64,000 bases of DNA from Alphaproteobacteria bacterium UBA1301. Lineage in GTDB: Bacteria; Pseudomonadota; Alphaproteobacteria; Micropepsales; Micropepsaceae. The notes beneath the pieces are model-generated. The model saw nothing but the letters and a program-made list of their open reading frames with translations, was not told the origin of the DNA and did not search any database. Of the stretch, positions 1 to 64,000 are shown piece by piece; positions within the stretch are counted from its first letter, which is position 1; each line of letters opens with the position of its first letter. The translations under genes were made by a program, and so were the position numbers. The DNA is taken from assembly GCA_002307725.1 (NCBI GenBank), contig DBUB01000007.1:136003-200002 (forward strand), read 5' to 3'.

Positions 1-796
1 AATAGGAGAACTGGATGATCCACATCGCACCGGCGACTGTGGCGATGCCCGGCAGGTATTTGTAGTAGGGATTGGTCGGTTCGAGCACCATGTCGAAATG
101 CTCAGGCATCTCGGTCATCAGCGTATTGAAACCGACAATGAGGCCGTAGAAACCGCCCGGCGCGCCGATTGTTGCGGCGACTTTTTCAAGCGCAAAGACC
201 GCGATACCGATGCCGCCCAAGACGAGCATGCCAACCTGCACCACGTCGGTGAAGTGGGTCGCCTTGAGGCCGACATAGAGCGCGTAATTCCCGGCGACGA
301 GGCCGAGCAGGATGACACATACCCACATGTCCAGCCGCGGCATGACGACGTGTACGGCGGTCGCGCCCAGCCACATGACTGCAGTCAGCATGACGAACGT
401 GTAGAGCACGATCCAGAGCAGCGCCATCGTCACTTGCGTCTTCGGCCCGTATCGTAGGCGTAGGAATTGCGGCATGGTGGAGATCTGGTTTTTTAGGAAC
501 ACCGGCAGGAAGTACTTGCCGATCACCACCATGGCGAAGGCGGCAAGCCATTCGTAGCCGGCAATGGCGATGCCGACGGCGTAAGCCGAGCCCGACATGC
601 CGATGATCTGTTCGGCGGAGATGTTGGCGGCAATCAGCGAAGCGCCGATCGCCCACCACGGCAATGCGCGCGCCGACGGCGTATTGTCGATATCATCATC
701 GCCGAGCCGTTCACCGCGCTGGAACAGATGCGCGACCGCCAGCACAGTCATGGCGTAGAGGATAACGACGACGAAGTCCAAAAAACCTAAATGCAT
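1..796 (-). CDS. sodium:solute symporter (SSS) family transporter, N-terminal ~265 aa; 3' end lies beyond the window
   Basis: Absent from the ORF track because it runs off the left edge. Manual translation of the minus strand from ATG at 796-794 gives MHLGFLDFVVVILYAMTVLAVAHLFQRGERLGDDDIDNTPSARALPWWAIGASLIAANISAEQIIGMSGSAYAVGIAIAGYEWLAAFAMVVIGKYFLPVFLK... and stays open to position 1. The hydrophobic helices and the WWxIGxSxxAxNxSxEQxxG region are typical of SSS symporters. Confidence 0.7.
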   Translation of the reverse strand, partial: MHLGFLDFVVVILYAMTVLAVAHLFQRGERLGDDDIDNTPSARALPWWAIGASLIAANISAEQIIGMSGSAYAVGIAIAGYEWLAAFAMVVIGKYFLPVFLKNQISTMPQFLRLRYGPKTQVTMALLWIVLYTFVMLTAVMWLGATAVHVVMPRLDMWVCVILLGLVAGNYALYVGLKATHFTDVVQVGMLVLGGIGIAVFALEKVAATIGAPGGFYGLIVGFNTLMTEMPEHFDMVLEPTNPYYKYLPGIATVAGAMWIIQFSY

Positions 797-964
797 GGCG
801 GAAGCCCCCGGACCGTGCCATGTGGTGCCGAATCAGACGATGATGTTAACGTTATCTGTGGCGATGCCTACGTATCGTTGGCAATTTGCCACGACAATTA
901 TTGTAAATGCATCAACGGCGCCGTTATTGCCGCGGACATTAAGGAGGGGTTAAGAACGCCACCC

Positions 965-1771
965 ATGAATTACCGTCACGCCTACCACGCCGGGAATTTT
1001 GCCGATGTCGTCAAGCATCTTGCGGTGGTCAGTGTACTCCACCACTTGCGCAAGAAAAATACCGCTTTCGCGGTAATCGACAGTCATGCCGGTTGTGGTG
1101 CTTACAATCTTACCGGCCCCGAGGCGTCCCGCACTGGTGAGGCGGCCGAGGGCATTGCTCGTCTGACAAATGTAAGTGGTGGCCCGGCCACGCTTACAAC
1201 CTATCTGGAGCTGGCAAGCGGCGCGCGCTATCCTGGCTCGCCGTTGCTGGCCGCCCAGCTTTTGCGACCACAGGACCGTCTTGTTGCGATCGAAAAGCAC
1301 CCCGCAGCTGCCGCCGCGCTGGCTATGACCTTGCAGCCCTATGCCAAGGCGCGGGTGGAGGTCGCCGACGGCTATTGCCGCCTCCTTGCTCTGGTGCCGC
1401 CACCAGAGCATCGCGGCCTCGTCTTGATCGATCCGCCGTATGAATCGCCCGACGAATTTCGCGACGCAGCCAGCGCGGTGACGGCCGCCTATCGTCGCTT
1501 CGCCACCGGCATTTATCTGATTTGGTTCCCGATCAAATCGGCCGCTGAAGCGAACGGCTTTTGCGGCGAAGTTCTAGCCTCAGGCGCGGCAAAAGTGCTG
1601 CGTATCGACGTCACCCGCCGCCACGCGGTCGAAGGCAAGCTCAACGCCGCCGGTCTGTTGGTGCTCAATCCGCCCTGGCAGTTCGAATTGGACATGCGTG
1701 CCAGCCTCGACCTCATCCTGCCGCGCCTGGAATGTGACGCGCGCTTCGATTGGCTGGCGGGGGGGACGTAA
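965..1771 (+). CDS. rlmJ: 23S rRNA (adenine2030-N6)-methyltransferase RlmJ
   Basis: ORF 791..1771 trimmed to the internal ATG at 965. MNYRHAYHAGNFADVVKHLAVVSVL...IDSHAG...VLIDPPYE...IWFPIK is the characteristic RlmJ (DUF519) sequence; the upstream 58 aa look non-coding. Confidence 0.85.
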   Translation: MNYRHAYHAGNFADVVKHLAVVSVLHHLRKKNTAFAVIDSHAGCGAYNLTGPEASRTGEAAEGIARLTNVSGGPATLTTYLELASGARYPGSPLLAAQLLRPQDRLVAIEKHPAAAAALAMTLQPYAKARVEVADGYCRLLALVPPPEHRGLVLIDPPYESPDEFRDAASAVTAAYRRFATGIYLIWFPIKSAAEANGFCGEVLASGAAKVLRIDVTRRHAVEGKLNAAGLLVLNPPWQFELDMRASLDLILPRLECDARFDWLAGGT

Positions 1772-1993
1772 GGTTCAAAATCAGCGGTGCCACGGCGCGG
1801 GTGGACCCCGTCGGCGTCGTGTCGTGGCAGGCGGCATAACGGCCGTGACGCAGTTTCTTCTTGTCCAACGTCCCCAAGGACATGTAGAACCGCGCGCTCA
1901 AACCAGGGTCCCCGGCCGATTTGGCCAAAGGTTCCTGTTTGTTCTCATTGCGTTCCGCAGCGTTCCTCTGGAATATGGCGGAATGTGCGCCGC

Positions 1994-2083
1994 GGACAGG
2001 TGGCAGAGTGGTCGAATGCACCGCACTCGAAATGCGGCGTACGGGAAACCGTACCGGGGGTTCGAATCCCTCCCTGTCCGCCA
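1994..2083 (+). tRNA. tRNA-Ser (anticodon CGA)
   Basis: GGACAGGTGGCAGAGTGGTCGAATGCACCGCACTCGAAATGCGGCGTACGGGAAACCGTACCGGGGGTTCGAATCCCTCCCTGTCCGCCA. Has a 7-bp acceptor stem, anticodon stem CCGCA/TGCGG with loop CTCGAAA, a long variable arm, a TTCGAAT T-loop and an encoded CCA. Confidence 0.9.
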
Positions 2084-2103
2084 TTCCTTTCTAGGGGTGG
2101 TTT

Positions 2104-2730
2104 ATGGCTGACCTTCAGGCTCTTCACGAGGCAATCCTGACGGGGAATGCCGCGACCGCCAAAACCATCACCGAGTTCGCGTTGAAGGATGGCGCCGCAC
2201 CGCTCGCGCTGGTGCAGGACGTGATGATGCCGGCGATGGACGAGGTCGGTAAAAAGTTCGAAGCCAACGAATATTTCGTGCCTGAGCTTCTGCTCGCGGC
2301 CCGCGCCATGAAGGCCTGTCTCGAACTGATCCGCCCCTTACTCGCGGCCGGCGGCATCGAACCGGCGGGCAAGATCGTCATTGGCACCGTCAAGGGCGAC
2401 CTGCACGACATCGGCAAGAACCTGGTGGCGGCGATGCTAGAAGGCGGCGGCTATGAGGTGATCGACCTCGGCGTCAACGTCGATCCGGCCAAGTTCGTGC
2501 GCGCGGTCAAGGAGAAGGGGGCTGGGATCGTGGCGCTGTCGGCGCTGCTCACCACCACCATGCCGGCGATGAAGACGACCATCGACGCGATCAAAAACGC
2601 GGGGCTACGCGAATCCGTCAAGATCATGGTCGGCGGTGCGCCGGTGACCGAATCCTACGCCAAGGAAATCGGCGCCGACGGCTATAGCCAGAACGCCGCC
2701 GGTGCGGTGATGCTGGCGCGCGGGCTTTAA
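2104..2730 (+). CDS. corrinoid (cobalamin-binding) protein of a methyltransferase system (MtbC/MtmC/MetH-B12-domain-like)
   Basis: 208 aa with an N-terminal B12-binding cap helix bundle. Carries the DxHxxG motif (GDLHDIGKN), SALLTTT and MVGGAP motifs of the B12-binding Rossmann domain. Starts 20 nt after the tRNA-Ser. Confidence 0.85.
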   Translation: MADLQALHEAILTGNAATAKTITEFALKDGAAPLALVQDVMMPAMDEVGKKFEANEYFVPELLLAARAMKACLELIRPLLAAGGIEPAGKIVIGTVKGDLHDIGKNLVAAMLEGGGYEVIDLGVNVDPAKFVRAVKEKGAGIVALSALLTTTMPAMKTTIDAIKNAGLRESVKIMVGGAPVTESYAKEIGADGYSQNAAGAVMLARGL

Positions 2731-2733
2731 GAC

Positions 2734-4176
2734 CTAAAACCTCATTTCTTCGGCAAACGTGTCCTGGAACTGCGGCTCTTCACTCAGCGGCACGTAGTCG
2801 ATTTTCTTTGCCAGCGTTTCGAAATCCACCATCTCTTGGAACAGTGCACGCTTGGCGCCTTTCAGGGCCGTATTGCCGGCTGGCACGATGCACTCCGGAT
2901 CGATGCGCAACAGCCCGATCCGCACCGCGCTGGTCCGGTTGATGGCATTGCCGAAAGCCCCGGCGAGATAAAGCATATCAAGCTCTGCCGGGGTCGCGTT
3001 GAACCGTGCAGTAAGAAGTTTCAGTCCCGCTGCGATAGCGCCTTTGGCAAGTTGCAGTTCGCGCACATCCCGTGGCGTCAGCACAACATCATCCGAAAGA
3101 GGCCAGTCGCATTCAAGCCATCCGTTCGGTGTAATGATGCCCAAGTCCAATCCCGCCGCGACCGCATCGACCAAACCCGAGCCGCAAATTCCCCGTGCCG
3201 TGCCACCGCCGATTACCCGGCAGGTCTCATTCGCCTCCACCGCATCGATGGCGCCGGTTGCGGCCCGCATGCCGTGGGTGATCCGCGCTCCTTCGAACGC
3301 CGGTCCCGCTGCCGTGGAGGTGCACAGCATTTTGCCGCCCTGCGCCACCACGACTTCGCCATTGGTTCCGAGATCGACGAGGGCTACCAAGCCGCGCCTT
3401 TGCGCAAGACCCGTCGCCATCACCCCCGCCAGTACGTCGCCGCCGACCAAGCCACCGATGCACGGCAACACTTCCACTGCTGCATCCGTTGGCCAGCCGA
3501 GGTCGGCGCCCGCGAAGTGCAACGTTTCGGGATGGTGTGGCAGGAACGGATGCGTTGCTAGCGGTGTGATATCGAGCCCGCCGAAGGAATGATGCATGGC
3601 GCTGTTGCCTGCCACCACGATCTGGCGCGCATCGCTCGAAAGCTCAGTCACCATCGCGCCGATCTGGACGCGGATCAGCGCCGTCAATTCGCTCGCCCCG
3701 CCCGTCATCGCATACGCCGCCCGCGACAACACGTCGGCACCGTGCCGGGCTTGCGTGTTGAGCGCGGTCTTCGCCGCCAGTACCTGTCCGGTCGTCAAAT
3801 CGAGTAGTTGCGCCGCAATCGTCGTGGTGCCGAGATCGACCGCAATGCCGAGCCCCGCGTGCGGGGTAAAGACAAAATCCTCCGCATCGCCAAGGACCGC
3901 CATCTCCCATTGCGCCAGTTCCAGCGTGACGTCGCCGCCGGCCGCGTGCCGGCACGCCAGCCGCCAGCCGTTGCGCAACTCGGTTTCGGAAAACGCGGCA
4001 CGATCATCCGCCGATGATATCATCTCGCCGTCAACCACCCGCACCCGGCAGCCTTTGCAGCGGCCGCGTCCGCCGCAGGGAAACTCGACGCCGGCACCGA
4101 ACAGCACATCGCGCAGCGGCGTTCCCGCAGCCGCCTCCAGCCGGAGCCCCATCGGTGCGAGGGTGATCGTCGTCAT
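2734..4176 (-). CDS. reductive activator of corrinoid enzymes (RamA/RACo-like: N-terminal 2Fe-2S ferredoxin + ASKHA ATPase domain, DUF4445)
   Basis: 480 aa. The N-terminus has plant-type ferredoxin cysteines (FPCGGRGRCKGCRV...LACR). The rest has ASKHA-fold glycine-rich motifs (DLGTTT, DLGTNGE, GICGSG). Confidence 0.8.
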   Translation of the reverse strand: MTTITLAPMGLRLEAAAGTPLRDVLFGAGVEFPCGGRGRCKGCRVRVVDGEMISSADDRAAFSETELRNGWRLACRHAAGGDVTLELAQWEMAVLGDAEDFVFTPHAGLGIAVDLGTTTIAAQLLDLTTGQVLAAKTALNTQARHGADVLSRAAYAMTGGASELTALIRVQIGAMVTELSSDARQIVVAGNSAMHHSFGGLDITPLATHPFLPHHPETLHFAGADLGWPTDAAVEVLPCIGGLVGGDVLAGVMATGLAQRRGLVALVDLGTNGEVVVAQGGKMLCTSTAAGPAFEGARITHGMRAATGAIDAVEANETCRVIGGGTARGICGSGLVDAVAAGLDLGIITPNGWLECDWPLSDDVVLTPRDVRELQLAKGAIAAGLKLLTARFNATPAELDMLYLAGAFGNAINRTSAVRIGLLRIDPECIVPAGNTALKGAKRALFQEMVDFETLAKKIDYVPLSEEPQFQDTFAEEMRF

Positions 4177-4901
4177 GCTTCCTCGCTCAACCGGTCGCCG
4201 CCCATCAGTCCGACGTTGTGCCCCGGCCGCACGACCAGAAATTCCCTATCCGGCCACACCCCTGTGAGCAGGCGGCGCAGCCAGCCGGTATCCCCTTCGA
4301 GACGATGGTACTGCAAGCCGCGCTTTGCGGCGATATTGCGGGCGTCTGCCTCTGCTATGGTGCTCTCCGGGATATCCGTAGCGATATAAGCAAGGCGCTT
4401 ATAGTGCTTGGTGAAGCCTTCCATCTCGCCCATTAGGTAGGCTGCCGCTTCTTCGCCGTAACGTGCCGCCAGCCGTTCGAAGTGAACATTGGAATTGGGT
4501 CCGAAAGTGAATTCCGCTTGGTATTCATCGCGGGCCGCGCGCAGCCATCCGGCGCTTTGGAAATAGGTGCCAGGCTCGTCCTCCAAGGCGTCGAGGTAGC
4601 GCTTGTTCGCGCCCAGCAGAAGGCCGATGCAATCAAGCGCCCGCGGGATAACGAGCGGAATATCCCGCGCAAAAATGCCGACCACGCCGTGATTGCACAG
4701 GCCATAGCCGATGGCGATGGCGTCGCAATCGGTGGTGATGTCGATGGCATTCTGCAAGGCGCGGCGCAGTGCTTCGCTTGAGCGTTCATGCAGCGCCATT
4801 TTGAGATGCTGAAAGGAAATATCGCTGTTACAGCTTTCAGCAAGCATCTCGAGTTCAGGGCGCAAACTCGGGCAGGTAATGACGCTGAGGCGCGCCGTCA
4901 T
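4173..4901 (-). CDS. DUF1638 domain-containing protein
   Basis: ORF 4173..5156 trimmed to MTARLSVITCPSLRPELEML... at 4901. This start overlaps the upstream gene's stop as ATGA (4898-4901). The upstream 85 aa are Arg-rich shadow sequence. DUF1638 is recurrently linked to corrinoid methyltransferase loci. Confidence 0.75.
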   Translation of the reverse strand: MTARLSVITCPSLRPELEMLAESCNSDISFQHLKMALHERSSEALRRALQNAIDITTDCDAIAIGYGLCNHGVVGIFARDIPLVIPRALDCIGLLLGANKRYLDALEDEPGTYFQSAGWLRAARDEYQAEFTFGPNSNVHFERLAARYGEEAAAYLMGEMEGFTKHYKRLAYIATDIPESTIAEADARNIAAKRGLQYHRLEGDTGWLRRLLTGVWPDREFLVVRPGHNVGLMGGDRLSEEA

Positions 4902-5779
4902 GCCCGTTTCAGCATCGCTTTCACGCCGCGGATGAAATCGGGCGAGGTGCCGCAACAGCCGCCGATGAAACTGGCGCCAGCTGCGATTACCGCGGGCACG
5001 TGCGCGGCGAAGTTCTCTGCCGTGGTGGCGTAGACGGTCTTGCCGTTCTCGATGGTGGGAAGGCCTGCATTGGCCTTGATCCACACCGGCAGGCCCTGGC
5101 TGGCCGCTTTGAGCCGGGCGCAGATGGCGACGAACCCGGCGATGCCTTGGCCGCAATTGGCGCCGATCACGTCGGCCCCGGCCCTGACAAGTGCTTCGGC
5201 GGCTTGTTCGGGCGTGGTGCCCATCATGGTGCGGTCGAGGTCTTTGCCGGAATCGAACACCATGGTCGCCACCACCGGTAGTCCGGTCACCTTGGCGGCG
5301 GCAATTGCAATCGCCGCTTCTTGGATGTCCTGCATTGTTTCGATCACGATGCCGTCGGGCCCCGCCCCGGCGATCGCTTCGGCCTGTTCGGCGAAAGCCG
5401 CCGTCAGATCGTCTTCGTTGATGTCGCCGCTGATCAGCAGCTTACCGCTCGGCCCGATCGAGGCGAACACCAGGGCGTCATCACCCGCCGCTTTCTTCGA
5501 CAGGGCGACGCCCGCCGTATTGATCTCGCGTACCTTGTCCGCCGCATCGGCTTCGGCCAGGCGGAAGCGGTTGGCGCCGAAGGTATTGGTGAGAATGATC
5601 TGCGAGCCCGCCGCGACATAAGCCGCTGCTACCGCCGTCACAGCGTTGGGATTGGACAGATTCCAAAGATCGGGGACGTCGCCTGGCATGAGCCCGCGCG
5701 CCTGCAATTGTGTGCCCCACGCTCCATCGGTGATGACGGGCGCATGCTGGACGAGTTTGTCGATAAACGGGTGGGACAT
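4898..5779 (-). CDS. homocysteine S-methyltransferase domain protein (MetH N-terminal-module-like, zinc site intact)
   Basis: 293 aa. DGAWGTQL, ILTNTFGAN, GANCG and GGCCGT motifs (the Cys/Cys-Cys zinc ligands) match the S-methyltransferase (Hcy-binding) domain. Confidence 0.85.
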   Translation of the reverse strand: MSHPFIDKLVQHAPVITDGAWGTQLQARGLMPGDVPDLWNLSNPNAVTAVAAAYVAAGSQIILTNTFGANRFRLAEADAADKVREINTAGVALSKKAAGDDALVFASIGPSGKLLISGDINEDDLTAAFAEQAEAIAGAGPDGIVIETMQDIQEAAIAIAAAKVTGLPVVATMVFDSGKDLDRTMMGTTPEQAAEALVRAGADVIGANCGQGIAGFVAICARLKAASQGLPVWIKANAGLPTIENGKTVYATTAENFAAHVPAVIAAGASFIGGCCGTSPDFIRGVKAMLKRA

Positions 5780-5953
5780 AGCCGACCCCCCAGAGTGGCT
5801 CCTGAGTCAGACCATGGCCCAAGCGCCGGTTCAATGCACGTCCTGTCGCAGCGGGACCGCTACCAATTCCTGTGAAACGGTCATTTTCCGGGATTGTGCC
5901 CGGTCGCAGCCGGGCCCATTGTCCGCTCCAAAACCGGATCAGAGGGGGCGAAT

Positions 5954-6994
5954 ATGCACGACAGGCATTGGGCGGAGCTTAAGGCGGCGATTGCTGGCGA
6001 ACCGGCGTCGACGATTCCTATCGGCTTCATCATCGATTGCCCCTGGCTGCCGAATTGGTACGGCGTCAACCTGATCGACTACTTCCAGAGCGACGACGTT
6101 TGGTTCGAAGCCAACAAAAAGGCGATCGAGACCTTCCCGGATATTATGTTCCTGCCTAGCTTCTGGTCGGAATTCGGCATGTGCACCGAGCCGAGCGCGT
6201 TTGGCGTCAAATGCCAGTTCCCGGAAAACGAATTCCCGTTTGCGCAGAAATGCATCCAGAACGAGGATGACGTCGACAATCTGGAAGTCCCCAATGTCGA
6301 GACCGACGGGTTGTTGCCGTTCATGCTCAACCGGCTGACGCGCAACCGTTCCCGCATCGAGAAGATGGGACACAAGATCCGCTTCTCGGTCAGCCGCGGG
6401 CCGCTCAATATCGCCAGCTTCCTGATGGGCACGACCGAGTTCCTGATGATGCTCGGCACCGATCCCGAGCGCACCCATCGCCTGCTCAAGCTGATCACCG
6501 AATACCTGATCGCCTGGCATGTGCGCCAGCGCGAGGCGATCGACACTATCGACGGCATGCTGGTGCTCGACGACATCGTCGGCTTCATCTCCGAGGCCGA
6601 TTATCTCCAGTTCGCTCATCCGTATCTGAAGGAACTGTTCGACCAGCCGGTGGCGGTCAAGATATTCCACAATGACGCCGATTTCCGTCAGTCGGTGAAG
6701 CATTATCCCGATCTCGGCGTGAATCTCTACAACCCCGGCGTCCACATGACGATGGAGCAAATCCACGAGGCGACCAGCCATCGCATGACCATCCTCGGCA
6801 ACATCCCGCCGCGTGACGTGCTCGCCGCTGGTTCCCCTGATGACGTGCGCGCCGCGGTGAAGAAGATGCTGGCCGAGACCAAAGACCATTCGCGGATTCT
6901 GGCGTCGTGCGGTGGCGGCATGCCTCCCAGTGTCACCACCGAGAATATCCGTGCGTTTGTCGAAGCGGTGAATGGCTCTAAGGCAACGGTTTGA
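5954..6994 (+). CDS. uroporphyrinogen-decarboxylase (URO-D) family methyltransferase (MtaA/MtbA/CmuA-type corrinoid methyltransferase)
   Basis: ORF 5894..6994 trimmed to the ATG at 5954, preceded by AGAGGGGG (5941-5948). 346 aa with URO-D-fold features (GFIIDCPW, RGPLNIASFLMGTTEFLMML, ILASCGGGMPP). Confidence 0.75.
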   Translation: MHDRHWAELKAAIAGEPASTIPIGFIIDCPWLPNWYGVNLIDYFQSDDVWFEANKKAIETFPDIMFLPSFWSEFGMCTEPSAFGVKCQFPENEFPFAQKCIQNEDDVDNLEVPNVETDGLLPFMLNRLTRNRSRIEKMGHKIRFSVSRGPLNIASFLMGTTEFLMMLGTDPERTHRLLKLITEYLIAWHVRQREAIDTIDGMLVLDDIVGFISEADYLQFAHPYLKELFDQPVAVKIFHNDADFRQSVKHYPDLGVNLYNPGVHMTMEQIHEATSHRMTILGNIPPRDVLAAGSPDDVRAAVKKMLAETKDHSRILASCGGGMPPSVTTENIRAFVEAVNGSKATV

Positions 6995-7655
6995 CGCCGT
7001 CCCGTTCGACGATGACGCCATAGGTCGACAGTTTTCCGTCCGCACCCGTCATGGCATAGAGCGACACCGCCTTGCCCGGCTCAAGCCACGAGCGATCGCC
7101 CAGGACCCAGGCCATCACCGGCGTCGCAGGCGTGACCAAGACTTCGGCATCGCCGGTGCAGCCGCCTTTGCCGGGTGCCGGGGCGTGGCCACTGCAGATG
7201 CCGAGCGCGTTGGCGGCCGCGGCATGGAAGTTGAGCTTTAAGGTGCCGCCTTTGCCTTTGACGGTGGTGGCGGCCTCGGTGACGGTGCCGTTGATGCGGC
7301 TCTGGTCGGGCTTGTCGCCAGGATACTGGCCTTCACCGAAGCCGCGTAAGGGTTCAGGAAAGACGCGCACTTCTTTGGCCTTCAACTTGCCGTCCTTGCC
7401 GGCCGCCGCGGTCAAAGCGACGAAATCGTTTTGCTGGATGGCGTTGAAGGCGCTCTGCGTATTGGCGATCACCTTGGCCTCGGGCACCAGAGCCACCACA
7501 ACAGTTGCGCCCTTGGCCGTCTTCAGCGTTAGCACCGGGGCTGCGAACGAAACGATCGTGCCAGTGATGTGTTGCGGTGGCGCCGGAGCCGGAGCCTGGG
7601 CCGCCGCAGGTGCGGCGATCAGCGCCACGAGCATCGCGAAAGTGGCAACGCGCAT
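6978..7655 (-). CDS. secreted hypothetical protein
   Basis: ORF 6978..7712 trimmed to MRVATFAMLVALIAAPAAAQA (a signal peptide with an AQA cleavage motif). 3' end overlaps the convergent URO-D-family gene by 17 nt. Confidence 0.6.
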   Translation of the reverse strand: MRVATFAMLVALIAAPAAAQAPAPAPPQHITGTIVSFAAPVLTLKTAKGATVVVALVPEAKVIANTQSAFNAIQQNDFVALTAAAGKDGKLKAKEVRVFPEPLRGFGEGQYPGDKPDQSRINGTVTEAATTVKGKGGTLKLNFHAAAANALGICSGHAPAPGKGGCTGDAEVLVTPATPVMAWVLGDRSWLEPGKAVSLYAMTGADGKLSTYGVIVERDGVKPLP

Positions 7656-7717
7656 CAAGTCCCCTCCCTCAAAGCAGTATGGGAAGGTGCGCGTATCGGC
7701 GCCAATCCGCAAGACGC

Positions 7718-8461
7718 CTAATGCTTGGCGCTGAGCGGTTTGCGGAATTTCAGAACGAACTGGTCGGTATGGCCGCGGATCGCCGGATCGAACACCGCCA
7801 GGGTATGCGTATCGGCCGGATTGCGCAGCACATCGCTTTCACCCGCCAGCTCGAATCCGGCCGCCGTTACTTCGGCCTTCACGGTGGCTTCGTCGATACG
7901 GTGCAAGGTGTTGGTATCGCGCACGCCCGAACCAGGCTCCGCGGCATGATCGAGCACGATATAGGTTCCGCCGGGTTTCAGCGCCGCGAAGGCCGCCTTG
8001 TTGACCGCTGCCGTATCCGCCACGCCGCCGTTCTTGAGATCGTGATAGTTCTGCGACGTCCAGATGACGTCGAGTTTCTCCGGCACCGAAAGAGTGGTCA
8101 CACTCGCCCGCACCACCGTCACATTGGGATAGGCCGCCGCCACCGCCTTTACCGGCGGCTCTTTGCCTTTCAAGAAATTGTCGAACTCGGTCGGCTGATA
8201 AGCATAGACTTTGCCTTCGGGGCCCACCGCAGCGGCGAACAGGCGGGTGAAATAGCCTCCGCCGGGCATCAGGTCCATCACCTTCGTGCCGGAGCGCACA
8301 CCGGCAAAAATGAGCATGTCAACAGGTTTGCGCGCCGCGTCGCGCGCGGTGTCGGTGGCCGGGCGCCTGGTGTCGCTGAGGATGGAGGCGAGATCGGAAC
8401 CCGCTGCCATCGCCGCCACTGCGAAAGTCGTGCATAGGGCGAATATCCAGTTGCGCATCAT
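7718..8461 (-). CDS. class I SAM-dependent methyltransferase-fold protein with N-terminal signal peptide
   Basis: 247 aa. Signal-like MMRNWIFALCTTFAVAAMAAG, then the VMDLMPGGGYFT glycine-rich SAM motif I and LKPGGTYIVLDH. Confidence 0.7.
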   Translation of the reverse strand: MMRNWIFALCTTFAVAAMAAGSDLASILSDTRRPATDTARDAARKPVDMLIFAGVRSGTKVMDLMPGGGYFTRLFAAAVGPEGKVYAYQPTEFDNFLKGKEPPVKAVAAAYPNVTVVRASVTTLSVPEKLDVIWTSQNYHDLKNGGVADTAAVNKAAFAALKPGGTYIVLDHAAEPGSGVRDTNTLHRIDEATVKAEVTAAGFELAGESDVLRNPADTHTLAVFDPAIRGHTDQFVLKFRKPLSAKH

Positions 8462-8529
8462 ATCTTCTCTCCTTGTGGTGTGGCAAAATATGACATGGAA
8501 GACGCAGAAGCGTCTGCACGCGAGTATCC

Positions 8530-9534
8530 ATGACCGGCGAAAACTTCGACGTTACGGCAGCTCTTGGCGCCATGCACCTGTTGCCGGTAGACGCGATTGA
8601 TGCGTTGTCGGGCGGGGTCTCCTGCGACGTTTACAAGATCACCGCGCCGGCCCGAACGTTCGTGGTCAAGCGCGCCTTGCCCAAGCTGCGCGTGGCCGCT
8701 GATTGGCGGGCGTCGGCCGAGCGCAGTCATGCGGAAGTCGCCTGGATGCGGCTGGTCGGCGGTATCAATCCCGATTGGGTGCCGCAAATCCTCGGCGAGG
8801 ACCGCCGGCGCCACATCTTCGCGATGGAATATTTCCCGCCCGAAACCCATCCGGTGTGGAAAGCCGAGTTGGCGAGTGGCCGTGCTGATCCTGCTTTCGC
8901 CGCCCAGGTCGGTGTCGCGCTCGCCCGCATACACAGCGAGACGGCCGGCCGTGACGATTTCGCGCGGCAGTTTGCCAATGGCGTTCAGTTCCACGCTTTG
9001 CGCGTCGATGCCTATCTCCTCTTCGCCGCGGCACGTCATCCCGATGTCGCGCCGCAAATCCGCACCATGGCGAAGAGCCTTGGTGCTGCGCGTATCGCAC
9101 TGATGCATGGCGACGTCAGTCCCAAGAACATCCTGGTGGGTCCCGACGGGCCGGTGTTCCTCGATGCCGAGACCAGTTGTTACGGCGATCCGGCGTTTGA
9201 TCTCGCCTTCTGCCTCAACCACCTTCTGCTCAAGGCGGTCTGGCACCCTGAATTTGCCCCCGCTTATGCGGCGTGCTTTGCCGCGTTCGTCGAGGCCTAT
9301 TTTTCGGGCGTCCGTTGGGAGGCGCGTCACGGCCTTGAGCGGCGTACCGCCGGACTGCTCGCTGTCTTCCTGCTGGCGCGGATCGACGGCAAATCGCCAG
9401 TGGAATACCTCACCACCTACGCCGACCAAATATTCGTGCGCACGCTGGCCAAGGAATTTCTCGCCGACATCCCCAGCCGCTTGCAAGACATGCAGGACCG
9501 CTGGACCGAGGCGCTGTCGTCCCGTCGAATGTAG
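8530..9534 (+). CDS. aminoglycoside phosphotransferase (APH)/choline-kinase-fold family kinase
   Basis: 334 aa. Catalytic-loop-like LMHGDVSPKNILV followed by FLDAETSCYGDPAFDLAF is the APH/MtnK-type kinase core. Confidence 0.7.
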   Translation: MTGENFDVTAALGAMHLLPVDAIDALSGGVSCDVYKITAPARTFVVKRALPKLRVAADWRASAERSHAEVAWMRLVGGINPDWVPQILGEDRRRHIFAMEYFPPETHPVWKAELASGRADPAFAAQVGVALARIHSETAGRDDFARQFANGVQFHALRVDAYLLFAAARHPDVAPQIRTMAKSLGAARIALMHGDVSPKNILVGPDGPVFLDAETSCYGDPAFDLAFCLNHLLLKAVWHPEFAPAYAACFAAFVEAYFSGVRWEARHGLERRTAGLLAVFLLARIDGKSPVEYLTTYADQIFVRTLAKEFLADIPSRLQDMQDRWTEALSSRRM

Positions 9535-9948
9535 CCGCGGAGCGCTTGCCGAAGCCGATCGTGCCAGCGTGTTCGGCCGGTGGGTGCGCTTGACGGCGTG
9601 CGCAAGAGCCGGCTGGCGAAGGGTTGAACTGCAAAAAACGAAAAAAGTGAATTCAATTCGCCGATTTTCCCGTTAAGCCGCGGCAGCAGTAGAATAATCG
9701 CCTTGCCAGCCGGGCCCGCGAACCGCACGTGGAACGACCGGCGCGATAGCGGCGGATGCGAGAAACTGCCGGAATCGAATTCGAATCCTTCTAAACTGCG
9801 CGCACAGGAATTTGCAACTGTGTTGCAGTGCGTACGATGTATCCAACACGGTCAAAGAACACTTTTGACATAGGTACGTCCGGCGCCATTTCAAGAGGAC
9901 TGGATGTCTGAAATCGGCTCAATATCTGCCCTTTGGTGAACGGGGAAG

Positions 9949-10719
9949 ATGCGCCAACACCGGCCATTCAAGCTTGCCCGCAAGCGTGCGCTGCATAGGT
10001 CTTTGGTGCTAATAGAGAGGGAGGGGGTGCTCGCCGTGGCTAATGAGCCATCTATCGAACTGATCGGCGCAATCCGGGCGCTTGTCGCGGAGCAGACAAA
10101 CGTCGCCATTGAAGACATCACTGTCGAGACAACACTAGCGAGCGATCTAGGTATCGACGGCGATGATGCTTGGGAATTGCTTGAGAAATACGCAGAGAAG
10201 TTCAACGTCTCGATGCGCGGGTTTGTGTTCCTAGACCACTTCGATTGGGAAGGTATGGACCCAATCAGGCCGATAATCATTTTGCTGCTTCAAATCTGTT
10301 GGCCTCGCTTCCGTCGCCTTTGGCGAGAGGCGAAGGCAAACGAGCGGGAAATCACGATCCGACATCTCGCAATCTGCGCCACTCTTGAACACTGGGTCCC
10401 GTCGGGCGTTCCAAAGCGACCCCACTGGCGGAACCGGCGTGGCTCGACGCTTAGCCGACTGCTTATTGCGGGCTTTGCTCTCATCATGTTTCTGATCGCG
10501 GAAAGCGTCGCGTGCTTGATATTCGTCGGTACTGTAGCCGGTAGCGTTTTGGCGTCTTTCCTAGCCGTCGAAGCGCTGCTTGTGAGCCGCCTTTCAAACG
10601 CACTAATCCCCGCGGTGGTTGGCATCTGCTGCATCGCTGCCTTGGGTTGGATGTTCGCCCATACGCGATGGTATTTGTCTGCCAAAGAAGTCTGGCAGCG
10701 GGTCTCGCCGGTTGCGTAA
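9949..10719 (+). CDS. hypothetical protein: acyl-carrier-like (DUF1493-like) N-terminal domain fused to a C-terminal multi-TM region
   Basis: 256 aa ORF in a visibly lower-GC stretch. The N-terminal IELIGAIRALVAEQTNVAIEDITVETTLASDLGIDGDDAWELLEKYAEKFNV resembles an ACP-like helical bundle without the phosphopantetheinyl Ser. The C-terminal half has about 3 hydrophobic helices. Start uncertain (a GTG near 10036 is also possible). Confidence 0.5.
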   Translation: MRQHRPFKLARKRALHRSLVLIEREGVLAVANEPSIELIGAIRALVAEQTNVAIEDITVETTLASDLGIDGDDAWELLEKYAEKFNVSMRGFVFLDHFDWEGMDPIRPIIILLLQICWPRFRRLWREAKANEREITIRHLAICATLEHWVPSGVPKRPHWRNRRGSTLSRLLIAGFALIMFLIAESVACLIFVGTVAGSVLASFLAVEALLVSRLSNALIPAVVGICCIAALGWMFAHTRWYLSAKEVWQRVSPVA

Positions 10720-10831
10720 TGAACGGAGGACTGGTTCAGCGGGAAATGGCCAGTGTTGGCGCAACCCGGAAGTAGGCGGCTGATTGGGAATGTCCGCTGT
10801 AGGGGCGTGAAACGGACCCTGCAAAAATGCT

Positions 10832-10894
10832 TGTCATCCCCAGCCGAGCAGGCGCGCGTGCGCGCGCTTGGGAAGGGAAGGGGATCCAGGTGTT
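10832..10894 (+). repeat. REP/MITE-like GC-rich repeat unit (copy A1)
   Basis: tgtcatccccagccgagcaggcgcgcgtgcgcgcgcttgggaagggaaggggatccaggtgtt. Same termini (tgtcatcccc ... gggaaggg-atccaggtgtt) as copy B1 at 37317-37374; internal GC palindrome. Confidence 0.7.
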
Positions 10895-10962
10895 ATCGGC
10901 GTGGCGATCTTGAAGGTGAAGTAATGGCTGTGCGCCGCTTGCGACGGCGTGCCAAGTGTTTT

Positions 10963-11015
10963 CACCTGGGTCCCCTTCCCTCACGCGGCTACGCCGCGTT
11001 CGCCGGGGATGACAG
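10963..11015 (-). repeat. REP/MITE-like GC-rich repeat unit (copy A2, inverted relative to A1)
   Basis: Reverse complement reads ctgtcatccccggcgaacgcggcgtagccgcgtgagggaaggggacccaggtgaa, the same family as A1, B1 and B2. Confidence 0.7.
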
Positions 11016-11046
11016 TAATTGGAAATTCCACACCACCGCGTGAAAG

Positions 11047-11979
11047 CTACCGTCTCGCCTTGCGATCCCGCAGCAGCTTGCGCAATCGCGCGATGGCTTT
11101 TTCGTTGCGCATCTGCAGCGAATCTTCGTCGGGGTTGTCGGCGAAGCGTTCGTCTTCCACGACGATCTCAAGCCCGCCGCCGGAATTGGTTTTGAGGCGC
11201 AGGGTGGTGCGTTTGCCGGTCGGCAGCACCGCGGCTTGTTCGGAGAACAGCGGCCCGTATTTCTCCGCCATGTCGCCGGGCAGGCTCATCGACCATTGCT
11301 GCATCAGCTCGAATTCGTCGGCAGCAGGGGGCATGGTCTGTTTTTCGATCTGCAACGAAACGATGTCCTGCCAGAAAAATTCCTCGATGATTTCGTTGAG
11401 CGGTACGCCGCTGAGCAAGTCGAGATCGCATTGATAGGCGATCAAATGATCTTTGGTAAAATGCAGGATGGTGAGGCAGGGCGGGGTGAAACGGGTGATG
11501 CCGTCGGTGCCGACCTTGACCTTGAAGCGCCAGGATTGCGGCAGGTTGCCGTCGTCGTGGCTGCGGCTGACTTTCAAATTCTTGAACCGCGGCAGGCCGG
11601 CGATGACGATGGGATGATCAGGGTCGATCAGATCGGCGGCGTTGAGCGCGGCGTCTTGCGAGACATCGGCGACCAGCGTCTCGAAATCCTCATCGCGCCA
11701 GATGTCGATGTCGACGTCGTCGGCGCGCTGGGCCCGCTCGTTGAACGAGACCCACGCCACCGCGAACAAGATCACCGCCAGAATCGCCGCCGCACCGGTC
11801 GCGTAAAACGACAGTTCGAAATAGGCACAGGTGAGCATCGCGGCCAAGCACAGCACGCCTGCGGCCGCAAAAAGCCACGGCGCCGGTCCTTTGTCCGGCT
11901 CGAAATACTGCCGGATCATCGCGCGCTTGATCTGCTCGTCGCTTTTCTGCGGACCGAACCAATCCCCGAAAGTGCCCAT
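11047..11979 (-). CDS. hypothetical membrane-anchored protein (two N-terminal TM helices + ~220-aa soluble domain)
   Basis: ORF 11047..12003 trimmed to MGTFGDWFGPQKSDEQIK at 11979. Hydrophobic segments WLFAAAGVLCLAAMLTCAYF and AAAILAVILFAVAWVSF. No family recognised. Confidence 0.6.
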   Translation of the reverse strand: MGTFGDWFGPQKSDEQIKRAMIRQYFEPDKGPAPWLFAAAGVLCLAAMLTCAYFELSFYATGAAAILAVILFAVAWVSFNERAQRADDVDIDIWRDEDFETLVADVSQDAALNAADLIDPDHPIVIAGLPRFKNLKVSRSHDDGNLPQSWRFKVKVGTDGITRFTPPCLTILHFTKDHLIAYQCDLDLLSGVPLNEIIEEFFWQDIVSLQIEKQTMPPAADEFELMQQWSMSLPGDMAEKYGPLFSEQAAVLPTGKRTTLRLKTNSGGGLEIVVEDERFADNPDEDSLQMRNEKAIARLRKLLRDRKARR

Positions 11980-11990
11980 TGCCCCCTCCG

Positions 11991-12509
11991 CTACGGCGCG
12001 CACCGTCCCGTGCCACGCGTATAGACCCGGCTGGCGTGAAACGCATCGCCGTCGTCGGTGCCGTCAGCGATTTCGGTCATCATAGCGCCGTCGTCGGTGA
12101 GTGTGCGCATCGCAGTGGCGTGTACCGTCCCTTTGGTCACCACCACATACCGCTGCGCGTCGATGCGCGTGAAAGCTGCCGTGCCGCCCGCCCCATCGGA
12201 ATGATCGCCGCCATCGAAGGCAAATACGCCATCCTGGCGCGTGAGATGTCCGTCCGCGTTCACGCGCATGCCGGTCAGCCGGAACTTGCCGCCCCCGAGA
12301 TCTTCCAGCGCCATCACCGCGCAGCGTTCACTGCCCGTGGACTGCGCTGCCTCCAGCGTGAAGCTGCCGAACACCGGGTCGGCCGCCGCAGCCGCCGTCG
12401 CCATCAGCACTGCCGCAAGGGCAACAGTGCTAAAGTTTCGACTCGATCGGCACGCCCGGCTGGTTTTTGGAACTGTGGATCGACAGGGCCGTCTTGACGC
12501 TCGCGACAT
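11991..12509 (-). CDS. small hypothetical (probably exported) protein; start codon unresolved
   Basis: The frame reads ...FSTVALAAVLMATAAAAADPVFGSFTLEAAQ...RVYTRGTG and looks protein-like. The opposite-strand ORF 11979..12497 is Arg-rich shadow. The only in-frame ATG (12509) would overlap the lrp 3' end by 80 nt, so the true start is uncertain. Confidence 0.4.
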   Translation of the reverse strand: MSRASRRPCRSTVPKTSRACRSSRNFSTVALAAVLMATAAAAADPVFGSFTLEAAQSTGSERCAVMALEDLGGGKFRLTGMRVNADGHLTRQDGVFAFDGGDHSDGAGGTAAFTRIDAQRYVVVTKGTVHATAMRTLTDDGAMMTEIADGTDDGDAFHASRVYTRGTGRCAP

Positions 12510-12909
12510 TTTTTTCCGCCGTCAGCACTTCCGTGATGAAGCTTTGGAAGCTGGACAAGTCCTTGGCCACGATCTTCAGGATGAAATCGACTTCCCCCGA
12601 CAGCATGTAGCACTCGCGTACATTCGGCCAGGAGCGAACATGCTCCTCGAATTGCTTGAGGTCGTGATCGTGCTGGCTGTCGAGGCCGACGAAGGCAAAC
12701 CCGGTGACCTCGAAGCCCAACGACTTGGGATCGAGATCGGCGTGATAACCTTGAATGTAACCGGCCTTTTCCAGCGCCCGCATGCGGCGGAGGCATGGCG
12801 GGGCGGTGATCTTGGCCCGGCGGGAGAGTTCGACATTGGTGATGCGACCGTCAGCCTGAAGTTCGGCCAGGATCTTGAGGTCGATGGAATCGAGCTTATG
12901 GTGCTCCAA
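12430..12909 (-). CDS. Lrp/AsnC family transcriptional regulator
   Basis: 159 aa. LDSIDLKILAELQADGRITNVELSRRAKITAPPCLRRMRALEKAGYI is the HTH, followed by an RAM/AsnC_trans_reg domain. Divergent from trxB, a common arrangement. Confidence 0.9.
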   Translation of the reverse strand: MEHHKLDSIDLKILAELQADGRITNVELSRRAKITAPPCLRRMRALEKAGYIQGYHADLDPKSLGFEVTGFAFVGLDSQHDHDLKQFEEHVRSWPNVRECYMLSGEVDFILKIVAKDLSSFQSFITEVLTAEKNVASVKTALSIHSSKNQPGVPIESKL

Positions 12910-13111
12910 GGGCTTCCCCGAAATATTCTGTCTCGGCGCATTTGTACTCCGGGAACCGGGTAATACGCAATAATATGTCGAGAAACGCCTCGCCGCAGGG
13001 TGAGGGCATTTTCGCCGTCAACCCTGCGCACTTGCCCCGGCTTGACCTTTTTCAGGGCAATCCCGATATCTGCCTTGGGATTGCCGGAACCTTGAGTCCG
13101 GCCTGCAATGA

Positions 13112-14065
<954 letters not shown>

Positions 14066-14076
14066 GCAGGTCGGGC

Positions 14077-14973
14077 ATGGATTGGGACAAGCTTCGCATC
14101 TTCCATGCGGTGGCGTCCGCCGGAAGTTTCACCCATGCCGGACAGATGCTGACTCTCAGCCAGTCGGCGGTCAGCCGCCAGATCAGCGCGCTTGAGGAAG
14201 AGATCAACACGCCGTTGTTTCAGCGCCACGCCCGTGGCCTGACGCTGACCGATGAAGGCGAGATGCTGTACGCCGCGGTCTCGGACGTGCTGGCGCGTCT
14301 GGCGCAAGCCGAAGAGGCGCTCAAAAACGTCCATGATGCGCCGCGCGGCTCGCTGAAAGTGACGTCCACCCATGGCATCGGCTCCTATTGGCTGATTCCA
14401 CGGCTCGGCAATCTCCTCAAGGAATGCCCAGAGCTGGAAGTGCATCTGATGCTGGAAGACCGCGAACTCGACTTGTCGCAGCGCGAAGCCGATGTCGCCA
14501 TCCGCATGCGGGCGCCGGTACAGGCCGATCTGATCCAGCGCAAGCTGTTCACCGTCCACTATCATGTTTACGCGGCGCAGGCATATCTCGACGTCCATGG
14601 CACGCCGCTGCGCTGCGAAGACCTCATCGACCACACCATCATTTCCTACGGCGAGACCGCGCCGGCCGAAGTGCGCGACATCAACTGGCTGGTCGAACAG
14701 TGCAAACGCACCGGACACAGCACCGGCAAGGGCCGCATCATCCGGATCAACAATGTGACGGGTGTGCTCAACGCTGCGCTGACTGGGCTAGGAATAGTTT
14801 CTATTCCCGATTACGTCGCCATCCGGTACCCCGAGCTCGTCCGCATTCTGCCCGATGTTCCGGGCCCGAGCTTCGATGTGCATTTGGTTTACGCGGATTC
14901 CTTGCGCCAATCCAAGCGGGTAGCGGCGTTCCGCGATTTTCTGGTCCACGAAGCCAAAGATTGGCATTACTGA
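14077..14973 (+). CDS. LysR family transcriptional regulator
   Basis: ORF 14014..14973 trimmed to MDWDKLRIFHAVASAGSFTHAGQMLTLSQSAVSRQISALEEE (LysR HTH), followed by a substrate-binding domain. Confidence 0.88.
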   Translation: MDWDKLRIFHAVASAGSFTHAGQMLTLSQSAVSRQISALEEEINTPLFQRHARGLTLTDEGEMLYAAVSDVLARLAQAEEALKNVHDAPRGSLKVTSTHGIGSYWLIPRLGNLLKECPELEVHLMLEDRELDLSQREADVAIRMRAPVQADLIQRKLFTVHYHVYAAQAYLDVHGTPLRCEDLIDHTIISYGETAPAEVRDINWLVEQCKRTGHSTGKGRIIRINNVTGVLNAALTGLGIVSIPDYVAIRYPELVRILPDVPGPSFDVHLVYADSLRQSKRVAAFRDFLVHEAKDWHY

Positions 14974-15140
14974 CGCTTCGAGACGGCTTGAAACCGCTCC
15001 AATCGCACCTATCTAGAGTGCACGGCGGTTCTTCCCCCCAAGGACTTGCCGGGTGGCGGTATCTCCCGCCGCGAGAGCTGGGCAGCCCCCCGCCGCCCAG
15101 CTCGGCTCGCGCCCCAACCGCGCGAGCGATCCCAAGCAGA

Positions 15141-15175
15141 ATTGCCGGAGCGCCCCCCGCTCCGGCAATTTTTTG
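15141..15175 (+). terminator. Rho-independent terminator (12-bp GC stem + T6), about 170 nt downstream of the LysR gene
   Basis: attgccggagcg-ccccc-cgctccggcaat followed by tttttt. Confidence 0.65.
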
Positions 15176-15272
15176 TATTAAGTGGGAGCCCTTTCGATTC
15201 GGTTGGTGAATTCGCGGGGGGCGATTTTGGTCTGGCGCGCATTTTCCAACTGCGCTTCGTGGGAGGTACCTG

Positions 15273-15869
15273 ATGTCGTTTTGGAAGAATTTTACCCGTC
15301 TCGCCGTCGTCGCTGCGCTGGGTGTGGGTCTTGCCGGCTGCGGCATCAACAAGATTCCAGCTCAGGATGAAAAGGTGAAAGCCGCCTGGAGCGAGGTGCA
15401 GAACCAATATCAGCGCCGCGCCGATCTGGTGCCGAATCTGGTCAACACGGTCAAGGGCTATGCCAAGCAGGAGTCGTCGGTCCTGACGGCGGTGACCGAA
15501 GCGCGCGCGAAAGCGACGCAGACCGTGCTCCCGGAAAAAGTCGCGACCGATCCGGAAGCCTTCAAGCAGTATGAGGCCAGCCAGGCGCGACTGTCGGGCG
15601 CTCTCGGCCGTCTCTTGGCGATCAGCGAGAATTATCCCGACCTCAAGTCGAACCAGAACTTCATTGCCTTGCAGGCCCAGCTTGAAGGCACCGAGAACCG
15701 CATCACCGTGGCGCGCCGCGACTACATCCAGGAAGTGCAGGCGTTCAACACCATGCTGCGCACCATTCCATCACGTTGGACGGCCTCGATCTTCTATCCG
15801 GAGTTGAAGCCCTATCCGAGCTTCACCACCACCGAGAAGAACCAGTCCGCCCCGACCGTATCGTTTTAG
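15273..15869 (+). CDS. lemA: LemA family lipoprotein
   Basis: 198 aa. Lipobox LAGC; the WSEVQNQYQRRADLVPNLVNTVKGYA and ENYPDLKSNQNF motifs are typical of LemA. Confidence 0.88.
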   Translation: MSFWKNFTRLAVVAALGVGLAGCGINKIPAQDEKVKAAWSEVQNQYQRRADLVPNLVNTVKGYAKQESSVLTAVTEARAKATQTVLPEKVATDPEAFKQYEASQARLSGALGRLLAISENYPDLKSNQNFIALQAQLEGTENRITVARRDYIQEVQAFNTMLRTIPSRWTASIFYPELKPYPSFTTTEKNQSAPTVSF

Positions 15870-15926
15870 TCCCGTTCGTTATGGCCGCCCTTGTGGCGGC
15901 CACAGCGAAATGGGAGAGGGTATCCT

Positions 15927-16679
15927 ATGCCCAAATTGTTCCGCAGCGTCGCTGCCGTCTTTTTTGCCGCCTTGTTTGTCGTCGTCGCAACGGCCGGCGT
16001 ACACGCGGCGCTGTCGTTCCCGCCGCTCAGCGGCCGCGTCGTCGATGATGCCGGAATCTTAAGCGAACCGGCCAAGGACAAGCTCACCGCCTATCTCGCC
16101 GAGCACGAAAAACAGACCGGCAATCAGGTGGTCGTCGCCACGGTGAAAGACCTCGGCGGCACCGATATCGCCGATTACGGCTATCAGCTCGGGCGCGCTT
16201 GGGGCATCGGCCAAAAGGGCAAGAACAACGGCGCCCTCATCATCGTCGCACCCAACAGCCACAACGTGCGGATCGAGGTCGGTTATGGCCTCGAAGGTGA
16301 TCTCACCGACGCCCAGTCCAAGCTGATCATTGAAAACGTGATGCTGCCAGCGTTCCGCAAGGGCGATTACAACGGCGGGGTGATCGCCGGGACGGTCAAT
16401 GTCCTGCGTACCCTCGGCGGCAATCCCACCGGGGCGGAGGCGATCCCGCAGCCGCAGCAGAATGAAGGCTCGCCGCTCGGCGGCATTCCGTTCATTTTGA
16501 TTATTGTCTTTTTGGTCGTGTTCGGGCGCCATTTGTGGCCGCTGCTCCTGCTCGGCGGGCTTGGCGGACTTGGCGGCGGCGGCGACGGCCGCGGCGGTTG
16601 GGGCGGTGGCTCCGGCGGCGGCGGATTTTCCGGCGGTGGCGGATCGTTTGGTGGCGGCGGCGCTTCGGGGAGCTGGTGA
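15927..16679 (+). CDS. TPM domain-containing protein (YgcG-like) with TM helix and Gly-rich C-terminal tail
   Basis: ORF 15891..16679 trimmed to MPKLFRSV. Signal peptide, then VVDDAGILS...TGNQVVVATV...GIGQKGKNNGALIIVAPNSHNVRIEVGYGLEG (TPM/TLP18.3 fold), a TM segment, and a GGLGGGGDGRGGWGGGSGGGGFSGGGGSFGGGG tail. Confidence 0.85.
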   Translation: MPKLFRSVAAVFFAALFVVVATAGVHAALSFPPLSGRVVDDAGILSEPAKDKLTAYLAEHEKQTGNQVVVATVKDLGGTDIADYGYQLGRAWGIGQKGKNNGALIIVAPNSHNVRIEVGYGLEGDLTDAQSKLIIENVMLPAFRKGDYNGGVIAGTVNVLRTLGGNPTGAEAIPQPQQNEGSPLGGIPFILIIVFLVVFGRHLWPLLLLGGLGGLGGGGDGRGGWGGGSGGGGFSGGGGSFGGGGASGSW

Positions 16680-17257
16680 TGCAAAAGATCACGAACGAAC
16701 AGCGTGCGCGCCTGAAAACGGCGCTTGAGACGGCCGAGAAGCGCACGTCCGCGCACATCGCGGTGGCGACGGTTCCGATCAGCGACCGCTACAAGCTCTA
16801 TCCTCTGGTCTACGGCGGCCTTGTGGGTGTGCTGGTGTTGGCAGTGCTGGCATTCTTCTGGCCGCACATGGCGCTGCGGAGTGCCTTCCTCATTACCATC
16901 ATGGCCTCGGGCGCGGTGATGTTCCTGCTCGACATCTGGCCGCTACGGCTCGCGGTGGTGCCGCGCCATGCCAGGCTGTGGGAGTGCTGGGAGTTGGCGC
17001 ATCGCGCCTTTGCCAGCCGTGTGTTGGCCCAGAACGACCGCAAAACCGGCATCCTGTTGTTCGTGTCGCTCGGCGAGCGTTACGTCGAAGTGGTGACTGA
17101 TCGCGATGTCGATCGCCATATCCCGCAAACCGTGTGGGACGCGATCATCAAAGACTTCCTTGCCGAAGCCAAACAAGGCCGCGTCGGCGAAGGTCTGCCT
17201 AAGATGGTCGAAGCCGCGACCCAGGTTTTGGAGCAGCATTACCCGCCGGCGTCGTGA
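16679..17257 (+). CDS. TPM domain-containing membrane protein (DUF477-like)
   Basis: ORF 16535..17257 trimmed to MQKITNEQRARLKTALETAEKRTSAHIAV. The ATG at 16679 overlaps the upstream TGA (TGATG). Completes the conserved LemA-TPM-TPM operon order. Confidence 0.8.
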   Translation: MQKITNEQRARLKTALETAEKRTSAHIAVATVPISDRYKLYPLVYGGLVGVLVLAVLAFFWPHMALRSAFLITIMASGAVMFLLDIWPLRLAVVPRHARLWECWELAHRAFASRVLAQNDRKTGILLFVSLGERYVEVVTDRDVDRHIPQTVWDAIIKDFLAEAKQGRVGEGLPKMVEAATQVLEQHYPPAS

Positions 17258-17409
17258 CGCCTTTTTCTTTCCTCCCCCCCGGGGCGCCTCTGCCGCACTA
17301 GTTTACCCCGTAAGCGGTGGCGCATGGTGGCTATGCGAAACCGGATTCTTGCCGCACTAGGTGGGAGTTCCCAACCTTAGGGAAATTGGTTTTTGCGGGG
17401 AATTTTGTG

Positions 17410-19404
17410 ATGCGTATCGGGGTGGTAGCGGTTTTAACGGCATTGATGTGTTCGGCGGCGGCGGCCGATACGCCTGATCCGAGCGGCGTGCTGCAATATC
17501 CGGCATCGTTTTTCGCAACGGCCCGTCCCGCCACCGCCTATGACATGATCTCGCGCGTTCCCGGCTTTGTCTTCGATGACGGGGCTTCGGCGCGCGGCTT
17601 TGCCGGAACCGCCGGCAACGTCTTGATCGACGGCCAGCGCCCCACCTCCAAGACCAACGACCTTCAGGCGATTCTTTATCGCATTCCGGCCAGCGACGTC
17701 GAGCGCATCGAGCTGATCCGCGGTGGGGCACAAGGGATCGATATGCACGGTCAGTCGGTGGTGGCCAACGTGGTGCGCAAGACGACGGCGTCCACCCAGA
17801 TCGTGGTGGATATCACCAACGACATCTGGACCGACGGCCACATGATGCCTGCCGCTTCGGTACAACTCACCCACCGCACGGGTGCCGCCACCTACGAATT
17901 CGCGATCGAGACGTCGAACAGCTACGATGATTCTGTCGGTCACGGCTTCTACAACGTCACCGATGTGGCGAGCGCCACGACCCGCCATTACGACATGCGC
18001 TACACCAACTGGGGTCTTGGCTGGATGACCACCGGCGCCGCCACGGTGCCGCTGTGGGGTGGACAGTTCAAAGCCAATTTCACCGCTCAGGACAGTCCCG
18101 ACCGCTCGACCAACACCTATCTCAGCAGCGGCGACGATTTCCTCATCACCGACAACTGGGATTCCAAGCGGGGCGAAATCGGCTTGCACTGGACCGGTCC
18201 TATCGCCAACGCCGAACTGGAAACCCTGGTTTTGCAGCGCTTCGGGCGTGACACCGATTATCAGGTCCAGGACGCGATCGGCGACTTCGAAACGTTTTGG
18301 CAGCGCAATCGAACGATGGAAAGCATCGCCCGCGCCACGGTGCGCTATCGCCCCAACGCGGCTCTCACCTTGGAAAGCGGTTGGGAAGGGGCCTACAACC
18401 AGCTTGAAGGCGTTTCGACCTATGTCGTCAACGGCAGCGACGTGGCGCTGCCGTCGGCCAATGCCAACGTCAATGAAAAGCGCACCGAACTGTTTGCCCA
18501 AGCGGTGTGGACCATCACGCCGCAGTGGAAACTGGAGGCGGGTTCGCGCTTCGAATATTCGGTGATCAGCGACGAACTCCAGTCGCGCGAATTCTTCTAT
18601 CCCAAGCCGCACGTGTTGCTGTCGTGGTCGCCGGCATCGGAAACGCAAGTTCGTCTACGGGCCGAGCGCGTCCTCGGCCAGCTCGATTTTTCCAATTTCG
18701 TTGCCAGCTCCAGTTTGACGTCGACCGGCGTCGGCGCCGGCAATCCCAATCTCGCCCCCGACCGCCACTGGCAATACGAACTGGCGTTCGAGCATCACTT
18801 CTGGGAGAAGGGGGCGATCTCGCTGTCGCTGCTGCATGAGGATATCTCAGGCGTGCTCGACTACATTCCGGTGGTGACTGCATCGGGCAGTTACTCGGCG
18901 CCGGGCAATATCGGCGGCGGCCACAAGAACGTCGTCGATCTCGAAACAACGCTGCCGCTCGACAAAATCGGCTTCACCGGCGGCCGATTCAAAACCCAGA
19001 CCATATGGCGCCTCACCGGCGTGCGCGATCCGGCGACCGGCGAAACCCGACGCATTTCGGGTGTGCGTCCGCGCCAATTCAAGACCTGGCTGACCCAGGA
19101 TATCGAAAGCCTGCAATCGACCTGGAGCGTGTTCGTCTTCACCGGCTGGAACGAAGGATCGTACCGGCCGTTCCTGCAAAGCGAGCGCAAGGTGATCCCG
19201 ACCTACATCGAGCTGCAATGGGACTACAAGCCGACGCCGCAATGGATGTTTTCGGTGGCCGCCAAGAATGTTGGCCGCTTCAGCTACGACAACGTGACCG
19301 CGTTTTATTCCGGCTTGCGCGGTTCGGCGGCGCCCACCGAGATCACCGAGTTCAATGTGAAGTCGCAGGCGCGGCTGTACGTCGAAATCCGCCGCACGTT
19401 CTGA
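17410..19404 (+). CDS. TonB-dependent receptor-like outer membrane protein
   Basis: ORF 17317..19404 trimmed to MRIGVVAVLTALMCSAAAA (signal peptide). Plug-domain-like region DMISRVPGFVFDDG...GNVLIDGQRPTSK...VERIELIRGG, a long beta-rich body, and a C-terminal ...YVEIRRTF with terminal Phe. Confidence 0.8.
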   Translation: MRIGVVAVLTALMCSAAAADTPDPSGVLQYPASFFATARPATAYDMISRVPGFVFDDGASARGFAGTAGNVLIDGQRPTSKTNDLQAILYRIPASDVERIELIRGGAQGIDMHGQSVVANVVRKTTASTQIVVDITNDIWTDGHMMPAASVQLTHRTGAATYEFAIETSNSYDDSVGHGFYNVTDVASATTRHYDMRYTNWGLGWMTTGAATVPLWGGQFKANFTAQDSPDRSTNTYLSSGDDFLITDNWDSKRGEIGLHWTGPIANAELETLVLQRFGRDTDYQVQDAIGDFETFWQRNRTMESIARATVRYRPNAALTLESGWEGAYNQLEGVSTYVVNGSDVALPSANANVNEKRTELFAQAVWTITPQWKLEAGSRFEYSVISDELQSREFFYPKPHVLLSWSPASETQVRLRAERVLGQLDFSNFVASSSLTSTGVGAGNPNLAPDRHWQYELAFEHHFWEKGAISLSLLHEDISGVLDYIPVVTASGSYSAPGNIGGGHKNVVDLETTLPLDKIGFTGGRFKTQTIWRLTGVRDPATGETRRISGVRPRQFKTWLTQDIESLQSTWSVFVFTGWNEGSYRPFLQSERKVIPTYIELQWDYKPTPQWMFSVAAKNVGRFSYDNVTAFYSGLRGSAAPTEITEFNVKSQARLYVEIRRTF

Positions 19405-19467
19405 TCACAAAAAGGGGCAGCGAACGCATTTCCCGTCCGCTACCCCACTTCGCACATCGCTATTTGC

Positions 19468-21522
19468 TTATCCCGCCTTGGCGTCTTCTTTTGCTTTTTT
19501 GCGTTCGGCGACGATGGTGTCGGCGGTTTTTCCGGAGATTTCGGCGAGGTGATCGAACGCCATCTCGAAAGTGCCGACGCCTTGGGTCAGGCTCCTCAGT
19601 TCGATGATCAAATTGCCGATCTCGTTTTGCGGCATCTCGGCTTCGACCGTGTCCCAGCCTTTCCAGCCCGGCCGGGCGTCGTAACCGAGGAGCTGGCCGC
19701 GCCGTCCCGAGACTACCGCGTTGATCTTCGATGTGGTGTCGTTGGGGATATGGATTTTCACCTTCGCGACCGGCTCGAGTAGCACCGGCGCGCACTGGGG
19801 CATACCTTCCTGCATGCCGATGCGTGCCGCGGTCTGGAACGCCGCGTCGGACGAGTCCACGGTGTGGAACGAGCCATCGTTCAGCGTCACCGAAAGGTCC
19901 ACCACGGGGAAACCGAGTGGGCCTTCATCGAGATAGGCGGTCACACCTTTTTCGACCGACGGGATGAATTGCTTAGGCACCACACCGCCGACGATATCGT
20001 CGATGAAGGCAAAGCCGGCGCCGCGCGGTTGCGGCTTGATTTCGAGCACGCAATCGCCGAATTGGCCGTGACCGCCCGACTGGCGCTTATGCCGCCCGCG
20101 CACCGTCACCGGCTTGCGGATGGTTTCCTTGTACGGCACCGAGGCCGGCTTGGTGTTGAGCTTGAGGCCGTAGCGGCTCATCAGCTTGTCCACCGCCACG
20201 CGCAAGTGGATTTCGCCTTGGCCTGACAGGGTCATTTCGTGCAGTTCGGAATCCTGCGCAAACCTCAGCGAGGGGTCTTCCTCGATCAGCTTGTGGAGGG
20301 CGGCCGTCAGCTTCACTTCGTCGGCGCGATTGGCGGCCTGGATGGCGAGCTTGTAGACCGGCGTCAGCACTTCGATCTCGGCCTTCTTCGGCGGCGCCTT
20401 GGCGGTCGAAAGCGTGGCGCCGGTGGTGATGCCTTCGAGGCGTGCGAGCGCGACCGTCTCGCCGGCTTTGGCTTCGGCGAGCTTGGTCTGGCTGGTGCCG
20501 AGGAGCTGCGAGATGCCACCGACGCGGGTTTCTTCGCCGTCGGAAGTTTTCAGTACCGCGCCGTCCTTGAGGTTGCCTTGCATGACGCGGGCGATGGAAA
20601 GTTTGCCGCCGCGTTCGGAATAAACCGTCTTCAGCACCTGCACAGTGGTGTCGGTGCCTTCCGGAATACCCAAACGCCTGGCCGCGACCGAAACGTCGGG
20701 GCTGTCATGGCGTAGCGCCTTCAGGACGCGCGTGATGCCCTGATTGCGTTCGGCCGAGCCGATGAACACCGGTACCACCAAGCCATTGGAGAATTCACGT
20801 TTGATGTCGCCGAACACTTCATCGCGTTCCGGTTCCTGATCGGAGAGCAATTCTTCCATCAAGTGCTCGTCGTAATCGGCGAGCTTTTCCAGCATCGAAT
20901 AGCGGGCCTGCTTTTCCTCGTCGGGATCGGAGATGTCGACCCGCTCGGACGGTTTGCCGTCGCGATAGGCAAAGGCGCGTTCGAGCGCCAGATCGATGAA
21001 GCCCGTGATTTGCTCGTTCTGCCAAATGGGGATTTGGCGGAGCAACAGCGGGGTGTCGCTGGCGTCTTGCAAGGCGGCGAGGATGTCGGTCAACGTCCCT
21101 TGGGCCTTGTCGATCTTGTTGACGAACATCATGTGCGGGACTTTGAGGTCCGACAGCCGCTTCATGTACGGCTTCAACATCTGGACCTTGGCCGGTTCGG
21201 GCTCGATTACCACGATGGCGGCGTCGATGCCGTAAAACGTAAACAGGCTGTCCTGCAGAAACTCGATGGAACCCGGGCAGTCGAGGAACGTGAAATTCTG
21301 GTCCATGAACGTGGTCGTCGCGCAACTGACTTCGACGCTCATCTGGCGCGCCCGCGCTTCGGGGCTGGAGTCACCGACCGTGTTGTTCTGGGAGACTGAT
21401 CCCTTGCGGGCGGTCGTTCCGTTGGCGAATAGAACGGCTTCGAGCAGCGTGGTCTTGCCGGAGCCGTATGGTCCTACCAGGGCCACGGTTCGTGGCCCTC
21501 TTCCTCCATTTGCACTCGACAT
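19468..21522 (-). CDS. elongation factor G paralog (EF-G-like translational GTPase)
   Basis: 684 aa. G1 GPYGSGKTT, G3 DCPGSIEF, G4 VNKIDKA, then EF-G domains II-V (GDCVLEIKP..., HTVDSSDAAFQ...). The G1 differs from the canonical AHIDAGKTT of housekeeping FusA. Confidence 0.85.
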   Translation of the reverse strand: MSSANGGRGPRTVALVGPYGSGKTTLLEAVLFANGTTARKGSVSQNNTVGDSSPEARARQMSVEVSCATTTFMDQNFTFLDCPGSIEFLQDSLFTFYGIDAAIVVIEPEPAKVQMLKPYMKRLSDLKVPHMMFVNKIDKAQGTLTDILAALQDASDTPLLLRQIPIWQNEQITGFIDLALERAFAYRDGKPSERVDISDPDEEKQARYSMLEKLADYDEHLMEELLSDQEPERDEVFGDIKREFSNGLVVPVFIGSAERNQGITRVLKALRHDSPDVSVAARRLGIPEGTDTTVQVLKTVYSERGGKLSIARVMQGNLKDGAVLKTSDGEETRVGGISQLLGTSQTKLAEAKAGETVALARLEGITTGATLSTAKAPPKKAEIEVLTPVYKLAIQAANRADEVKLTAALHKLIEEDPSLRFAQDSELHEMTLSGQGEIHLRVAVDKLMSRYGLKLNTKPASVPYKETIRKPVTVRGRHKRQSGGHGQFGDCVLEIKPQPRGAGFAFIDDIVGGVVPKQFIPSVEKGVTAYLDEGPLGFPVVDLSVTLNDGSFHTVDSSDAAFQTAARIGMQEGMPQCAPVLLEPVAKVKIHIPNDTTSKINAVVSGRRGQLLGYDARPGWKGWDTVEAEMPQNEIGNLIIELRSLTQGVGTFEMAFDHLAEISGKTADTIVAERKKAKEDAKAG

Positions 21523-21761
21523 TATTGGCCTCCTTCGGACCCTGCGGGATTGAGGGTCCGGGGGGGCGCGGCGGGCGCTGGTCCCGGTGACTGGGCCGCG
21601 TCACGCGCCCCGTTTTTGGTCCCGAAACCCTCGCGCTGAAATTGAACCTTGGCAAGGGGGCCGGCAGGGGCGGACAGGCGTTATTCCGCCCCCTTTGCCG
21701 CAGCCTGGGAAGGAGGGTAGCCTCTTATACTGCCGCCGCCGTCAACCCCTTGAGGTTCAAT

Positions 21762-23135
21762 GTGTCCGAACGCGTAACGCCCGATTCCGCGAAGAGTGGC
21801 CGCGCCACTCACCCAGCGCTGTTCCTTTTGATGTTTGTGCCAATGGGCATCTCCAACGGTTTTGTGGCGGTGACACTGGGCTTCCTTTTGGCCGCGGCCG
21901 GGGTCGGTGTTGATGCCATCGCGATGCTGGGGGTGTGGTCGCTGCTGCCGCAGCTTTTCAAGGTGATCGGCGGGCCGCTGGTGGACGCCACCCTGACCAA
22001 CAAGGTCTGGTATTTTCTTTCGGCCGTGGTTACCGGACTGTTGATCGCGGCGACCGGCTTCGTGCCGGCTTCGGCCTCGCATCTGCCGCTGATCACCGTT
22101 CTGGTGTTCGTGATCAGTGTCGCGTCGGCGTTCTCAGCGCTGGCGGCCGACAGCATCATGGCCCATGCCACCAACCCCGAAGAGAAGGGCCGCGCCGGGG
22201 GGTGGAGCCAGGCGGGCAATCTCGGCGGTTCGGCGATCGGCGGTGGCCTCGGATTGTGGCTGGCGCAGAACCTGACACCGGCCGGTGACCTTGCGGTCGG
22301 CGCCTGGCTGACCCGGCATACCGGTCTCACGTGGTTCACGGGTGCCGCCGTGTGGATGGGCCATCACGTCGAAGCGGCGGTGATCGGCGCCAGTGCGGCA
22401 GGCTTGTTGTGCCTGTTATCGGCGCTAGCTTTGTTCTTGGTGCACGAGCCGCCAATGGGCCATCGCGAGGCCGGGTTCTTCAAGAGCATCACCAATGTCG
22501 GCAAAGATCTTTGGGTCCTGATCAAGTCGCGCCGCGGGCTTCTCGCGCTGGTGGCGATGTGCCTGCCGATTAGCGCCGCCGCCATGACACAACTGTGGTC
22601 GGCCGTGGCGCAGGACTGGCACGCGAGCGCCAATTGGGTCGTGCTGATCAACGGCATGCTCGGCGGTGTCATCACCATGGCGGGCTGCATCGTCGGCGGC
22701 TGGGTTTGCGACCGCATGAACCGCATGGTCGCCTTCAACCTGTTCAGCCTCATCACTTCGGCGCTGGTGCTGATGACCGCGTTCTCGCCGCGCACCGAGG
22801 CGATGTATATCCTCTATGTCGGGCTCTATCAGTTGATTGCCGGATTCTGTTACGCCGCGTTTGGCGCGGTGGTGCTGGAAGCGATCGGCAAGGGCGCCGC
22901 GGCGACCAAGTACAATCTCCTCGCCGGTATTGCCAACGGTCCGATCATGTATCTGTCGTGGCTCGACGGGCAGGCGCATGTCTGGCACGCCCCGTCCTGG
23001 CTGCCGCAGGACGGCACGACCTTGATGTTGCTGACGGAGGCTTTGGTGCCGGTGGCCGGGACGTTGGTTTTGCTGACGTTCTATTTTGCGACCAGACCGC
23101 TCTACCGGGGTAGGACGGCGAGCCCTACCGGTTGA
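21762..23135 (+). CDS. MFS-type transporter (12-TM; AmpG/PucC/BT1-like)
   Basis: ORF 21642..23135. The hydrophobic core begins around ALFLLMFVPMGISNGF. I place the start at the GTG at 21762 (VSERVTPDS...), but 21642 cannot be excluded. Confidence 0.7.
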   Translation: MSERVTPDSAKSGRATHPALFLLMFVPMGISNGFVAVTLGFLLAAAGVGVDAIAMLGVWSLLPQLFKVIGGPLVDATLTNKVWYFLSAVVTGLLIAATGFVPASASHLPLITVLVFVISVASAFSALAADSIMAHATNPEEKGRAGGWSQAGNLGGSAIGGGLGLWLAQNLTPAGDLAVGAWLTRHTGLTWFTGAAVWMGHHVEAAVIGASAAGLLCLLSALALFLVHEPPMGHREAGFFKSITNVGKDLWVLIKSRRGLLALVAMCLPISAAAMTQLWSAVAQDWHASANWVVLINGMLGGVITMAGCIVGGWVCDRMNRMVAFNLFSLITSALVLMTAFSPRTEAMYILYVGLYQLIAGFCYAAFGAVVLEAIGKGAAATKYNLLAGIANGPIMYLSWLDGQAHVWHAPSWLPQDGTTLMLLTEALVPVAGTLVLLTFYFATRPLYRGRTASPTG

Positions 23136-23643
23136 TCAGCACGCTGTACAGGCGCGGCAGCGATTGGCCGTGATCGCGGACGAGATGGGCCAGCGAGTCC
23201 TTGGGTCCATCCACTTCGACACCGGCGCCGCGTAGCTTGGTCACGGCCTCGTCGGCGGTCAGACCAAGGGCGGGGGCGGAAGCGGAAATCGGGGCATCGG
23301 CGACGCGATTGAGCACGATCCAAGGGCCGCCACGCTGGCCGCCGTGACCGCCTTGGCCACCGGCCGGGAACGCCGTGACGATCAATGCGATGGCGATGGC
23401 GGCGCCAATGCCAGCGGTGGCCTTGGCCGCGGTCGATTGGAACATGTGCCCCAGGCCTTTCCAATTGCGGACGATGTGCATCAGGATGGCGGCCACGAAG
23501 GCAACGCCGATCCACTCGTGGATTTCCCCGATCTGGCCGCGAACACCGAACAAGAGCATCAGGCCGGTGATCGATACGGCAAGGCTGGTGACGAGGCTTA
23601 ACGGCGTGGCGTATTTGCGCAGGAATTCCATAGCTGGCTCCAT
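23125..23643 (-). CDS. DUF4405-like membrane protein
   Basis: 172 aa. Two or three TM helices with conserved His (EIHEWIGVAFVAAILMHIVRNWK) and a soluble C-terminal tail. 3' end overlaps the MFS gene end by 11 nt (convergent). Confidence 0.6.
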   Translation of the reverse strand: MEPAMEFLRKYATPLSLVTSLAVSITGLMLLFGVRGQIGEIHEWIGVAFVAAILMHIVRNWKGLGHMFQSTAAKATAGIGAAIAIALIVTAFPAGGQGGHGGQRGGPWIVLNRVADAPISASAPALGLTADEAVTKLRGAGVEVDGPKDSLAHLVRDHGQSLPRLYSVLINR

Positions 23644-23730
23644 GAAGGTGCTGGCCTCTTCAACGCAACACCTTACCCGTTTCCGTTGCCGGAAATGTGT
23701 CGGTTCACACCGATGTGAGGCGCTTTGCCT

Positions 23731-24972
<1,242 letters not shown>

Positions 24973-25206
24973 TCACGAAAGTGGCGCCAATCGCGACAGC
25001 GTATTTGGCGGGTTTCCGTCAGAAAGCGCGACAATTCAAGAATCTAGAGCATTTCACCCGATTCAACGACGCGATGAAATGCGCGAGCCCGGCGGCAGGG
25101 TGTCGCCGCACTGGCATATTCGCAAGAGCAGGTTAGAATTATTCACGATTGTTACCGTTTTTAAAGACTTTGCGGCATATTATCTTCGGTGCGAGGAATA
25201 GCGGTC

Positions 25207-25653
25207 ATGCGCCGGTTTGCAATCCTTCTGATTGCCGGTCTTGTCCTGGCAGGGTGCTCCAAGTCCCACCAGGTTCCCGCTGGACGTTGGATCGGCCATT
25301 ACGAATCGTCTTCGGTTATGGTTGTGGCGTGGCTGGAGATTACGCCGCGGGGAGACGTCCGGATCAGCGCGCCCGATTTCCTGGACCCTGGCGAACCCAC
25401 CGACGAGCAGCGCGAGGCAGCTCACACGCGCTTGGCGAACCAACTCTATGACGGCTGGGGCAACATCCCGTCGCGCCATTACGAGTTCAACGGGCACGTC
25501 TTCCGCAAACCCGGCGGCTTCGCGCCGCAGATGGAATGGAACCCCGTGACCAAGCAAATGAAGGTCGTGTTCTATTTCGGCATGCAGCGCTCGATCCGCA
25601 TCGCGATGCAGCCAGTCAAGGAATTCACCGAAGACACTTGGCTGCCGCAGTAA
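25207..25653 (+). CDS. hypothetical lipoprotein
   Basis: ORF 25189..25653 trimmed to MRRFAILLIAGLVLAGCSK (lipobox LAGC). Confidence 0.6.
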   Translation: MRRFAILLIAGLVLAGCSKSHQVPAGRWIGHYESSSVMVVAWLEITPRGDVRISAPDFLDPGEPTDEQREAAHTRLANQLYDGWGNIPSRHYEFNGHVFRKPGGFAPQMEWNPVTKQMKVVFYFGMQRSIRIAMQPVKEFTEDTWLPQ

Positions 25654-25664
25654 ACGCCGCTCTC

Positions 25665-26012
25665 TCACTTCCACTCGTGAAACGCGAAAAACGCCGCGCC
25701 AACCAAGAGCGCGAAGGCGACGATGTGATTCCACCGAATCGCTTCGCCGAGATAGAATGTCGAGAACACCGCGAACACACCGAGCGTGATCACTTCCTGC
25801 ATGGTCTTGAGTTGAGCCGCCGAATAGACGGTGTAGCCGATGCGGTTGGCGGGTACGGCAAGGCAGTATTCGAACAAGGCGATGCCCCAGCTCACCGGGA
25901 TCACCAGCCACAACGACACGGACGGGAACTTAAGTTGGCCGTACCAGGCGAACGTCATGAACACGTTGGAACACAACAACAGAATCACGGGCGCTACAAA
26001 CGGCCAACGCAT
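25665..26012 (-). CDS. DMT superfamily small membrane protein (DUF486 family)
   Basis: 115 aa with four hydrophobic helices. MRWPFVAPVILLLCSNVFMTFAWYGQLKF is typical of DUF486. Confidence 0.75.
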   Translation of the reverse strand: MRWPFVAPVILLLCSNVFMTFAWYGQLKFPSVSLWLVIPVSWGIALFEYCLAVPANRIGYTVYSAAQLKTMQEVITLGVFAVFSTFYLGEAIRWNHIVAFALLVGAAFFAFHEWK

Positions 26013-26288
26013 CTACCGGCATCCTTTCGTTAGCGGCGGTAACATCTCTGTGCCTGCCTCGTGCCGCCGCAATATTGGTCACGAGACTGCCGTCCGGCCC
26101 CGGGTTGCGACATACGGTTACAAATCGGGCCGGTCCGGCCCTTCCGCTCCTGCCCGGTGCGCTTCAATCTAGCCCGTACCGCACAAGAGGCGGGTAGAGA
26201 TAGAGACGCCGCCGCGAGGACCTGCCGGTTTTCAGTGGGAACAAGCGGCGACCAGACTGTGCTTTCATCGGCGCTCCACCACGCAGGC

Positions 26289-26350
26289 ACAGTCGTCAGG
26301 ACGGCCGGACCTCTTCGGGGTCCCCAAGACCGGGAGTTATCCGGCCGTCC
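26289..26350 (+). terminator. compound GC-rich hairpin followed by T5 (orphan intrinsic terminator)
   Basis: ggacggccgg ... ccggccgtcc outer stem enclosing ggacct-cttcg-gggtcc and ccgg-gagttat-ccgg, then gcccc-ttttt. There is no plus-strand CDS upstream. Confidence 0.5.
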
Positions 26351-26499
26351 GCCCCTTTTTGTGTGGCTTCTACGCAATTGCCCTAAGGAAAAGTTTCCTG
26401 TTCTCACATAAGTCAGAGAAACATGTTGTCGAACGCCGGTTTCAGACCATATTGAACGTTTGACGGCCATATCCCGCGGCCTGTGAGCGAGCAATTCTC

Positions 26500-27975
26500 A
26501 TGAAAATTCTATCAAATAGCGTTTCCGTCCTAGTCTTGGCTTTTGCCCTCGGGGCCTGTGCTACAACCCCCCCGCCAACCGTAAAACCCGAAGACATGCC
26601 GAAGGCTTATCAGGCCCCGACGCCCGAAACCGACAAACAGGTCTCGGCCGACTGGTGGAAAAGCTTCGAGTCCCCGGAGCTGACCGCCTTCATCGACGAG
26701 GCCCACAGTGGCAATCTTGATCTTGCCACCGCCGCCGCGCGGTTGGAGCAGGCCCAGGCCCAGGCCGGTTCGGCGACAGCCGATCTGTTGCCGACGGTCC
26801 AGTTGACCGGCTCGGCCAAGCAGATCGGTTCCCATGCTACCAAGCCCTCCAACACCTTCGGCCTGAACGGCGCCGCCAGCTACGAGCTCGACGTCTGGGG
26901 CAAGAACTTCAACGGCTACCGTTCCGGCCGCGAAGGCGCCCGCGCCGCGCAGTACTACCAGGACACCACCTTGCTCACGACGAATGCCAACGTCGCCAAC
27001 GCCTATTTCACGGTGCTGGCCCTGCGCGAGCGCATCGACGTCGCCCGCAAGAACGTCGAAGCGGCCAAGCGCATTCTGGCGATCACTCAGGCCAAAGTGT
27101 CCAACGGCGTGTTGTCGAACCTCGAACTGGCGCAGCAGACCGCGACGGTTCTGGGCGAAGAAGCCACCATCCCGGCGCTCGTGGAGCAGGAACGCGAAGA
27201 GCTCAACGCCCTCGCTATTCTGCTCGGCCGCCTGCCCGGCACGCTCAAGGTCGACGCCGCCAGTCTTGAGAATCTGGCTGCTCCGCCAGTGCAGGCTGGT
27301 CTTCCTGCGACCCTTCTCACCCGTCGTCCCGACGTCAAGCAGGCCGAGTCCAGCCTGATGGCGGCCCATGCCGATCTCGACGCGGCTCGCGCGGCGTTTC
27401 TGCCCGGTGTTGACCTAACGGCTGGCGGCGGCTGGTCGAAAGGCGTGATGACCGGATTGATCAGCCCGCAGACGCTGGCATGGAACCTCGGCGCCAGCGT
27501 GGTGCAGACCATCTTCGATGGCGGCAAGCTGACCTCGAGCCGCGACTACTACAAGGGCGTCGAACACGAGTTGCTCGCGTCCTATCGCAGCGCGGTGCTG
27601 AGCGCCTTGAGCGACACCGAAACCCAACTCGGCAGCGTATCGGCCTATTCCGAGCAGGAACGGCTGACCACCGAGCAGGTGAAGAATGCGCAGGAAGCAT
27701 TCCGCATCTCCGAGCTGCAATACCGCGAAGGCGTGGTCGATCTTTTGACCGTGCTGCAGGCGCAGCAGACGCTGTTCACGGCGCAGGATTCGCTGATCCA
27801 GATCAAGCTGGCGCGGCTGCAGTCGGGCGTCGGCCTCTATCGCGCCCTTGGCGGCGGCTGGGATGTGACGAAGGACGAAGACAAGCCCTTGCGCAATACC
27901 TTCATCCCGGTGCCGGATCTGACCGATCTGCCGATCCCCGATCCGACCCAGCTTTCGGCATCGTTGCCGTTCTGA
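26500..27975 (+). CDS. efflux transporter outer membrane factor lipoprotein, NodT family
   Basis: 491 aa. Lipobox LGAC, WWKSFESPEL near the N-terminus, two OEP repeats, and C-terminal LYRALGGGW. Confidence 0.9.
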   Translation: MKILSNSVSVLVLAFALGACATTPPPTVKPEDMPKAYQAPTPETDKQVSADWWKSFESPELTAFIDEAHSGNLDLATAAARLEQAQAQAGSATADLLPTVQLTGSAKQIGSHATKPSNTFGLNGAASYELDVWGKNFNGYRSGREGARAAQYYQDTTLLTTNANVANAYFTVLALRERIDVARKNVEAAKRILAITQAKVSNGVLSNLELAQQTATVLGEEATIPALVEQEREELNALAILLGRLPGTLKVDAASLENLAAPPVQAGLPATLLTRRPDVKQAESSLMAAHADLDAARAAFLPGVDLTAGGGWSKGVMTGLISPQTLAWNLGASVVQTIFDGGKLTSSRDYYKGVEHELLASYRSAVLSALSDTETQLGSVSAYSEQERLTTEQVKNAQEAFRISELQYREGVVDLLTVLQAQQTLFTAQDSLIQIKLARLQSGVGLYRALGGGWDVTKDEDKPLRNTFIPVPDLTDLPIPDPTQLSASLPF

Positions 27976-27986
27976 AGATAATGACG

Positions 27987-28013
27987 AAAAGGCCCGCCTC
28001 GGCGGGCCTTTTT
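27987..28013 (+). terminator. Rho-independent terminator after the NodT gene
   Basis: aaaaggcccgcc-tc-ggcgggcc followed by ttttt. Confidence 0.75.
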
Positions 28014-28143
28014 GATTGGGGGCCGTCGGCACTCCTGAATTGCCCTCAACGGGTTACGCTATGAAGCCACGGCATTGCCCGATGGCATAGGCCTAGCCGA
28101 TATGACCGCACCCCGCTAATAATGGCCCCAGGATGGGAGTTCG

Positions 28144-29274
28144 ATGGAAAGCCCCTGGTTCCATTTGGATCGAAGCGGCCAGAGCTTGCGTCTGACCGCC
28201 GGTGGTCCATGGACGGTGTATCACGCCGCCGCCGTGGACGGGGCCTTGCGCCGCCTTGATCCCAAGGACGCGACCGCGGCCGAGATTGATGCCAGCGGCG
28301 TCGAGGCGCTCGATACCACCGGTGCCTGGATGCTCCTGCGCACCAAATGCCAGCTTGCCGCCGCCGGCCTCACGATCACCGCCTTCAAGGTCCCTGAGGA
28401 CTTCAAGCCGCTGCTGCAGGTGATTGAGTCAGATCAGCCGCCGCCGCCGGCTGCGGTCGTCACCCGTGACACGTTCGCCGCCTATCTCGAACACGTCGGC
28501 CGCGCCAGCCACTCTGTGCTGATCCAGGGGCTCGGCATCCTTGGCTATGTCGGGCGCATCACCATCGAGTGGTTTAAGACCATCTACGCCCCGCAACGCC
28601 ATTTTCGCTTGATCGCCACGATGCATCAGATCGAAGAGGTCGGCATCAACGCGCTGCCGATCGTCGGGCTGTTGATGTTCCTCGTCGGCATTGTGCTGGC
28701 CTATCAGGGCGCCGATCAGCTCAAGCGCTTCGGCCTCGACATCTACACCGTCAATGCGCTCGGCATCGGCGTGCTGCGCGAGCTTGGTGTCTTGATCACC
28801 GCGATCATCATCGCCGGGCGCTCGGGCTCGGCCTTCACCGCGCAGATCGGCACCATGAAGGTGAACGAGGAAATCGACGCGATGCAGACCATGGGTCTCA
28901 ACGTCGACGACGTTCTGATCCTGCCGCGCGTCACCGGCCTCGTCATTGCGCTGCCGTTTCTCACCTTCTATGCCGACGTTGTAGCGCTGATCGGCGGCGC
29001 GCTGATGTGCTATTTCGACATGGGCATTACCTTTCCGATGTTCATCCGCCAACTGCATCAGGCAATCAATCTCGACACCTTCCTGGTCGGCATGATCAAG
29101 GCGCCGGTGTTCGCCTATGTCATCGGCATGGTGGGCTGTTTCGAAGGCCTCAACGTCGAGCGCAACGCCGCGTCGGTCGGTAAGCTCACGACCCGGTCGG
29201 TGGTGGAGTCGGTGTTCCTCGTCATTGTGCTCGATGCCGCCTTCTCGGTCATGTTCTCGATTTTGGGGATTTGA
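28144..29274 (+). CDS. MlaE-family ABC transporter permease with N-terminal STAS-like domain
   Basis: 376 aa. The N-terminal ~100 aa (LRLTAGGPWTVYHAAAVDGALRRL...IDASGVEALDTTGAWML) are STAS-like. The rest is an MlaE permease (ELGVLITAIIIAGRSGSAFTAQIGTMKVNEEIDAM). Confidence 0.88.
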   Translation: MESPWFHLDRSGQSLRLTAGGPWTVYHAAAVDGALRRLDPKDATAAEIDASGVEALDTTGAWMLLRTKCQLAAAGLTITAFKVPEDFKPLLQVIESDQPPPPAAVVTRDTFAAYLEHVGRASHSVLIQGLGILGYVGRITIEWFKTIYAPQRHFRLIATMHQIEEVGINALPIVGLLMFLVGIVLAYQGADQLKRFGLDIYTVNALGIGVLRELGVLITAIIIAGRSGSAFTAQIGTMKVNEEIDAMQTMGLNVDDVLILPRVTGLVIALPFLTFYADVVALIGGALMCYFDMGITFPMFIRQLHQAINLDTFLVGMIKAPVFAYVIGMVGCFEGLNVERNAASVGKLTTRSVVESVFLVIVLDAAFSVMFSILGI

Positions 29275-29276
29275 GC

Positions 29277-30041
29277 ATGGCCGGGCCCGACACCATCATC
29301 AGCGTCAAAGGTCTCGTCACCCGGCTCGGTGGCAAGCTGATCCACGACCACATCGATCTTGACGTCCGCCGCGGCGAGGTGATTGCCATCGTCGGTGGCT
29401 CCGGCTCGGGCAAGTCGGTGCTGCTGCGCTCCATCGTTGGGCTGATGCGCCCGGCGGCGGGTTCGATCGATGTCTTCGGTGAAGATGTCCTGGCAATGAA
29501 TGAGAACGCCATGCGCGCCTTGCAGCGCCGCTGGGGCGTGCTGTTTCAGGACGGCGCGCTGTTCTCCTCGCAGACGGTGGCGGAAAACATCCAGGTTCCC
29601 TTGCGCGAATTCACCGACGTGCCGCAGGTGTTGATGAACGAAATCGCCGCGATCAAGCTTGCGATGGTCGGCCTGGGCGAAGACGCGGCGTCCAAATACC
29701 CTTCCGAACTGTCCGGCGGTATGCGCAAGCGCGCCAGCCTCGCCCGCGCCCTGGTGCTCGATCCCGAGATCGTTTTCCTTGATGAGCCGACTTCCGGTCT
29801 CGACCCCATCGCCGCCGCCGCCTTCGATCAGTTGATCGCATCGCTGCAGAAGAGCCTTGGCCTTACGGTTTTCATGGTGACGCACGATCTCGACACACTG
29901 AACGCGATTTGCGATCGCGCGGCGGTGTTGGTGAACAAAAAACTGAAGGTCGGTACGATCGACGAGGTGCGCCGCGATCCCGATCCCTGGATTCAGGAAT
30001 ACTTCGCCGGCCCGCGCGGCCGCGCGGCAATGCGGCAATAG
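29277..30041 (+). CDS. MlaF-like ABC transporter ATP-binding protein
   Basis: Walker A GGSGSGKS, signature LSGGMRKR, Walker B VFLDEPTSGLD. The track start TTG 29271 overlaps the MlaE stop; ATG 29277 is preferred. Confidence 0.9.
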   Translation: MAGPDTIISVKGLVTRLGGKLIHDHIDLDVRRGEVIAIVGGSGSGKSVLLRSIVGLMRPAAGSIDVFGEDVLAMNENAMRALQRRWGVLFQDGALFSSQTVAENIQVPLREFTDVPQVLMNEIAAIKLAMVGLGEDAASKYPSELSGGMRKRASLARALVLDPEIVFLDEPTSGLDPIAAAAFDQLIASLQKSLGLTVFMVTHDLDTLNAICDRAAVLVNKKLKVGTIDEVRRDPDPWIQEYFAGPRGRAAMRQ

Positions 30042-30049
30042 GTGATGTG

Positions 30050-30898
30050 ATGGAAACGAAAGCCAATTATATTGCGGTAGGCGCCTTCGTGCTAACCTTC
30101 ATCCTGGCGCTGGTGATCACGGTGTTATGGCTGGCCGGGGCGCAGTACAGCCACGAATACGAATACTACCGCACCAATTTTCACGGTGCGGTAACCGGTC
30201 TCGGCAAGGGTACGGCGGTGCGCTACAACGGCATCGACGTTGGGCGGGTGGATACGCTCGAATTCGATCCCCACGATCCGCAGGTTGTCATCGTCACGCT
30301 GCAGATCCAGCCCGGCCTCGGCATCCGCACCGACTCGGTATCGTCGATCGAGCCGCAAGGCCTTACCGGCGGGTCTTATGTCGAGATTTCCGGCGGCACC
30401 AAGGATGCGCCGATGCTCGTCGCCGCGCCGGGTCAGGAATTTCCGGTGATCAAGACCGCGCCCTCGGCCTTGCAGCAATTGACCGTCGGGGCGCCGGAAC
30501 TGCTCGCCAAGCTCAACACCATCGCTGACCGGCTCACCACGCTATTGTCGGACGAGAATCAGAAGCACCTGTCCAACTCCCTCGCCAATCTCGACAAGAC
30601 CACCACCGCTCTGGCGGGGCATAGCGGCGAGATGGGGACGACGCTGACCAATCTGGCGGAGGCCTCCAAGCAATTGCCTGGCACCGTCGCCACCGCCAAC
30701 GAGAGCATGAAGAAGATCGGCAAGCTCGCTGACGATACCGATGGCTTCGTGCGTGGCGACGGACTGGCGCAGCTTGCTGGTCTGATCGCCGATACGCGGC
30801 GCACCGTTACCAGTTTGAACCGCCTCACGGAACAACTCGACCGGCAGCCGACCAAGCTGATCTTCGGCGACCGGCGCAAAGGGTACACACCGCCATGA
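30050..30898 (+). CDS. MlaD/MCE family substrate-binding protein
   Basis: ORF 29909..30898 trimmed to METKANYIAVGAFVLTFILALV (TM anchor). MCE domain GLGKGTAVRYNGIDVGRV, then a long helical C-terminus. Confidence 0.88.
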   Translation: METKANYIAVGAFVLTFILALVITVLWLAGAQYSHEYEYYRTNFHGAVTGLGKGTAVRYNGIDVGRVDTLEFDPHDPQVVIVTLQIQPGLGIRTDSVSSIEPQGLTGGSYVEISGGTKDAPMLVAAPGQEFPVIKTAPSALQQLTVGAPELLAKLNTIADRLTTLLSDENQKHLSNSLANLDKTTTALAGHSGEMGTTLTNLAEASKQLPGTVATANESMKKIGKLADDTDGFVRGDGLAQLAGLIADTRRTVTSLNRLTEQLDRQPTKLIFGDRRKGYTPP

Positions 30899-31515
30899 GC
30901 ATCTCTCGTCGTGTCTTGTTCGCCGGCGCTTCGGGGCTGATCCTCGCTGGTTGCGCCGATGTGGTGGGGCCGCTGGCCGCGCCCAAGCTTTACGTGTTGA
31001 CGCCGCCGCTGCTGGGGCCCGTGCCGGGGCCGAAGGTCGCATGGGCGCTGTCAATTGCGATGCCCGAGGCGACCGCGGGTCTCGACGCCGACCGCATCGC
31101 GATTTTGCGGCCGCCGTCGGGTCTCGATTACTACGCCGATGTGGCGTGGGCGGATCGTTTGCCGGTGCTGGTGCAAGCGGCGCTGGTGGAGGCGTTCGAA
31201 AGCTCGGGGCGCATCGCCGCGGTGGCGCGTGACAGCGACGGGGCGCGGGCCGATTACGTCCTCACCACCGACTTGCGCGAATTCGCGGCGCGTTATGATG
31301 CCGGCGAGGGCGCTCCTCTGGCCGTCGTGCGAATCGGCGTGCGAGTGGTGGATGCCCGTAGCCGGAAGATCTCCGGCACAGCGGTGTTCGGCAAAGAGGT
31401 GCGCGCCGCGGCGAATTCCGTGGCCGCCGGGGTTGCGGCGCTGACGGCCGCTTACGGCGCGGTGCTCGCCGATCTGGTGCCGTGGGTGCTCGACCGGTCT
31501 TCGCCTGTTACCTGA
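30895..31515 (+). CDS. ABC-type transport auxiliary lipoprotein (PqiC/YmbA, DUF330-like)
   Basis: 206 aa. Lipobox LAGC. The ATGA overlap with mlaD-like (30895-30898) indicates translational coupling. Confidence 0.75.
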   Translation: MSISRRVLFAGASGLILAGCADVVGPLAAPKLYVLTPPLLGPVPGPKVAWALSIAMPEATAGLDADRIAILRPPSGLDYYADVAWADRLPVLVQAALVEAFESSGRIAAVARDSDGARADYVLTTDLREFAARYDAGEGAPLAVVRIGVRVVDARSRKISGTAVFGKEVRAAANSVAAGVAALTAAYGAVLADLVPWVLDRSSPVT

Positions 31516-32654
31516 ACCGCTGGTAGCGTAAAGCGGAACCGCGCGCCGCCGCCGGAATTGTCACCGGCCGTCATCGTGCCGCCATGCGCTTCAACGATCG
31601 ATTTGGATATGGCGAGCCCGATCCCCATGCCGTGCGCCTTGGTGGTGACGAAGGGCTTGAACAGATTCGCCGCCACGCTCGGCGCTATGCCGGGGCCGGT
31701 GTCGTCCACCGTCACTTCCACGCCGCCCTCGCGCTTGGCCAGCGTCAGGGTCAATTCGCGCTTTGGCGAGGACTCCATCGCTTCCACGGCATTGCGCAAG
31801 AGGTTCACCAGTACTTGTTGGATCTGCACCCGGTCGGCGATGACGGGCGGCAGCCCCGCTTCGGGCCGGAAGCGGATGTTCACCGCGTTTGACTTGGCGC
31901 CGATCAGACCAAGCGCCATTGCATCTTCGGAGATCGCCGTGATGTCTTCGACGGCGTGGCAGCCGGAGCCCTTTTCGAGAAAGTCGCGCATCCGCCGCAC
32001 GATCTGTCCGGCGCGCTCGGCTTGATCGGCGATCTTGCCGGCCATGGCTTGCACTTTTGCGATCGCGTCGGGGGTGCCCGAACCGGCCAGCCGTTTGGCG
32101 GCGTTGGCGTAGTTCAACATCGCGGTGAGCGGCTGGTTGAGTTCGTGAGCGATACCGGCCGAGACCTGCCCCAGCTCGCTGACGCGGGCGACGTGCGCCA
32201 ACTCTTCGCGCAGCGCGAGCAGCCGCGCTTCATAGCCCTCGCGCTCGCGATAAAGCGCCGACAGATCGTGCACGATGCCGACGAACACGCGCTTGCCGTA
32301 AAGCTGACCGGCGCCCACCGACAGGTACATCGGAAAGCTGGTGCCGTCCTTGCGCTGGCCGGAGACCTCGCGGCCGATGCCGAGAATGCGGGCCTCGCCG
32401 GTCTCACGATAATTGTGAAGATAGCGGTCGTGGTTTTCGCGATAGGGTGAGGGCATCAGCATTTTGACGTTGTGCCCAAGCACTTCGTCTTCGCCATATT
32501 GGAACAACCGCGCGCAGGCCGGATTGTACACCTGCACCAGCCCGGCCTCGTCGATCACCATGATGCCGTCGACGGCGGTCTTGATCAGGGCTCCGAACAG
32601 ACTGTCGGGACCAATGTCCTGCTCCGGCCAAGGTGGGCTGTCATTCATATCCAT
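31452..32654 (-). CDS. FixL-type heme-PAS sensor histidine kinase
   Basis: 400 aa. The PAS region MLMPSPYRENHDRYLHNYRETGEARILGIGREVSGQRKDGTSFPMYLSVG parallels the FixL heme pocket (ILMPEPxRSRHDSYISRYRTT...IGIGRxVxGxRxDGTTFPMHLSIG). H-box AHELNQPL and G-boxes DTGPGI/GMGIGL are present. The last 64 nt overlap the convergent pqiC-like gene. Confidence 0.85.
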   Translation of the reverse strand: MDMNDSPPWPEQDIGPDSLFGALIKTAVDGIMVIDEAGLVQVYNPACARLFQYGEDEVLGHNVKMLMPSPYRENHDRYLHNYRETGEARILGIGREVSGQRKDGTSFPMYLSVGAGQLYGKRVFVGIVHDLSALYREREGYEARLLALREELAHVARVSELGQVSAGIAHELNQPLTAMLNYANAAKRLAGSGTPDAIAKVQAMAGKIADQAERAGQIVRRMRDFLEKGSGCHAVEDITAISEDAMALGLIGAKSNAVNIRFRPEAGLPPVIADRVQIQQVLVNLLRNAVEAMESSPKRELTLTLAKREGGVEVTVDDTGPGIAPSVAANLFKPFVTTKAHGMGIGLAISKSIVEAHGGTMTAGDNSGGGARFRFTLPAVQVTGEDRSSTHGTRSASTAP

Positions 32655-32799
32655 CCACGAACCACCCAGCGTGCCCGAACCAACCTGTTCTGCCCCGCCC
32701 AGTCGCCAACCGGTCTGGTGAGCGTATGTTAGAATTATAATAGATAAAGGGTATTAATTCTACCTCTCGTCTGGCCCGGCACGGCGGGGGTAGAGCGTT

Positions 32800-33114
32800 T
32801 CACCGACCGAAGTCTTCGCGGAAACGGCCGATCTGGTGCATGCGCTCGTGCAAGATGGTGACAATGCCGATGTCGCCGTTCGAGAGCCGCCGCCAATAAA
32901 CGACGTGATGCTCATAGCGGAAGAAGAAACCGTCCACGGTGAATTCTGCCGGAACGGGCTTTGAAACGACGCCTCGGGACTCGATTTTCGCAAACGCCGC
33001 GAACAGACCGGTGATGTATCGACCCGCCTGCTTTTCGCCCCATCGCTCGCTGGTGTAGCGGTAAATCTCGTCGAGTCGATGGGACGCCGCCTCTTGAACG
33101 CGGATAGCCACCAT
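32800..33114 (-). CDS. parE: type II toxin, ParE/RelE family
   Basis: 104 aa. AASHRLDEIYRYTSERWGEKQAGRYITGL...HVVYWRRLSNGDIGIVTILHERM is a typical ParE. It sits 3 nt downstream of the antitoxin gene. Confidence 0.85.
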   Translation of the reverse strand: MVAIRVQEAASHRLDEIYRYTSERWGEKQAGRYITGLFAAFAKIESRGVVSKPVPAEFTVDGFFFRYEHHVVYWRRLSNGDIGIVTILHERMHQIGRFREDFGR

Positions 33115-33117
33115 CGC

Positions 33118-33372
33118 TCAGGACCTGTTGCGGGTTATCACTTCGGCAGCGGCGAGCGGCTTATAGGTCTCCTCCGGTGCCGCGAAGGCGTGGGTCAGTT
33201 CAGCCTTGAGCCGGTCAAATGCCTCGCGTTCGACGCGTTCCTTGTCGCGCCGGATCAGGTCGCGAATATATTCGCTGACGTTCTCGTAGGCGCCGTTCTC
33301 GCCGACGTTTTCGGCGACGAACTCGCTGAGCATGCCGCTGAGACGGACCGTCATCGTCGTCGTATCAGCCAT
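33118..33372 (-). CDS. parD: type II antitoxin, ParD family (RHH/CopG)
   Basis: ORF 33118..33570 trimmed to MADTTTMTVRLSGMLSEFVAENVGENGAYENVSEYIRDLIRRDKER. The untrimmed ORF would run through the tRNA-Ser gene. Confidence 0.85.
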   Translation of the reverse strand: MADTTTMTVRLSGMLSEFVAENVGENGAYENVSEYIRDLIRRDKERVEREAFDRLKAELTHAFAAPEETYKPLAAAEVITRNRS

Positions 33373-33397
33373 CGCATTGTTCCCATTCAGGAAGTCC

Positions 33398-33424
33398 GTA
33401 TTCAATATACTCAAAAATGAATAC
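33398..33424. promoter_or_regulatory. inverted repeat GTATTCA-N13-TGAATAC upstream of parDE (likely operator)
   Basis: Perfect 7-bp arms, 26-52 nt upstream of the parD start in an AT-rich stretch. Confidence 0.45.
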
Positions 33425-33485
33425 GCATTCAAGACAAGGGCAAACCTGCGGGTTGAAGGTTCGGCCTGCATCTTCGGGAAGTGGC

Positions 33486-33576
33486 TGGCGGACAGGGAGG
33501 GATTCGAACCCTCGGAACGCTTTTGACGTTCACACACTTTCCAGGCGTGCGCCTTCAGCCACTCGGCCACCTGTCC
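33486..33576 (-). tRNA. tRNA-Ser (anticodon GGA)
   Basis: Reverse complement: GGACAGGTGGCCGAGTGGCTGAAGGCGCACGCCTGGAAAGTGTGTGAACGTCAAAAGCGTTCCGAGGGTTCGAATCCCTCCCTGTCCGCCA. Anticodon loop CTGGAAA, long variable arm, T arm GAGGG-TTCGAAT-CCCTC. Confidence 0.9.
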
Positions 33577-33710
33577 GCGCCGCGGCCGCGCTAGGCGGCC
33601 GGGGGGAGCGGTTTATCGTATTTGCCGCCTAAAGCAAACGGCCCCCAAAGCAAACGGACGGCGGACCCTTGCCCGCCGCACCGCTCCAGGCCCCAAGACG
33701 TGCTTGGATG

Positions 33711-34169
33711 TCAGTTGTCGCCGAGGGCCATGGTCCGGCGCAGTGTTCTGGCGTTGATCATCACTGCGACGATGGCCGCCGACAGGCTGATGACCGTCTG
33801 AATCAGGAAGCCGGAATCGTTGAACCACTTGAAGCCGGCAACTCCGGCCACGCCGAGCACGAACAGCACCAATTGGAGCACGCCCATGCCGATCATAGTG
33901 AGCGCTTCCGTCGTGTTGTCGATGCCGGGGTGGGACACTTTCATCTGTTCGGCCAATGCCAGCACCGCCGCGAAGATCAGAAGGATTTCACCCCAGGATA
34001 TGGCCCAGGTGGGGCTATTGCCCCAGGTCGTGTGCATATCCACGCCGACGGCTTTGACAATGACATAGAGGATCAGGACGAGCAGAAAATACGGTACGTA
34101 TCGCAGCGTGCCGCCGCGACCTGTGCCCGCGTGAACTTCCAGACGTCCGCCTTTTTCTTCATCCGACAT
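33711..34169 (-). CDS. hypothetical integral membrane protein
   Basis: ORF 33711..34253 trimmed to MSDEEKGGRLEVHAG...; four hydrophobic helices. Confidence 0.6.
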   Translation of the reverse strand: MSDEEKGGRLEVHAGTGRGGTLRYVPYFLLVLILYVIVKAVGVDMHTTWGNSPTWAISWGEILLIFAAVLALAEQMKVSHPGIDNTTEALTMIGMGVLQLVLFVLGVAGVAGFKWFNDSGFLIQTVISLSAAIVAVMINARTLRRTMALGDN

Positions 34170-34303
34170 GAAACTCTCCCCGCAAACCCTTGGAGCGCGC
34201 AGTCTTGGCGCGGCGGTTGGCGATGTCAATTGCCGAGCAACCGGCAGGCCCAATACAGTTTTTTGACAGGGGGGGGGCGTGGCCGCGGCCGCGGATGCCC
34301 GCT

Positions 34304-34636
34304 TCAGGCTTGTTTTTGCGCCTTTTTCTCGCGGTGGATCAGCATCAGATTGCGGGCATAGACCGCCAAGCCGCCGACTTGTCCGATGAAGAACGGCAGG
34401 CCCATCTGACCGAGGCGGACCGAATAGACCAGCGTGATCAGACCGCCGACGATCGAGATGTACCAGAACGCCACCGGCATCACGCTCTTCTTGGCCTTCT
34501 CGCTATAGAAAAGCTGGACGAAGAAGCGCGACGCAAAGAACACCTGCCCGAACATGCCGACCATCAGCCACAGCATGTCGGTGGTTTTGCATTCGGTATA
34601 GTTGCTGAACAGCCAGGCCGAAATGTCGTTGAGCAT
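34304..34636 (-). CDS. lipid-A-disaccharide synthase N-terminal domain (LAB_N) membrane protein
   Basis: 110 aa. LWLMVGMFGQVFFASRFFVQLFYSEKAKKSVMPVAFWYISIVGGLITLVYS matches the LAB_N repeat. The start abuts the GT2 stop codon. Confidence 0.75.
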   Translation of the reverse strand: MLNDISAWLFSNYTECKTTDMLWLMVGMFGQVFFASRFFVQLFYSEKAKKSVMPVAFWYISIVGGLITLVYSVRLGQMGLPFFIGQVGGLAVYARNLMLIHREKKAQKQA

Positions 34637-35359
34637 TTAAAGTTCCTTCGCTTCGGTCGTCTTCTTCATCCGGCGTTGCAGCCAGCGCACACCGAAAAGA
34701 TCGTCGATCCCGACCAGCATGCGGTTGAAGTTGGTGTACTTCGATTGCCCGTGCAAACGCGGGCGATGGTTCACGTCGACGAATTCCACCCGATAGCCTT
34801 CGCGGATCATCATGGTGATGGTGAAGCGATGCAGGTGGTCGAAAAAGGGCAGCGCCAGAAACGCTTCGCGCCGGAACGCCTTCAAGCCGCAGCCGGAGTC
34901 GACCGCGCCGTCATGGAGCAGGCCTTGGCGGATGGAATTGGCCAGCTTTGAGGCCAGCCGCCGCGAGAAAGTGTCCTGGCGCTTGGCACGCACGCCTGAG
35001 ACCAAGCCTAGCGACGCATCGCCGCGGCCGAAGGGAGCGACCAGCTTCGGGATGTCGGCCGGATCGTTCTGGCCGTCGCCGTCGAGGGTGACAATGATGT
35101 CGCCCTGCGCCGCCCGCACACCGGTGCGGATGCCGCGCGACTGGCCGAGATTGGTGGCGTGGCTGATGACGCGCAGCCCTTCGATTTCGGCCTTCAGCTT
35201 GAGGAGAGCCGCGGCGGTGCCGTCGGACGAGCCGTCGTCGACGAAGATGATTTCGTAGCTGCCGAGCCCGGCGGCGGCGGCCGCGATTTCGCGCGCCAAG
35301 GGGCCGATGTTCTCGGCCTCGTCTTTGACCGGCACTACCACCGAGAGCTTCACGGCCAT
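34637..35359 (-). CDS. family 2 glycosyltransferase, polyprenyl-phosphate sugar synthase type (ArnC/DPM1-like)
   Basis: The last 240 aa of the 699-aa track ORF: MAVKLSVVVPVKDEAENI...FVDDGSSDGT...TLDGDGQNDP. The upstream 459 aa are antisense shadow of the ArnT-like gene. Confidence 0.85.
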   Translation of the reverse strand: MAVKLSVVVPVKDEAENIGPLAREIAAAAAGLGSYEIIFVDDGSSDGTAAALLKLKAEIEGLRVISHATNLGQSRGIRTGVRAAQGDIIVTLDGDGQNDPADIPKLVAPFGRGDASLGLVSGVRAKRQDTFSRRLASKLANSIRQGLLHDGAVDSGCGLKAFRREAFLALPFFDHLHRFTITMMIREGYRVEFVDVNHRPRLHGQSKYTNFNRMLVGIDDLFGVRWLQRRMKKTTEAKEL

Positions 35360-35566
35360 GGCAAAATTCCGCTCGATACCATCATAGTTCAGGGTCGATT
35401 CCGCCCGTTTGGTTTTGGCGTCCAAGCTGGCGCGCGCCTTATACAGGGCCAAGCCGTCGGGAAACAGGCCATGGAAAACGCGAGTTGTGCCGGATTGACC
35501 CATGGGGTGTCCCGTATGGTGCGAAAAAGCGCTACTCCGGGTTAAGGGATACAAAAGGCATTCCAC

Positions 35567-37273
35567 ATGACGGTTGCGGCAAGTTCGGAAGGTTTTGCGG
35601 GCGTTCTCGGCTGGGCGGCGCGCCGTCCCCGGCTGGTCTTGGCGCTGTTCTGCCTCGTCCTGTGGGCGCCGGGCGTGTTCAGCTTGCCGCCGCTCGACCG
35701 TGACGAGAGCCGCTTTGCCCAGGCCTCCAAGCAGATGCTGGAGACCGGCGATGTGGTCGATATCCGCTTCGGCCATGTCCCGCGCTACAAGAAACCGGCC
35801 GGCATCTACTGGATGCAGGCGGTCGCCACGGCCGTCGCCGGGTTCGGCGAAAAGACCCACATCTGGACCTATCGCCTGCCGTCCTTGCTTGGCGGCATCG
35901 CGGCGGTGTGGCTGACCTTTTGGTGCGCCGCTGCGTTCCTCCGGCGCGAGGTGGCGCTCTTGGCTGGCGCTTTGCTCGGCGGCACTTTGCTGATGACGGG
36001 CGAAGCCACCATCGCCACCACCGATGCGGTTCTCACCGCCTGCATCGTGGGGGCGCAAGCGGTGCTGCTCAGGGTTTGGCTTGGGGCCAAGGGCGCTGCC
36101 GCACCACCGTCGCGGCTGGTGGTGCTCGCCGGCTGGGTCTGTGTCGGACTTGCGATTCTGGTGAAGGGCCCGCCGGTCTTCATCCCGTTCCTCACTGCCG
36201 CCGTGCTTTGCTGTTGGGATCGCGAATGGCGCTGGCTGGGGGCCACCCGTCCGCTGTCCGGCATCGCTATCGTGCTTGTCATGGTGGCGCCGTGGGTCGT
36301 CGCCATTGGGCTGAAGAGCCATTGGCAGTTCTTCCAGCAGTCGCTGGGGAACGACTTTGCCACCAAACTCGCTGGCGGCCAGGAGAGCCATGGATTTCCG
36401 CCCGGCTATTTCCTTGTCGCCCTGACGCCGTCGTTCTGGCCGGCGATTCTGTTCCTGTTGCCGGGCTTGGTCGCGGCCTTGCGCCGTCACAAAGACCCGG
36501 CGATCCGCTTCCTCCTGGTCTGGGCGGCGACGTGGATCGCCTTCGAGCTGGTTCCGACCAAACTGCCGCACTACGTGCTGCCGATCTATCCGGCGCTCGC
36601 CATCCTTGCGGCGCTGTGGGCGGCGTGGCCGCGGGGGGCCGAGACGGTGTGGGACCGGATCGTGTTTTACCTTGCACCGGTGCAGTTTGCGCTGGCCGCA
36701 CTGGCGCTGGCCGCCGGTCTTTTCATCCTGCCGCAAAGGTTCGCTCTCCAGCCAAGCATGTGGGTCGCTATCCCGGCGCTGGTGTTGGTGGGCCTGGCGA
36801 TCGCCGCACTGATCTTCTATTTCCGGCGCCGGATGGTGGTGGCGGCGGTCATCGCACTGGCGGCGCCGCTGATCGTCTATCCGGTTCTCACCGCGGGCAT
36901 CGGCCCCAATCTGTCACGGATCTGGGTGAGCCCGCGTCTGGCCGCGATGGTGCAGTCCTTGGCGCGTCCGGGCGATCCGCCGCCTGCGCTCGCTGGTTAC
37001 ATCGAGCCGAGCATGCTGTTCCTCCTCGGTACCGAGACGCGGCTGACCGACAGCGGCGCCTCCGCCGCCGACGCCAAGGCGGGCGAGGGGGGGCTTGCGG
37101 TGATCGAGGAGCGCGAACAGGCCGCCTTCATGGCGCGGCTCAAGGAGAAGGAGATTGAGGCGGTGGAACTCGGGTCGGTCGACGGCCTCAACTACTCCAA
37201 CGGCCGCAAGGTGCTGATCCGGGTCTGGCGCGTCGCCCCGCTGACCGAAACCCCCGCTCCCCCGGCCGAGTGA
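35567..37273 (+). CDS. ArnT/PMT-like family 39 glycosyltransferase (lipid A or envelope glycosylation)
   Basis: 568 aa, more than 10 TM helices. N-terminal loop motif PPLDRDESRFAQASKQMLETGDVVDIRF...RYKKPAGIYW is typical of the GT39/GT83 ArnT-like family. Confidence 0.85.
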   Translation: MTVAASSEGFAGVLGWAARRPRLVLALFCLVLWAPGVFSLPPLDRDESRFAQASKQMLETGDVVDIRFGHVPRYKKPAGIYWMQAVATAVAGFGEKTHIWTYRLPSLLGGIAAVWLTFWCAAAFLRREVALLAGALLGGTLLMTGEATIATTDAVLTACIVGAQAVLLRVWLGAKGAAAPPSRLVVLAGWVCVGLAILVKGPPVFIPFLTAAVLCCWDREWRWLGATRPLSGIAIVLVMVAPWVVAIGLKSHWQFFQQSLGNDFATKLAGGQESHGFPPGYFLVALTPSFWPAILFLLPGLVAALRRHKDPAIRFLLVWAATWIAFELVPTKLPHYVLPIYPALAILAALWAAWPRGAETVWDRIVFYLAPVQFALAALALAAGLFILPQRFALQPSMWVAIPALVLVGLAIAALIFYFRRRMVVAAVIALAAPLIVYPVLTAGIGPNLSRIWVSPRLAAMVQSLARPGDPPPALAGYIEPSMLFLLGTETRLTDSGASAADAKAGEGGLAVIEEREQAAFMARLKEKEIEAVELGSVDGLNYSNGRKVLIRVWRVAPLTETPAPPAE

Positions 37274-37316
37274 GCGGGAAATCCTTTGTTCACAGGCTTT
37301 TTGGTACGTCCAAAAT

Positions 37317-37374
37317 CTGTCATCCCCGGCGCGCACCACGCGCAGCGCGCGTGAGGGAAGGGCATCCAGGTGTT
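37317..37374 (+). repeat. REP/MITE-like GC-rich repeat unit (copy B1)
   Basis: ctgtcatccccggcgcgcaccacgcgcagcgcgcgtgagggaagggcatccaggtgtt. Confidence 0.7.
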
Positions 37375-37434
37375 GGAGACCCATCCGATAGTAGGGATTT
37401 GGCACGGCTCATTTGCGCGGGCGAACCAACGTCG

Positions 37435-37490
37435 CGACCTGGGTTCCCTTCCCCTCGCGGCGCGGCGCTTGCTCGGCCGGGAATGACATG
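37435..37490 (-). repeat. REP/MITE-like GC-rich repeat unit (copy B2, inverted relative to B1)
   Basis: Reverse complement reads catgtcattcccggccgagcaagcgccgcgccgcgaggggaagggaacccaggtcg. Confidence 0.65.
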
Positions 37491-37662
37491 GCGTGGTGCT
37501 TGGTGCCTCTCGTCGTCCCCATCTCTCTTGCACTCTTCCTTCGCTTTCACTTGACGGGCGCGAGCAACGTACTAATGATCGCCGCGTTCGTTGCCTCGGG
37601 CGATGAGGAGTCGTTGTGGCTCTTGCACTGATGGCAGCGGTTCGGAGCGTCATGAGACGACG

Positions 37663-38943
37663 ATGAGTCTCCAAGCACTGCGGGGGCGTGACCTCAAACC
37701 TCCGCTACAGCCCGTCCAAGAGCGACCGGCATCCTCCCTCAAGGACACGCCACCTCAGACCAAGCCCGCTCGGGCTATTCCGCGATTCCCCGTCAATCCC
37801 CAGACCCGCGCATTTTACCGCCGCTTTTTCCCCGGCACGTCGACCGCTGAATGGAACGACTGGCGCTGGCAGATGCGTTCCCGCATCCGGGGTCTCGCCG
37901 AACTCAGCCGGATTTTCACCCTCTCCGCCGATGAACGCGACGCTGCCGAGCGCCACCAGGGCGCCCTGCCGGTCGGCATTACGCCCTATTACGCCTCGCT
38001 GATGGGGCTCGACGATCCCACCGAACCCTTGCGCCGCACCCATATCATGACCGGCGACGAGTACCGCCTCAGCCCTGGCGAGGGCGATGATCCCTTAAGC
38101 GAAGACCACGACACCGTCGTGCCCGGCATCGTCCATCGCTATCCCGACCGGGTCCTGTTCCTCACCACCGGCACCTGCTCGACCTATTGCCGCTATTGCA
38201 CGCGGGCCCGCGTCGTCGGCAATCCGGGTGGCGAGTACCAGTTCGCCATGAAGCAATGGGAACAGGCGCTGGCTTATTTGGAGGTCCATACCGAGGTCCG
38301 CGACGTGCTTTTGTCCGGCGGTGATCCGTTCACCATCGGCGACGACAAGCTCGATTGGCTGCTGACGCGGCTGCGGGCGATGAAACACATCGAATTCCTG
38401 CGCATCGGCACCAAAATGCCGATCGTGCTGCCGCAGCGGATCACCAAAGACTTCGCCAAGATGCTGAAGAAGCATCATCCGCTGTTCATCAGTCTGCACG
38501 TCACCCACCCCAAGGAACTCACCGACGAAATGCGCGAGTCGACCGGCCGGCTGGCCGACGCCGGTATTCCGCTCGGTTCGCAGACGGTGCTGCTCAAAGG
38601 CATCAATGACGATCCGGCGGTGATGGTGCCGCTGATGCAGGGTCTGCTCACTTGCCGGGTGAAGCCCTATTACCTTTATGCCTGCGACCCGATCCGGGGC
38701 TCGGCCCATTTCCGTGGCGATGTCGAGAAGGGTCTGGAAATCATCAAGGCGTTGCGCGGCCACACCACCGGCTACGCCACGCCGATCTTTGCCATCGACG
38801 CGCCTGGCGGTGGCGGCAAAATCCAAATTGCCCCCGACAGCATCGTCGGCCGCAACGGCAACGATCTGTTGCTGCGGAATTTCGAAGGCAAGATCTACAG
38901 CTACCCCGATCCCGGTGGCACGCTGGGCATAGACAAAGAATAA
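37663..38943 (+). CDS. lysine-2,3-aminomutase (KamA) family radical SAM aminomutase, substrate unassigned
   Basis: ORF 37591..38943 trimmed to the ATG at 37663. Radical SAM CSTYCRYCTR (CxxxCxxC), GGDP, and PYYLYACDPIRGSAHFR motifs are typical of the KamA/EpmB family. Confidence 0.88.
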   Translation: MSLQALRGRDLKPPLQPVQERPASSLKDTPPQTKPARAIPRFPVNPQTRAFYRRFFPGTSTAEWNDWRWQMRSRIRGLAELSRIFTLSADERDAAERHQGALPVGITPYYASLMGLDDPTEPLRRTHIMTGDEYRLSPGEGDDPLSEDHDTVVPGIVHRYPDRVLFLTTGTCSTYCRYCTRARVVGNPGGEYQFAMKQWEQALAYLEVHTEVRDVLLSGGDPFTIGDDKLDWLLTRLRAMKHIEFLRIGTKMPIVLPQRITKDFAKMLKKHHPLFISLHVTHPKELTDEMRESTGRLADAGIPLGSQTVLLKGINDDPAVMVPLMQGLLTCRVKPYYLYACDPIRGSAHFRGDVEKGLEIIKALRGHTTGYATPIFAIDAPGGGGKIQIAPDSIVGRNGNDLLLRNFEGKIYSYPDPGGTLGIDKE

Positions 38944-39182
38944 GCAAGCGTGGAGCCCCCCCGCGCGTAACCTGCCACAAGGGGAGGAGTATCGCATATG
39001 ATGAGAGTGTCATGGCCCGTAACTGCGGGCCATCCAGGTCACGCAAGTACCGTCGTTTCAAGAAAGGCCGGAATTTCATGGCGAATGTGGAGCAACACCA
39101 ACTAGGTCGCCCGCATTTGCGGGCGATGACACAGAGGGTGCGACGGCCTATGCGATTCCCCGGTCACAAGGGGTGGTAATTA

Positions 39183-40172
39183 ATGCGTATCGGCGTCACC
39201 TATGATTTGAAATCCGACTATCTCGCCCAAGGCTGGAGCGCGGAGGACGCGGCCGAGTTCGACAGCGAGATCACCATCGCCGCCATTTGCACCGCGCTTG
39301 CCGCCATGGGGCTGGAGCCCGTCCGCATCGGCACGGTGAAACGCCTCGCCGAACGCCTCGTCGCCGGGGAGCGCTGGGACGGCGTTTTCAATTTTTGCGA
39401 AGGCGTCAAAGGGGTAGGGCGCGAGGCGCAAGTGCCGGCGCTGTTAGAAGCCTACGACATTCCTTACGTCTTCTCCGACACCCTGACGTTAGCGGTCAGT
39501 CTCGACAAAGCCATGTGCAAGCGGATCGTGCGCGACGCTGGCGTGCCGACGCCCGATTTCGCAGTAATCGAAACCCTGGAAGACGCCGCCCGTATCGATC
39601 TTCCTTATCCGCTGTTCCTCAAACCGGTCGCCGAAGGCTCCGGCAAAGGCGTCGACCGCAATTCGCGGGTCAGCGATGCCGCCGCGCTGCAAGTCACCGC
39701 CGCCGATCTGCTCGCGCGCTTCGCCCAGCCGGTGCTGGTGGAGACCTTCCTGCCGGGGCGCGAGTTCACGGTCGGCATCACTGGCACCGGCGCCGAGGCT
39801 GAGGTGCTGGGCGTCACTGAGATCGTGCCGCTGGCGGGTTACGTCGGCGCCGGCTACGGCTACGAGAACAAGCTGGAGCATTGGGAGGTGAAGCTTGAGA
39901 TCGCGCTCGCTCCGCCGGAATTCGCTGCGGCCTCGGGCAATGTGGCGCTGGCGGCTTGGCGGGCGCTGCGCTGCCGCGATGGCGGGCGCATCGACGTGCG
40001 TTGCGATGCTTCCGGCGCCCCCCAGTTCATCGAAGTCAATCCGCTGGCCGGTCTGCGGCCCGAACATTCCGATTTGTGCCTGATCGCGAATTTCGCCGGC
40101 ATCACCTACAACGATCTCATCGCCCGCATCATGGCGTCGTTTTTCCGGCGTCACCCGGACCTCAAACCATGA
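39183..40172 (+). CDS. ATP-grasp enzyme, D-alanine--D-alanine ligase-like (paralog 1)
   Basis: 329 aa. DKAMCKRIVRDAGVPTPDF, PLFLKPVAEGSGKGV, EFTVGI and IEVNPLAGL are ATP-grasp core motifs. Confidence 0.8.
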   Translation: MRIGVTYDLKSDYLAQGWSAEDAAEFDSEITIAAICTALAAMGLEPVRIGTVKRLAERLVAGERWDGVFNFCEGVKGVGREAQVPALLEAYDIPYVFSDTLTLAVSLDKAMCKRIVRDAGVPTPDFAVIETLEDAARIDLPYPLFLKPVAEGSGKGVDRNSRVSDAAALQVTAADLLARFAQPVLVETFLPGREFTVGITGTGAEAEVLGVTEIVPLAGYVGAGYGYENKLEHWEVKLEIALAPPEFAAASGNVALAAWRALRCRDGGRIDVRCDASGAPQFIEVNPLAGLRPEHSDLCLIANFAGITYNDLIARIMASFFRRHPDLKP

Positions 40173-41134
40173 AAATCCTCGTTCTGCATTCCGACGTTCC
40201 GCCCAATGCGCCGCCGGAAGACCAGGACACGTTGATCGCCGCCCGCGCCATCTCCGAGGCGCTGCAGTCGCGTGGCCACAGCGCGCCGCTTGCCACTTTC
40301 GTGGCGGATCGCGAAGCCTTGCGCCGGACGATCGCGCCGCATCGCCCCGATGTCGTCTTTAATCTGGTGGAAGGCATCGATGGGCAGGGGCGCCTCGCCT
40401 ATCTGGCGCCGCAGATGCTGGACGAAATCGGCGTGCGTTATACCGGCGCCGGTGCCCGCTCGCTGATCCTCACCGGCGACAAGCCGCGCAGCAAAAGGAT
40501 GCTGCGCGAGGCGGGTCTACCGACGCCCTTGTGGGCCGAACCGCCGGAATGGCAGGGGCTGGGCGCCGGGCGTTGGATCGTCAAATGCGCCGACGAAGAC
40601 GCTTCGCTCGGTCTCGACGATGGCGCCGTGGTCACTGCCCCTGACGTGGAAGCCCGCGCCGCGGCGTGCCGGGCCCGTTTCGGCGGCCGCTGGTTCGCTG
40701 AGGAATATATCGACGGGCGCGAATTCAACATCGCCATCATCGAGCAGAACGGAGCGCCGCATGTGCTGCCGATGGCCGAGATGATGTTCGTCGGCTGGCC
40801 GGTGGAACGCCCGCGCATCGTCGGCTACACCGCCAAATGGGACGATGCCTCGTTCGAATCCGTCAAAACGGTGCGCCGCTTCGGCATCGAATACCGCGAG
40901 CCCGCCTTGGCGCGCGAACTCAGCTATCAATGCGTCGAGTGCTGGGAGATGTTCGCTTGCCGCGGCACCGCGCGGGTCGATTTCCGTGTTGACATGAACG
41001 GCCACCCCTCGATTCTCGAGATCAATCCCAATCCGGGCATCGCGCCGGATGCGGGCCTTTCCGTCGCCGCAGCGGAAGCGGGGCTCTCTTACGCCGATCT
41101 CATGGAAGGTATCGTTCAGGAAGCCGTGCGATGA
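40169..41134 (+). CDS. ATP-grasp enzyme, D-alanine--D-alanine ligase-like (paralog 2)
   Basis: ORF 39956..41134 trimmed to MKILVLHSDVPPNAPPEDQD at 40169 (ATGA overlap with paralog 1). DKPRSKRMLREAGLPTP, EEYIDGREFNIAII, RVDFRVD and ILEINPNPG motifs. Confidence 0.8.
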   Translation: MKILVLHSDVPPNAPPEDQDTLIAARAISEALQSRGHSAPLATFVADREALRRTIAPHRPDVVFNLVEGIDGQGRLAYLAPQMLDEIGVRYTGAGARSLILTGDKPRSKRMLREAGLPTPLWAEPPEWQGLGAGRWIVKCADEDASLGLDDGAVVTAPDVEARAAACRARFGGRWFAEEYIDGREFNIAIIEQNGAPHVLPMAEMMFVGWPVERPRIVGYTAKWDDASFESVKTVRRFGIEYREPALARELSYQCVECWEMFACRGTARVDFRVDMNGHPSILEINPNPGIAPDAGLSVAAAEAGLSYADLMEGIVQEAVR

Positions 41135-41712
41135 TCGCGCTCAGCCGTGCTTACGCCAGCGTGTTCGGCGCCCCGGTGATCGACCGCATTGACCCGCGCC
41201 TCTTCACCCTTCGCTATTTCGCCGCCTGCATGGATTGCAGCTTCTGCGCTGACCAATGCTGTTCCTATGGCGTCGACATCGACACGGCTAACATCGATGC
41301 CTTGCGCGGTTTGGGGGCAGACTTCGCAGCCTTCGTCGGTGTGCCGCAAAGCGATTGGTTCACCGCCGAACGCAGCGCCGATGCCGAATTTCCCTCCGGC
41401 ACTTACGGCCGCACCCAGACCCGCGACGGCAAATGCGTTTTCGCCGACCGCGGTGGCCGCGGCTGCCGCATCCACGCTTGGTGCCTGCAGCAGGGCCTCG
41501 ATTACCACCGCTACAAACCGCTGGTCTCGACGCTGTTTCCCGTTACCTTCGAATTCGGCGCTTTGGTGCCCTCGCCCGAAACCCTCGACGGCACGCTGGC
41601 CTGTGCCGGAAGCGGCCCAACGCTGTATCAAGGCGCCCGCGACGAACTTGTCTACTATTTCGGCGAAGCCTTCGTTGCCGAACTCGACGCCCATGCAGAT
41701 AGGGCGTGCTGA
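41131..41712 (+). CDS. YkgJ-like CxxCxxCC cysteine-cluster (zinc/iron-chelating) protein
   Basis: 193 aa. CMDCSFCADQCCSYG plus a second cluster GKCVF...GGRGCRIHAWC. ATGA overlap with the upstream ATP-grasp gene. Confidence 0.65.
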   Translation: MIALSRAYASVFGAPVIDRIDPRLFTLRYFAACMDCSFCADQCCSYGVDIDTANIDALRGLGADFAAFVGVPQSDWFTAERSADAEFPSGTYGRTQTRDGKCVFADRGGRGCRIHAWCLQQGLDYHRYKPLVSTLFPVTFEFGALVPSPETLDGTLACAGSGPTLYQGARDELVYYFGEAFVAELDAHADRAC

Positions 41713-41766
41713 CGGCGGACGCGCACGATACACTCACAAGAAGATTCGTCGCCGGGGGGCAAACGC

Positions 41767-42276
41767 TTGAACACCAATTTTCTTCCTTATACGAACCTTG
41801 ACTTGCTCGAGCCCGGCTGCTGCTGCCCGGCGTTCGATCCCAAGGCGTGGGACCAACTCGACCTGCATTTCCGCGACAAGCTTTTCGTGCATTTTCGCAC
41901 CCGCAGCCTGTTCCACATTCCGCTCAATATGAGTGCGGCGTTTTTCGACACCTGGGAAGCGATCAAGGCGGCCGGCGCCGAGGATGGCCAGTTTGCCATC
42001 CTCTCCAACGACGAATCCAAATGGCGTGGCGAGCACTATTTCGCCGTCACCAAAGAGGTGCCAGGCCTTCACAACGTCAGACTCACCGGCGACTTCGTTA
42101 CGCGGGTGTTCGAAGGTCCCTATCGCGACGCCTATATCTGGGTGAACGAGATGCGCGAAGACATCGCGCTGATGGGCCACCGGATGGGCCGCCTGTTTTT
42201 CTATTACACCACCTGCCCCAAATGCGCCGAGCGCCGCGGCAAGAACTATGTGGTGGGTGTGGGGGAAGTGGTGTGA
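41767..42276 (+). CDS. hypothetical protein with CCC and CPKC motifs
   Basis: 169 aa with a probable TTG start. N-terminal LEPGCCCPAFD and C-terminal FFYYTTCPKCAERRGKNYVV. Same strand, 54 nt after the preceding gene. Confidence 0.55.
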   Translation: MNTNFLPYTNLDLLEPGCCCPAFDPKAWDQLDLHFRDKLFVHFRTRSLFHIPLNMSAAFFDTWEAIKAAGAEDGQFAILSNDESKWRGEHYFAVTKEVPGLHNVRLTGDFVTRVFEGPYRDAYIWVNEMREDIALMGHRMGRLFFYYTTCPKCAERRGKNYVVGVGEVV

Positions 42277-42291
42277 GCAGGCGCTGATCTC

Positions 42292-42678
42292 CTACACGTC
42301 GAGATATCCCACCGATTCGATGTCTTCCTCGATGCGTAGCACGCGCAAGGTGCGGCGGTTGCCTCGCCGGTCCTCCCATTCCGCGGTCTGGCCGACGCTG
42401 AGGCCCAAGAGCGCTGCACCGACCGGCGACTGAAGCGAAATCCGGCCGCGTTCGGGATCGACGTCACGCAGCGGCACCACGCGCACCCGTCGGGTCCGTC
42501 CGGTATTCTGGTCGTGATAGACCACCGCTTCGCCAATATCGACGGCGCCGAGACCGCTACGCCGCGGCGTGCGCGCGACGATCCTGGCGCGTTCATGTTC
42601 GCTGTCGGGTGGTGAAAATGGCGGCAGAGTGGCGATTGTTTTCAACGAACGCCTCCTTTTGGACGCGCGCGTGCTCAC
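42292..42678 (-). CDS. GreA/GreB C-terminal-domain family protein (Rnk-like)
   Basis: 128 aa. ISLQSPVGAALLGLSVGQTAEWEDRRGNRRTLRVLRI matches the GreA/B FKBP-like C-terminal domain. Start uncertain. Confidence 0.7.
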   Translation of the reverse strand: MSTRASKRRRSLKTIATLPPFSPPDSEHERARIVARTPRRSGLGAVDIGEAVVYHDQNTGRTRRVRVVPLRDVDPERGRISLQSPVGAALLGLSVGQTAEWEDRRGNRRTLRVLRIEEDIESVGYLDV

Positions 42679-42966
42679 GCCTTAACGGCGGTGGCGCTGG
42701 TCCTGTTGTGGTGATTTCGCGGGCTCTACCCGGACGCGGCAGGAATGCGCGTCCGGGCTCAATTGCCTTTGGTCAGGCGTCCGGCGCGATGCGCGGCTTT
42801 ACGAAGGAACGTTGTCATACCCGAAAGGTAGGTACTGAAACGCGTCATTTCAACGTGCGACACCATGAATAACCAGCAAGAAACCCCATAAAATACGTGT
42901 TAGCGCAATCATCCATAGGTGTACGCGCAACGTGAGAAGGACGGCGTTGTCAAAGGTGTGTGCGCC

Positions 42967-43317
42967 TTACAATCTGATCCCGAATTTTGGCGCCGCCCAG
43001 ATCATCGCGGCATAGAGCACCATCGTCAGCACACATCCCGCCGCTAGCGCCGACCAGAACGCCACGCCGCGCTTCAAAAGAACCGGGATCAAAACGAACA
43101 TCGGCAGCGAAGGCGCGATGAACCACAGCGTGCCGGAAACGTGCGCGGCCATGCGGGCCGGATCGTGGGTGTCGTGCCACAGCCACATCATGCCTAGCAC
43201 CGACACCAGAGGCAGCGACGCGATCAACCCGCCGAAGCCAGGATAACGCTTGGCCACCTCCGACACCGCCGCCACGATGACGCCGGAGAGGGAGGCTTTG
43301 AGGAGAAGATAGAACAT
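42967..43317 (-). CDS. DUF3147 family membrane protein
   Basis: ORF 42967..43410 trimmed to MFYLLLKASLSGVIVAAVSEVAKRYPGFGGLIASLPLVSVLGMMWLW. Confidence 0.7.
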   Translation of the reverse strand: MFYLLLKASLSGVIVAAVSEVAKRYPGFGGLIASLPLVSVLGMMWLWHDTHDPARMAAHVSGTLWFIAPSLPMFVLIPVLLKRGVAFWSALAAGCVLTMVLYAAMIWAAPKFGIRL

Positions 43318-43517
43318 CGGCGACCCCGGGTGCGAAGCAGAAGCAGAGTAGCCGTTCCCTCGCCCCGGATGCAAAAACGTTCGTTCGCGCCGCCGAAGCG
43401 GACATACCAACCCAACAAATTAGGTCTGAGTTGCGCCAAAAGTGCTTTTTGCAAGCGCCTTACAGCAGCCCAAACCTCGAATGACTTCGTGCTTCAGCGG
43501 AATTGTCGTCGTGAAAT

Positions 43518-44819
43518 TCAGTGACTTGTCTTGTCGTAGTTGCGAGGCTCGGGATCGTCCTGCCACAAGGTTTGGAGGCCGTGCGCCAGAAACCGAACGC
43601 GCAGCATGTCATTGCCCTCAATCGCGAAGAGGCCGTCGGGGGCGAGTGGCGTCAGACGGCGCGCTGGCCGGTCGGCCCGCGTCATCACAAGCGAGCCGTC
43701 CGTCGCGGTAATCGCAATCGGACCATATTGTCCCGTCCAAGATTGAAGTGTTCCCATCGGCAGCACGACGGGATGCAAGCGCGCGTTCACCGCCACCCGG
43801 ACCCAGGCATAGTCCGCTCGGTTTTCTTTGGTCACGGATGCTGTTTGGCTCAACCGGTCGAGGAGGTGAATTTGCGCCACATCGAGCGCGAGCAGCGGAT
43901 CGCTTTCAATATCTGGCGCGATTCCAACACCTTCCCAATTGCTGTTACTCACCGGATGAACGGGGCGCCCGAAGGAAATGCTGAAGACATAACCGCCGGG
44001 AATTGGCACATATTTGTTGTTGTTGGCAGCACCCACAGTCTTGTTGCCGATCAATACTCCCAGCTTGTATTGCTGCACTTGGTAAGCGAAATCCTCGCCT
44101 GCCGAGCCGACATTGCCGTCGATGAGAACGGCGAGCGGCTTGCCGATCAGTCGTCCGGCCGGAAGATAAGATAATGTGCGCGACTGCACCGGAGCCTTCC
44201 CGGCTTCGAAGAAGGTGTAGAGTGGCAGATCGGCTTTCATGAAATGGCTGACCAGATAGCGCACCGCCGCATGCGAGCCGCCTGGATTGCCGCGCAAATC
44301 GATGATTAGTCCATCACCATCTTTCAGGAAACGCATAGCGTCGTCATAAATGCCGCCGGTTTCATCGTCGATCCACTCAAAGCTCGCGATCTTCAGATAG
44401 CGAAGGTTGCCAGGTAGAATACGCAACTCGGTCAGGCCGTGATGATTGCTCGTGGCGTGGCGGCGCTCATAAGCATCGGTATTTTCCGTCTTCTCGGCTT
44501 TCGCATCTTGCGCAAGGACGTTGGACTGTTCTCGATCATAGAAAAGGTAGAGATGATGGTCGCCGCTGGCCGCGCGGACATCTTCTGTCACCCTTTCGCT
44601 GAATACCGCCGGGGTGGTGTTGTGGTAGCGCCCAGTTTGCAGAGCTGTCTGTAGCTTGTCCGTGATCGCCGCGCGCTTCTCGGGGAAGATATAGCTCTTT
44701 TCGACGACGGTACGAATCGCGGCGACTTCGGCCAAGTGATCCGACGGTTTTTCGGCATTGGCAGCCAAAGCAGGGCTGGCCAGTGCGGCCAAGAGCGCAA
44801 ACGCATATGACAATTTCAT
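43518..44819 (-). CDS. S41 family (tail-specific/IRBP-like) peptidase, secreted
   Basis: 433 aa. Signal peptide MKLSYAFALLAALASPALA; LIIDLRGNPGGS and VLIDGNVGSAGEDFA motifs of S41. Confidence 0.8.
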   Translation of the reverse strand: MKLSYAFALLAALASPALAANAEKPSDHLAEVAAIRTVVEKSYIFPEKRAAITDKLQTALQTGRYHNTTPAVFSERVTEDVRAASGDHHLYLFYDREQSNVLAQDAKAEKTENTDAYERRHATSNHHGLTELRILPGNLRYLKIASFEWIDDETGGIYDDAMRFLKDGDGLIIDLRGNPGGSHAAVRYLVSHFMKADLPLYTFFEAGKAPVQSRTLSYLPAGRLIGKPLAVLIDGNVGSAGEDFAYQVQQYKLGVLIGNKTVGAANNNKYVPIPGGYVFSISFGRPVHPVSNSNWEGVGIAPDIESDPLLALDVAQIHLLDRLSQTASVTKENRADYAWVRVAVNARLHPVVLPMGTLQSWTGQYGPIAITATDGSLVMTRADRPARRLTPLAPDGLFAIEGNDMLRVRFLAHGLQTLWQDDPEPRNYDKTSH

Positions 44820-45307
44820 CGTTTGGACTTCTCCACGGGTGTTTCTCGTTTTTTGCGCTCGGCTGCGATGCGGTCGGAAAAAGAATGCTCGGCGAGCAGC
44901 TTCAAGGTGTTTTTCAAGACGTCCGGCAGGGATAGACCCAACTCGGCATCAAGAGTGCGTGCGGCGGCCTCGGTAATCTCCCATTGCTGCTTCACCAGCG
45001 GCAGTATCGCTTCTGCGGCGGGGCTGAGAGAAATGATGCGCTCGCGTGCGTCGTCGCCGGATGTGATCATCAGCAGCTTGCGTTTCGACATATCGGTAAC
45101 GGTCTGGCTGGCTGCCGAATGGGTGATCCCCGCATGCTGCGAGATGGTGCGGATGGACGCCGGTCCCAGCGTCTGCAGGGCTCGTACAATCGGTGTGTAG
45201 CGCGGTTTGTAGTCGATACCCGTACGCAGGTAAGCCTCTTCTACAGCACCGTCCAGGCATTCGATCAGGTGGCGAAGGAGGGTTCCAAGGGTCGGAGATC
45301 TGGCCAT
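44816..45307 (-). CDS. MarR family transcriptional regulator
   Basis: ORF 44816..45343 trimmed to MARSPTLGTLLRHL. Winged HTH IRTISQHAGITHSAASQTVTDMSKRKLL. The stop overlaps the S41 start (ATGA). Confidence 0.8.
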   Translation of the reverse strand: MARSPTLGTLLRHLIECLDGAVEEAYLRTGIDYKPRYTPIVRALQTLGPASIRTISQHAGITHSAASQTVTDMSKRKLLMITSGDDARERIISLSPAAEAILPLVKQQWEITEAAARTLDAELGLSLPDVLKNTLKLLAEHSFSDRIAAERKKRETPVEKSKR

Positions 45308-45407
45308 TTGAAAATGTATAAGCGCTGTTACATCTCGGTGCAAGAATGTTTTCTGAAAGTCTGACTCAAAAATGGATCCGACGGCTTCGCCCCCGCGTGA
45401 AAATAAC

Positions 45408-46310
45408 TTATGTCAACGGCTCCATCGGCATCTCGACCTTGTGGCGGTATTCGCGCCAGGCGATCAGCAGGCCGGAGGCGATCACCACGGCGGCGCCGAG
45501 GAGCACCATCGCTTCGGGATGTTCGCCGAGCACGAACCAGCCAAGCAGCATCGCCCACACCATCGCGGTGTAATCGAACGGCGCCAGCAGCGAGGGTTCG
45601 CCGTAGCGATAGCAATAGGTCATCAAAACCTGGCCCACACCGCCGAACAGGCCGCAACTGACCAGCCAGAAGATTTGCATCCAGCTCAGCGCCACATGAT
45701 CGAACGCCATCACGATCAGTCCGGCGATGGCGCAGGCGCTCATGAAATAGAACACGATGGCTTCCGAGCGTTCGGTGGCCGACATCTGGCGGATCCACAC
45801 CACGATGAACGCCGACAGCAGCGTGAAGGCCAAGGCATAGAGCACACCCTGCGACAGCTTCAGGGTGATGAGGGCATTCAATCCGCCATGCGGTTCCATC
45901 ATCAACAGGACGCCGGCAAAGCCGATCAGCACCGCCGCCCAGCGCCACGGTCCGGCATGTTCGCGCAACATCAGCGCCGCCAGGACCACCGCAAAGATCG
46001 GCTGCATGAAGCCGAACGCGGTCACGGTGACCAGCGGCAAGAGCGCCAGCGCGGTGAAGTTGGTGAACATGGCGGCAACGCCGACGATTCCACGCACCAC
46101 ATGCACCAGCGGCCGTTCGGTTTTGATCGCCGCGCGTGGCCCCACTGTGAAGCAGGTCCAGATGAACAGCGGCAGCAGCGCGAAGAAGCCGCGGAAGAAC
46201 ACGACCTGGCCGATCGGCACATCGCCCGCCAGCTTGATGGCGCCGTACATGAGGGAGAAGGCGAGGGACTGGCCGAGCTTCAGCGTAATCGCCAGCGCGT
46301 TGTGTCTCAA
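45408..46310 (-). CDS. EamA/DMT family transporter
   Basis: C-terminal 300 codons of the 597-aa track ORF, with ten hydrophobic helices. Proposed TTG start at 46310 overlaps the corA stop (TTGA); the next ATG would delete TM1. Confidence 0.7.
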   Translation of the reverse strand: MRHNALAITLKLGQSLAFSLMYGAIKLAGDVPIGQVVFFRGFFALLPLFIWTCFTVGPRAAIKTERPLVHVVRGIVGVAAMFTNFTALALLPLVTVTAFGFMQPIFAVVLAALMLREHAGPWRWAAVLIGFAGVLLMMEPHGGLNALITLKLSQGVLYALAFTLLSAFIVVWIRQMSATERSEAIVFYFMSACAIAGLIVMAFDHVALSWMQIFWLVSCGLFGGVGQVLMTYCYRYGEPSLLAPFDYTAMVWAMLLGWFVLGEHPEAMVLLGAAVVIASGLLIAWREYRHKVEMPMEPLT

Positions 46311-47284
46311 AGCCAACCTTTGCGCTTGAACCAGATGTAGGGAACCACGGCCGACACGATCATCACCACCCAGGCCAAGGGATAGGCCCAAACCTGATCC
46401 AGTTCCGGCATGTGGTGGAAGTTCATCCCCCAGATCGAAGCGAACAGGGTCGGCGGCAGGAACACCATTGCCGCCACCGACATGATTTTGATGATGTTGT
46501 TCTGGTCGATGTTGATCAGGCCGAGCGTGGCGTCGAGTAGGTACGACAGGCGGTTGGTGAGATAGCTGAGGTGGTCTTGCAGTGAAGCAACGTCGCGGGT
46601 CAGCGTCTTGACGTGGGGCAGCACGTCCTTGTTGGTGCTGTTGTCCATCGCCTGTTGCAGGAAGGCCAGCGTGCGCGAGATGGTGAGCAGGCTCTCGCGG
46701 ATTTTGCCGGCGAGATCGTGTTTGCGCCCCAGCGCCCGCAGAACTTCCTGGAACTCGTGGGAGGTGATCGGGTGCTGAGTGTTGTCGGGATCGAAGATGT
46801 CGCGGCTGATCAGTTCGATCTCGGTGGAGGCGCGTTCCTGAATATCGGCGAGCCGGTCGATGATGACGTCCAAAAGATCGAGCAGCACGTTCTCGGCCTT
46901 GGTGGCGGGAACGGTGCCGCGGCGGCAGCGCGCCTCGAAGGTGCGAAAGGGCTGCGGCTCGGTATAGCGGATGGTGATCAGGGTGTTGCGGATCAGGGCA
47001 AACGTCACCACGCCGGCCACCGGGCTTTCGGTGCCGGAATTGGCCAGCACCAGCGCGGTCATGTAGAGCGCGCCGTTTTCGGCATAGAGCCGCGACGAGA
47101 CCTCGATCTCTTCCATGTCGGCGCGGGTCGGCAGGTCGACGCCGAGGGTGTTGTTGACGGCCTGGCGTTCCTCCGGACTGGGGTCGAACAGATCGATCCA
47201 CAGCGCCTCGTGCGGGACGCCCGCGCTGTCCGCATCCGGAACAATTCTGAGGCCGCCGTTCAGCGGCAGGTAAGTCTTCATCAT
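46307..47284 (-). CDS. corA: CorA family magnesium/cobalt transporter
   Basis: ORF 46307..47353 trimmed to MMKTYLPLNGG. C-terminal FLPPTLFASIWGMNF (GMN motif) and two TM helices. Confidence 0.88.
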   Translation of the reverse strand: MMKTYLPLNGGLRIVPDADSAGVPHEALWIDLFDPSPEERQAVNNTLGVDLPTRADMEEIEVSSRLYAENGALYMTALVLANSGTESPVAGVVTFALIRNTLITIRYTEPQPFRTFEARCRRGTVPATKAENVLLDLLDVIIDRLADIQERASTEIELISRDIFDPDNTQHPITSHEFQEVLRALGRKHDLAGKIRESLLTISRTLAFLQQAMDNSTNKDVLPHVKTLTRDVASLQDHLSYLTNRLSYLLDATLGLINIDQNNIIKIMSVAAMVFLPPTLFASIWGMNFHHMPELDQVWAYPLAWVVMIVSAVVPYIWFKRKGWL

Positions 47285-47374
47285 CGGACGGTGTCCGGAA
47301 CGGGGAAATGGATGGGACCTGTCCCCAGACGGGCGACGAGGTCCGCGGACCATAGCCTCGACGTTGGAATGAGG

Positions 47375-48292
47375 CTAACTATTTTTCGTTAAGCAGTGGG
47401 CGAGCGACTGCGCCAGATTGCGCATCAGCCGGGGGTAAAGCCCTGGCCCCGGTTCAAGGTCCGCACCCAGGGGATCGAGCACGCCGAGGCGCGCCTGGGT
47501 ATTTGCGTCCAAGGTCTCGATCAGCTTGGGCGGAAATTGCGGTTCGCGAAACAGGCAGACGGCACGACCTGTGGCCACCGCTTGTCGTAGCTCGGAAATG
47601 CGGCGGGCGCCGACGGGGCGATCGGGTGCGACCGTCACCGCACCGGCAGGGTGCAGGCCATAACGCGCCTCGAAATAGTGATAGGCGTCGTGGAACACGA
47701 GATACGGCCGGCCCTTGACCGGGACGAGGGTGGCGGCGATCTCGCGGTCAAGGGCTTCAAGCCGCACGATCTGGCGGGCGGCATTGGCGCGATAGAGCCC
47801 GGCATGGGCGGGATCGGTCTTGGCAAGCGCCGCGGCGATCGTTCGTGTCATGGCGATGGCGTTTTGCGGATCGAGCCAGACGTGGGGATCCGTGAGGCCG
47901 TGGTCATGCCCATGGTCGTGATCCGCGTCATCGCCCCAAAGCCCGCCGCGCCGCGCCGCCTGCAGCTTCACCCCCGGCGCCCGTTCCAGAACGACCACCC
48001 GTCCGCCCGCCGCCGCGAGCGCGCCGATGAGATAAGTCTCCATGTCGGGGCCGATCTCGAAGATCAGCGCTGCGGCGTTCAGCTTGCGCGCGTCGGACGG
48101 TTTAAGGGCATAGGAGTGCGCCGACAGCGCCCCGCCGATCAGGAGATCGGGCGTGCCGGCTCCCTCCATCACGCCGGCGACCAGGGAATGGACAGGCTTC
48201 AGCGTCGCCAGCACCGGTGGCGCCGCGTCTGCCGCGACGGCGGTCAGCAAACCAAGAATCAGAGCGCGGAAACATCTCGAAATCTGCATCAT
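47375..48292 (-). CDS. znuA: zinc ABC transporter substrate-binding protein (ZnuA-like)
   Basis: ORF 47375..48328 trimmed to MMQISRCFRAL (signal peptide). His/Asp-rich loop GDDADHDHGHDHGLTDPHVWLDP is typical of ZnuA. No znuBC or zur is adjacent. Confidence 0.8.
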   Translation of the reverse strand: MMQISRCFRALILGLLTAVAADAAPPVLATLKPVHSLVAGVMEGAGTPDLLIGGALSAHSYALKPSDARKLNAAALIFEIGPDMETYLIGALAAAGGRVVVLERAPGVKLQAARRGGLWGDDADHDHGHDHGLTDPHVWLDPQNAIAMTRTIAAALAKTDPAHAGLYRANAARQIVRLEALDREIAATLVPVKGRPYLVFHDAYHYFEARYGLHPAGAVTVAPDRPVGARRISELRQAVATGRAVCLFREPQFPPKLIETLDANTQARLGVLDPLGADLEPGPGLYPRLMRNLAQSLAHCLTKNS

Positions 48293-48791
48293 GCTCAAAG
48301 GCGAACATCGTGCCCCGGCTGTCAACACCCTGTCCGATACGCCTGCGGCAAAAAGCGTGCGCTTCGTTTCCGGGGGGCACCTTCAGCGACCTCAGGTGGT
48401 GTCGCGCCGATCTTTTCGCGTTCTACGCTGTGCCGGATGTTGTGCTGCGCGAGTCACAAAATTGCGGCGCCCGGCGACACGTCGCGGCAAGGATGCGGCG
48501 AGCGCATTTTTCCGGTGCACTTATATCGCGGATTTGACGTGCAGATTCGGTTCGCGATTACAGAACGCGAGATGCCGTGATGCAGCCCCATGCCGTGGCA
48601 GATTGAAATGGCAAATCGTTTTTGTTCCAGAACCGGAAGTGTCACGGATATTTCAAAAAACGGCTTTCGCCTTAACCATGTTCACGCGAAATCTTGCCTT
48701 AGTTCCGCCATCTCGCTTCCCAATCTCGCCAAAATTCGTTACCGTCAATTATAAACAAAATCCTAATGTCTCTTGGGCTTTGGTGGGGTGA

Positions 48792-49406
48792 ATGGACAAC
48801 GGGGTAGCTGGCGGCTCGAACCGCGGGTTTAAGACGTTTATCAGTGCGACCTTCATGCTGTCCCTGGTGGGCTGCGGCGGCTTAGGGCTTTTGCCGCACG
48901 AAACGAAGGTCTCGCAGAATTCCTTCCAGACATACGAGCAGGTGCAATCGGCGTACACGGACGTTGTTCCGGGCCAGACGCGCTTGACCGATCTGCCGAA
49001 GATGGGCTTCGACACGGCGACCACGCCGAATGTCGAGGTTCTGTCCTATCTCGGCGTGATCGAGCGCTTCATGCCGCGCTCGACGATGAGCTTCGATCAT
49101 CTCGCACCGCAAGTGCAGTCCTGCATCGAATCCCAGGACCGCTGCTCGGCCTTCGTCTTCCATCCGCAGCACGTTGAATCGCGGCGCATGGGCAACATCT
49201 TCCTCGATCTGCTCGGCTTTGAGCGCCAGACCGTCGACACCGGCTGGGCGGCCGAAGTGGTGTTGCTGATGCAGGACGGCCATGTTGCCTACAAGCTGAT
49301 GAGCGGGCGTCCGCGCATCGAGGACACGCGCGACCAGATTACGCCACTCGGTCCCTTGCAGGACATCGGCAACACTATGACGCGCACCGCATCGCGCTTC
49401 TTTTAG
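48792..49406 (+). CDS. hypothetical lipoprotein
   Basis: 204 aa with lipobox LVGC. No family recognised. Confidence 0.55.
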   Translation: MDNGVAGGSNRGFKTFISATFMLSLVGCGGLGLLPHETKVSQNSFQTYEQVQSAYTDVVPGQTRLTDLPKMGFDTATTPNVEVLSYLGVIERFMPRSTMSFDHLAPQVQSCIESQDRCSAFVFHPQHVESRRMGNIFLDLLGFERQTVDTGWAAEVVLLMQDGHVAYKLMSGRPRIEDTRDQITPLGPLQDIGNTMTRTASRFF

Positions 49407-49449
49407 TTTGGGTTTGGGGACTTCAAGGGTAGTCACAACAACAAAAAGC

Positions 49450-49480
49450 AAAACCCCCGGATGCAAGTCCGGGGGTTTTG
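49450..49480. terminator. bidirectional Rho-independent terminator between the lipoprotein gene and infC
   Basis: aaaa-cccccgga-tgcaag-tccggggg-tttt, with an A-run on one side and a T-run on the other. Confidence 0.8.
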
Positions 49481-49520
49481 TAATTCATCGTCACCCTGAG
49501 GTGCCTCACACGCAGAAAAG

Positions 49521-50066
49521 TCAGCGCGGCGACAGCACCATCATCATCTGACGGCCTTCGAGCTTCGGCCACTGCTCCATCTTGGCGAAGGTCTCGGTGT
49601 CCTTCTGGATGCGGGTGAGAAGTTCCATGCCGATATGCTGATGCGCCATTTCGCGGCCGCGGAAGCGCAAGGTGATCTTGACCTTGTCGCCGTCGTCGAA
49701 GAAGCGGCGCATGGCCTTCATCTTCACTTCGTAATCGTGGTCGTCGATCGTCGGGCGCATCTTGATCTCTTTGATCTCGATGACCTTCTGCTTCTTGCGG
49801 GCTTCGGCGGCTTTTTTCTGCTGCTCGTATTTGTATTTGCCGTAGTCCATCAGCTTGACGACAGGGGGCTTGGCCTCGGGCGACACCTCGACCAGATCAA
49901 GACCCTTTTCTTCCGCGATAGCGCGGCCCTCGTCGGTGCCGATCTCGCCATATTTGTGGCCGTCGTCACCAATCAGCAGGATGGTCTTGGCGTAGATATC
50001 CTCATTGACGCGAGGACCGTCTTTGGCAGGCGCGGCCTGCGATGCAAACCTTTTAGGCGGGGCTAT
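49521..50066 (-). CDS. infC: translation initiation factor IF-3 (probable AUA start)
   Basis: ...KDGPRVNEDIYAKTILLIGDDGHKYGEI...EVSPEAKPPVVKLMDYGKYKYEQQKK... is IF-3. The in-frame ATG at 50162 adds 32 non-homologous aa. ATA at 50066-50064 is preceded by GGAGAG at the right spacing. Confidence 0.85.
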   Translation of the reverse strand: MAPPKRFASQAAPAKDGPRVNEDIYAKTILLIGDDGHKYGEIGTDEGRAIAEEKGLDLVEVSPEAKPPVVKLMDYGKYKYEQQKKAAEARKKQKVIEIKEIKMRPTIDDHDYEVKMKAMRRFFDDGDKVKITLRFRGREMAHQHIGMELLTRIQKDTETFAKMEQWPKLEGRQMMMVLSPR

Positions 50067-50252
50067 GACATTCTCTCCATGGTTACACCCAAACGCCGGC
50101 ATCGCTTCGCGAGGACTTTGCCTGCCTCGCGAAACGTGGTCCGTCTTATGCGCGCAGGGCAAATCCTCCCAAGCCGGCCGTGGGGCCGCTTACGGGGTAC
50201 AGAATAGGAATGCTCAACCATTTCGCAAGGGTTAATCGGCCACAGCCGGTCA

Positions 50253-52238
50253 CTATTCCACGACGTCCTTGCGGGTTTCCGCTTCTGCCTTAATCCGCGC
50301 GATAAAGGCGTCCAGCGGCATCGGCCCCAGGTCCTTGCCCGAGCGCAGCCGTACGGAAACCTTGCCTTCGGCCGCCTCGCGCTCGCCAACCACCAGCATG
50401 TAGGGAATTTTCTGGAGTTGCGCGTCGCGAATCTTCTTCTGCATCCGCTCGGAGGAGAAATCGACATCCACCCGAAGCCCGGCGGTACCGTTGACCACCG
50501 GAACATCGAACAGGGTCTGGCGGACCTTGGTGGCGTAGTCGGTCACCTTTTCAGAGATTGGAATGATTCTCGCCTGGACCGGGGCCAGCCACGTCGGGAA
50601 GGCGCCGGCATAGTGCTCGATCAGGAAGGCGGTGAAGCGCTCATGGGTGCCGAGCGGGGCGCGGTGGATGACATAAACCGGCTGCTCCTGGCCGTCCTCG
50701 CCGATGTAGTTGAGACCGAAGGTCTGGGTCGCCAAAAAGTCGAGCTGGTTGGTCGAGATCGTGTACTCGGTTCCGATCACGCTCTTGATCTCGAAATCGA
50801 TCTTGGGGCCGTAGAACGCCGCCTCGCCCTTCACTTCCTTGAAGGGATAACCGGACTCGATCATCGCCTCGCGGATAATGTTTAGGGCAGCGATCCATTT
50901 CTCGGGCTGGTCGACGTACTTGTCGAGCTTGTCGAGATCGGGCAGCGACAGGCGCATGTAATAGTCTTTGATGTTCATCAGGTCGTAGTAGCGCGCGTGC
51001 AGGCGCATGACCTTGATGAACTCCTCTTTGGCCTGGTCGAAGCGGCAGTAGATGTGGGCGTCGTTCATGCAGAAGCCACGCACGCGCATCAACCCGGTGA
51101 GGCCGCCGGAGGCTTCATAGCGGTAATCCTGGCCGTATTCGGCGATGCGCAAGGGCAGTTCGCGATAGGAATGGCGCGTCGCCAGATAGATCATATGGTG
51201 ATGCGGGCAGTTCATCGGGCGCAGGTAGTAATTCTCGCCGTCGATATCGAGCGGCGAATACATGGTGTCCTTGTAATAGGGCAGGTGGCGCGAGCGGATG
51301 TAGAGCGCCTCCTTGGTGATGTGCGGGGTGGCGACGCGGACGTAACCGTCCTTGCGCTCTTCCTGCAAGGCGAGGAATTCCAGCTCCTGGCGGATCACCA
51401 TGCCGTTTGGCATCCACAACGGCAGGCCGGGGCCGACATCGGGGGAGAAGGTGAAAAGCTCCATCTCCTTGCCGATGCGGCGGTGGTCGCGCTTTTCGGC
51501 TTCTTCCAGGCGGTGGAGATACTCGCCGAGTTCCTTCTGATCGCGCCAGGCGGTGCCGTAGATACGCTGCAGCTGCGCGTTCTTGGCGTCGCCGCGCCAG
51601 TAGGCGCCCGCGATCTTGGTCAGCTTGAAGGCGTCGCCGATTTTGCCGGTGGAGGCAAAGTGCGGGCCGCGGCAGAGGTCATGCCAGTCGCCGTGCCAAT
51701 AAATCGAAACGTCTTCGCCTTCCGGAATGCTCTCAATCAGCTCGGCCTTGTACTTCTCGCCGATCTCCTTGAAGTGCGCGATGGCTTTGTCGCGCGGCCA
51801 CACCTCGCGGCGGGTCGGCAGGTCGGCCTTCACAATGTCGTGCATCTTGGCTTCGATCTTGACGAGGTCTTCCAGAGTAAATGGCGTGTCCCTGGCAAAA
51901 TCGTAATAAAAGCCGTCGTCGATCGACGGGCCGATGGTGACTTGGGTGCCGGGAAACAGCTCCTGCACCGCCATGGCCAAAACGTGGCTGGCGTCGTGGC
52001 GGATAAGCGCCAGGGATTCCGCGTCTTTCTTGGTGATGATGCGGATCGTCGCGTCATGTTCGATGGGGCGGAAGAGGTCGTATTCCTCGCCGTCGACGGT
52101 GAGAATTAACGCCGCCTTCGCCAAACCCGGACCGATCGAAGCGGCAATATCGCCCCCGGTCACGCCGCGCGGAAAATCCAGCATCTTGCCATCGGGCAGG
52201 GTGATGTTGATATGATCGGCAGATGCTGGCGCGGACAC
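50253..52238 (-). CDS. thrS: threonine--tRNA ligase
   Basis: 661 aa with a GTG start. TGS domain, editing domain, class II core (FRGEASGGLTGLMRVRGF-like: RYEASGGLTGLMRVRGFCMNDAH) and anticodon-binding domain. Confidence 0.93.
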   Translation of the reverse strand: MSAPASADHINITLPDGKMLDFPRGVTGGDIAASIGPGLAKAALILTVDGEEYDLFRPIEHDATIRIITKKDAESLALIRHDASHVLAMAVQELFPGTQVTIGPSIDDGFYYDFARDTPFTLEDLVKIEAKMHDIVKADLPTRREVWPRDKAIAHFKEIGEKYKAELIESIPEGEDVSIYWHGDWHDLCRGPHFASTGKIGDAFKLTKIAGAYWRGDAKNAQLQRIYGTAWRDQKELGEYLHRLEEAEKRDHRRIGKEMELFTFSPDVGPGLPLWMPNGMVIRQELEFLALQEERKDGYVRVATPHITKEALYIRSRHLPYYKDTMYSPLDIDGENYYLRPMNCPHHHMIYLATRHSYRELPLRIAEYGQDYRYEASGGLTGLMRVRGFCMNDAHIYCRFDQAKEEFIKVMRLHARYYDLMNIKDYYMRLSLPDLDKLDKYVDQPEKWIAALNIIREAMIESGYPFKEVKGEAAFYGPKIDFEIKSVIGTEYTISTNQLDFLATQTFGLNYIGEDGQEQPVYVIHRAPLGTHERFTAFLIEHYAGAFPTWLAPVQARIIPISEKVTDYATKVRQTLFDVPVVNGTAGLRVDVDFSSERMQKKIRDAQLQKIPYMLVVGEREAAEGKVSVRLRSGKDLGPMPLDAFIARIKAEAETRKDVVE

Positions 52239-52359
52239 GGTTAAGCTCCTTCAAAAAGTGCCGGGACCATCTTCCAGTGGCTGGCTGGCGTCAAGTTTTT
52301 GCCGTACCGGCGTGGCAGAGGGGTAGCGTCAGGTTGGTGGTTTGTAGTTGGATTGAAGC

Positions 52360-54003
52360 GTGAACGAGGTTCGGATCAAATCGCGGCGTCTTGTCGCCAT
52401 CGCATGCTTGCTCGGCATACCTGCGGCCTTTGCCGACGATTCTGCGAGCACGCCGGCCGCTTTTGCCGACGATCCGGCCGCGCTGGTCGCGATTCCGGTC
52501 ACGCCGGTTGAGGTGCGCGAACTGCCCGCCGTCTCGGTCGATGGCTTGCCGAGCGTATCCTCGCTAAACCTCAGTTTGCCGACCTTGGTGGCGAAGGCTC
52601 CCGGCAAAAAAGGCAAAGCGTTCGCGCTCAAATTGTCCCCGCCTGCGGCCTCGACGAGTAACTCGCTCCTGCTTGCCGGTGGCCCGGTGGCGCTCGATCT
52701 CAAGGTTCCGGCCGCGAAAGACCTCTCCAGCGCCGCCTCGTTGAAGCTCAACCTGCCGGACGGCGCGGTGAAGGCGCAGGCCTCGGCCAGTGTCGGCAGA
52801 GAGGATGGCCAGACCGCCTTCTGGCACAAAGACGCCGCCAACCTCGAAGCGCAGATTTCCGGCCCGATGGGCACGGCCCTGAACGTTTCTGGGGAGAACA
52901 AATTATCGCTGACCTATCGCGCGCCAGAAAGCGTCGGCGCCGCGGATGGGCCGGCCCATGTCGTGCGCAGCGAGAGCCAGAGCGGGCAGGCCAGCATGAC
53001 GCTGCCGCTCGCGCCGTTCCAGGTGACGGTCGGCGGCAATTCGACCAGCGAGCACACCCAGGAAGGCGCGCCCGGCAACGCCGCCAGCTTCACCCAGTCC
53101 GCTGTCCGCACTGCCGATCACACTGCTTATGTTGATGTCGAATGGCAGCCGCTTGCGGGCGTGCAGCTCAAGGGCGGCACCGCGGCGCGGGTCGCCAACA
53201 TCAGTTGGCAGGATGCCCATTCGAGTTCCTACCGCTCGGTCAATCCGCACCTGACCGCAACCGTCACGCCGTTCCGCGATACGACCGTGACCGCCAAAGT
53301 CGAGCAGGTCGTGGCGCCGTTCGATGCTGCCGCTTTCGCCAATTACACCAAAGCCGACAGCGCGGCTAACGCCTCCGGCTTCCAGCCCGATCACGCCTGG
53401 CAGCTTCAGACCCGTGTCGAGCAGCGCGTCGGTCCCGCCAGCGTTTCGGCCACCTATACGAAGGCGCGCCAAGGCACCGTTACCGAGTTCGCCGAGGTTG
53501 AAGGTGTGCAGGCGCCCGCGACCACCCCGCTTTTGGGACGCGACAGCGTCGCGGTGGCGGTGAACCTGCCGCTTGCGGCAGTTGGTCTGCCGCACACGGA
53601 TTTGACCTCCGAGGCGACATGGCAGTCCTCGCGGGTGGTCGATCCGGTTACGTTTGAAACACGCGCCGCTTCGGGGGAGCCGGCGCAGAAGGTTTCGCTG
53701 CGTCTGGCACACAGCCTTCCGTCACACAATCTGAGCATCGGCGTTACCGGAGAATTCACCGGCGAGCGCACCTCCTATCAGGTGAAAGAGCTGTCGACGA
53801 CGGCGGCGAGCGGGTCGGTGGGGGCGTTTGTCTCCTACAAGCCCGGTGCTTACGAAGTCGATCTCAATGTGAGCGGCCTTTATGGGTCTTCGACGCGCGA
53901 CGACTTCTACCACGGCACCCGCGGTGCCTCACTGATCGACCGCTCCAGCGTGCAGGACAATTCCGGCCCGACGCTGAAGCTCGAGCTGAAAAGGCCGTTC
54001 TGA
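52360..54003 (+). CDS. hypothetical outer-membrane beta-barrel protein
   Basis: 547 aa with a GTG start. Signal peptide ...ACLLGIPAAFA, alternating beta-strand-like sequence, and C-terminal ...LKLELKRPF (terminal Phe). Confidence 0.6.
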   Translation: MNEVRIKSRRLVAIACLLGIPAAFADDSASTPAAFADDPAALVAIPVTPVEVRELPAVSVDGLPSVSSLNLSLPTLVAKAPGKKGKAFALKLSPPAASTSNSLLLAGGPVALDLKVPAAKDLSSAASLKLNLPDGAVKAQASASVGREDGQTAFWHKDAANLEAQISGPMGTALNVSGENKLSLTYRAPESVGAADGPAHVVRSESQSGQASMTLPLAPFQVTVGGNSTSEHTQEGAPGNAASFTQSAVRTADHTAYVDVEWQPLAGVQLKGGTAARVANISWQDAHSSSYRSVNPHLTATVTPFRDTTVTAKVEQVVAPFDAAAFANYTKADSAANASGFQPDHAWQLQTRVEQRVGPASVSATYTKARQGTVTEFAEVEGVQAPATTPLLGRDSVAVAVNLPLAAVGLPHTDLTSEATWQSSRVVDPVTFETRAASGEPAQKVSLRLAHSLPSHNLSIGVTGEFTGERTSYQVKELSTTAASGSVGAFVSYKPGAYEVDLNVSGLYGSSTRDDFYHGTRGASLIDRSSVQDNSGPTLKLELKRPF

Positions 54004-54038
54004 ACTACGGCACGAAGATATCTTGCACCTCCTGATGA

Positions 54039-54067
54039 CAAAAAAGGCCCCGGATCGCTCCGGGGCC
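54039..54067 (-). terminator. Rho-independent terminator of the 54086..55003 gene
   Basis: Minus strand: ggccccgga-gcga-tccggggcc followed by ttttttg. Confidence 0.75.
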
Positions 54068-54085
54068 TCGTCAGGAATCCCAGCC

Positions 54086-55003
54086 TTAGCGGCGGGCGAA
54101 GAGTTCGATCGTCACGCGATAACCGTTCACCGCATGGCAGCGCAGATAGACCTTGGACAGACTCCGATCCGAGCCCGGCAGGTCGTAGAAGTTCATCCGC
54201 CCGCGCTCCAACGTACGGCCATCGGCCAGCTTCACTTTGCGGCCGCCATCGAAGGTCGCGACGATACTGCCGCATTGCACGTCGTTTTCGAGCGGACGCA
54301 AGGCCAGCTTGTCGACATGGCGTCCGCCAAAGCCGGTAAAGTTGCTTTCCTTGTCATTGCGGCCTTCGAAGCTCATTGAGCCGAGCGAGACGAAATCGCC
54401 GCCAGGGCCACCCATCGGCCCATGACCCATGCCGGGGCCGCCACGACCGTCCATATCGCCGTGACCGCCCATCGGGCCAGGGCCCGCCATGGAGCCGGGA
54501 CCGCCCACCGGGCCGCGCGGGCCAGGGCCACTCATCGTGCCGGGAGCATCGGGACCGCGGCCGCCGCCGAGCAGGCCGGACCAAGTGCGATCCCAATCGC
54601 GATCGCGCCGCCATTCATCGCGGAAGTGACCGACCTCGGCTTCGATGAAGATGCGGCCGCCGCGGAATTCGTTGGAACGGCAAGCGAAGTTGATGCTGTC
54701 GACCTTGCGGGCGCGGCCCCTGAGATCGACTTCCACCGGCTGGCGCTCGTCGAGCCGGCCCGAGAAGACATTCTGGCGCTCGCCGTTTTCGTAACGCACC
54801 ACCACGGCGCGGCAGAAGATGTCGCTCCGGCTGGCCATCAGGCGCAGGTTTTCCAGCCGGCCGCCAAAGCGCGAATAGGCGGTATCGTTGTCGGCGCGAT
54901 AACCAACATCGACACTGCCCAGGCGCACGTAATCGGCTGCCGCCGGTGCTGCGAATACGGCAGCAAACACCGCCGCCCCAAGCAGCGTGTTCACAGTTTT
55001 CAT
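54086..55003 (-). CDS. secreted protein with an internally duplicated domain joined by a Gly/Pro/Met/His-rich linker
   Basis: 305 aa. Signal peptide MKTVNTLLGAAVFAAVFAAPAAA. The N-terminal domain (YVRLGSVDVGYRADND...INFACRS) and C-terminal domain (FVSLGSMSFEGRNDKE...VYLRCHA) are alignable. Linker: GPGPRGPVGGPGSMAGPGPMGGHGDMDGRGGPGMGHGPMGGPGG. Confidence 0.65.
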   Translation of the reverse strand: MKTVNTLLGAAVFAAVFAAPAAADYVRLGSVDVGYRADNDTAYSRFGGRLENLRLMASRSDIFCRAVVVRYENGERQNVFSGRLDERQPVEVDLRGRARKVDSINFACRSNEFRGGRIFIEAEVGHFRDEWRRDRDWDRTWSGLLGGGRGPDAPGTMSGPGPRGPVGGPGSMAGPGPMGGHGDMDGRGGPGMGHGPMGGPGGDFVSLGSMSFEGRNDKESNFTGFGGRHVDKLALRPLENDVQCGSIVATFDGGRKVKLADGRTLERGRMNFYDLPGSDRSLSKVYLRCHAVNGYRVTIELFARR

Positions 55004-55365
55004 AGGCTTCCCTCCAGGTTCACTTTTGCGAATGGCGGATCATGTAGCAGTCTGTCGCAATTTCGAGAAGTTTCATGACAACCGCAATCAATCATTATCT
55101 ATTTGCGTCTGCGTCGCAAGAGCATTTTCCTTCCGTTTTTCGCTGCTGCGACCGCTGTGGCGGCAGCGGGACAAATATGAACACAGCGTATACGGACGAA
55201 CGTTCTGAGAGCAGTAAACGTTGCCATGCGCGCGGGGCGCGAATTCGCCCGCACAAAATATAAGTGCCACCATCTTCTCATAGAGGTGAAACGTCGGGAG
55301 CTGTTCAGTTTTGGGAAACTGCGGCGGCCTTAGGTTGTGCTGCGGAATCTGCAGGACTTCTGGCT

Positions 55366-57102
55366 ATGTCGCGTCTCGGGTTGAAGTCGATTGCGAGCAA
55401 GGCGCTCGCCGTGGTGGTAGCTCTGATCGTCTTGAGTGTCGTCGCCACGACGGTGTTTCTCTTGAACCACTTCAGCACCGTGCTTGGAACCGAGCGACTG
55501 GCGCAAAACCTTTCGGCCGCCGAGATGATCGTCAACCCGGCTCACGCGGCGTTCAGCGTTGAAGACGGCAAGCTGAAACTCGGCGACCGCGTGCTCAACG
55601 GCGACACCAAGAGCGTCGATGCGGTGTCGAGCGCATTCGGTGGCGTGGCGACGATCTTCCTCGGCGATACGCGCATCGCAACCAATGTGAAGAAAGCCGA
55701 CGGCACCCGCGCGCTCGGCACCAAGCTCACCGCCGGACCGGTCTACGACGCGGTACTGAGCGGCGGCAAAGAGTATCTCGGCGCCGCCAAGATCCTCGGC
55801 GCGAATTATGTCACCGCCTACAAGCCGATCAAAGACGTGGCCGGTCAGACCGTCGGCATTCTGTTCGTCGGGTTCAAAGCGTCGGAGTTCAATCGCCAGT
55901 TCGCCAACGCCGTCGAAGCGGCGGTCATCGCCGGACTGGTGCTCGCGCTTCTTTGCGGCGGCATCGGCTGGTTCGTGTTCTCGCGTCTGTTCGCGCCGTT
56001 TCACCCCTTGTCGCATTTGATGGAGGAGGCGCGGGCAGGCCGCTACACCAAGGATGTACCCTATACCGACCGCTCCGACGAATTCGGCGAGCTGGCGCGG
56101 GTCATCGAGATGTTCAACCAATCGGTGGAGGAGCGCCGGGCCCAGCGCGCCGCTAATATCGAGCATGTGGTGTCGACCTTCGGCGAAGCGCTGGACGCGC
56201 TGGCGAAGCGCGATCTCTCCTATCGGCTGCGGAAAGATGTTCCCGCGGAGTACCGGCTCCTCAAGGAGAATTTCAATCGCGCTGCTGAACTGCTCGACGC
56301 TGCGATGGGCGACATCAATCAGCGGGCCGGCGATATCGCGGGCGCCTCAGGCGAGATTCACAGCGCTGCCCAACAAATGGCCCAACGCACCGAACGCGAA
56401 GCGGCCGCGATCGAACAGACGTCGGCGGCCGTTAACGAACTCAGCCAGGCGGTGACCCGCTCCGCCGCTGGCGCCAACCAGGCCAACAGCGCCGCCGCGA
56501 CCGCCAAAACCGACGCGAGCGCCGGCAGCGAGATTGCCAAGAATGCGGTGGAAGCGATCCGTGCCATCGCGCAGTCGTCCGGTGAGATCACCCAGATCAT
56601 CGGCGTCATTAACGAGATCGCATTCCAGACCAATCTGCTGGCCCTCAATGCCGGTGTGGAAGCGGCGCGCGCCGGTGACGCCGGTCGCGGTTTTGCTGTG
56701 GTGGCGAGCGAAGTGCGCTCGCTGGCGCAACGCTCCGGCGAGGCCGCCAAGCAGATTCGCCAGATCATCACCCGCAGCGAAGAGCAAGTCGAAACCGGCG
56801 TGAAGCTGGTGGAAGACAGCGGCGTCGCGTTCGGACGGATCGTCAGCGAGATCGGCGAGGTTTATGATCTCGTCACCAGCATTTCAGCGGCGCAGAACGA
56901 GCAGGCCACCGCACTGAAGGAGATCGACAGCGCTATTCAGCAGATGGACCAAACGACCCAGCAGAATGCCGCGATGGCCGAAGAAAGCTGCGCCGCTAGT
57001 GACGGCATGGCCAGCCACGCCCGCGAGCTGGAAAGCGGTGTCGCGCAATTTGACGTGACGGGAACGCAGGAAAGGCCCACGCGCCTGTCCCACGCCGCCT
57101 GA
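55366..57102 (+). CDS. methyl-accepting chemotaxis protein (periplasmic Cache-like sensor, HAMP, MCP signalling domain)
   Basis: ORF 55264..57102 trimmed to MSRLGLKSIASKAL (TM1). The periplasmic region contains the TIFLGDTRIATNV...YVTAYKPI Cache-type motif. HAMP, then the highly conserved EIAFQTNLLALNAGVEAARAGDAGRGFAVVASEVRSLAQRS. Confidence 0.9.
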   Translation: MSRLGLKSIASKALAVVVALIVLSVVATTVFLLNHFSTVLGTERLAQNLSAAEMIVNPAHAAFSVEDGKLKLGDRVLNGDTKSVDAVSSAFGGVATIFLGDTRIATNVKKADGTRALGTKLTAGPVYDAVLSGGKEYLGAAKILGANYVTAYKPIKDVAGQTVGILFVGFKASEFNRQFANAVEAAVIAGLVLALLCGGIGWFVFSRLFAPFHPLSHLMEEARAGRYTKDVPYTDRSDEFGELARVIEMFNQSVEERRAQRAANIEHVVSTFGEALDALAKRDLSYRLRKDVPAEYRLLKENFNRAAELLDAAMGDINQRAGDIAGASGEIHSAAQQMAQRTEREAAAIEQTSAAVNELSQAVTRSAAGANQANSAAATAKTDASAGSEIAKNAVEAIRAIAQSSGEITQIIGVINEIAFQTNLLALNAGVEAARAGDAGRGFAVVASEVRSLAQRSGEAAKQIRQIITRSEEQVETGVKLVEDSGVAFGRIVSEIGEVYDLVTSISAAQNEQATALKEIDSAIQQMDQTTQQNAAMAEESCAASDGMASHARELESGVAQFDVTGTQERPTRLSHAA

Positions 57103-57173
57103 TTTTTCCGTGGCCAAATTCCGGCGGGCGCGATACACCGCCCCGGCTGTCTTTGCTGCTGGAGAGCGTGGTT

Positions 57174-57932
57174 ATGTCCGCCAAATATTCGCGTATTGCT
57201 ATCGTTACGGGTGCCACCTCGGGCATCGGCGAGGCGACCGTCCGCCGCTTTGCCGCGGAGGGAATCGCGGTCGTCGGCAATGGGCGCACGGCCGAAAAGC
57301 TCGTCAGCCTGGAGAATGACCTTTGGCCGTTGTTCCGCGGCGTGGCGGGCGATGCGGCCAAGCCGGAGGTGATCGAGGAGATGTTTACCAGCGCCGAAGC
57401 GGCGTTTGGCCCTGCCGACATCGTGGTGGCCAACGCGGGGCGCGGCCTCGGCGGCTCGGTTGCGACCGGCGACACCACCCGGATGGCCGAGATTTTTGAG
57501 CTCAATGTGTTGGGCGCGCTCGGTTTGATGCGGGCGGCGGCGACCCGCATGGTGCCGCGGCAGGAAAAGGGCTTTCCCAAGAGCGCGCAAGACATCGTCG
57601 TGCTCGGTTCCGTGGTCGGCCGTAATATCTCGCCGTTCAGCGGGCTTTACGGTGCCACCAAGCATGCGGTGCATTCGCTGGTCGAGGCGCTGCGGCGCGA
57701 AATCGGACCCAAGGGTGTGCGGGTGACGCTGGTAGAGCCGGGCTTCGTGCTCTCCGGCTTCCAGGATGGCGCCGGCTACTCGACCGAGATGGTCGATGGC
57801 TTCAAGACGCGGCTGGGGCCATTGCTTATCGGCGCCGACATCGCCGATGCGATCCATTACGTCATCAGCCGCCCGCCGCATGTCCATGTCGGCGATATCG
57901 TGATCCGTCCGACCCGGCAGGATTACCCCTGA
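57174..57932 (+). CDS. SDR family oxidoreductase
   Basis: ORF trimmed to MSAKYSRIAIVTGATSGIGEA (TGxxxGxG). The catalytic YGATK region is present. Confidence 0.85.
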   Translation: MSAKYSRIAIVTGATSGIGEATVRRFAAEGIAVVGNGRTAEKLVSLENDLWPLFRGVAGDAAKPEVIEEMFTSAEAAFGPADIVVANAGRGLGGSVATGDTTRMAEIFELNVLGALGLMRAAATRMVPRQEKGFPKSAQDIVVLGSVVGRNISPFSGLYGATKHAVHSLVEALRREIGPKGVRVTLVEPGFVLSGFQDGAGYSTEMVDGFKTRLGPLLIGADIADAIHYVISRPPHVHVGDIVIRPTRQDYP

Positions 57933-58014
57933 CGGCACCGCGGCGGCGGGTGCTTGGCTCAGGGGCAGGAATAGCCTATCAACCCGCCCCTGAAATCCCG
58001 AAGGGGCCCGTTTT

Positions 58015-58278
58015 ATGACCGATCTGCCCGATCACCTTAGCGCCAATCCCAAAAGCCCGTTTTACAACGAGGCGCTGCTCGAAGCGGGCGTCGGCATCAA
58101 GTTCAACGGCGCTGAGAAGACCAACGTCGAAGAGTATTGCGTCAGCGAAGGCTGGATCCGGGTCGTCGCCGGCAAAAGCGTCGACCGCCATGGCAACCCG
58201 ATGACGATCAAACTGAAGGGGACCGTCGAGCCCTACCACAAACCACCGCCGGGCGCCGACCAACCGCCGACCGAATAA
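58015..58278 (+). CDS. DUF3297 family protein
   Basis: 87 aa. PDHLSANPKSPFYNEALLEAGVGIKFNG...EYCVSEGWIRV is typical of DUF3297. Confidence 0.75.
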   Translation: MTDLPDHLSANPKSPFYNEALLEAGVGIKFNGAEKTNVEEYCVSEGWIRVVAGKSVDRHGNPMTIKLKGTVEPYHKPPPGADQPPTE

Positions 58279-58739
58279 CGCGTCCCTTTAAATACGCAAA
58301 AAGGCGGTTCCGTCTTCCGGCGCCGCCTCTTTCAAAAGCCTTGGCGCACGGCACGCTCCTTCGAGCGCAACGACGGCACCGCCGCTTCCTCCCTCGGCTA
58401 CCTGGGCGATGGCATACGGCGAACCGGCCGAGCGCCTCGGCCCATAATCCTGTCCATCATCCCACGGATGCGCGCGCGGCATCCTTCACCGATATGACGT
58501 TGCGCACATAATTCACTTCTCGGCCGCGGCCCCCAATGCGTTGGGGAATCGCGCGTCTTTGCTTGGGCAGCACTCCATCAACAACACGGGATCGAGATGG
58601 GATGCAGCGCTTACGATTTCAAGAGGGTGCGACAATCGCTACGCTATTAAGGGCGAGGTGCAATCGCAAGTGTTGTTCATGTACATGAACAGAATTGGTA
58701 AAGGGTGGCGCGGGGAAGACGATGGGCGCGCCCGTTAGC

Positions 58740-59021
58740 TCACACCACCGCGGCGTCGCGGAGCAATCCTGCGTCGGCCATTTCGGCATACAGGGCGTTC
58801 GGCGCGAGGTCGTAGCCGTTCGGCCAAGTGGGGGCGCCGAATTCGATGAAGACACGGGCGAAATAGGCGGGATCGCAGAGCGGTTCGAGCATTGGCCCGC
58901 CCGCAGCGACGATGTCGGCGAAATCACGCTCGCCGAAACGGCCGTCCGAAAAGCTGAGGCGCAACCGATGGCCGCCCTCGGCTTCGACTTTTGTCACTTT
59001 GATCAGCGTCAGTTCAGTCAT
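58740..59021 (-). CDS. DUF2442 domain-containing protein
   Basis: 93 aa. VTKVEAEGGHRLRLSFSDGRFGERDF...WPNGYDLAPNALY matches DUF2442. Overlaps the upstream DUF4160 gene by 8 nt. Confidence 0.75.
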   Translation of the reverse strand: MTELTLIKVTKVEAEGGHRLRLSFSDGRFGERDFADIVAAGGPMLEPLCDPAYFARVFIEFGAPTWPNGYDLAPNALYAEMADAGLLRDAAVV

Positions 59022-59280
59022 CCTGCAAACCCGGGATGCGTTCGAGGGGTAGGCTCATTTGTGAGCGCGTCCAATTTTCCCGCAACTCCGGCCGACGCGC
59101 AAGCACCCATTCCTTGACCAGCCGCGTGGCGATTTTTGGCAAGTGCCCGGCCAGAATTTCCCCGGTTTCGATAGCGACGAACGCTTCGTGCTCGCCGTAG
59201 ACGGCGTGGAAATGCGGCGGCGCGTGGTCGCGAAAATACATCCGGATCACGATGCCATAGAAGAACGAGATCGTCGGCAT
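59014..59280 (-). CDS. DUF4160 domain-containing protein
   Basis: 88 aa. MPTISFFYGIVIRMYFRDHAPPHFHAVYGEHEA is the DUF4160 signature. Confidence 0.8.
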   Translation of the reverse strand: MPTISFFYGIVIRMYFRDHAPPHFHAVYGEHEAFVAIETGEILAGHLPKIATRLVKEWVLARRPELRENWTRSQMSLPLERIPGLQDD

Positions 59281-59337
59281 GACTGGCCCCGCAATGGCCC
59301 TACGATAACGGCGATGGATGGTAAACGAAAGGGTGGC

Positions 59338-59631
59338 TTACTTCTTTGCCCGCCGCTGCTTCAGCAGTTCCCGCCCGCGCTTCATGATTTCTTCGGCGTC
59401 AAACGGTTCCGTCCGTCCCGCGGCGATGTCGTCTAGCCCCTTCTGAAGGTCCGCCCGCAGCGCAGCCAACTCCTGCATTTGCACCGCGCGCTTCATCTTC
59501 CAATCGCGCAGCGCTTCGCGGATCACTTCGCTCGACGAGGCATAATTGCCCTCATCGACAGCCTCCCGCACGGAGGCCGCCATCTCGGCGGGCAGGGTAA
59601 TGGTCAAGCGTTCGATCTCAGACATGATCAT
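59338..59631 (-). CDS. ParD-family (RHH) antitoxin-like protein, no ParE partner
   Basis: 97 aa. ERLTITLPAEMAASVREAVDEGNYASSSEVIREALRDW (RHH), then a helical tail. The next gene on the same strand, 57 nt downstream, is DUF4160, not a ParE. Confidence 0.8.
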   Translation of the reverse strand: MIMSEIERLTITLPAEMAASVREAVDEGNYASSSEVIREALRDWKMKRAVQMQELAALRADLQKGLDDIAAGRTEPFDAEEIMKRGRELLKQRRAKK

Positions 59632-59644
59632 ACTATATCATACT
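59627..59644. promoter_or_regulatory. tandem direct repeat ATCATACT-N2-ATCATACT at the parD-like start (candidate operator / -10-like TATGAT on the minus strand)
   Basis: Two exact 8-mers with 10-bp periodicity that overlap or adjoin the start codon. Confidence 0.4.
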
Positions 59645-59768
59645 TGGTAGCAGCAGGCAATTTCGAATTCGGTCCGGTTCGGCGCCTCCCTTTCTGCCCC
59701 CGCTTGCGGGGGAAGTGGCCGGTGGCGCGCAGCGGCGCCGGACGAAAGGGGGCTGCGTTGCACTCGCT

Positions 59769-59792
59769 GGTAAGACGTCTTACATTCTTACC
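59769..59792. promoter_or_regulatory. palindromic operator-like site GGTAAGACGTCTTAC-N3-CTTACC upstream of mazE
   Basis: Perfect 14-bp palindrome GTAAGACGTCTTAC (59770-59783) plus a third CTTACC half-site, 20-45 nt upstream of the mazE-like ATG. Confidence 0.5.
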
Positions 59793-59812
59793 GTCGCACT
59801 GCGAGGCCGACC

Positions 59813-60034
59813 ATGACTGCGCCGTTGTCGAAGATCACCTCGAAGTCGCAAACCGTCATCCCCAAGGCGGTGCGCGAGAAGCTGGGGCTGAAGCCCGGCG
59901 ATCTCTTGCGCTATGTGTTCGACGGCAAGCGCGTGGTGATCGAAAAGGCGCGCACGGAGGCGGAAGACGATCCGTTTGCCACCTTCGGCGAATGGGCGGG
60001 CAAGGCCGACGAAAAAGCCTATCGTGGCCTTTGA
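59813..60034 (+). CDS. mazE: AbrB/MazE/SpoVT-family antitoxin
   Basis: 73 aa. SKSQTVIPKAVREKLGLKPGDLLRYVFDGKRVVIEK is the swapped-hairpin AbrB fold, with an acidic tail. Confidence 0.8.
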   Translation: MTAPLSKITSKSQTVIPKAVREKLGLKPGDLLRYVFDGKRVVIEKARTEAEDDPFATFGEWAGKADEKAYRGL

Positions 60035-60035
60035 C

Positions 60036-60374
60036 ATGGACTACGCATCCTTCGACATCGTCGTCGTGCCATTTCCTTATGCCGACCGTCTGGCGGAAAA
60101 GCGCCGCCCGGCTTTGGTGGTCAGCGCACCCGCGCTGCAAAAAAGCTACGGGCTGGTCTGGCTGATGATGATCACCAGCGCCGACAATCCCGCCTGGGAT
60201 GGCGACGTCGCGATTTCCGATTTGAAGCTGGCGGGACTTCCTGCGCCCTCCGTCGTCCGCCCCGCCAAGATCGCCACCGTCGATGCCACCCGCATCCTGC
60301 GCCGGATCGGCAAACTGGCGGCAAAGGATGCGAGGCGGGTGAAGGACTTTTTGCGCGGGTCGCTGGCGGGGTAG
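60036..60374 (+). CDS. mazF: PemK/MazF-family toxin
   Basis: ORF 59976..60374 trimmed to MDYASFDIVVVPFPYADRLAEKRRPALVVS...SVVRPAKIATVD (MazF/PemK core). The ATG is 1 nt after the mazE stop. Confidence 0.8.
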   Translation: MDYASFDIVVVPFPYADRLAEKRRPALVVSAPALQKSYGLVWLMMITSADNPAWDGDVAISDLKLAGLPAPSVVRPAKIATVDATRILRRIGKLAAKDARRVKDFLRGSLAG

Positions 60375-60414
60375 GAATGTCGCGGAGAAAGTCCAGCCGT
60401 AGGCCGGAACGGGG

Positions 60415-60598
60415 CTCACTTCTTTGCCCGCCGCTGCTTCAGCAGTTCTCGTCCGCGCTTCATGACCTTTTCGACGTCAAACGGCGCCGTCCGCCCCGCA
60501 GCGATGTCGTCCAGCCCCGTCTGAAGGTCCGCCCTGATCTGGTCGATGCGCGCAGCGTACGATGCTCTTGTGTTCCATCGTTTTTCCCCCCCATTTCT
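60415..60598 (-). pseudogene. 5'-truncated second copy of the ParD-family gene (C-terminal ~55 codons only)
   Basis: Frame reads (stop)RNGGEKRWNTRASYAARIDQIRADLQTGLDDIAAGRTAPFDVEKVMKRGRELLKQRRAKK(stop). Compare the intact copy: DWKMKRAVQMQELAALRADLQKGLDDIAAGRTEPFDAEEIMKRGRELLKQRRAKK. There is no start codon or RHH domain. About 89 % nt identity to 59338-59460 by eye. Confidence 0.75.
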
Positions 60599-60605
60599 CT
60601 AGCGC

Positions 60606-62402
60606 CTATTTTTCTACCAATGAGAGCACGTACTTTGTCAATTCAGCGAAATGATCCGGATCGTTCTCTAGAATCCATTCTGTTAGTGCTCTGCCGTGCC
60701 TGATTTTTCCATAATCTGTTTGAATTAGATTGCTAAACAATGATGTCAGAAGGCGAGGTGCATCGACTGTCCGCCACCACTCGCCAGTGCGGTAAGCCCC
60801 CATCCACTTTTCTGAACCGGAAAAAGTTTCGGCGTTTTTATCCAGCCAATCAATAATCAGAGCTTCTGAAGTTTCACCAAGCCCCAAGGACTTTGCCTCA
60901 GAACATATAATCGCGGTGAGGGCGTGCGGATGCACTAGAAAACATTCGTAACATCGCGCCGGTAGAAATTTAACGGTCCCCTTTGTTTCTGTTTCGACGC
61001 TGGCAATGTAGGCTTCTGATCTCTTCTCTCGATCGAATGAAAAGTGAAGCGAGTTTGGCAAAATCGCATTGGCGTCGGTCAGCTTTTTGTAAATATCTAG
61101 AACAACTTCGTCGGTTCCGGCTTTTCTGACGATTTCGTCAACACTTCTGACCGCTACGAAATCAACATCCGCCTTTACCGTTCCTCTTTCTCTTTGCAGG
61201 ATAAGTGGAAAGCACTTCTCCTCGGTCGGGCCTTCGACCCAGACGATGCGTTCCATCCCAAACACATCGGCCGCGGACACGCCAATTTCAGCAAGCACGC
61301 GGCGCTGACTCGAGATCGTTTTTCTTTCAAGCTTCTCAACGACGCTCTCACCTTCCACTAGGCGAACAATAAAAACAGCATCGGGATCCGCCGCAGCGAT
61401 GATTTCGGGAGAATGGGTAGACAGAAGATACTGGTGCTTATACTGCGCCAATATCTCAATCAATTTCTTCGCCGCGCCCGGGTGCAGGAAGGAGTTTGGT
61501 TCATCAATAGCAATGACGCCTCTATCAGTTGTCATGGCGACATAGAGAATGGCTAACGCTTGGCCAACGCCGGTGCCACTTTCCGCTAGTGGAATCCGCA
61601 AGTCTTCGCGTTTTGTTGCGGTATCGACCGGCCAAAGCTGGATTCCAACTTGGTTTCCTTGCCCGACGACTGCCACATATTTGATGTATGGAAAAATCTC
61701 ATTCACATGGCGAACGTATTGCGCATAAAGCTCAGGATTTCCTATTAGTGAAAATAGGACGAGTGGGAGGTTTGCTGCATTGTTTTCAAGGATGTGTTGT
61801 TCGGTGAAGTTAAGTCGACTGATGTTGAATCTCTCAGCTTTGAACGCATAGACCTTATCCGGCAGCAGATATGTCACAAGTTGCCACGCGGTATCCTGCT
61901 CACCATTGGCTAGGCCGCTAGCGCTGTATGATCTGTTGTTGTCGCTGAGCGTTATTTGCGTGAAATTTTTTTGTCTAGCCGGAAGTTCGAACATGGCGTG
62001 GGAAGGGTATTGCAGAGATTGGACTCCGTTGGCATAGAATCGAAGCCTAAATGTTGGTTTGCCGGTTTCAAAAAAACTCTTAGCAAATTCCTGCGCTTGG
62101 ACGCCCGGTTGAACGGGAAGTTGAAGAGACGCCCTTTGCCGTGAGAGCGCTCCAAATAGCTCGCCTTTTGATGGTACAAACTCAAAATCAAATTGACTAT
62201 TTGGCGGCGATGCTTCGCCTCGGTGTTGGCGGATGTTCCGGTGCGGAAGATTCGGCGTATTGTTGAAACGGAAGGCCTCCAGGAGTGCAGTTTTCCCGGA
62301 GCTGTTCTTGCCGACTAAGACGTTGAATCCGTCGTTGAGTTCGATCCAGCCGGAATCGGAAAAGCTTTTGTAGTTTTGGATTCGCAGCTTGGTGATGCGC
62401 AT
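60606..62402 (-). CDS. ABC-type (OLD/RecF-like, AAA_15/AAA_21-type) ATPase fused to a C-terminal Toprim/DUF4435-like domain; candidate anti-phage defence nuclease
   Basis: 598 aa in clearly AT-richer DNA. MRITKLRIQNYKSF, Walker A GKNSSGKT (aa 31-38), SGTG (275-278), Walker B VIAIDEPNSFLHP (296-308), LSTHSP (327-332). C-terminal IVWVEGPTEE (386-395), FSFDRE (454-459), LPARCYECFL (480-489). Confidence 0.7.
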   Translation of the reverse strand: MRITKLRIQNYKSFSDSGWIELNDGFNVLVGKNSSGKTALLEAFRFNNTPNLPHRNIRQHRGEASPPNSQFDFEFVPSKGELFGALSRQRASLQLPVQPGVQAQEFAKSFFETGKPTFRLRFYANGVQSLQYPSHAMFELPARQKNFTQITLSDNNRSYSASGLANGEQDTAWQLVTYLLPDKVYAFKAERFNISRLNFTEQHILENNAANLPLVLFSLIGNPELYAQYVRHVNEIFPYIKYVAVVGQGNQVGIQLWPVDTATKREDLRIPLAESGTGVGQALAILYVAMTTDRGVIAIDEPNSFLHPGAAKKLIEILAQYKHQYLLSTHSPEIIAAADPDAVFIVRLVEGESVVEKLERKTISSQRRVLAEIGVSAADVFGMERIVWVEGPTEEKCFPLILQRERGTVKADVDFVAVRSVDEIVRKAGTDEVVLDIYKKLTDANAILPNSLHFSFDREKRSEAYIASVETETKGTVKFLPARCYECFLVHPHALTAIICSEAKSLGLGETSEALIIDWLDKNAETFSGSEKWMGAYRTGEWWRTVDAPRLLTSLFSNLIQTDYGKIRHGRALTEWILENDPDHFAELTKYVLSLVEK

Positions 62403-62458
62403 CAGTTGGCCTCGGTCCTGAGTCTCAACATGCTACGGTATCGCGTTTGCATTGGAAC

Positions 62459-62487
62459 AAAAAAGCCCCGGCGTTTCCACCGGGGCT
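62459..62487 (-). terminator. Rho-independent terminator of groEL
   Basis: Minus strand: agccccgg-tggaaacg-ccggggct followed by ttttttg. Confidence 0.75.
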
Positions 62488-62518
62488 TTCCGTATTTGAC
62501 TTTGGTGCGATCTTGAAA

Positions 62519-62582
62519 ACCGCCCCCCACCCGGAGCGGCTTGCGCCGCTCCGACCTCCCCGCGAGGGGGAGGTTGTTGGGG
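62519..62582. repeat. GC-rich double-hairpin intergenic element
   Basis: ccccccacccggagcggcttgcgccgctccgacctccccgcgagggggaggt, with hairpins ggagcggc-ttgc-gccgctcc and cctcccc-gcga-gggggagg. A related CCCCCGC-NN-GCGGGGG hairpin lies at 59695-59720. Confidence 0.5.
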
Positions 62583-62583
62583 A

Positions 62584-64000
62584 TCAATAATCCATATCGC
62601 CCATGCCGCCCATGCCGCCGCCGGGCATTGCCGGGGCTGCTTCTTTCTTCGGACGGTCGGCGATCATGGCTTCGGTGGTGACCAGCAGCGCGGCCACCGA
62701 GGCAGCGTTCTGGATCGCGATGCGCACGACCTTGGTCGGGTCAACGATGCCGGCTTCGATCAGATCGACATACTGTTCGGTCTGCGCGTTGTAGCCGTAG
62801 TTGGCGTTTTTCTGGTCGAGCAGCTTGCCGACGACGATGGAGGCTTCCACGCCAGCGTTCTCGACGATCTGGCGGATCGGCGACTGGATCGCCTTGCGCA
62901 CGATCGCGATGCCGACGTTCTGGTCGTCGTTCTCACCAACGAGGGCGGCGAGCGCCTTGGTGGTGTAGAGCAGGGCCGCACCGCCGCCGGGGACGATACC
63001 TTCTTCCACGGCTGCCTTGGTGGCATTGAGCGCGTCGTCAACGCGATCCTTTTTCTCTTTCACTTCCACTTCGGTGGCGCCGCCGACGCGGATGACGGCC
63101 ACGCCGCCCGCCAGCTTGGCCAGACGTTCCTGCAGCTTCTCTTTGTCGTAATCGGAAGTGGTCTCTTCGATCTGCTGCTTGATCTGAGCAACGCGGGCCT
63201 GGATGTCTTTCTTCTGGCCGGCGCCGTCGATGATCGTGGTGTCGTCCTTGGTGATCTTCACGCGCTTGGCAGTGCCGAGCATGGTCAGCTTGACGTTCTC
63301 AAGCTTGATGCCGAGGTCTTCGCTGATGACCTGGCCACCGGTGACGATGGCGATGTCTTCCAGCATGGCCTTGCGGCGATCGCCGAAGCCCGGCGCCTTG
63401 ACGGCCGCAACCTTGAGGCCGCCGCGCAGCTTGTTGACCACCAAGGTGGCCAGGGCTTCGCCTTCGACTTCTTCGGCAATGATGAGGAGCGGACGGCCCG
63501 ACTGCACGATCGATTCCAGGATCGGCAGCAGGTCCTTCAGCGTGCTCAGCTTCTTCTCGTGGATGAGGATGTAGGGTTCCTCAAGCTCGGCCACCATCTT
63601 CTCGGCGTTGGTGACGAAATAGGGGCTGATATAGCCGCGGTCGAACTGCATGCCTTCGACGACTTCCAGCTCGGTGTCCTGGCTCTTGGCTTCTTCAACC
63701 GTGATGACGCCTTCGTTGCCGACCTTGGCCATCGCTTCGGCGATCATCTTGCCGACGGCAACGTCGCCATTGGCCGAAATGGTGCCGACCTGGGCGATTT
63801 CGTCGTTCGACTTGATCTTCTTGGAGCGCTTCTTGAGGTCCGTGACGACCGCTTCCACGGCCTTCTCGATACCGCGCTTCAGATCCATCGGGTTCATGCC
63901 GGCGGCGACCGACTTGGCGCCTTCGCGCACGATCGAGCGGGCCAGAACCGTGGCCGTGGTGGTGCCGTCGCCGGCCGCGTCATTGGTCTTGGAAGCCACT
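62584..64000 (-). CDS. groEL: chaperonin GroEL, C-terminal ~470 aa (5' end beyond the window)
   Basis: ...[34 protein letters not shown]...[43 protein letters not shown]...[11 protein letters not shown]. The leading M in the track is an artefact of an internal GTG. Confidence 0.95.

Follow-up and report, generated by a model that had tools for sequence, protein, structure and literature searches.

What is made by a lysine 2,3-aminomutase-like enzyme whose gene is followed by those of two ATP-grasp ligases resembling D-alanine–D-alanine ligase (Ddl)? This question is raised by a 64,000-nucleotide stretch of the genome of Alphaproteobacteria bacterium UBA1301 (contig DBUB01000007.1; hereafter the window), in which an initial annotation had grouped five consecutive genes into a single translationally coupled operon. 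Our analysis shows that the aminomutase and the two ligases belong to a widespread pathway, which probably builds a small beta-lysine-containing amide or peptide, and it redraws the limits of the unit.

Organization of the locus

The KamA-family radical SAM/PLP aminomutase, which is lysine 2,3-aminomutase-like, is encoded at 37663–38943 on the plus strand (426 aa; Pfam Radical_SAM and LAM_C), with an alternative TTG start of the ORF at 37591. It is followed on the same strand by ATP-grasp ligase 1 of Ddl-like fold (Grasp1; 39183–40172, 329 aa) and ATP-grasp ligase 2 (Grasp2; 40169–41134, 321 aa), both matching Pfam Dala_Dala_lig_C, by a YkgJ/DUF3109-like Cys-cluster protein (41131–41712, 193 aa) and by a protein of the PF20603 'Bact_hydrolase' family (41767–42276, 169 aa, TTG start). 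A convergent Rnk-like gene (42292–42678, minus strand) marks the downstream boundary; its product exceeds the cut-off for the GreA_GreB C-terminal domain (64.2 versus 26.9 bits) and stays below that of the Rnk model NF004396 (68.3 versus 109 bits). Upstream, between an ArnT-like gene and KamA, lies a REP/MITE-like inverted-repeat element without strand (37337–37471, arms 37337–37371 and 37437–37471), of which a related copy occurs at 10856–10994 of the window. The genes, the upstream repeat and the convergent gene are all positioned as initially annotated, and the motifs CSTYCRYCTR, CCC and CPKC are all found in the ORF translations.

Direct reading also confirmed the ATGA overlaps between Grasp1 and Grasp2 (40169–40172) and between Grasp2 and the Cys-cluster gene (41131–41134), as well as the 54-nt gap before the last gene. 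Contrary to the initial proposal, the coupling does not extend to KamA, since a 239-nt spacer with its own hairpin-type inverted repeat (a 31-nt MITE/REP-like element without strand at 39007–39132, arms 39007–39037 and 39102–39132) separates it from Grasp1, so that translational coupling is limited to Grasp1, Grasp2 and the Cys-cluster protein. In a relative with a 95% identical KamA this spacer measures 136 nt and is of unrelated sequence. A small precursor peptide or gene within the spacer was therefore ruled out, given this lack of conservation and the inverted-repeat element that fills it. Across 37000–43000 no riboswitch or other RNA family was found at E ≤ 1, and intrinsic terminators within the unit were at chance level.

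Predicted activities of the aminomutase and the ligases

The window KamA clearly belongs to the KamA radical SAM family (TIGR00238, 329.9 bits versus a cut-off of 199.2), although in the NCBIfam model search it stayed under every equivalog cut-off, which leaves room for a basic amino acid other than lysine as its substrate. The best model was AblA (lysine 2,3-aminomutase, TIGR03820) with 439 versus 525.4 bits, on which a Bacteroidota orthologue reached 468 bits; glutamate 2,3-aminomutase (TIGR04368; 376 versus 650 bits), the arginine 2,3-aminomutase model (348 bits) and EpmB (TIGR03821; 245.7 versus 369.3 bits) scored lower. The suggested membership in the 'AblA_like_2' clade did not hold either (TIGR03822; 291.5 versus 396.25 bits). 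With Clostridium lysine 2,3-aminomutase (LAM; 2A5H) as a reference, the window and 53–54 of the 54 aligned sequences retained C125/C129/C132, R134, K337, D293 and D330, with the cluster motif reading CSTYCRYC (CxxxCxxC type) and the PLP lysine located in GGGGK. The carboxylate-binding R134 of the C. subterminale enzyme is kept in all 54, and the Asp pair that binds the epsilon-ammonium group (D293 and D330) in 53, the window being Asp/Asp. Glutamate 2,3-aminomutase reportedly carries Lys/Asn at these two positions, an observation attributed to Ruzicka and Frey in 2007. Given this active-site conservation, the intermediate should be beta-lysine, and the beta-glutamate alternative considered in the initial annotation is disfavoured. 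The Clostridium-type Zn site (Cys268 plus a C-terminal CxCxxC) is absent: C268 is replaced by D/S/N/T, and the C-terminus runs for about 40 residues past GGGGK without a Cys motif.

The two ligases share about 28% identity. All residues corresponding to the ATP-, Mg- and acyl-phosphate-interacting positions of E. coli DdlB, which we used to assess ATP-grasp competence (K97, K144, E180, K215, R255, D257, E270 and N272), are invariant among 64 Grasp1 and 58 Grasp2 sequences, those of the window included. The D-Ala-binding positions S150, Y216, S281 and L282 are altered, and differently so in the two paralogues: they read T/S, gap, S and D in Grasp1, the last being an invariant Asp, and A, W, A and G in Grasp2. 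Both proteins also remain well below the cut-off of 243 bits of the D-alanine–D-alanine ligase models NF002378/TIGR01205 (149.3 bits for Grasp1, 106.4 bits for Grasp2). Both ligases are thus predicted to be catalytically competent, keeping the catalytic but not the substrate-binding residues of Ddl, and are not bona fide Ddl enzymes, an identity that the initial annotation had kept in view.

A conserved core with an exchangeable fourth gene

To survey the gene neighbourhood, loci were picked solely by their similarity to Grasp2 (36–68% identity, at least ten phyla). Among the 59 loci whose upstream flank was 3.4 kb or longer, 56 carried KamA, Grasp1 and Grasp2 in this order and on one strand, typically separated by intergenic gaps of about 40–50 nt; two loci (L046 and L051) lacked an adjacent KamA. 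These cassettes span Alphaproteobacteria, Syntrophia, Bacteroidota, Planctomycetota, Acidobacteriota, Spirochaetota and others, so that conservation reaches well beyond close relatives. The Grasp2 family resolves into 1022 representative clusters when grouped at 50% identity (E ≤ 1e-30), with at least 584 matching stretches among species-representative genomes. Grasp1 and Grasp2 are fused into a single ORF in loci L060 and L070, and among the best 150 of the 1022 family representatives, 13 proteins of 637–731 aa contain two grasp stretches and 27 of 487–546 aa carry Grasp2 N-terminally. Domain checks of such candidates identified two PF07478 domains in three out of three, and PF07478 plus a GNAT domain in six out of six. 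These recurrent Grasp1–Grasp2 and Grasp2–GNAT fusions tie the enzymes into one pathway, and the proposal of a functional unit that would form a beta-amino acid and then ligate it in an ATP-dependent manner stands as the best reading of the sequences.

The unit is, nevertheless, not the five-gene one initially proposed, its core being KamA, Grasp1 and Grasp2 and its usual fourth gene a GNAT. A small GNAT of about 165 aa, without a match to the AblB model, lies directly downstream of Grasp2 in all 44 non-Rhizomicrobium loci with room for it, and 10 of the 80 loci sampled additionally encode a GNAT-HDAC deacetylase. In the window lineage the YkgJ/DUF3109-like Cys-cluster protein occupies this position, and no cassette-type GNAT was found elsewhere in the 64-kb window. 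The assignment of a YkgJ-type gene to the unit thus holds for the window, where it is present and ATGA-coupled, but not in general, as it is confined to Rhizomicrobium-like genomes. Its motif is CxxCxxCxxxCC rather than the CxxCxxCC first assigned, with four more invariant Cys. The protein scores below the gathering thresholds of both DUF3109 (PF11307; 22.3 versus 33.5) and YkgJ/CxxCxxCC (PF03692; 17.8 versus 23), while many of its homologues are listed as PF11307 and some are named 'YkgJ family cysteine cluster protein' in the sources. Its confidently predicted structure (pLDDT 87) had no PDB match at E < 0.001 and its matches in BFVD were all phage proteins, either uncharacterised or labelled 'zinc- or iron-chelating domain'; tblastn detected no similarity to phage genomes.

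The fifth gene is an unrelated neighbour. Its product is a full-length PF20603 member (198.8 bits versus a cut-off of 27), a family without any conserved neighbour, and it was rejected as part of the unit because the cassette adjoins only 1 of 80 homologous loci.

Proposed pathway and alternative explanations

We lean towards a three-enzyme module in which beta-lysine would be made, two ligases would join it to its partners in a small molecule and the fourth gene product would tailor the result. The KamA-type radical SAM/PLP enzyme would convert L-lysine into beta-lysine, as its active site suggests. The two non-redundant Ddl-fold ligases would then each form one amide bond via an acyl-phosphate intermediate, linking beta-lysine to one or two amine or carboxylate partners in a small di- or tripeptide-like compound; the invariant catalytic and divergent substrate residues point to these steps. 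In most phyla the dedicated small GNAT, sometimes fused to ligase 2, would N-acetylate a free amine, either on the product or on an intermediate. In the Rhizomicrobium-like lineage the putative two-metal YkgJ/DUF3109-like protein would replace it and may, speculatively, furnish the amine with a different cap, N-methylation being one candidate. For the latter we draw on DpdM, a DUF3109-family phage protein whose role as a dPreQ1 N-methyltransferase, with a primary amine as its target, has experimental support (PMC10516641). Like DpdM, the window protein combines an N-terminal Cys motif with four conserved Cys further along, similarly spaced, an arrangement that would suit two metal sites, whereas it matches the family below the gathering threshold, shows no BLAST-level similarity to phage proteins and would act on a small amine instead of DNA.

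N-epsilon-acetyl-beta-lysine, NAGGN, NAAG and carnosine serve as analogues for the product, which most probably is a small molecule of the cytoplasm, for instance a compatible solute or polyamine-like cation. Among these systems, AblA/AblB, which makes N-epsilon-acetyl-beta-lysine in methanogens and some bacteria, shares with the cassette its closest KamA model and, in most lineages, an acetyltransferase. It differs in that the cassette places two ligases between these enzymes, has a GNAT unmatched by AblB and a sub-cut-off KamA, and lacks the GNAT altogether in the window. NAGGN synthesis (Ngg, a bifunctional GNAT–ATP-grasp fusion, with AsnO) and NAAG/beta-citrylglutamate synthesis (RIMKLA/B) likewise combine N-acetylation and ATP-grasp ligation into a small N-acetylated peptide solute, and GNAT–ATP-grasp fusions are common to Ngg and the Grasp2 family, although in reversed domain order. 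The cassette ligases are, however, two in number and Ddl-like rather than RimK/cyanophycin-like, and the beta-amino acid comes from a radical SAM aminomutase. Carnosine synthase, which ligates a beta-amino acid, and the tandem L-amino-acid ligases RizA/RizB, which make di- and tripeptides in sequential steps, are tied to the cassette through the shared ATP-grasp superfamily, while their substrates and genomic settings differ. In EpmB/EpmA, KamA-family-derived beta-lysine is attached to an amine of EF-P by a dedicated ligase, but EpmA is a LysRS paralogue, whereas the cassette uses ATP-grasp enzymes without efp linkage and its KamA scores too low for EpmB.

We consider other explanations less likely. 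Beta-lysine could be ligated onto a macromolecule, either a protein (RimK/TTL-like, or as EpmA-independent beta-lysylation of EF-P) or a cell-envelope component. RimK and TTL are ATP-grasp enzymes of comparable size that modify proteins, EF-P beta-lysylation is the only non-metabolic role known for the KamA family, and in 21 of the sampled Rhizomicrobium-like loci an ArnT-like PMT_2 gene precedes the cassette on its strand, with GT2 and LAB_N genes beside it in the three that have gene calls. Yet this linkage is confined to the Rhizomicrobium group, KamA falls far under the EpmB cut-off, neither the window nor the surroundings of any of the 81 loci contain efp, and no conserved acceptor or precursor gene accompanies the cassette, whose gaps are too short for one; we therefore consider macromolecule modification unlikely. 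The sampled loci also lacked any conserved transporter or regulator that would point to a role. An antibiotic built on a beta-lysine peptide, with the GNAT conferring self-protection by N-acetylation and the HDAC activating the product, seems very doubtful. Streptothricin-type antibiotics do contain beta-lysine, whose amine is acetylated by small GNATs in resistant bacteria, rhizocticin-type peptides are built by tandem ATP-grasp L-amino-acid ligases, and GNAT and GNAT-HDAC occur together in 10 loci. Against this, the uniform four-gene core keeps its order in more than ten phyla, including syntrophs and soil oligotrophs, PADLOC found no match to anti-phage defence, and the absence of tailoring enzymes, a conserved exporter and an immunity gene from the loci is atypical for a secondary-metabolite cluster.

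A peptide based on another beta-amino acid, with arginine, ornithine or glutamate as aminomutase substrate, would fit the sub-cut-off AblA score and the substantial scores on the glutamate and arginine models, but is improbable in view of the LAM-like Asp/Asp pair and R134, the different residues reported for the glutamate enzyme and a score ranking that favours lysine. That the ligases are ordinary peptidoglycan enzymes next to KamA by chance is hardly credible: Ddl gives the top Pfam, NCBIfam and PDB matches of both, whereas the model scores and replaced D-Ala-binding residues described above, the missing dcw-cluster context and a linkage to KamA and GNAT maintained across phyla, gene fusions included, all contradict it.

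The cassette is a real and widespread pathway, and its underlying beta-amino-acid and ATP-grasp peptide chemistry is already known. We found no description of it among curated families or in open-access papers on aminomutases, beta-lysine, ATP-grasp enzymes or Ddl, nor any characterised pathway combining KamA with two ATP-grasp ligases in that literature; a survey of ATP-grasp gene neighbourhoods reportedly published by Iyer et al. in 2009 may mention it. It is quite possible, and we propose it tentatively, that the cassette makes an undescribed beta-lysine metabolite in at least ten phyla, candidates being N-acetyl-beta-lysyl di- or tripeptide solutes and oligo-beta-lysine cations, with the acetyl cap exchanged in Rhizomicrobium-like bacteria for a modification by a YkgJ/DUF3109-type metalloenzyme. 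If true, this exchange would provide the first small-molecule substrate for the large orphan YkgJ/DUF3109 family. Once the product is identified, bacterial core or stress metabolism would gain a new beta-lysine-derived compound, and two new ATP-grasp specificities would be defined. The 'D-alanine--D-alanine ligase' and 'lysine 2,3-aminomutase' annotations now in widespread use would be corrected, and a YkgJ/DUF3109-type protein might be given a function.

Gene layout of the KamA region

The ORF list and the domain scans confirmed the five genes listed in the initial annotation, together with the convergent gene that follows them. These encode a KamA-family radical SAM/PLP protein (37663-38943, +), two Ddl-fold ATP-grasp proteins, Grasp1 (39183-40172, +) and Grasp2 (40169-41134, +), a YkgJ/DUF3109-like Cys-cluster protein (41131-41712, +), a PF20603 protein (41767-42276, +; TTG start) and, convergently, a protein with a GreA/GreB C-terminal domain (42292-42678, -). 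Direct reading of the sequence also bore out both ATGA overlaps and the 54-nt gap, and the KamA-to-Grasp1 junction, which had been passed over, proved to be a 239-nt spacer. In a relative with a 95% identical KamA this spacer measures 136 nt and is unrelated in sequence, so no small gene is conserved in it. The proteins encoded in this region have their closest named relatives in Rhizomicrobium (Alphaproteobacteria).

The spacer contains a 31-nt inverted-repeat element (arms 39007-39037 and 39102-39132); the RNA fold predicted here improves only modestly on that of shuffled sequence (z = -2.2). The 'REP-like' pair proposed upstream of the genes is real (arms 37337-37371 and 37437-37471), with a related copy at 10856-10994. 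These copies (10856-10994, 37337-37471 and 39007-39132) form a MITE/REP-like family of approximately 125-140 nt, in which imperfect inverted arms sharing the motif ...CATCCAGGT flank a 64-70-nt centre; one copy lies 5' of KamA and one within the KamA-Grasp1 spacer. No Rfam family matched across 37000-43000. Directly 5' of the cassette, 21 Rhizomicrobium-like loci (for example L001 and L082) carry an ArnT-like PMT_2 glycosyltransferase gene (35567-37273 in the window), which was not found at this place in the other sampled phyla; in each of the three loci for which genes were called, a divergent GT2 and LAB_N pair adjoins it.

Conservation of the cassette and its fourth gene

Scanning species-representative genomes with a Grasp2 alignment yielded at least 584 confirmed stretches, the best 80 of which were retained. 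These loci came from Alphaproteobacteria, Woeseia (Gammaproteobacteria), Smithellaceae, Syntrophaceae, Syntrophobacteraceae and Myxococcales, and further from Bacteroidales, Cyclobacteriaceae, one Chitinophaga-labelled MAG, Ignavibacteriales, Planctomycetota, Victivallaceae, Acidobacteria, Spirochaetota and Krumholzibacteriia. In tblastn searches with the window proteins, KamA, Grasp1 and Grasp2 were co-localised on one strand, with KamA and Grasp1 5' of Grasp2 and in constant order, in 56 of the 59 loci with enough flank, with median intergenic gaps of approximately 40-50 nt and identities to the window proteins of 49-81% (KamA), 48-77% (Grasp1) and 36-68% (Grasp2). The exceptions were L046 and L051, without an adjacent KamA, and L022, a MAG contig labelled Bordetella but Rhizomicrobium-like in sequence, where approximately 7 kb separates Grasp1 (1003-1980) from Grasp2 (9001-9966); this insertion may reflect a mobile element or a misassembly.

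The ligases are also fused: in L060, from Myxococcales, and in L070, from Spirochaetota, a single ORF encodes Grasp1-Grasp2. Grasp2 also served as query in an exhaustive phmmer search, which gave 1022 cluster representatives with E <= 1e-30. The 150 best of these include 13 proteins of 637-731 aa that contain two grasp stretches (two PF07478 domains in 3/3 checked) and 27 proteins of 487-546 aa that have an N-terminal Grasp2 (PF07478 plus GNAT in 6/6 checked). Such recurrent fusions link both ligases and the GNAT to one pathway. Membership of the PF20603 protein in the unit, as initially annotated, did not hold: among 80 homologous metagenome loci, only that of the closest homologue (70% identity) places it close to the Cys-cluster gene and Grasp2. 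Members of the family occur widely in metagenomes, in every case as a lone gene, and have no conserved neighbour. The window protein ('Bact_hydrolase') has a CxC near its N-terminus and a CPKC near its C-terminus, these four Cys are kept in the inspected homologue, and it has no PDB sequence match.

Outside the Rhizomicrobium-like group, a small GNAT (~165 aa, PF00583) follows Grasp2 in all 44 loci with room for it, and 10 of these additionally encode a GNAT-HDAC fusion (PF00850), placed between KamA and Grasp1 in three Bacteroidota loci. This fusion (~580-820 aa; in or beside the cassette in L039, L040 and L062 of the Bacteroidota, and in L036, L046, L049, L053, L067, L068 and L074) has a GNAT domain homologous to the small cassette GNAT. 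This suggests that the product goes through a cycle of acetylation and deacetylation.

For the 31 Rhizomicrobium-like loci with room for a fourth gene, we found the Cys-cluster protein in 21, GNAT in six and neither in four, including R. palustre, which has an Acetyltransf_6 and a ProDH-like protein instead. Both occur together only in L057, where the Cys-cluster gene lies on the opposite strand. As these counts indicate, GNAT and the Cys-cluster protein share one slot; no cassette-type GNAT was found elsewhere in the 64-kb window. The region between Grasp2 and the conserved EamA/CorA genes (41131-45410 in the window, 13222-15484 in L001) is variable across Rhizomicrobium-like genomes, containing the Cys-cluster protein, GNAT, Acetyltransf_6 with ProDH-like, a PALP enzyme, or PF20603/Rnk/S41 peptidase. 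In five Smithella/Syntrophaceae loci (L044, L056, L059, L073 and L079) a DMT_6 (DUF486) membrane protein, a candidate exporter, lies between Grasp2 and GNAT, and a 50% identical homologue is encoded approximately 12 kb from the window cassette (25656-25997, -).

The Cys-cluster protein gave 423 matches, most without a source name; all named ones are from Rhizomicrobium or Alphaproteobacteria. It has nine invariant Cys (CxxCxxCxxxCC plus C102, C112, C118 and C158) and scores under the gathering scores of the DUF3109 and CxxCxxCC models. Its AlphaFold model is confident (pLDDT 87) and has no structural neighbour in the PDB, and in BFVD the only matches were phage proteins, either uncharacterised or labelled 'zinc- or iron-chelating domain'. 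DpdM, a phage DUF3109 protein with a pair of Cys-rich metal sites, has experimental support as an N-methyltransferase acting on the primary amine of dPreQ1 (PMC10516641). By analogy, we infer that the window Cys-cluster protein might cap an amine in GNAT's stead.

Active sites of the aminomutase and the ligases

The window KamA passed only the cut-off of the general KamA-family model (329.9 vs 199.2) and fell below every equivalog cut-off tested, namely AblA (439 vs 525.4 bits), glutamate 2,3-aminomutase (376 vs 650), arginine 2,3-aminomutase (348 vs 600), EpmB (245.7 vs 369.3) and AblA_like_2 (291.5 vs 396.25), so that the AblA_like_2 assignment suggested in the initial annotation is wrong. 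When aligned to Clostridium lysine 2,3-aminomutase (LAM; 2A5H, E = 5e-115), all three cysteines of the cluster, as well as Arg134 (LAM numbering), which binds the carboxylate, are present in 54/54 KamA sequences, and the PLP lysine Lys337 and the epsilon-ammonium binders Asp293 and Asp330 in 53/54, the window included each time; the clostridial Zn site is absent from the cassette KamA in this alignment. The distal-group residues, proposed earlier as a check, are thus Asp/Asp, which makes the window enzyme, as judged by these positions, a lysine-type aminomutase. The signature of glutamate 2,3-aminomutase, reportedly described by Ruzicka and Frey in 2007, is Lys/Asn.

Grasp1 and Grasp2 are approximately 28% identical (cross-matches in the tblastn survey). 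The top matches of both are Ddl, yet they score only 149 and 106 bits, respectively, against a cut-off of 243, with PDB matches at E = 2e-23 and 2.5e-14. Once mapped onto E. coli DdlB, the ATP/Mg/acyl-phosphate residues K97, K144, E180, K215, R255, D257, E270 and N272 were invariant in 64/64 Grasp1 and 58/58 Grasp2 sequences, the window included. At the D-Ala-binding positions the ligases depart from Ddl and also from one another: S150 is T/S in Grasp1 and A in Grasp2, Y216 a gap and an invariant W, S281 S and A, and L282 an invariant D and G. Both ligases are therefore probably active, each with a specificity of its own for something other than D-Ala. A role as true Ddl enzymes is essentially excluded.

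Proposed pathway and its alternatives

The best-supported model is a four-step pathway of aminomutase, two ligations and N-capping. The analysis itself shows that the genes are co-localised, that they are fused in some lineages and that active sites are conserved, whereas we infer the substrates, step order, nature of the product and role. L-lysine would be converted to beta-lysine, the first ATP-grasp enzyme would form an amide bond and the second a further one, and the product or an intermediate would be N-acetylated in most lineages and modified differently in the lineage of the window. Its closest analogies include the N-epsilon-acetyl-beta-lysine system (AblAB), the NAGGN system (Ngg/AsnO), the NAAG system (RIMKLA) and carnosine synthase.

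We also considered that the aminomutase acts on a different amino acid, or that the cassette modifies a protein or the envelope. The latter would accord with the ArnT-like gene, but that linkage is limited to the Rhizomicrobium group, no efp lies near the cassette loci and no acceptor gene is found at the cassette. An antibiotic, with acetylation as self-resistance, does not fit the uniform four-gene core, which comes without tailoring or export genes.

Neither NCBIfam (June 2026) nor PADLOC has a specific model for any cassette component. Our full-text searches returned no paper tying an aminomutase to ATP-grasp ligases in this way; Iyer et al. 2009 (Mol Biosyst 5:1636) may mention it computationally. 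The pathway would combine beta-amino-acid formation, ATP-grasp peptide ligation and N-capping, in a cassette that is real, widespread and experimentally tractable.

Follow-up and report, generated by a model that had tools for sequence, protein, structure and literature searches.

The window, by which we mean the whole 64-kb stretch of DNA that was analysed, carries on its reverse strand an open reading frame encoding 598 amino acids. The source host is a Rhizomicrobium-like bacterium, and groEL lies just upstream of the gene in the same orientation. The gene and its bordering features are, in the direction of transcription:

62461..62490, reverse strand: intrinsic terminator hairpin of groEL, 13 bp (fold -26.7 kcal/mol, z = -3.98), with a T-run after the hairpin
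62403..62460, reverse strand: leader of 58 nt from the terminator to the ATG; GAGG at 62410-62413 resembles a Shine-Dalgarno sequence
60606..62402, reverse strand: OLD-family open reading frame of 598 aa, with an ATG start, a TAG stop and an intact reading frame (list of open reading frames)
60416..60534, reverse strand: truncated second copy of parD, namely the C-terminal ~40 codons of ParD and a TGA stop (translation)

An earlier note, made from the sequence alone, had described this open reading frame as AT-rich, and its composition bears this out. Its GC content is 0.487, against a mean of 0.619 for the window (sd 0.023, from 33 non-overlapping segments of the size of the gene; z = -5.7), which makes it the global GC minimum of the 64 kb. 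The GC content at third codon positions (GC3) is 0.504, compared with 0.74-0.84 in the nine flanking genes; the DNA is compositionally foreign. The low-GC segment extends from ~60550 to ~62455; the groEL terminator hairpin forms its upstream border, and the parD remnant lies just outside its downstream border. Both junctions of the gene are reproduced with 100 % identity by two contigs from other sequencing runs (over 60419-63363 and 60419-62459), so neither the gene nor its junctions are an artefact of assembly.

The start of the gene does lie directly behind the groEL terminator, as had been noticed: the ATG is found ~52 nt downstream of the hairpin and its T-run. The hairpin was considered as a piece of a mobile cassette and rejected as such, since relatives have it after groEL whether or not they carry the gene (L017, L081, L095). 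A promoter scan of 60300-62700 returned 0 sigma-70-like sites for the gene, no tRNA integration site was found for it, and a search for an RNA partner (Rfam scan of 54000-64000) gave a single sub-threshold chance match, located on the terminator. Downstream of the gene lie the parD remnant and PemK/MazE; the GC content of mazEF is host-like, unlike that of the gene. The second parD copy reported in the earlier note is real, with 60413-60534 forming a direct repeat of the full parD at 59335-59456 (122 nt, 89 % identity), but its distance to the gene had been underestimated: the parD homology is detectable up to 60534 (60560 or so at most), which is 46-72 nt from the stop codon and not ~10 nt.

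All motifs quoted in the earlier note, from Walker A to LPARCYECFL, could be located in the open reading frame. Those of its first half are:

61308..62402, reverse strand: ABC ATPase domain, residues 1-365 (Pfam AAA_15 and AAA_21)
62289-62312, reverse strand: Walker A GKNSSGKT, residues 31-38 (G31-T38)
61830-61844, reverse strand: Q-loop-like R191
61560-61580, reverse strand: signature-like SGTGVGQ, residues 275-281
61479-61517, reverse strand: Walker B and D-loop VIAIDEPNSFLHP, residues 296-308, including D300, E301 and H307
61407-61421, reverse strand: H-loop STHSP, residues 328-332, including H330

Both Pfam families pass their cut-offs on this half (AAA_15 with 1.4e-22 and 81.3 bits, AAA_21 with 1.4e-17 and 65.1 bits), and K37, R191, D300, E301, H307 and H330 are invariant in all of the 45 homologues on which the conservation counts are based. 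The AlphaFold model of the whole protein has a pLDDT of 87.8. When the family profile was aligned with P2 Old by hhalign, a probability of 97.2 % was obtained (E 4.5e-11, 399 columns), and residues K37, D299, H306, E398 and E402 of P2 Old were paired with K37, D300, H307, E390 and E394, respectively. Each of these five P2 Old residues is required for activity in vivo (PMC7049728). In a search of the same profile against the PDB, the OLD protein of retron Eco8, the Thermus OLD and GajA were retrieved with 4.6e-11 to 1e-9. The NCBIfam equivalogs for MADS3, the retron Eco8 effector and PtuA were also tried as candidates and rejected, all scoring far under their cut-offs (57 bits against 250 for retron_eff_Eco8).

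The second half of the protein comprises a Toprim core and a helical domain, with the following features:

60933..61265, reverse strand: Toprim core, residues 380-490, a four-stranded beta-alpha unit (secondary structure of the model)
61221-61241, reverse strand: WVEGPTE, residues 388-394, including E390-G-P-T-E394
61026-61034, reverse strand: D457-R-E459, within FSFDRE, residues 454-459
60945-60947, reverse strand: E486, in C-Y-E-C-F-L of FLPARCYECFL, residues 479-489
60609..60932, reverse strand: C-terminal helical domain, residues 491-598 (helices at 492-597 in the models, predicted with high confidence)
60705-60707, reverse strand: K566 in the motif Y-x-K-T-x-H-S, invariant in 45 of 45 sequences

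Here the profile searches proposed in the earlier note gave a divided answer: the ATPase half passes as described above, while no Pfam threshold is passed by the C-terminal part, for which OLD-like_TOPRIM scores 13.4 bits where 23.2 are needed. The weak match to OLD-like_TOPRIM is nevertheless a property of the family, being found in 30 of the 33 members on which the Pfam counts for this domain are based. Old is the sole PADLOC model matching the C-terminal domain (E 0.019). A profile of this part found nothing meaningful among the PDB sequences (best E 1.8), and hhalign against the C-terminal half of P2 Old aligned the first beta-alpha-beta unit alone, with a probability of 6 %. The GajA motif IEGPSEK pairs with VEGPTEE, which places E390 at the position of the catalytic Glu of GajA.

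The structure of the C-terminal part (~230 aa) was modelled with a pLDDT of 86.3 and a pTM of 0.85. Its best Foldseek matches are 6njx, 6nk8 and 6njv, the C-terminal regions of class 2 OLD proteins from Xanthomonas and Burkholderia (E 1.3e-3 to 9e-3, probability 1.00; TM-scores of 0.46-0.56 over the whole domain). AriB takes ranks 4 (8ux9_A, E 4.1e-3) and 7 (8v46_D, E 2.7e-2), the Thermus OLD and retron Eco8 come after the OLD C-terminal regions and AriB, and the probability then drops sharply. Against a library of viral structures, the matches of the model were weak and of a generic Toprim/DnaG kind, all of them with E above 1e-3. The fold as modelled thus points to a Toprim of the OLD type, with the alignment at the sequence level confined to the first beta-alpha-beta unit. 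Together with the Pfam and hhalign results for the ATPase half, this upholds the proposal that an ABC ATPase is fused to an OLD-type Toprim.

Comparison of the 45 sequences, at 35-52 % overall identity, shows that E390, E394, D457, E486 and K566 are invariant. Position 459 is a Glu in 44 of them and an Asp in one; D-x-E, a conservative variant of DxD, is therefore the rule in this family, and not a change in this gene as the earlier note had supposed. The fold suggests D457-x-E459 as the probable second metal-A motif. More variation is seen at the S/T position of metal B, which is Thr in 18 of the 45 sequences, Met in 12, Cys in 8 (as in the 598-aa protein) and Ala in 6, and E486 is followed here by C-F where N-Y is usual. 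The catalytic K562 of class 2 OLD comes from a comparable helical domain (PMC7049728), and K566 may by analogy be its spatial counterpart.

The family is large, with ~2,100 clusters at 50 % identity, and its members are scattered over unrelated loci in Bradyrhizobium and others. Relatives are carried by seven predicted viral contigs (predicted prophages) and one Rhizobium plasmid; no full-length relative was found among sequenced phages. At five further loci of GC-rich hosts the homologues lie in low-GC troughs, and their GC content is low in every GC-rich locus examined. Proteins of ~245-275 aa, which seemed to be stand-alone versions of the C-terminal part, raised the question of a real two-gene version of the family. 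They were set aside as split or truncated genes, since ATPase fragments are found directly ahead of them.

At the syntenic site, R. electricum, the closest sequenced relative (GroEL 93 %), does not have the gene, and neither do L008, L013, L017, L026 and L054 in the corresponding interval. An exact-protein look-up of the DUF3297 neighbour, made in search of sister strains that lack the gene at this site, returned the source contig alone, so the comparison is based on more distant genomes. The closest homologues on long contigs (L081 and L095) are 50-52 % identical and lie, like the gene in the window, directly behind the groEL terminator; they also have a downstream TonB_C gene in common. Of the four closest homologues whose context is known, three occupy the groEL site in the orientation of groEL, and the pairwise identities at this site (50-56 %) follow the same rank order as those of GroEL (87-88 %). 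P0003, a member of the subclade, is found at an unrelated site.

At L095 there are no toxin-antitoxin genes around the homologue, and at L081 mazEF is inserted between groEL and the homologue, with a duplication of ~140 nt. The picture of a cassette dropped into a toxin-antitoxin islet is consequently too simple: the position behind the groEL terminator is a recurrent site, and the gene may have been there first, with toxin-antitoxin modules accumulating around it. mazEF was rejected as a functional partner, because it lies beside the gene in two loci (the window and L081), is absent in five (L083, L085, L095, L096 and L097) and has a host-like composition. The absence of a helicase or HNH partner, which had been noticed beforehand, holds: no conserved partner gene occurs in the window or at L081, L083, L085, L095, L096 or L097, no UvrD/PcrA-like helicase in the window or at seven homologue loci (L081/L082, L083, L085, L095-L097 and the P0006 contig), and no reverse transcriptase open reading frame within 6 kb of the gene.

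We consider the gene to encode, with a probability of about 0.7, a stand-alone OLD-family nuclease, composed of an ABC ATPase, a Toprim and a helical domain, which belongs to a large, uncharacterised and divergent clade. It is a horizontally mobile accessory gene that is found recurrently just 3' of the groEL terminator in Rhizomicrobium-like bacteria, in the orientation of groEL. Judging from the characterised OLD enzymes, the ABC head would bind and hydrolyse ATP, driving dimerisation or oligomerisation and serving as sensor or regulator, while the Toprim site would cleave nucleic acid by two-metal catalysis. In such a site, E390, D457 and E459 would coordinate metal A, and E394 and E486 metal B, with K566 reaching from the helical domain into the active site, where it could stabilise the transition state. 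The substrate would most probably be DNA, either nicked or degraded, with tRNA as the alternative, and the role is most probably anti-phage defence.

The raised possibility of a fused PARIS system (class 4 OLD), in which a phage protein sensed by the ATPase would lead to the release or activation of the Toprim, which would then arrest translation by cutting tRNA anticodon loops, draws on the rank of the AriB chains among the structural matches, on the extra helices that accompany the Toprim core in AriB as well, on the existence of fused forms of PARIS, and on the PADLOC AriA models, which match the ATPase half at 3.3e-23. The best stretch of that AriA match is however limited to residues 1-46, the profile search of the PDB ranks AriA (2.9e-7) behind OLD, GajA and retron OLD, and the direct homology to P2 Old extends through the first beta-alpha-beta unit of the Toprim. 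AriB is defined operationally by a DUF4435 (PF14491) score of 27 bits or more (PMC9122126), which in the fused form comes together with an AAA_15/AAA_21 ATPase. DUF4435 does not match the 598-aa protein even at E up to 10, and is found in one of the 33 family members at E = 0.059, against 30 for OLD-like_TOPRIM; the PADLOC models for AriB and HEC-01B do not match the C-terminal domain either. As neither DUF4435 nor AriB nor HEC-01B is detected by HMM, filing the gene under fused PARIS was rejected, and we regard this reading as unlikely. The stand-alone nuclease could also be placed in an unrecognised fifth OLD lineage that escapes the present models of Pfam, NCBIfam and PADLOC, single-gene like class 1 and with a catalytic module of Toprim and helical domain that resembles class 2 and AriB but has a D-x-E metal site. 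In Rhizomicrobium-like bacteria it would be expressed by read-through from the heat-shock operon groESL, which would couple defence to the proteotoxic stress caused by phages. The dependence on read-through would follow from its fixed, co-oriented place, 50-60 nt downstream of the groEL terminator, and from the lack of a recognisable promoter; taken as a whole, this proposal is speculative and improbable.

The same site, orientation and lack of a promoter would suit a gene that has long been inherited vertically in Rhizomicrobium-like bacteria and has a cellular role comparable to that of RecF, Rad50 or SbcC in repairing or maintaining DNA, perhaps being co-transcribed with groESL. The congruence of its identities with those of GroEL, the shared TonB_C neighbour and an ATPase head that is similar to Rad50 and SMC would agree with this. 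Yet the gene is missing from the syntenic interval in R. electricum and five further genomes, and a GC3 of 0.50 would be unexpected after long residence in hosts near 0.8. The unrelated site of P0003, the scattering of the family over Bradyrhizobium and other loci, predicted prophages and a plasmid, and the fact that the closest characterised relatives are all defence nucleases likewise speak for the mobile accessory gene, and vertical descent seems quite unlikely. A reading that we find very improbable is that D-R-E has left the Toprim catalytically dead, so that the protein would work with the neighbouring MazEF or ParD modules or serve as a sensor or scaffold driven by ATP. It could invoke the replaced second Asp of the canonical DxD, the Cys at the S/T position of metal B, the C-F after E486 and the adjoining mazEF, together with a MazE-Fic pair that adjoins a cyanobacterial homologue. 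Against it, the Glu at position 459 is nearly universal in the family, and a Glu can well serve as a metal ligand; the context and composition of mazEF do not fit a partnership either. The invariance of the other acidic ligands and of the Lys at such low identity is what an active site kept up by selection would show, and, with D-x-E being family-wide, points to an active nuclease rather than a dead one.

Class 1 (single-gene) OLD nucleases are reportedly rare, DefenseFinder detecting them in 0.45 % of genomes (PMC12392090), and only a handful have been studied. The family of ~2,100 clusters appears to have the complete OLD catalytic logic, and its nuclease half is missed by curated domain models, so it is probably under-counted in genome surveys. 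Its members mix the features of several classes, being single genes that have a Lys in the helical domain, as class 2 and AriB do, and D-x-E in place of DxD, and therefore offer a useful natural test of what sets the choice of substrate (DNA or tRNA) and the regulation in ABC-Toprim defence proteins. The recurrent groEL site and the persistently low GC content are handles on how such genes move and stay silent.

Among the known systems, class 3 OLD proteins (retron effectors) differ from the gene in that no reverse transcriptase or retron ncRNA is adjacent here. Residues 2-364, the ATPase half, align full-length with the HEC-01A model (positions 5-341 out of 363, E 2.1e-23), but the Toprim is fused here and HEC-01 consists of two genes. 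HEC-01, a structurally related PADLOC candidate, did not protect in the one assay published. HEC-04 is a validated defence system made of a single ATPase-TOPRIM protein, in which the residues of the ATPase and of the nuclease are both essential; no HEC-04 model is among the best 25 of the 148 PADLOC families matching the whole protein. PARIS has in common with the 598-aa protein an ABC ATPase with a Toprim effector carrying extra helices and also occurs as one polypeptide, and it is set apart by the DUF4435 and AriB profiles, which find no match here, and by an ATPase that is here nearer to OLD and GajA than to AriA.

The class 1 OLD proteins (P2 Old, Thermus scotoductus (Ts) OLD and Vibrio cholerae OLD) share the architecture of the 598-aa protein, with a single isolated gene of ~600 aa in which an ABC ATPase is followed by a Toprim, and with neither a helicase nor a reverse transcriptase nor a separate Toprim as partner; the neighbours in the window are groEL and toxin-antitoxin genes. 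The catalytic residues of P2 Old have their counterparts here one-to-one, and the Arg at the Q-loop position and the His at the D-loop position are those described for class 1 (PMC7049728). The sequence similarity stops after the second Toprim strand. The putative metal site has D-x-E where class 1 has DxD, and the Arg/Lys that class 1 carries 7 residues past the metal-B Glu is missing, the equivalent position 493 being mostly acidic (Glu/Asp in 25 of 45 sequences, Lys in 4). Ts OLD has no C-terminal helical domain, which is predicted here, and carries a dimerisation domain inserted in its ATPase fold; in the 598-aa protein, the segment between Q-loop and signature is short according to the predicted secondary structure, with two helices and a hairpin. 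Compared with class 2 OLD and Gabija, the gene lacks an adjacent helicase gene, and the similarity of the C-terminal sequences is undetectable by profile search. The C-terminal domain nevertheless finds its best structural matches there (Burkholderia pseudomallei (Bp) and Xanthomonas campestris OLD), the Glu motif of Bacillus cereus GajA pairs with its own, and in both a Toprim core is joined to a helical domain with a Lys. The spacing of the series E, E+4, D-x-D/E, E and K is also very similar, with positions 400/404/455/457/508/562 in Bp OLD and 390/394/457/459/486/566 in the 598-aa protein.

The 598-aa gene and the features at its borders lie in the window as follows.

60606..62402, minus strand: ORF of 598 aa, start ATG, stop TAG
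62461-62490: groEL terminator hairpin, 13 bp, G+C-rich, followed by a T-run (-26.7 kcal/mol, z -3.98)
60413-60534: second copy of the parD 3' end, matching 59335-59456 (122 nt, 89 %)

The motifs quoted for this ORF in an earlier note were all found where it had put them, and the gene is, as was claimed, AT-rich compared with its surroundings: its GC of 0.487 is 5.7 sd under the mean of 33 non-overlapping windows of equal length, and its GC3 is 0.504, against 0.74-0.84 for nine flanking genes. Windowed GC has its global minimum over the 64 kb at the ORF, in a low-GC segment from ~60550 to ~62455; further low-GC patches are seen at ~9800-10300 and ~48500-49100 (0.52-0.53 in 500-nt windows). The ATG, preceded by GAGG, is located ~52 nt beyond the groEL terminator, whose hairpin is also found 3' of groEL at loci without the gene and therefore belongs to groEL. 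A sub-threshold Rfam match to the Leu operon leader (62459-62608, minus strand; 25.9 bits vs 50, E 0.063) coincides with this terminator, and the hairpin most likely produced it by chance. The truncated second parD copy previously described near the ORF stop is real, but lies 46-72 nt away instead of ~10 nt. Across both ORF junctions (within 60419-63363), the window is matched at 100 % identity by two contigs from unrelated sequencing runs (SRR5325149 and SRR404117; both break at 60419, inside the parD repeat), which shows that the gene arrangement is not an assembly artefact and that the same strain recurs across several datasets.

Residues 1-365 match Pfam AAA_15 and AAA_21 above thresholds, and the PADLOC HEC-01A model is matched along its full length by this ATPase half. 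Among 5.8 billion proteins searched, 893 relatives were retrieved, the closest having just 52 % identity; nearly all have ~600 aa and lack a Pfam assignment over the last ~230 residues. Across 45 aligned homologues, K37 (Walker A), R191, D300/E301 (Walker B), H307 and H330 do not vary. An Arg at the Q-loop position and a His at the D-loop position are OLD traits (PMC7049728). The family profile aligns with phage P2 Old over 399 columns (97.2 % probability, E 4.5e-11), pairing K37, D299, H306 (D-loop), E398 and E402 of P2 Old, the mutation of which abolishes Old activity in vivo (PMC7049728), with K37, D300, H307, E390 and E394.

For the C-terminal domain, no curated model reached its threshold (OLD-like_TOPRIM 13.4 bits vs 23.2; PADLOC Old E 0.019), DUF4435 gave no match, and the domain profile had none among PDB sequences. 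At the family level, OLD-like_TOPRIM matched weakly in 30 of 33 members (best 1.8e-4) and DUF4435 in one. AlphaFold confidently modelled the full-length protein with a pLDDT of 87.8 and the C-terminal domain alone with a pLDDT of 86.3 and a pTM of 0.85, predicting a beta-alpha unit of four strands with a helical bundle behind it. A fold search with the whole protein returned mostly Rad50/SMC heads, the full-length alignments being to retron Eco8 OLD, GajA and Thermus OLD. Searched by itself, the C-terminal model matched class 2 OLD of Xanthomonas and Burkholderia best, in each case the C-terminal region (E 1.3e-3 to 9e-3, probability 1.00, TM 0.46-0.56 over the whole domain), then PARIS AriB, then Thermus OLD and retron Eco8, after which the probability collapses. 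The GajA segment IEGPSEK pairs with VEGPTEE of the 598-aa protein. This ranking of class 2 OLD, together with the P2 Old alignment, supports the OLD-type ATPase-Toprim identity proposed earlier.

In the class 2 Bp OLD, metal A is bound by E400/D455/D457 and metal B by E404/T506/E508, and a Lys (K562) is supplied by the helical domain; in the class 1 Ts OLD the ligands are E377/D431/D433 and D381/S478/E480, an Arg (R487) follows seven residues past E480, and the helical domain is absent (PMC7049728). E390, E394, D457, E486 and K566 are invariant in the 45 sequences, and at residue 459 there are 44 Glu and one Asp. The metal-B S/T position varies, and most sequences have an acidic residue at +7. 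The suspicion that D-R-E represents a damaged DxD site is thus not borne out: it is a conserved D-x-E variant within a putative two-metal site that is otherwise complete and under strong constraint. The predicted layout of this site is class 2-like, with the Lys coming from the helical domain, although the gene stands alone.

The host is a Rhizomicrobium relative, its DUF3297 protein sharing 93 % identity with the R. electricum one. The syntenic R. electricum locus keeps MCP-SDR-DUF3297 and ParE-ParD-groEL and lacks the gene, as do the DUF3297-groEL intervals of five other relatives (~0.85 kb to 5.4 kb, unrelated cargo). Among the closest homologues, P0004 (50 %) lies directly 3' of groES-groEL, co-oriented and with TA genes absent, and P0002 (52 %) lies 3' of groEL with mazEF between; P0003, the fourth subclade member, is at an unrelated site. 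At the P0002 locus, mazEF is flanked by ~140-nt direct repeats (5257-5393 and 6016-6161 of L081, 85-89 % identical) which contain, besides a palindromic element, a second copy of the groEL terminator hairpin. mazEF was therefore inserted into the space separating groEL from the gene, and the pattern resembles target duplication or an insertion mediated by repeats. The earlier picture of a cassette dropped into a TA islet fits poorly, since P0004 has no TA genes and at P0002 mazEF is itself the inserted element.

At every GC-rich host locus examined, the homologue sits in a low-GC trough. A relative is encoded on one Rhizobium plasmid, and full-length relatives, mostly at 30-35 % identity, occur on seven predicted viral contigs (IMG/VR); none was found in sequenced phages. 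The gene is within ~8 kb of a contig end in four of the six long viral contigs, consistent with a prophage edge or with host DNA within the prophage call. Foreign composition, absence from R. electricum and the five relatives, and the plasmid and viral-contig relatives agree with the horizontal mobility previously suggested, and the gene is best interpreted as accessory and mobile, recurring at a position immediately 3' of the groEL terminator. Gene identities (50-56 %) rank congruently with those of neighbouring proteins, though they are much lower (GroEL 87-88 %, MazE 77 %, DUF3297 71 %, TonB_C 68 %, PemK 66 %). The three groEL-linked copies may stem from a single ancient acquisition followed by many losses, or from repeated exchange that used the conserved groEL flank as an anchor.

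Three genes follow one another on the minus strand of the window at 58740-59631: full-length parD (59338-59631), then DUF4160 (59014-59280), then DUF2442 (58740-59021). At the corresponding position (~13660-13960 of L001) R. electricum carries ParE, and it seems that either the antitoxin acquired a new partner or the DUF4160/DUF2442 pair took the place of the toxin. In a relative without the gene (L017, 13725-15254, plus strand), another low-GC gene (509 aa, GC3 0.49, zero Pfam or PADLOC matches) adjoins the groEL terminator, convergent with groEL, and may be cargo or a defence gene at the same hotspot. A CI/LexA-like repressor (HTH_3 and Peptidase_S24) in the DUF3297-groEL interval of a Rhizomicrobium MAG (L013, 12276-13262, minus strand) suggests prophage-derived cargo in the same variable interval. 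The homologue's low-GC island in Bradyrhizobium symbiodeficiens (L083, 8135-8782, minus strand) also holds ORFs of 84 and 126 aa without Pfam matches, and that of a predicted viral contig (L089, 6892-7704, minus strand) a 270-aa ORF; these ORFs lack conservation across the loci examined and may be accessory genes restricted to particular lineages.

If the protein works like P2, Ts and Vc OLD and GajA, its ABC head would bind ATP and control assembly and activation, and the Toprim site would cut nucleic acid by two-metal catalysis. DNA would be the default substrate; tRNA is kept as a possible alternative because the C-terminal model is structurally near AriB. A candidate defence role is suggested by membership of the OLD family, by the foreign composition and by the patchy occurrence beside TA modules. 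The core of the earlier interpretation, a horizontally mobile OLD-type ATPase-Toprim candidate defence gene, is retained on domain homology, composition and patchy presence.

Four OLD classes are described in the literature: single genes (class 1), genes paired with a UvrD-like helicase (class 2, Gabija), retron-associated genes (class 3), and PARIS (class 4), in which AriA and AriB are separate proteins or, in some cases, a fusion. As had been noted for the window, no partner gene is adjacent: neither there nor at seven homologue loci with known context was a helicase, RT, ncRNA or separate Toprim gene found. Seemingly stand-alone C-terminal proteins, considered as a two-gene form, proved to be split genes. 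PARIS is operationally defined by a DUF4435 match of at least 27 bits (PMC9122126), which the 598-aa protein does not give, and when PDB sequences were searched with the family profile, AriA came out below OLD, GajA and retron OLD, so that the suggested DUF4435 or fused PARIS form is not supported. HEC-01 is a two-gene ATPase and TOPRIM candidate without demonstrated protection, and HEC-04 a validated fused ATPase-TOPRIM; the 598-aa protein is assignable to none of the curated equivalogs. It shares the gene organisation of class 1 OLD but lacks the Ts-type C-terminal features. Given the missing partners, the DUF4435 result and the rank of AriA, it is placed in the OLD family broadly defined, with class 1 gene organisation, and it represents a large, divergent and poorly annotated OLD clade in which a single gene combines a D-x-E site with a predicted catalytic module of class 2-like type.
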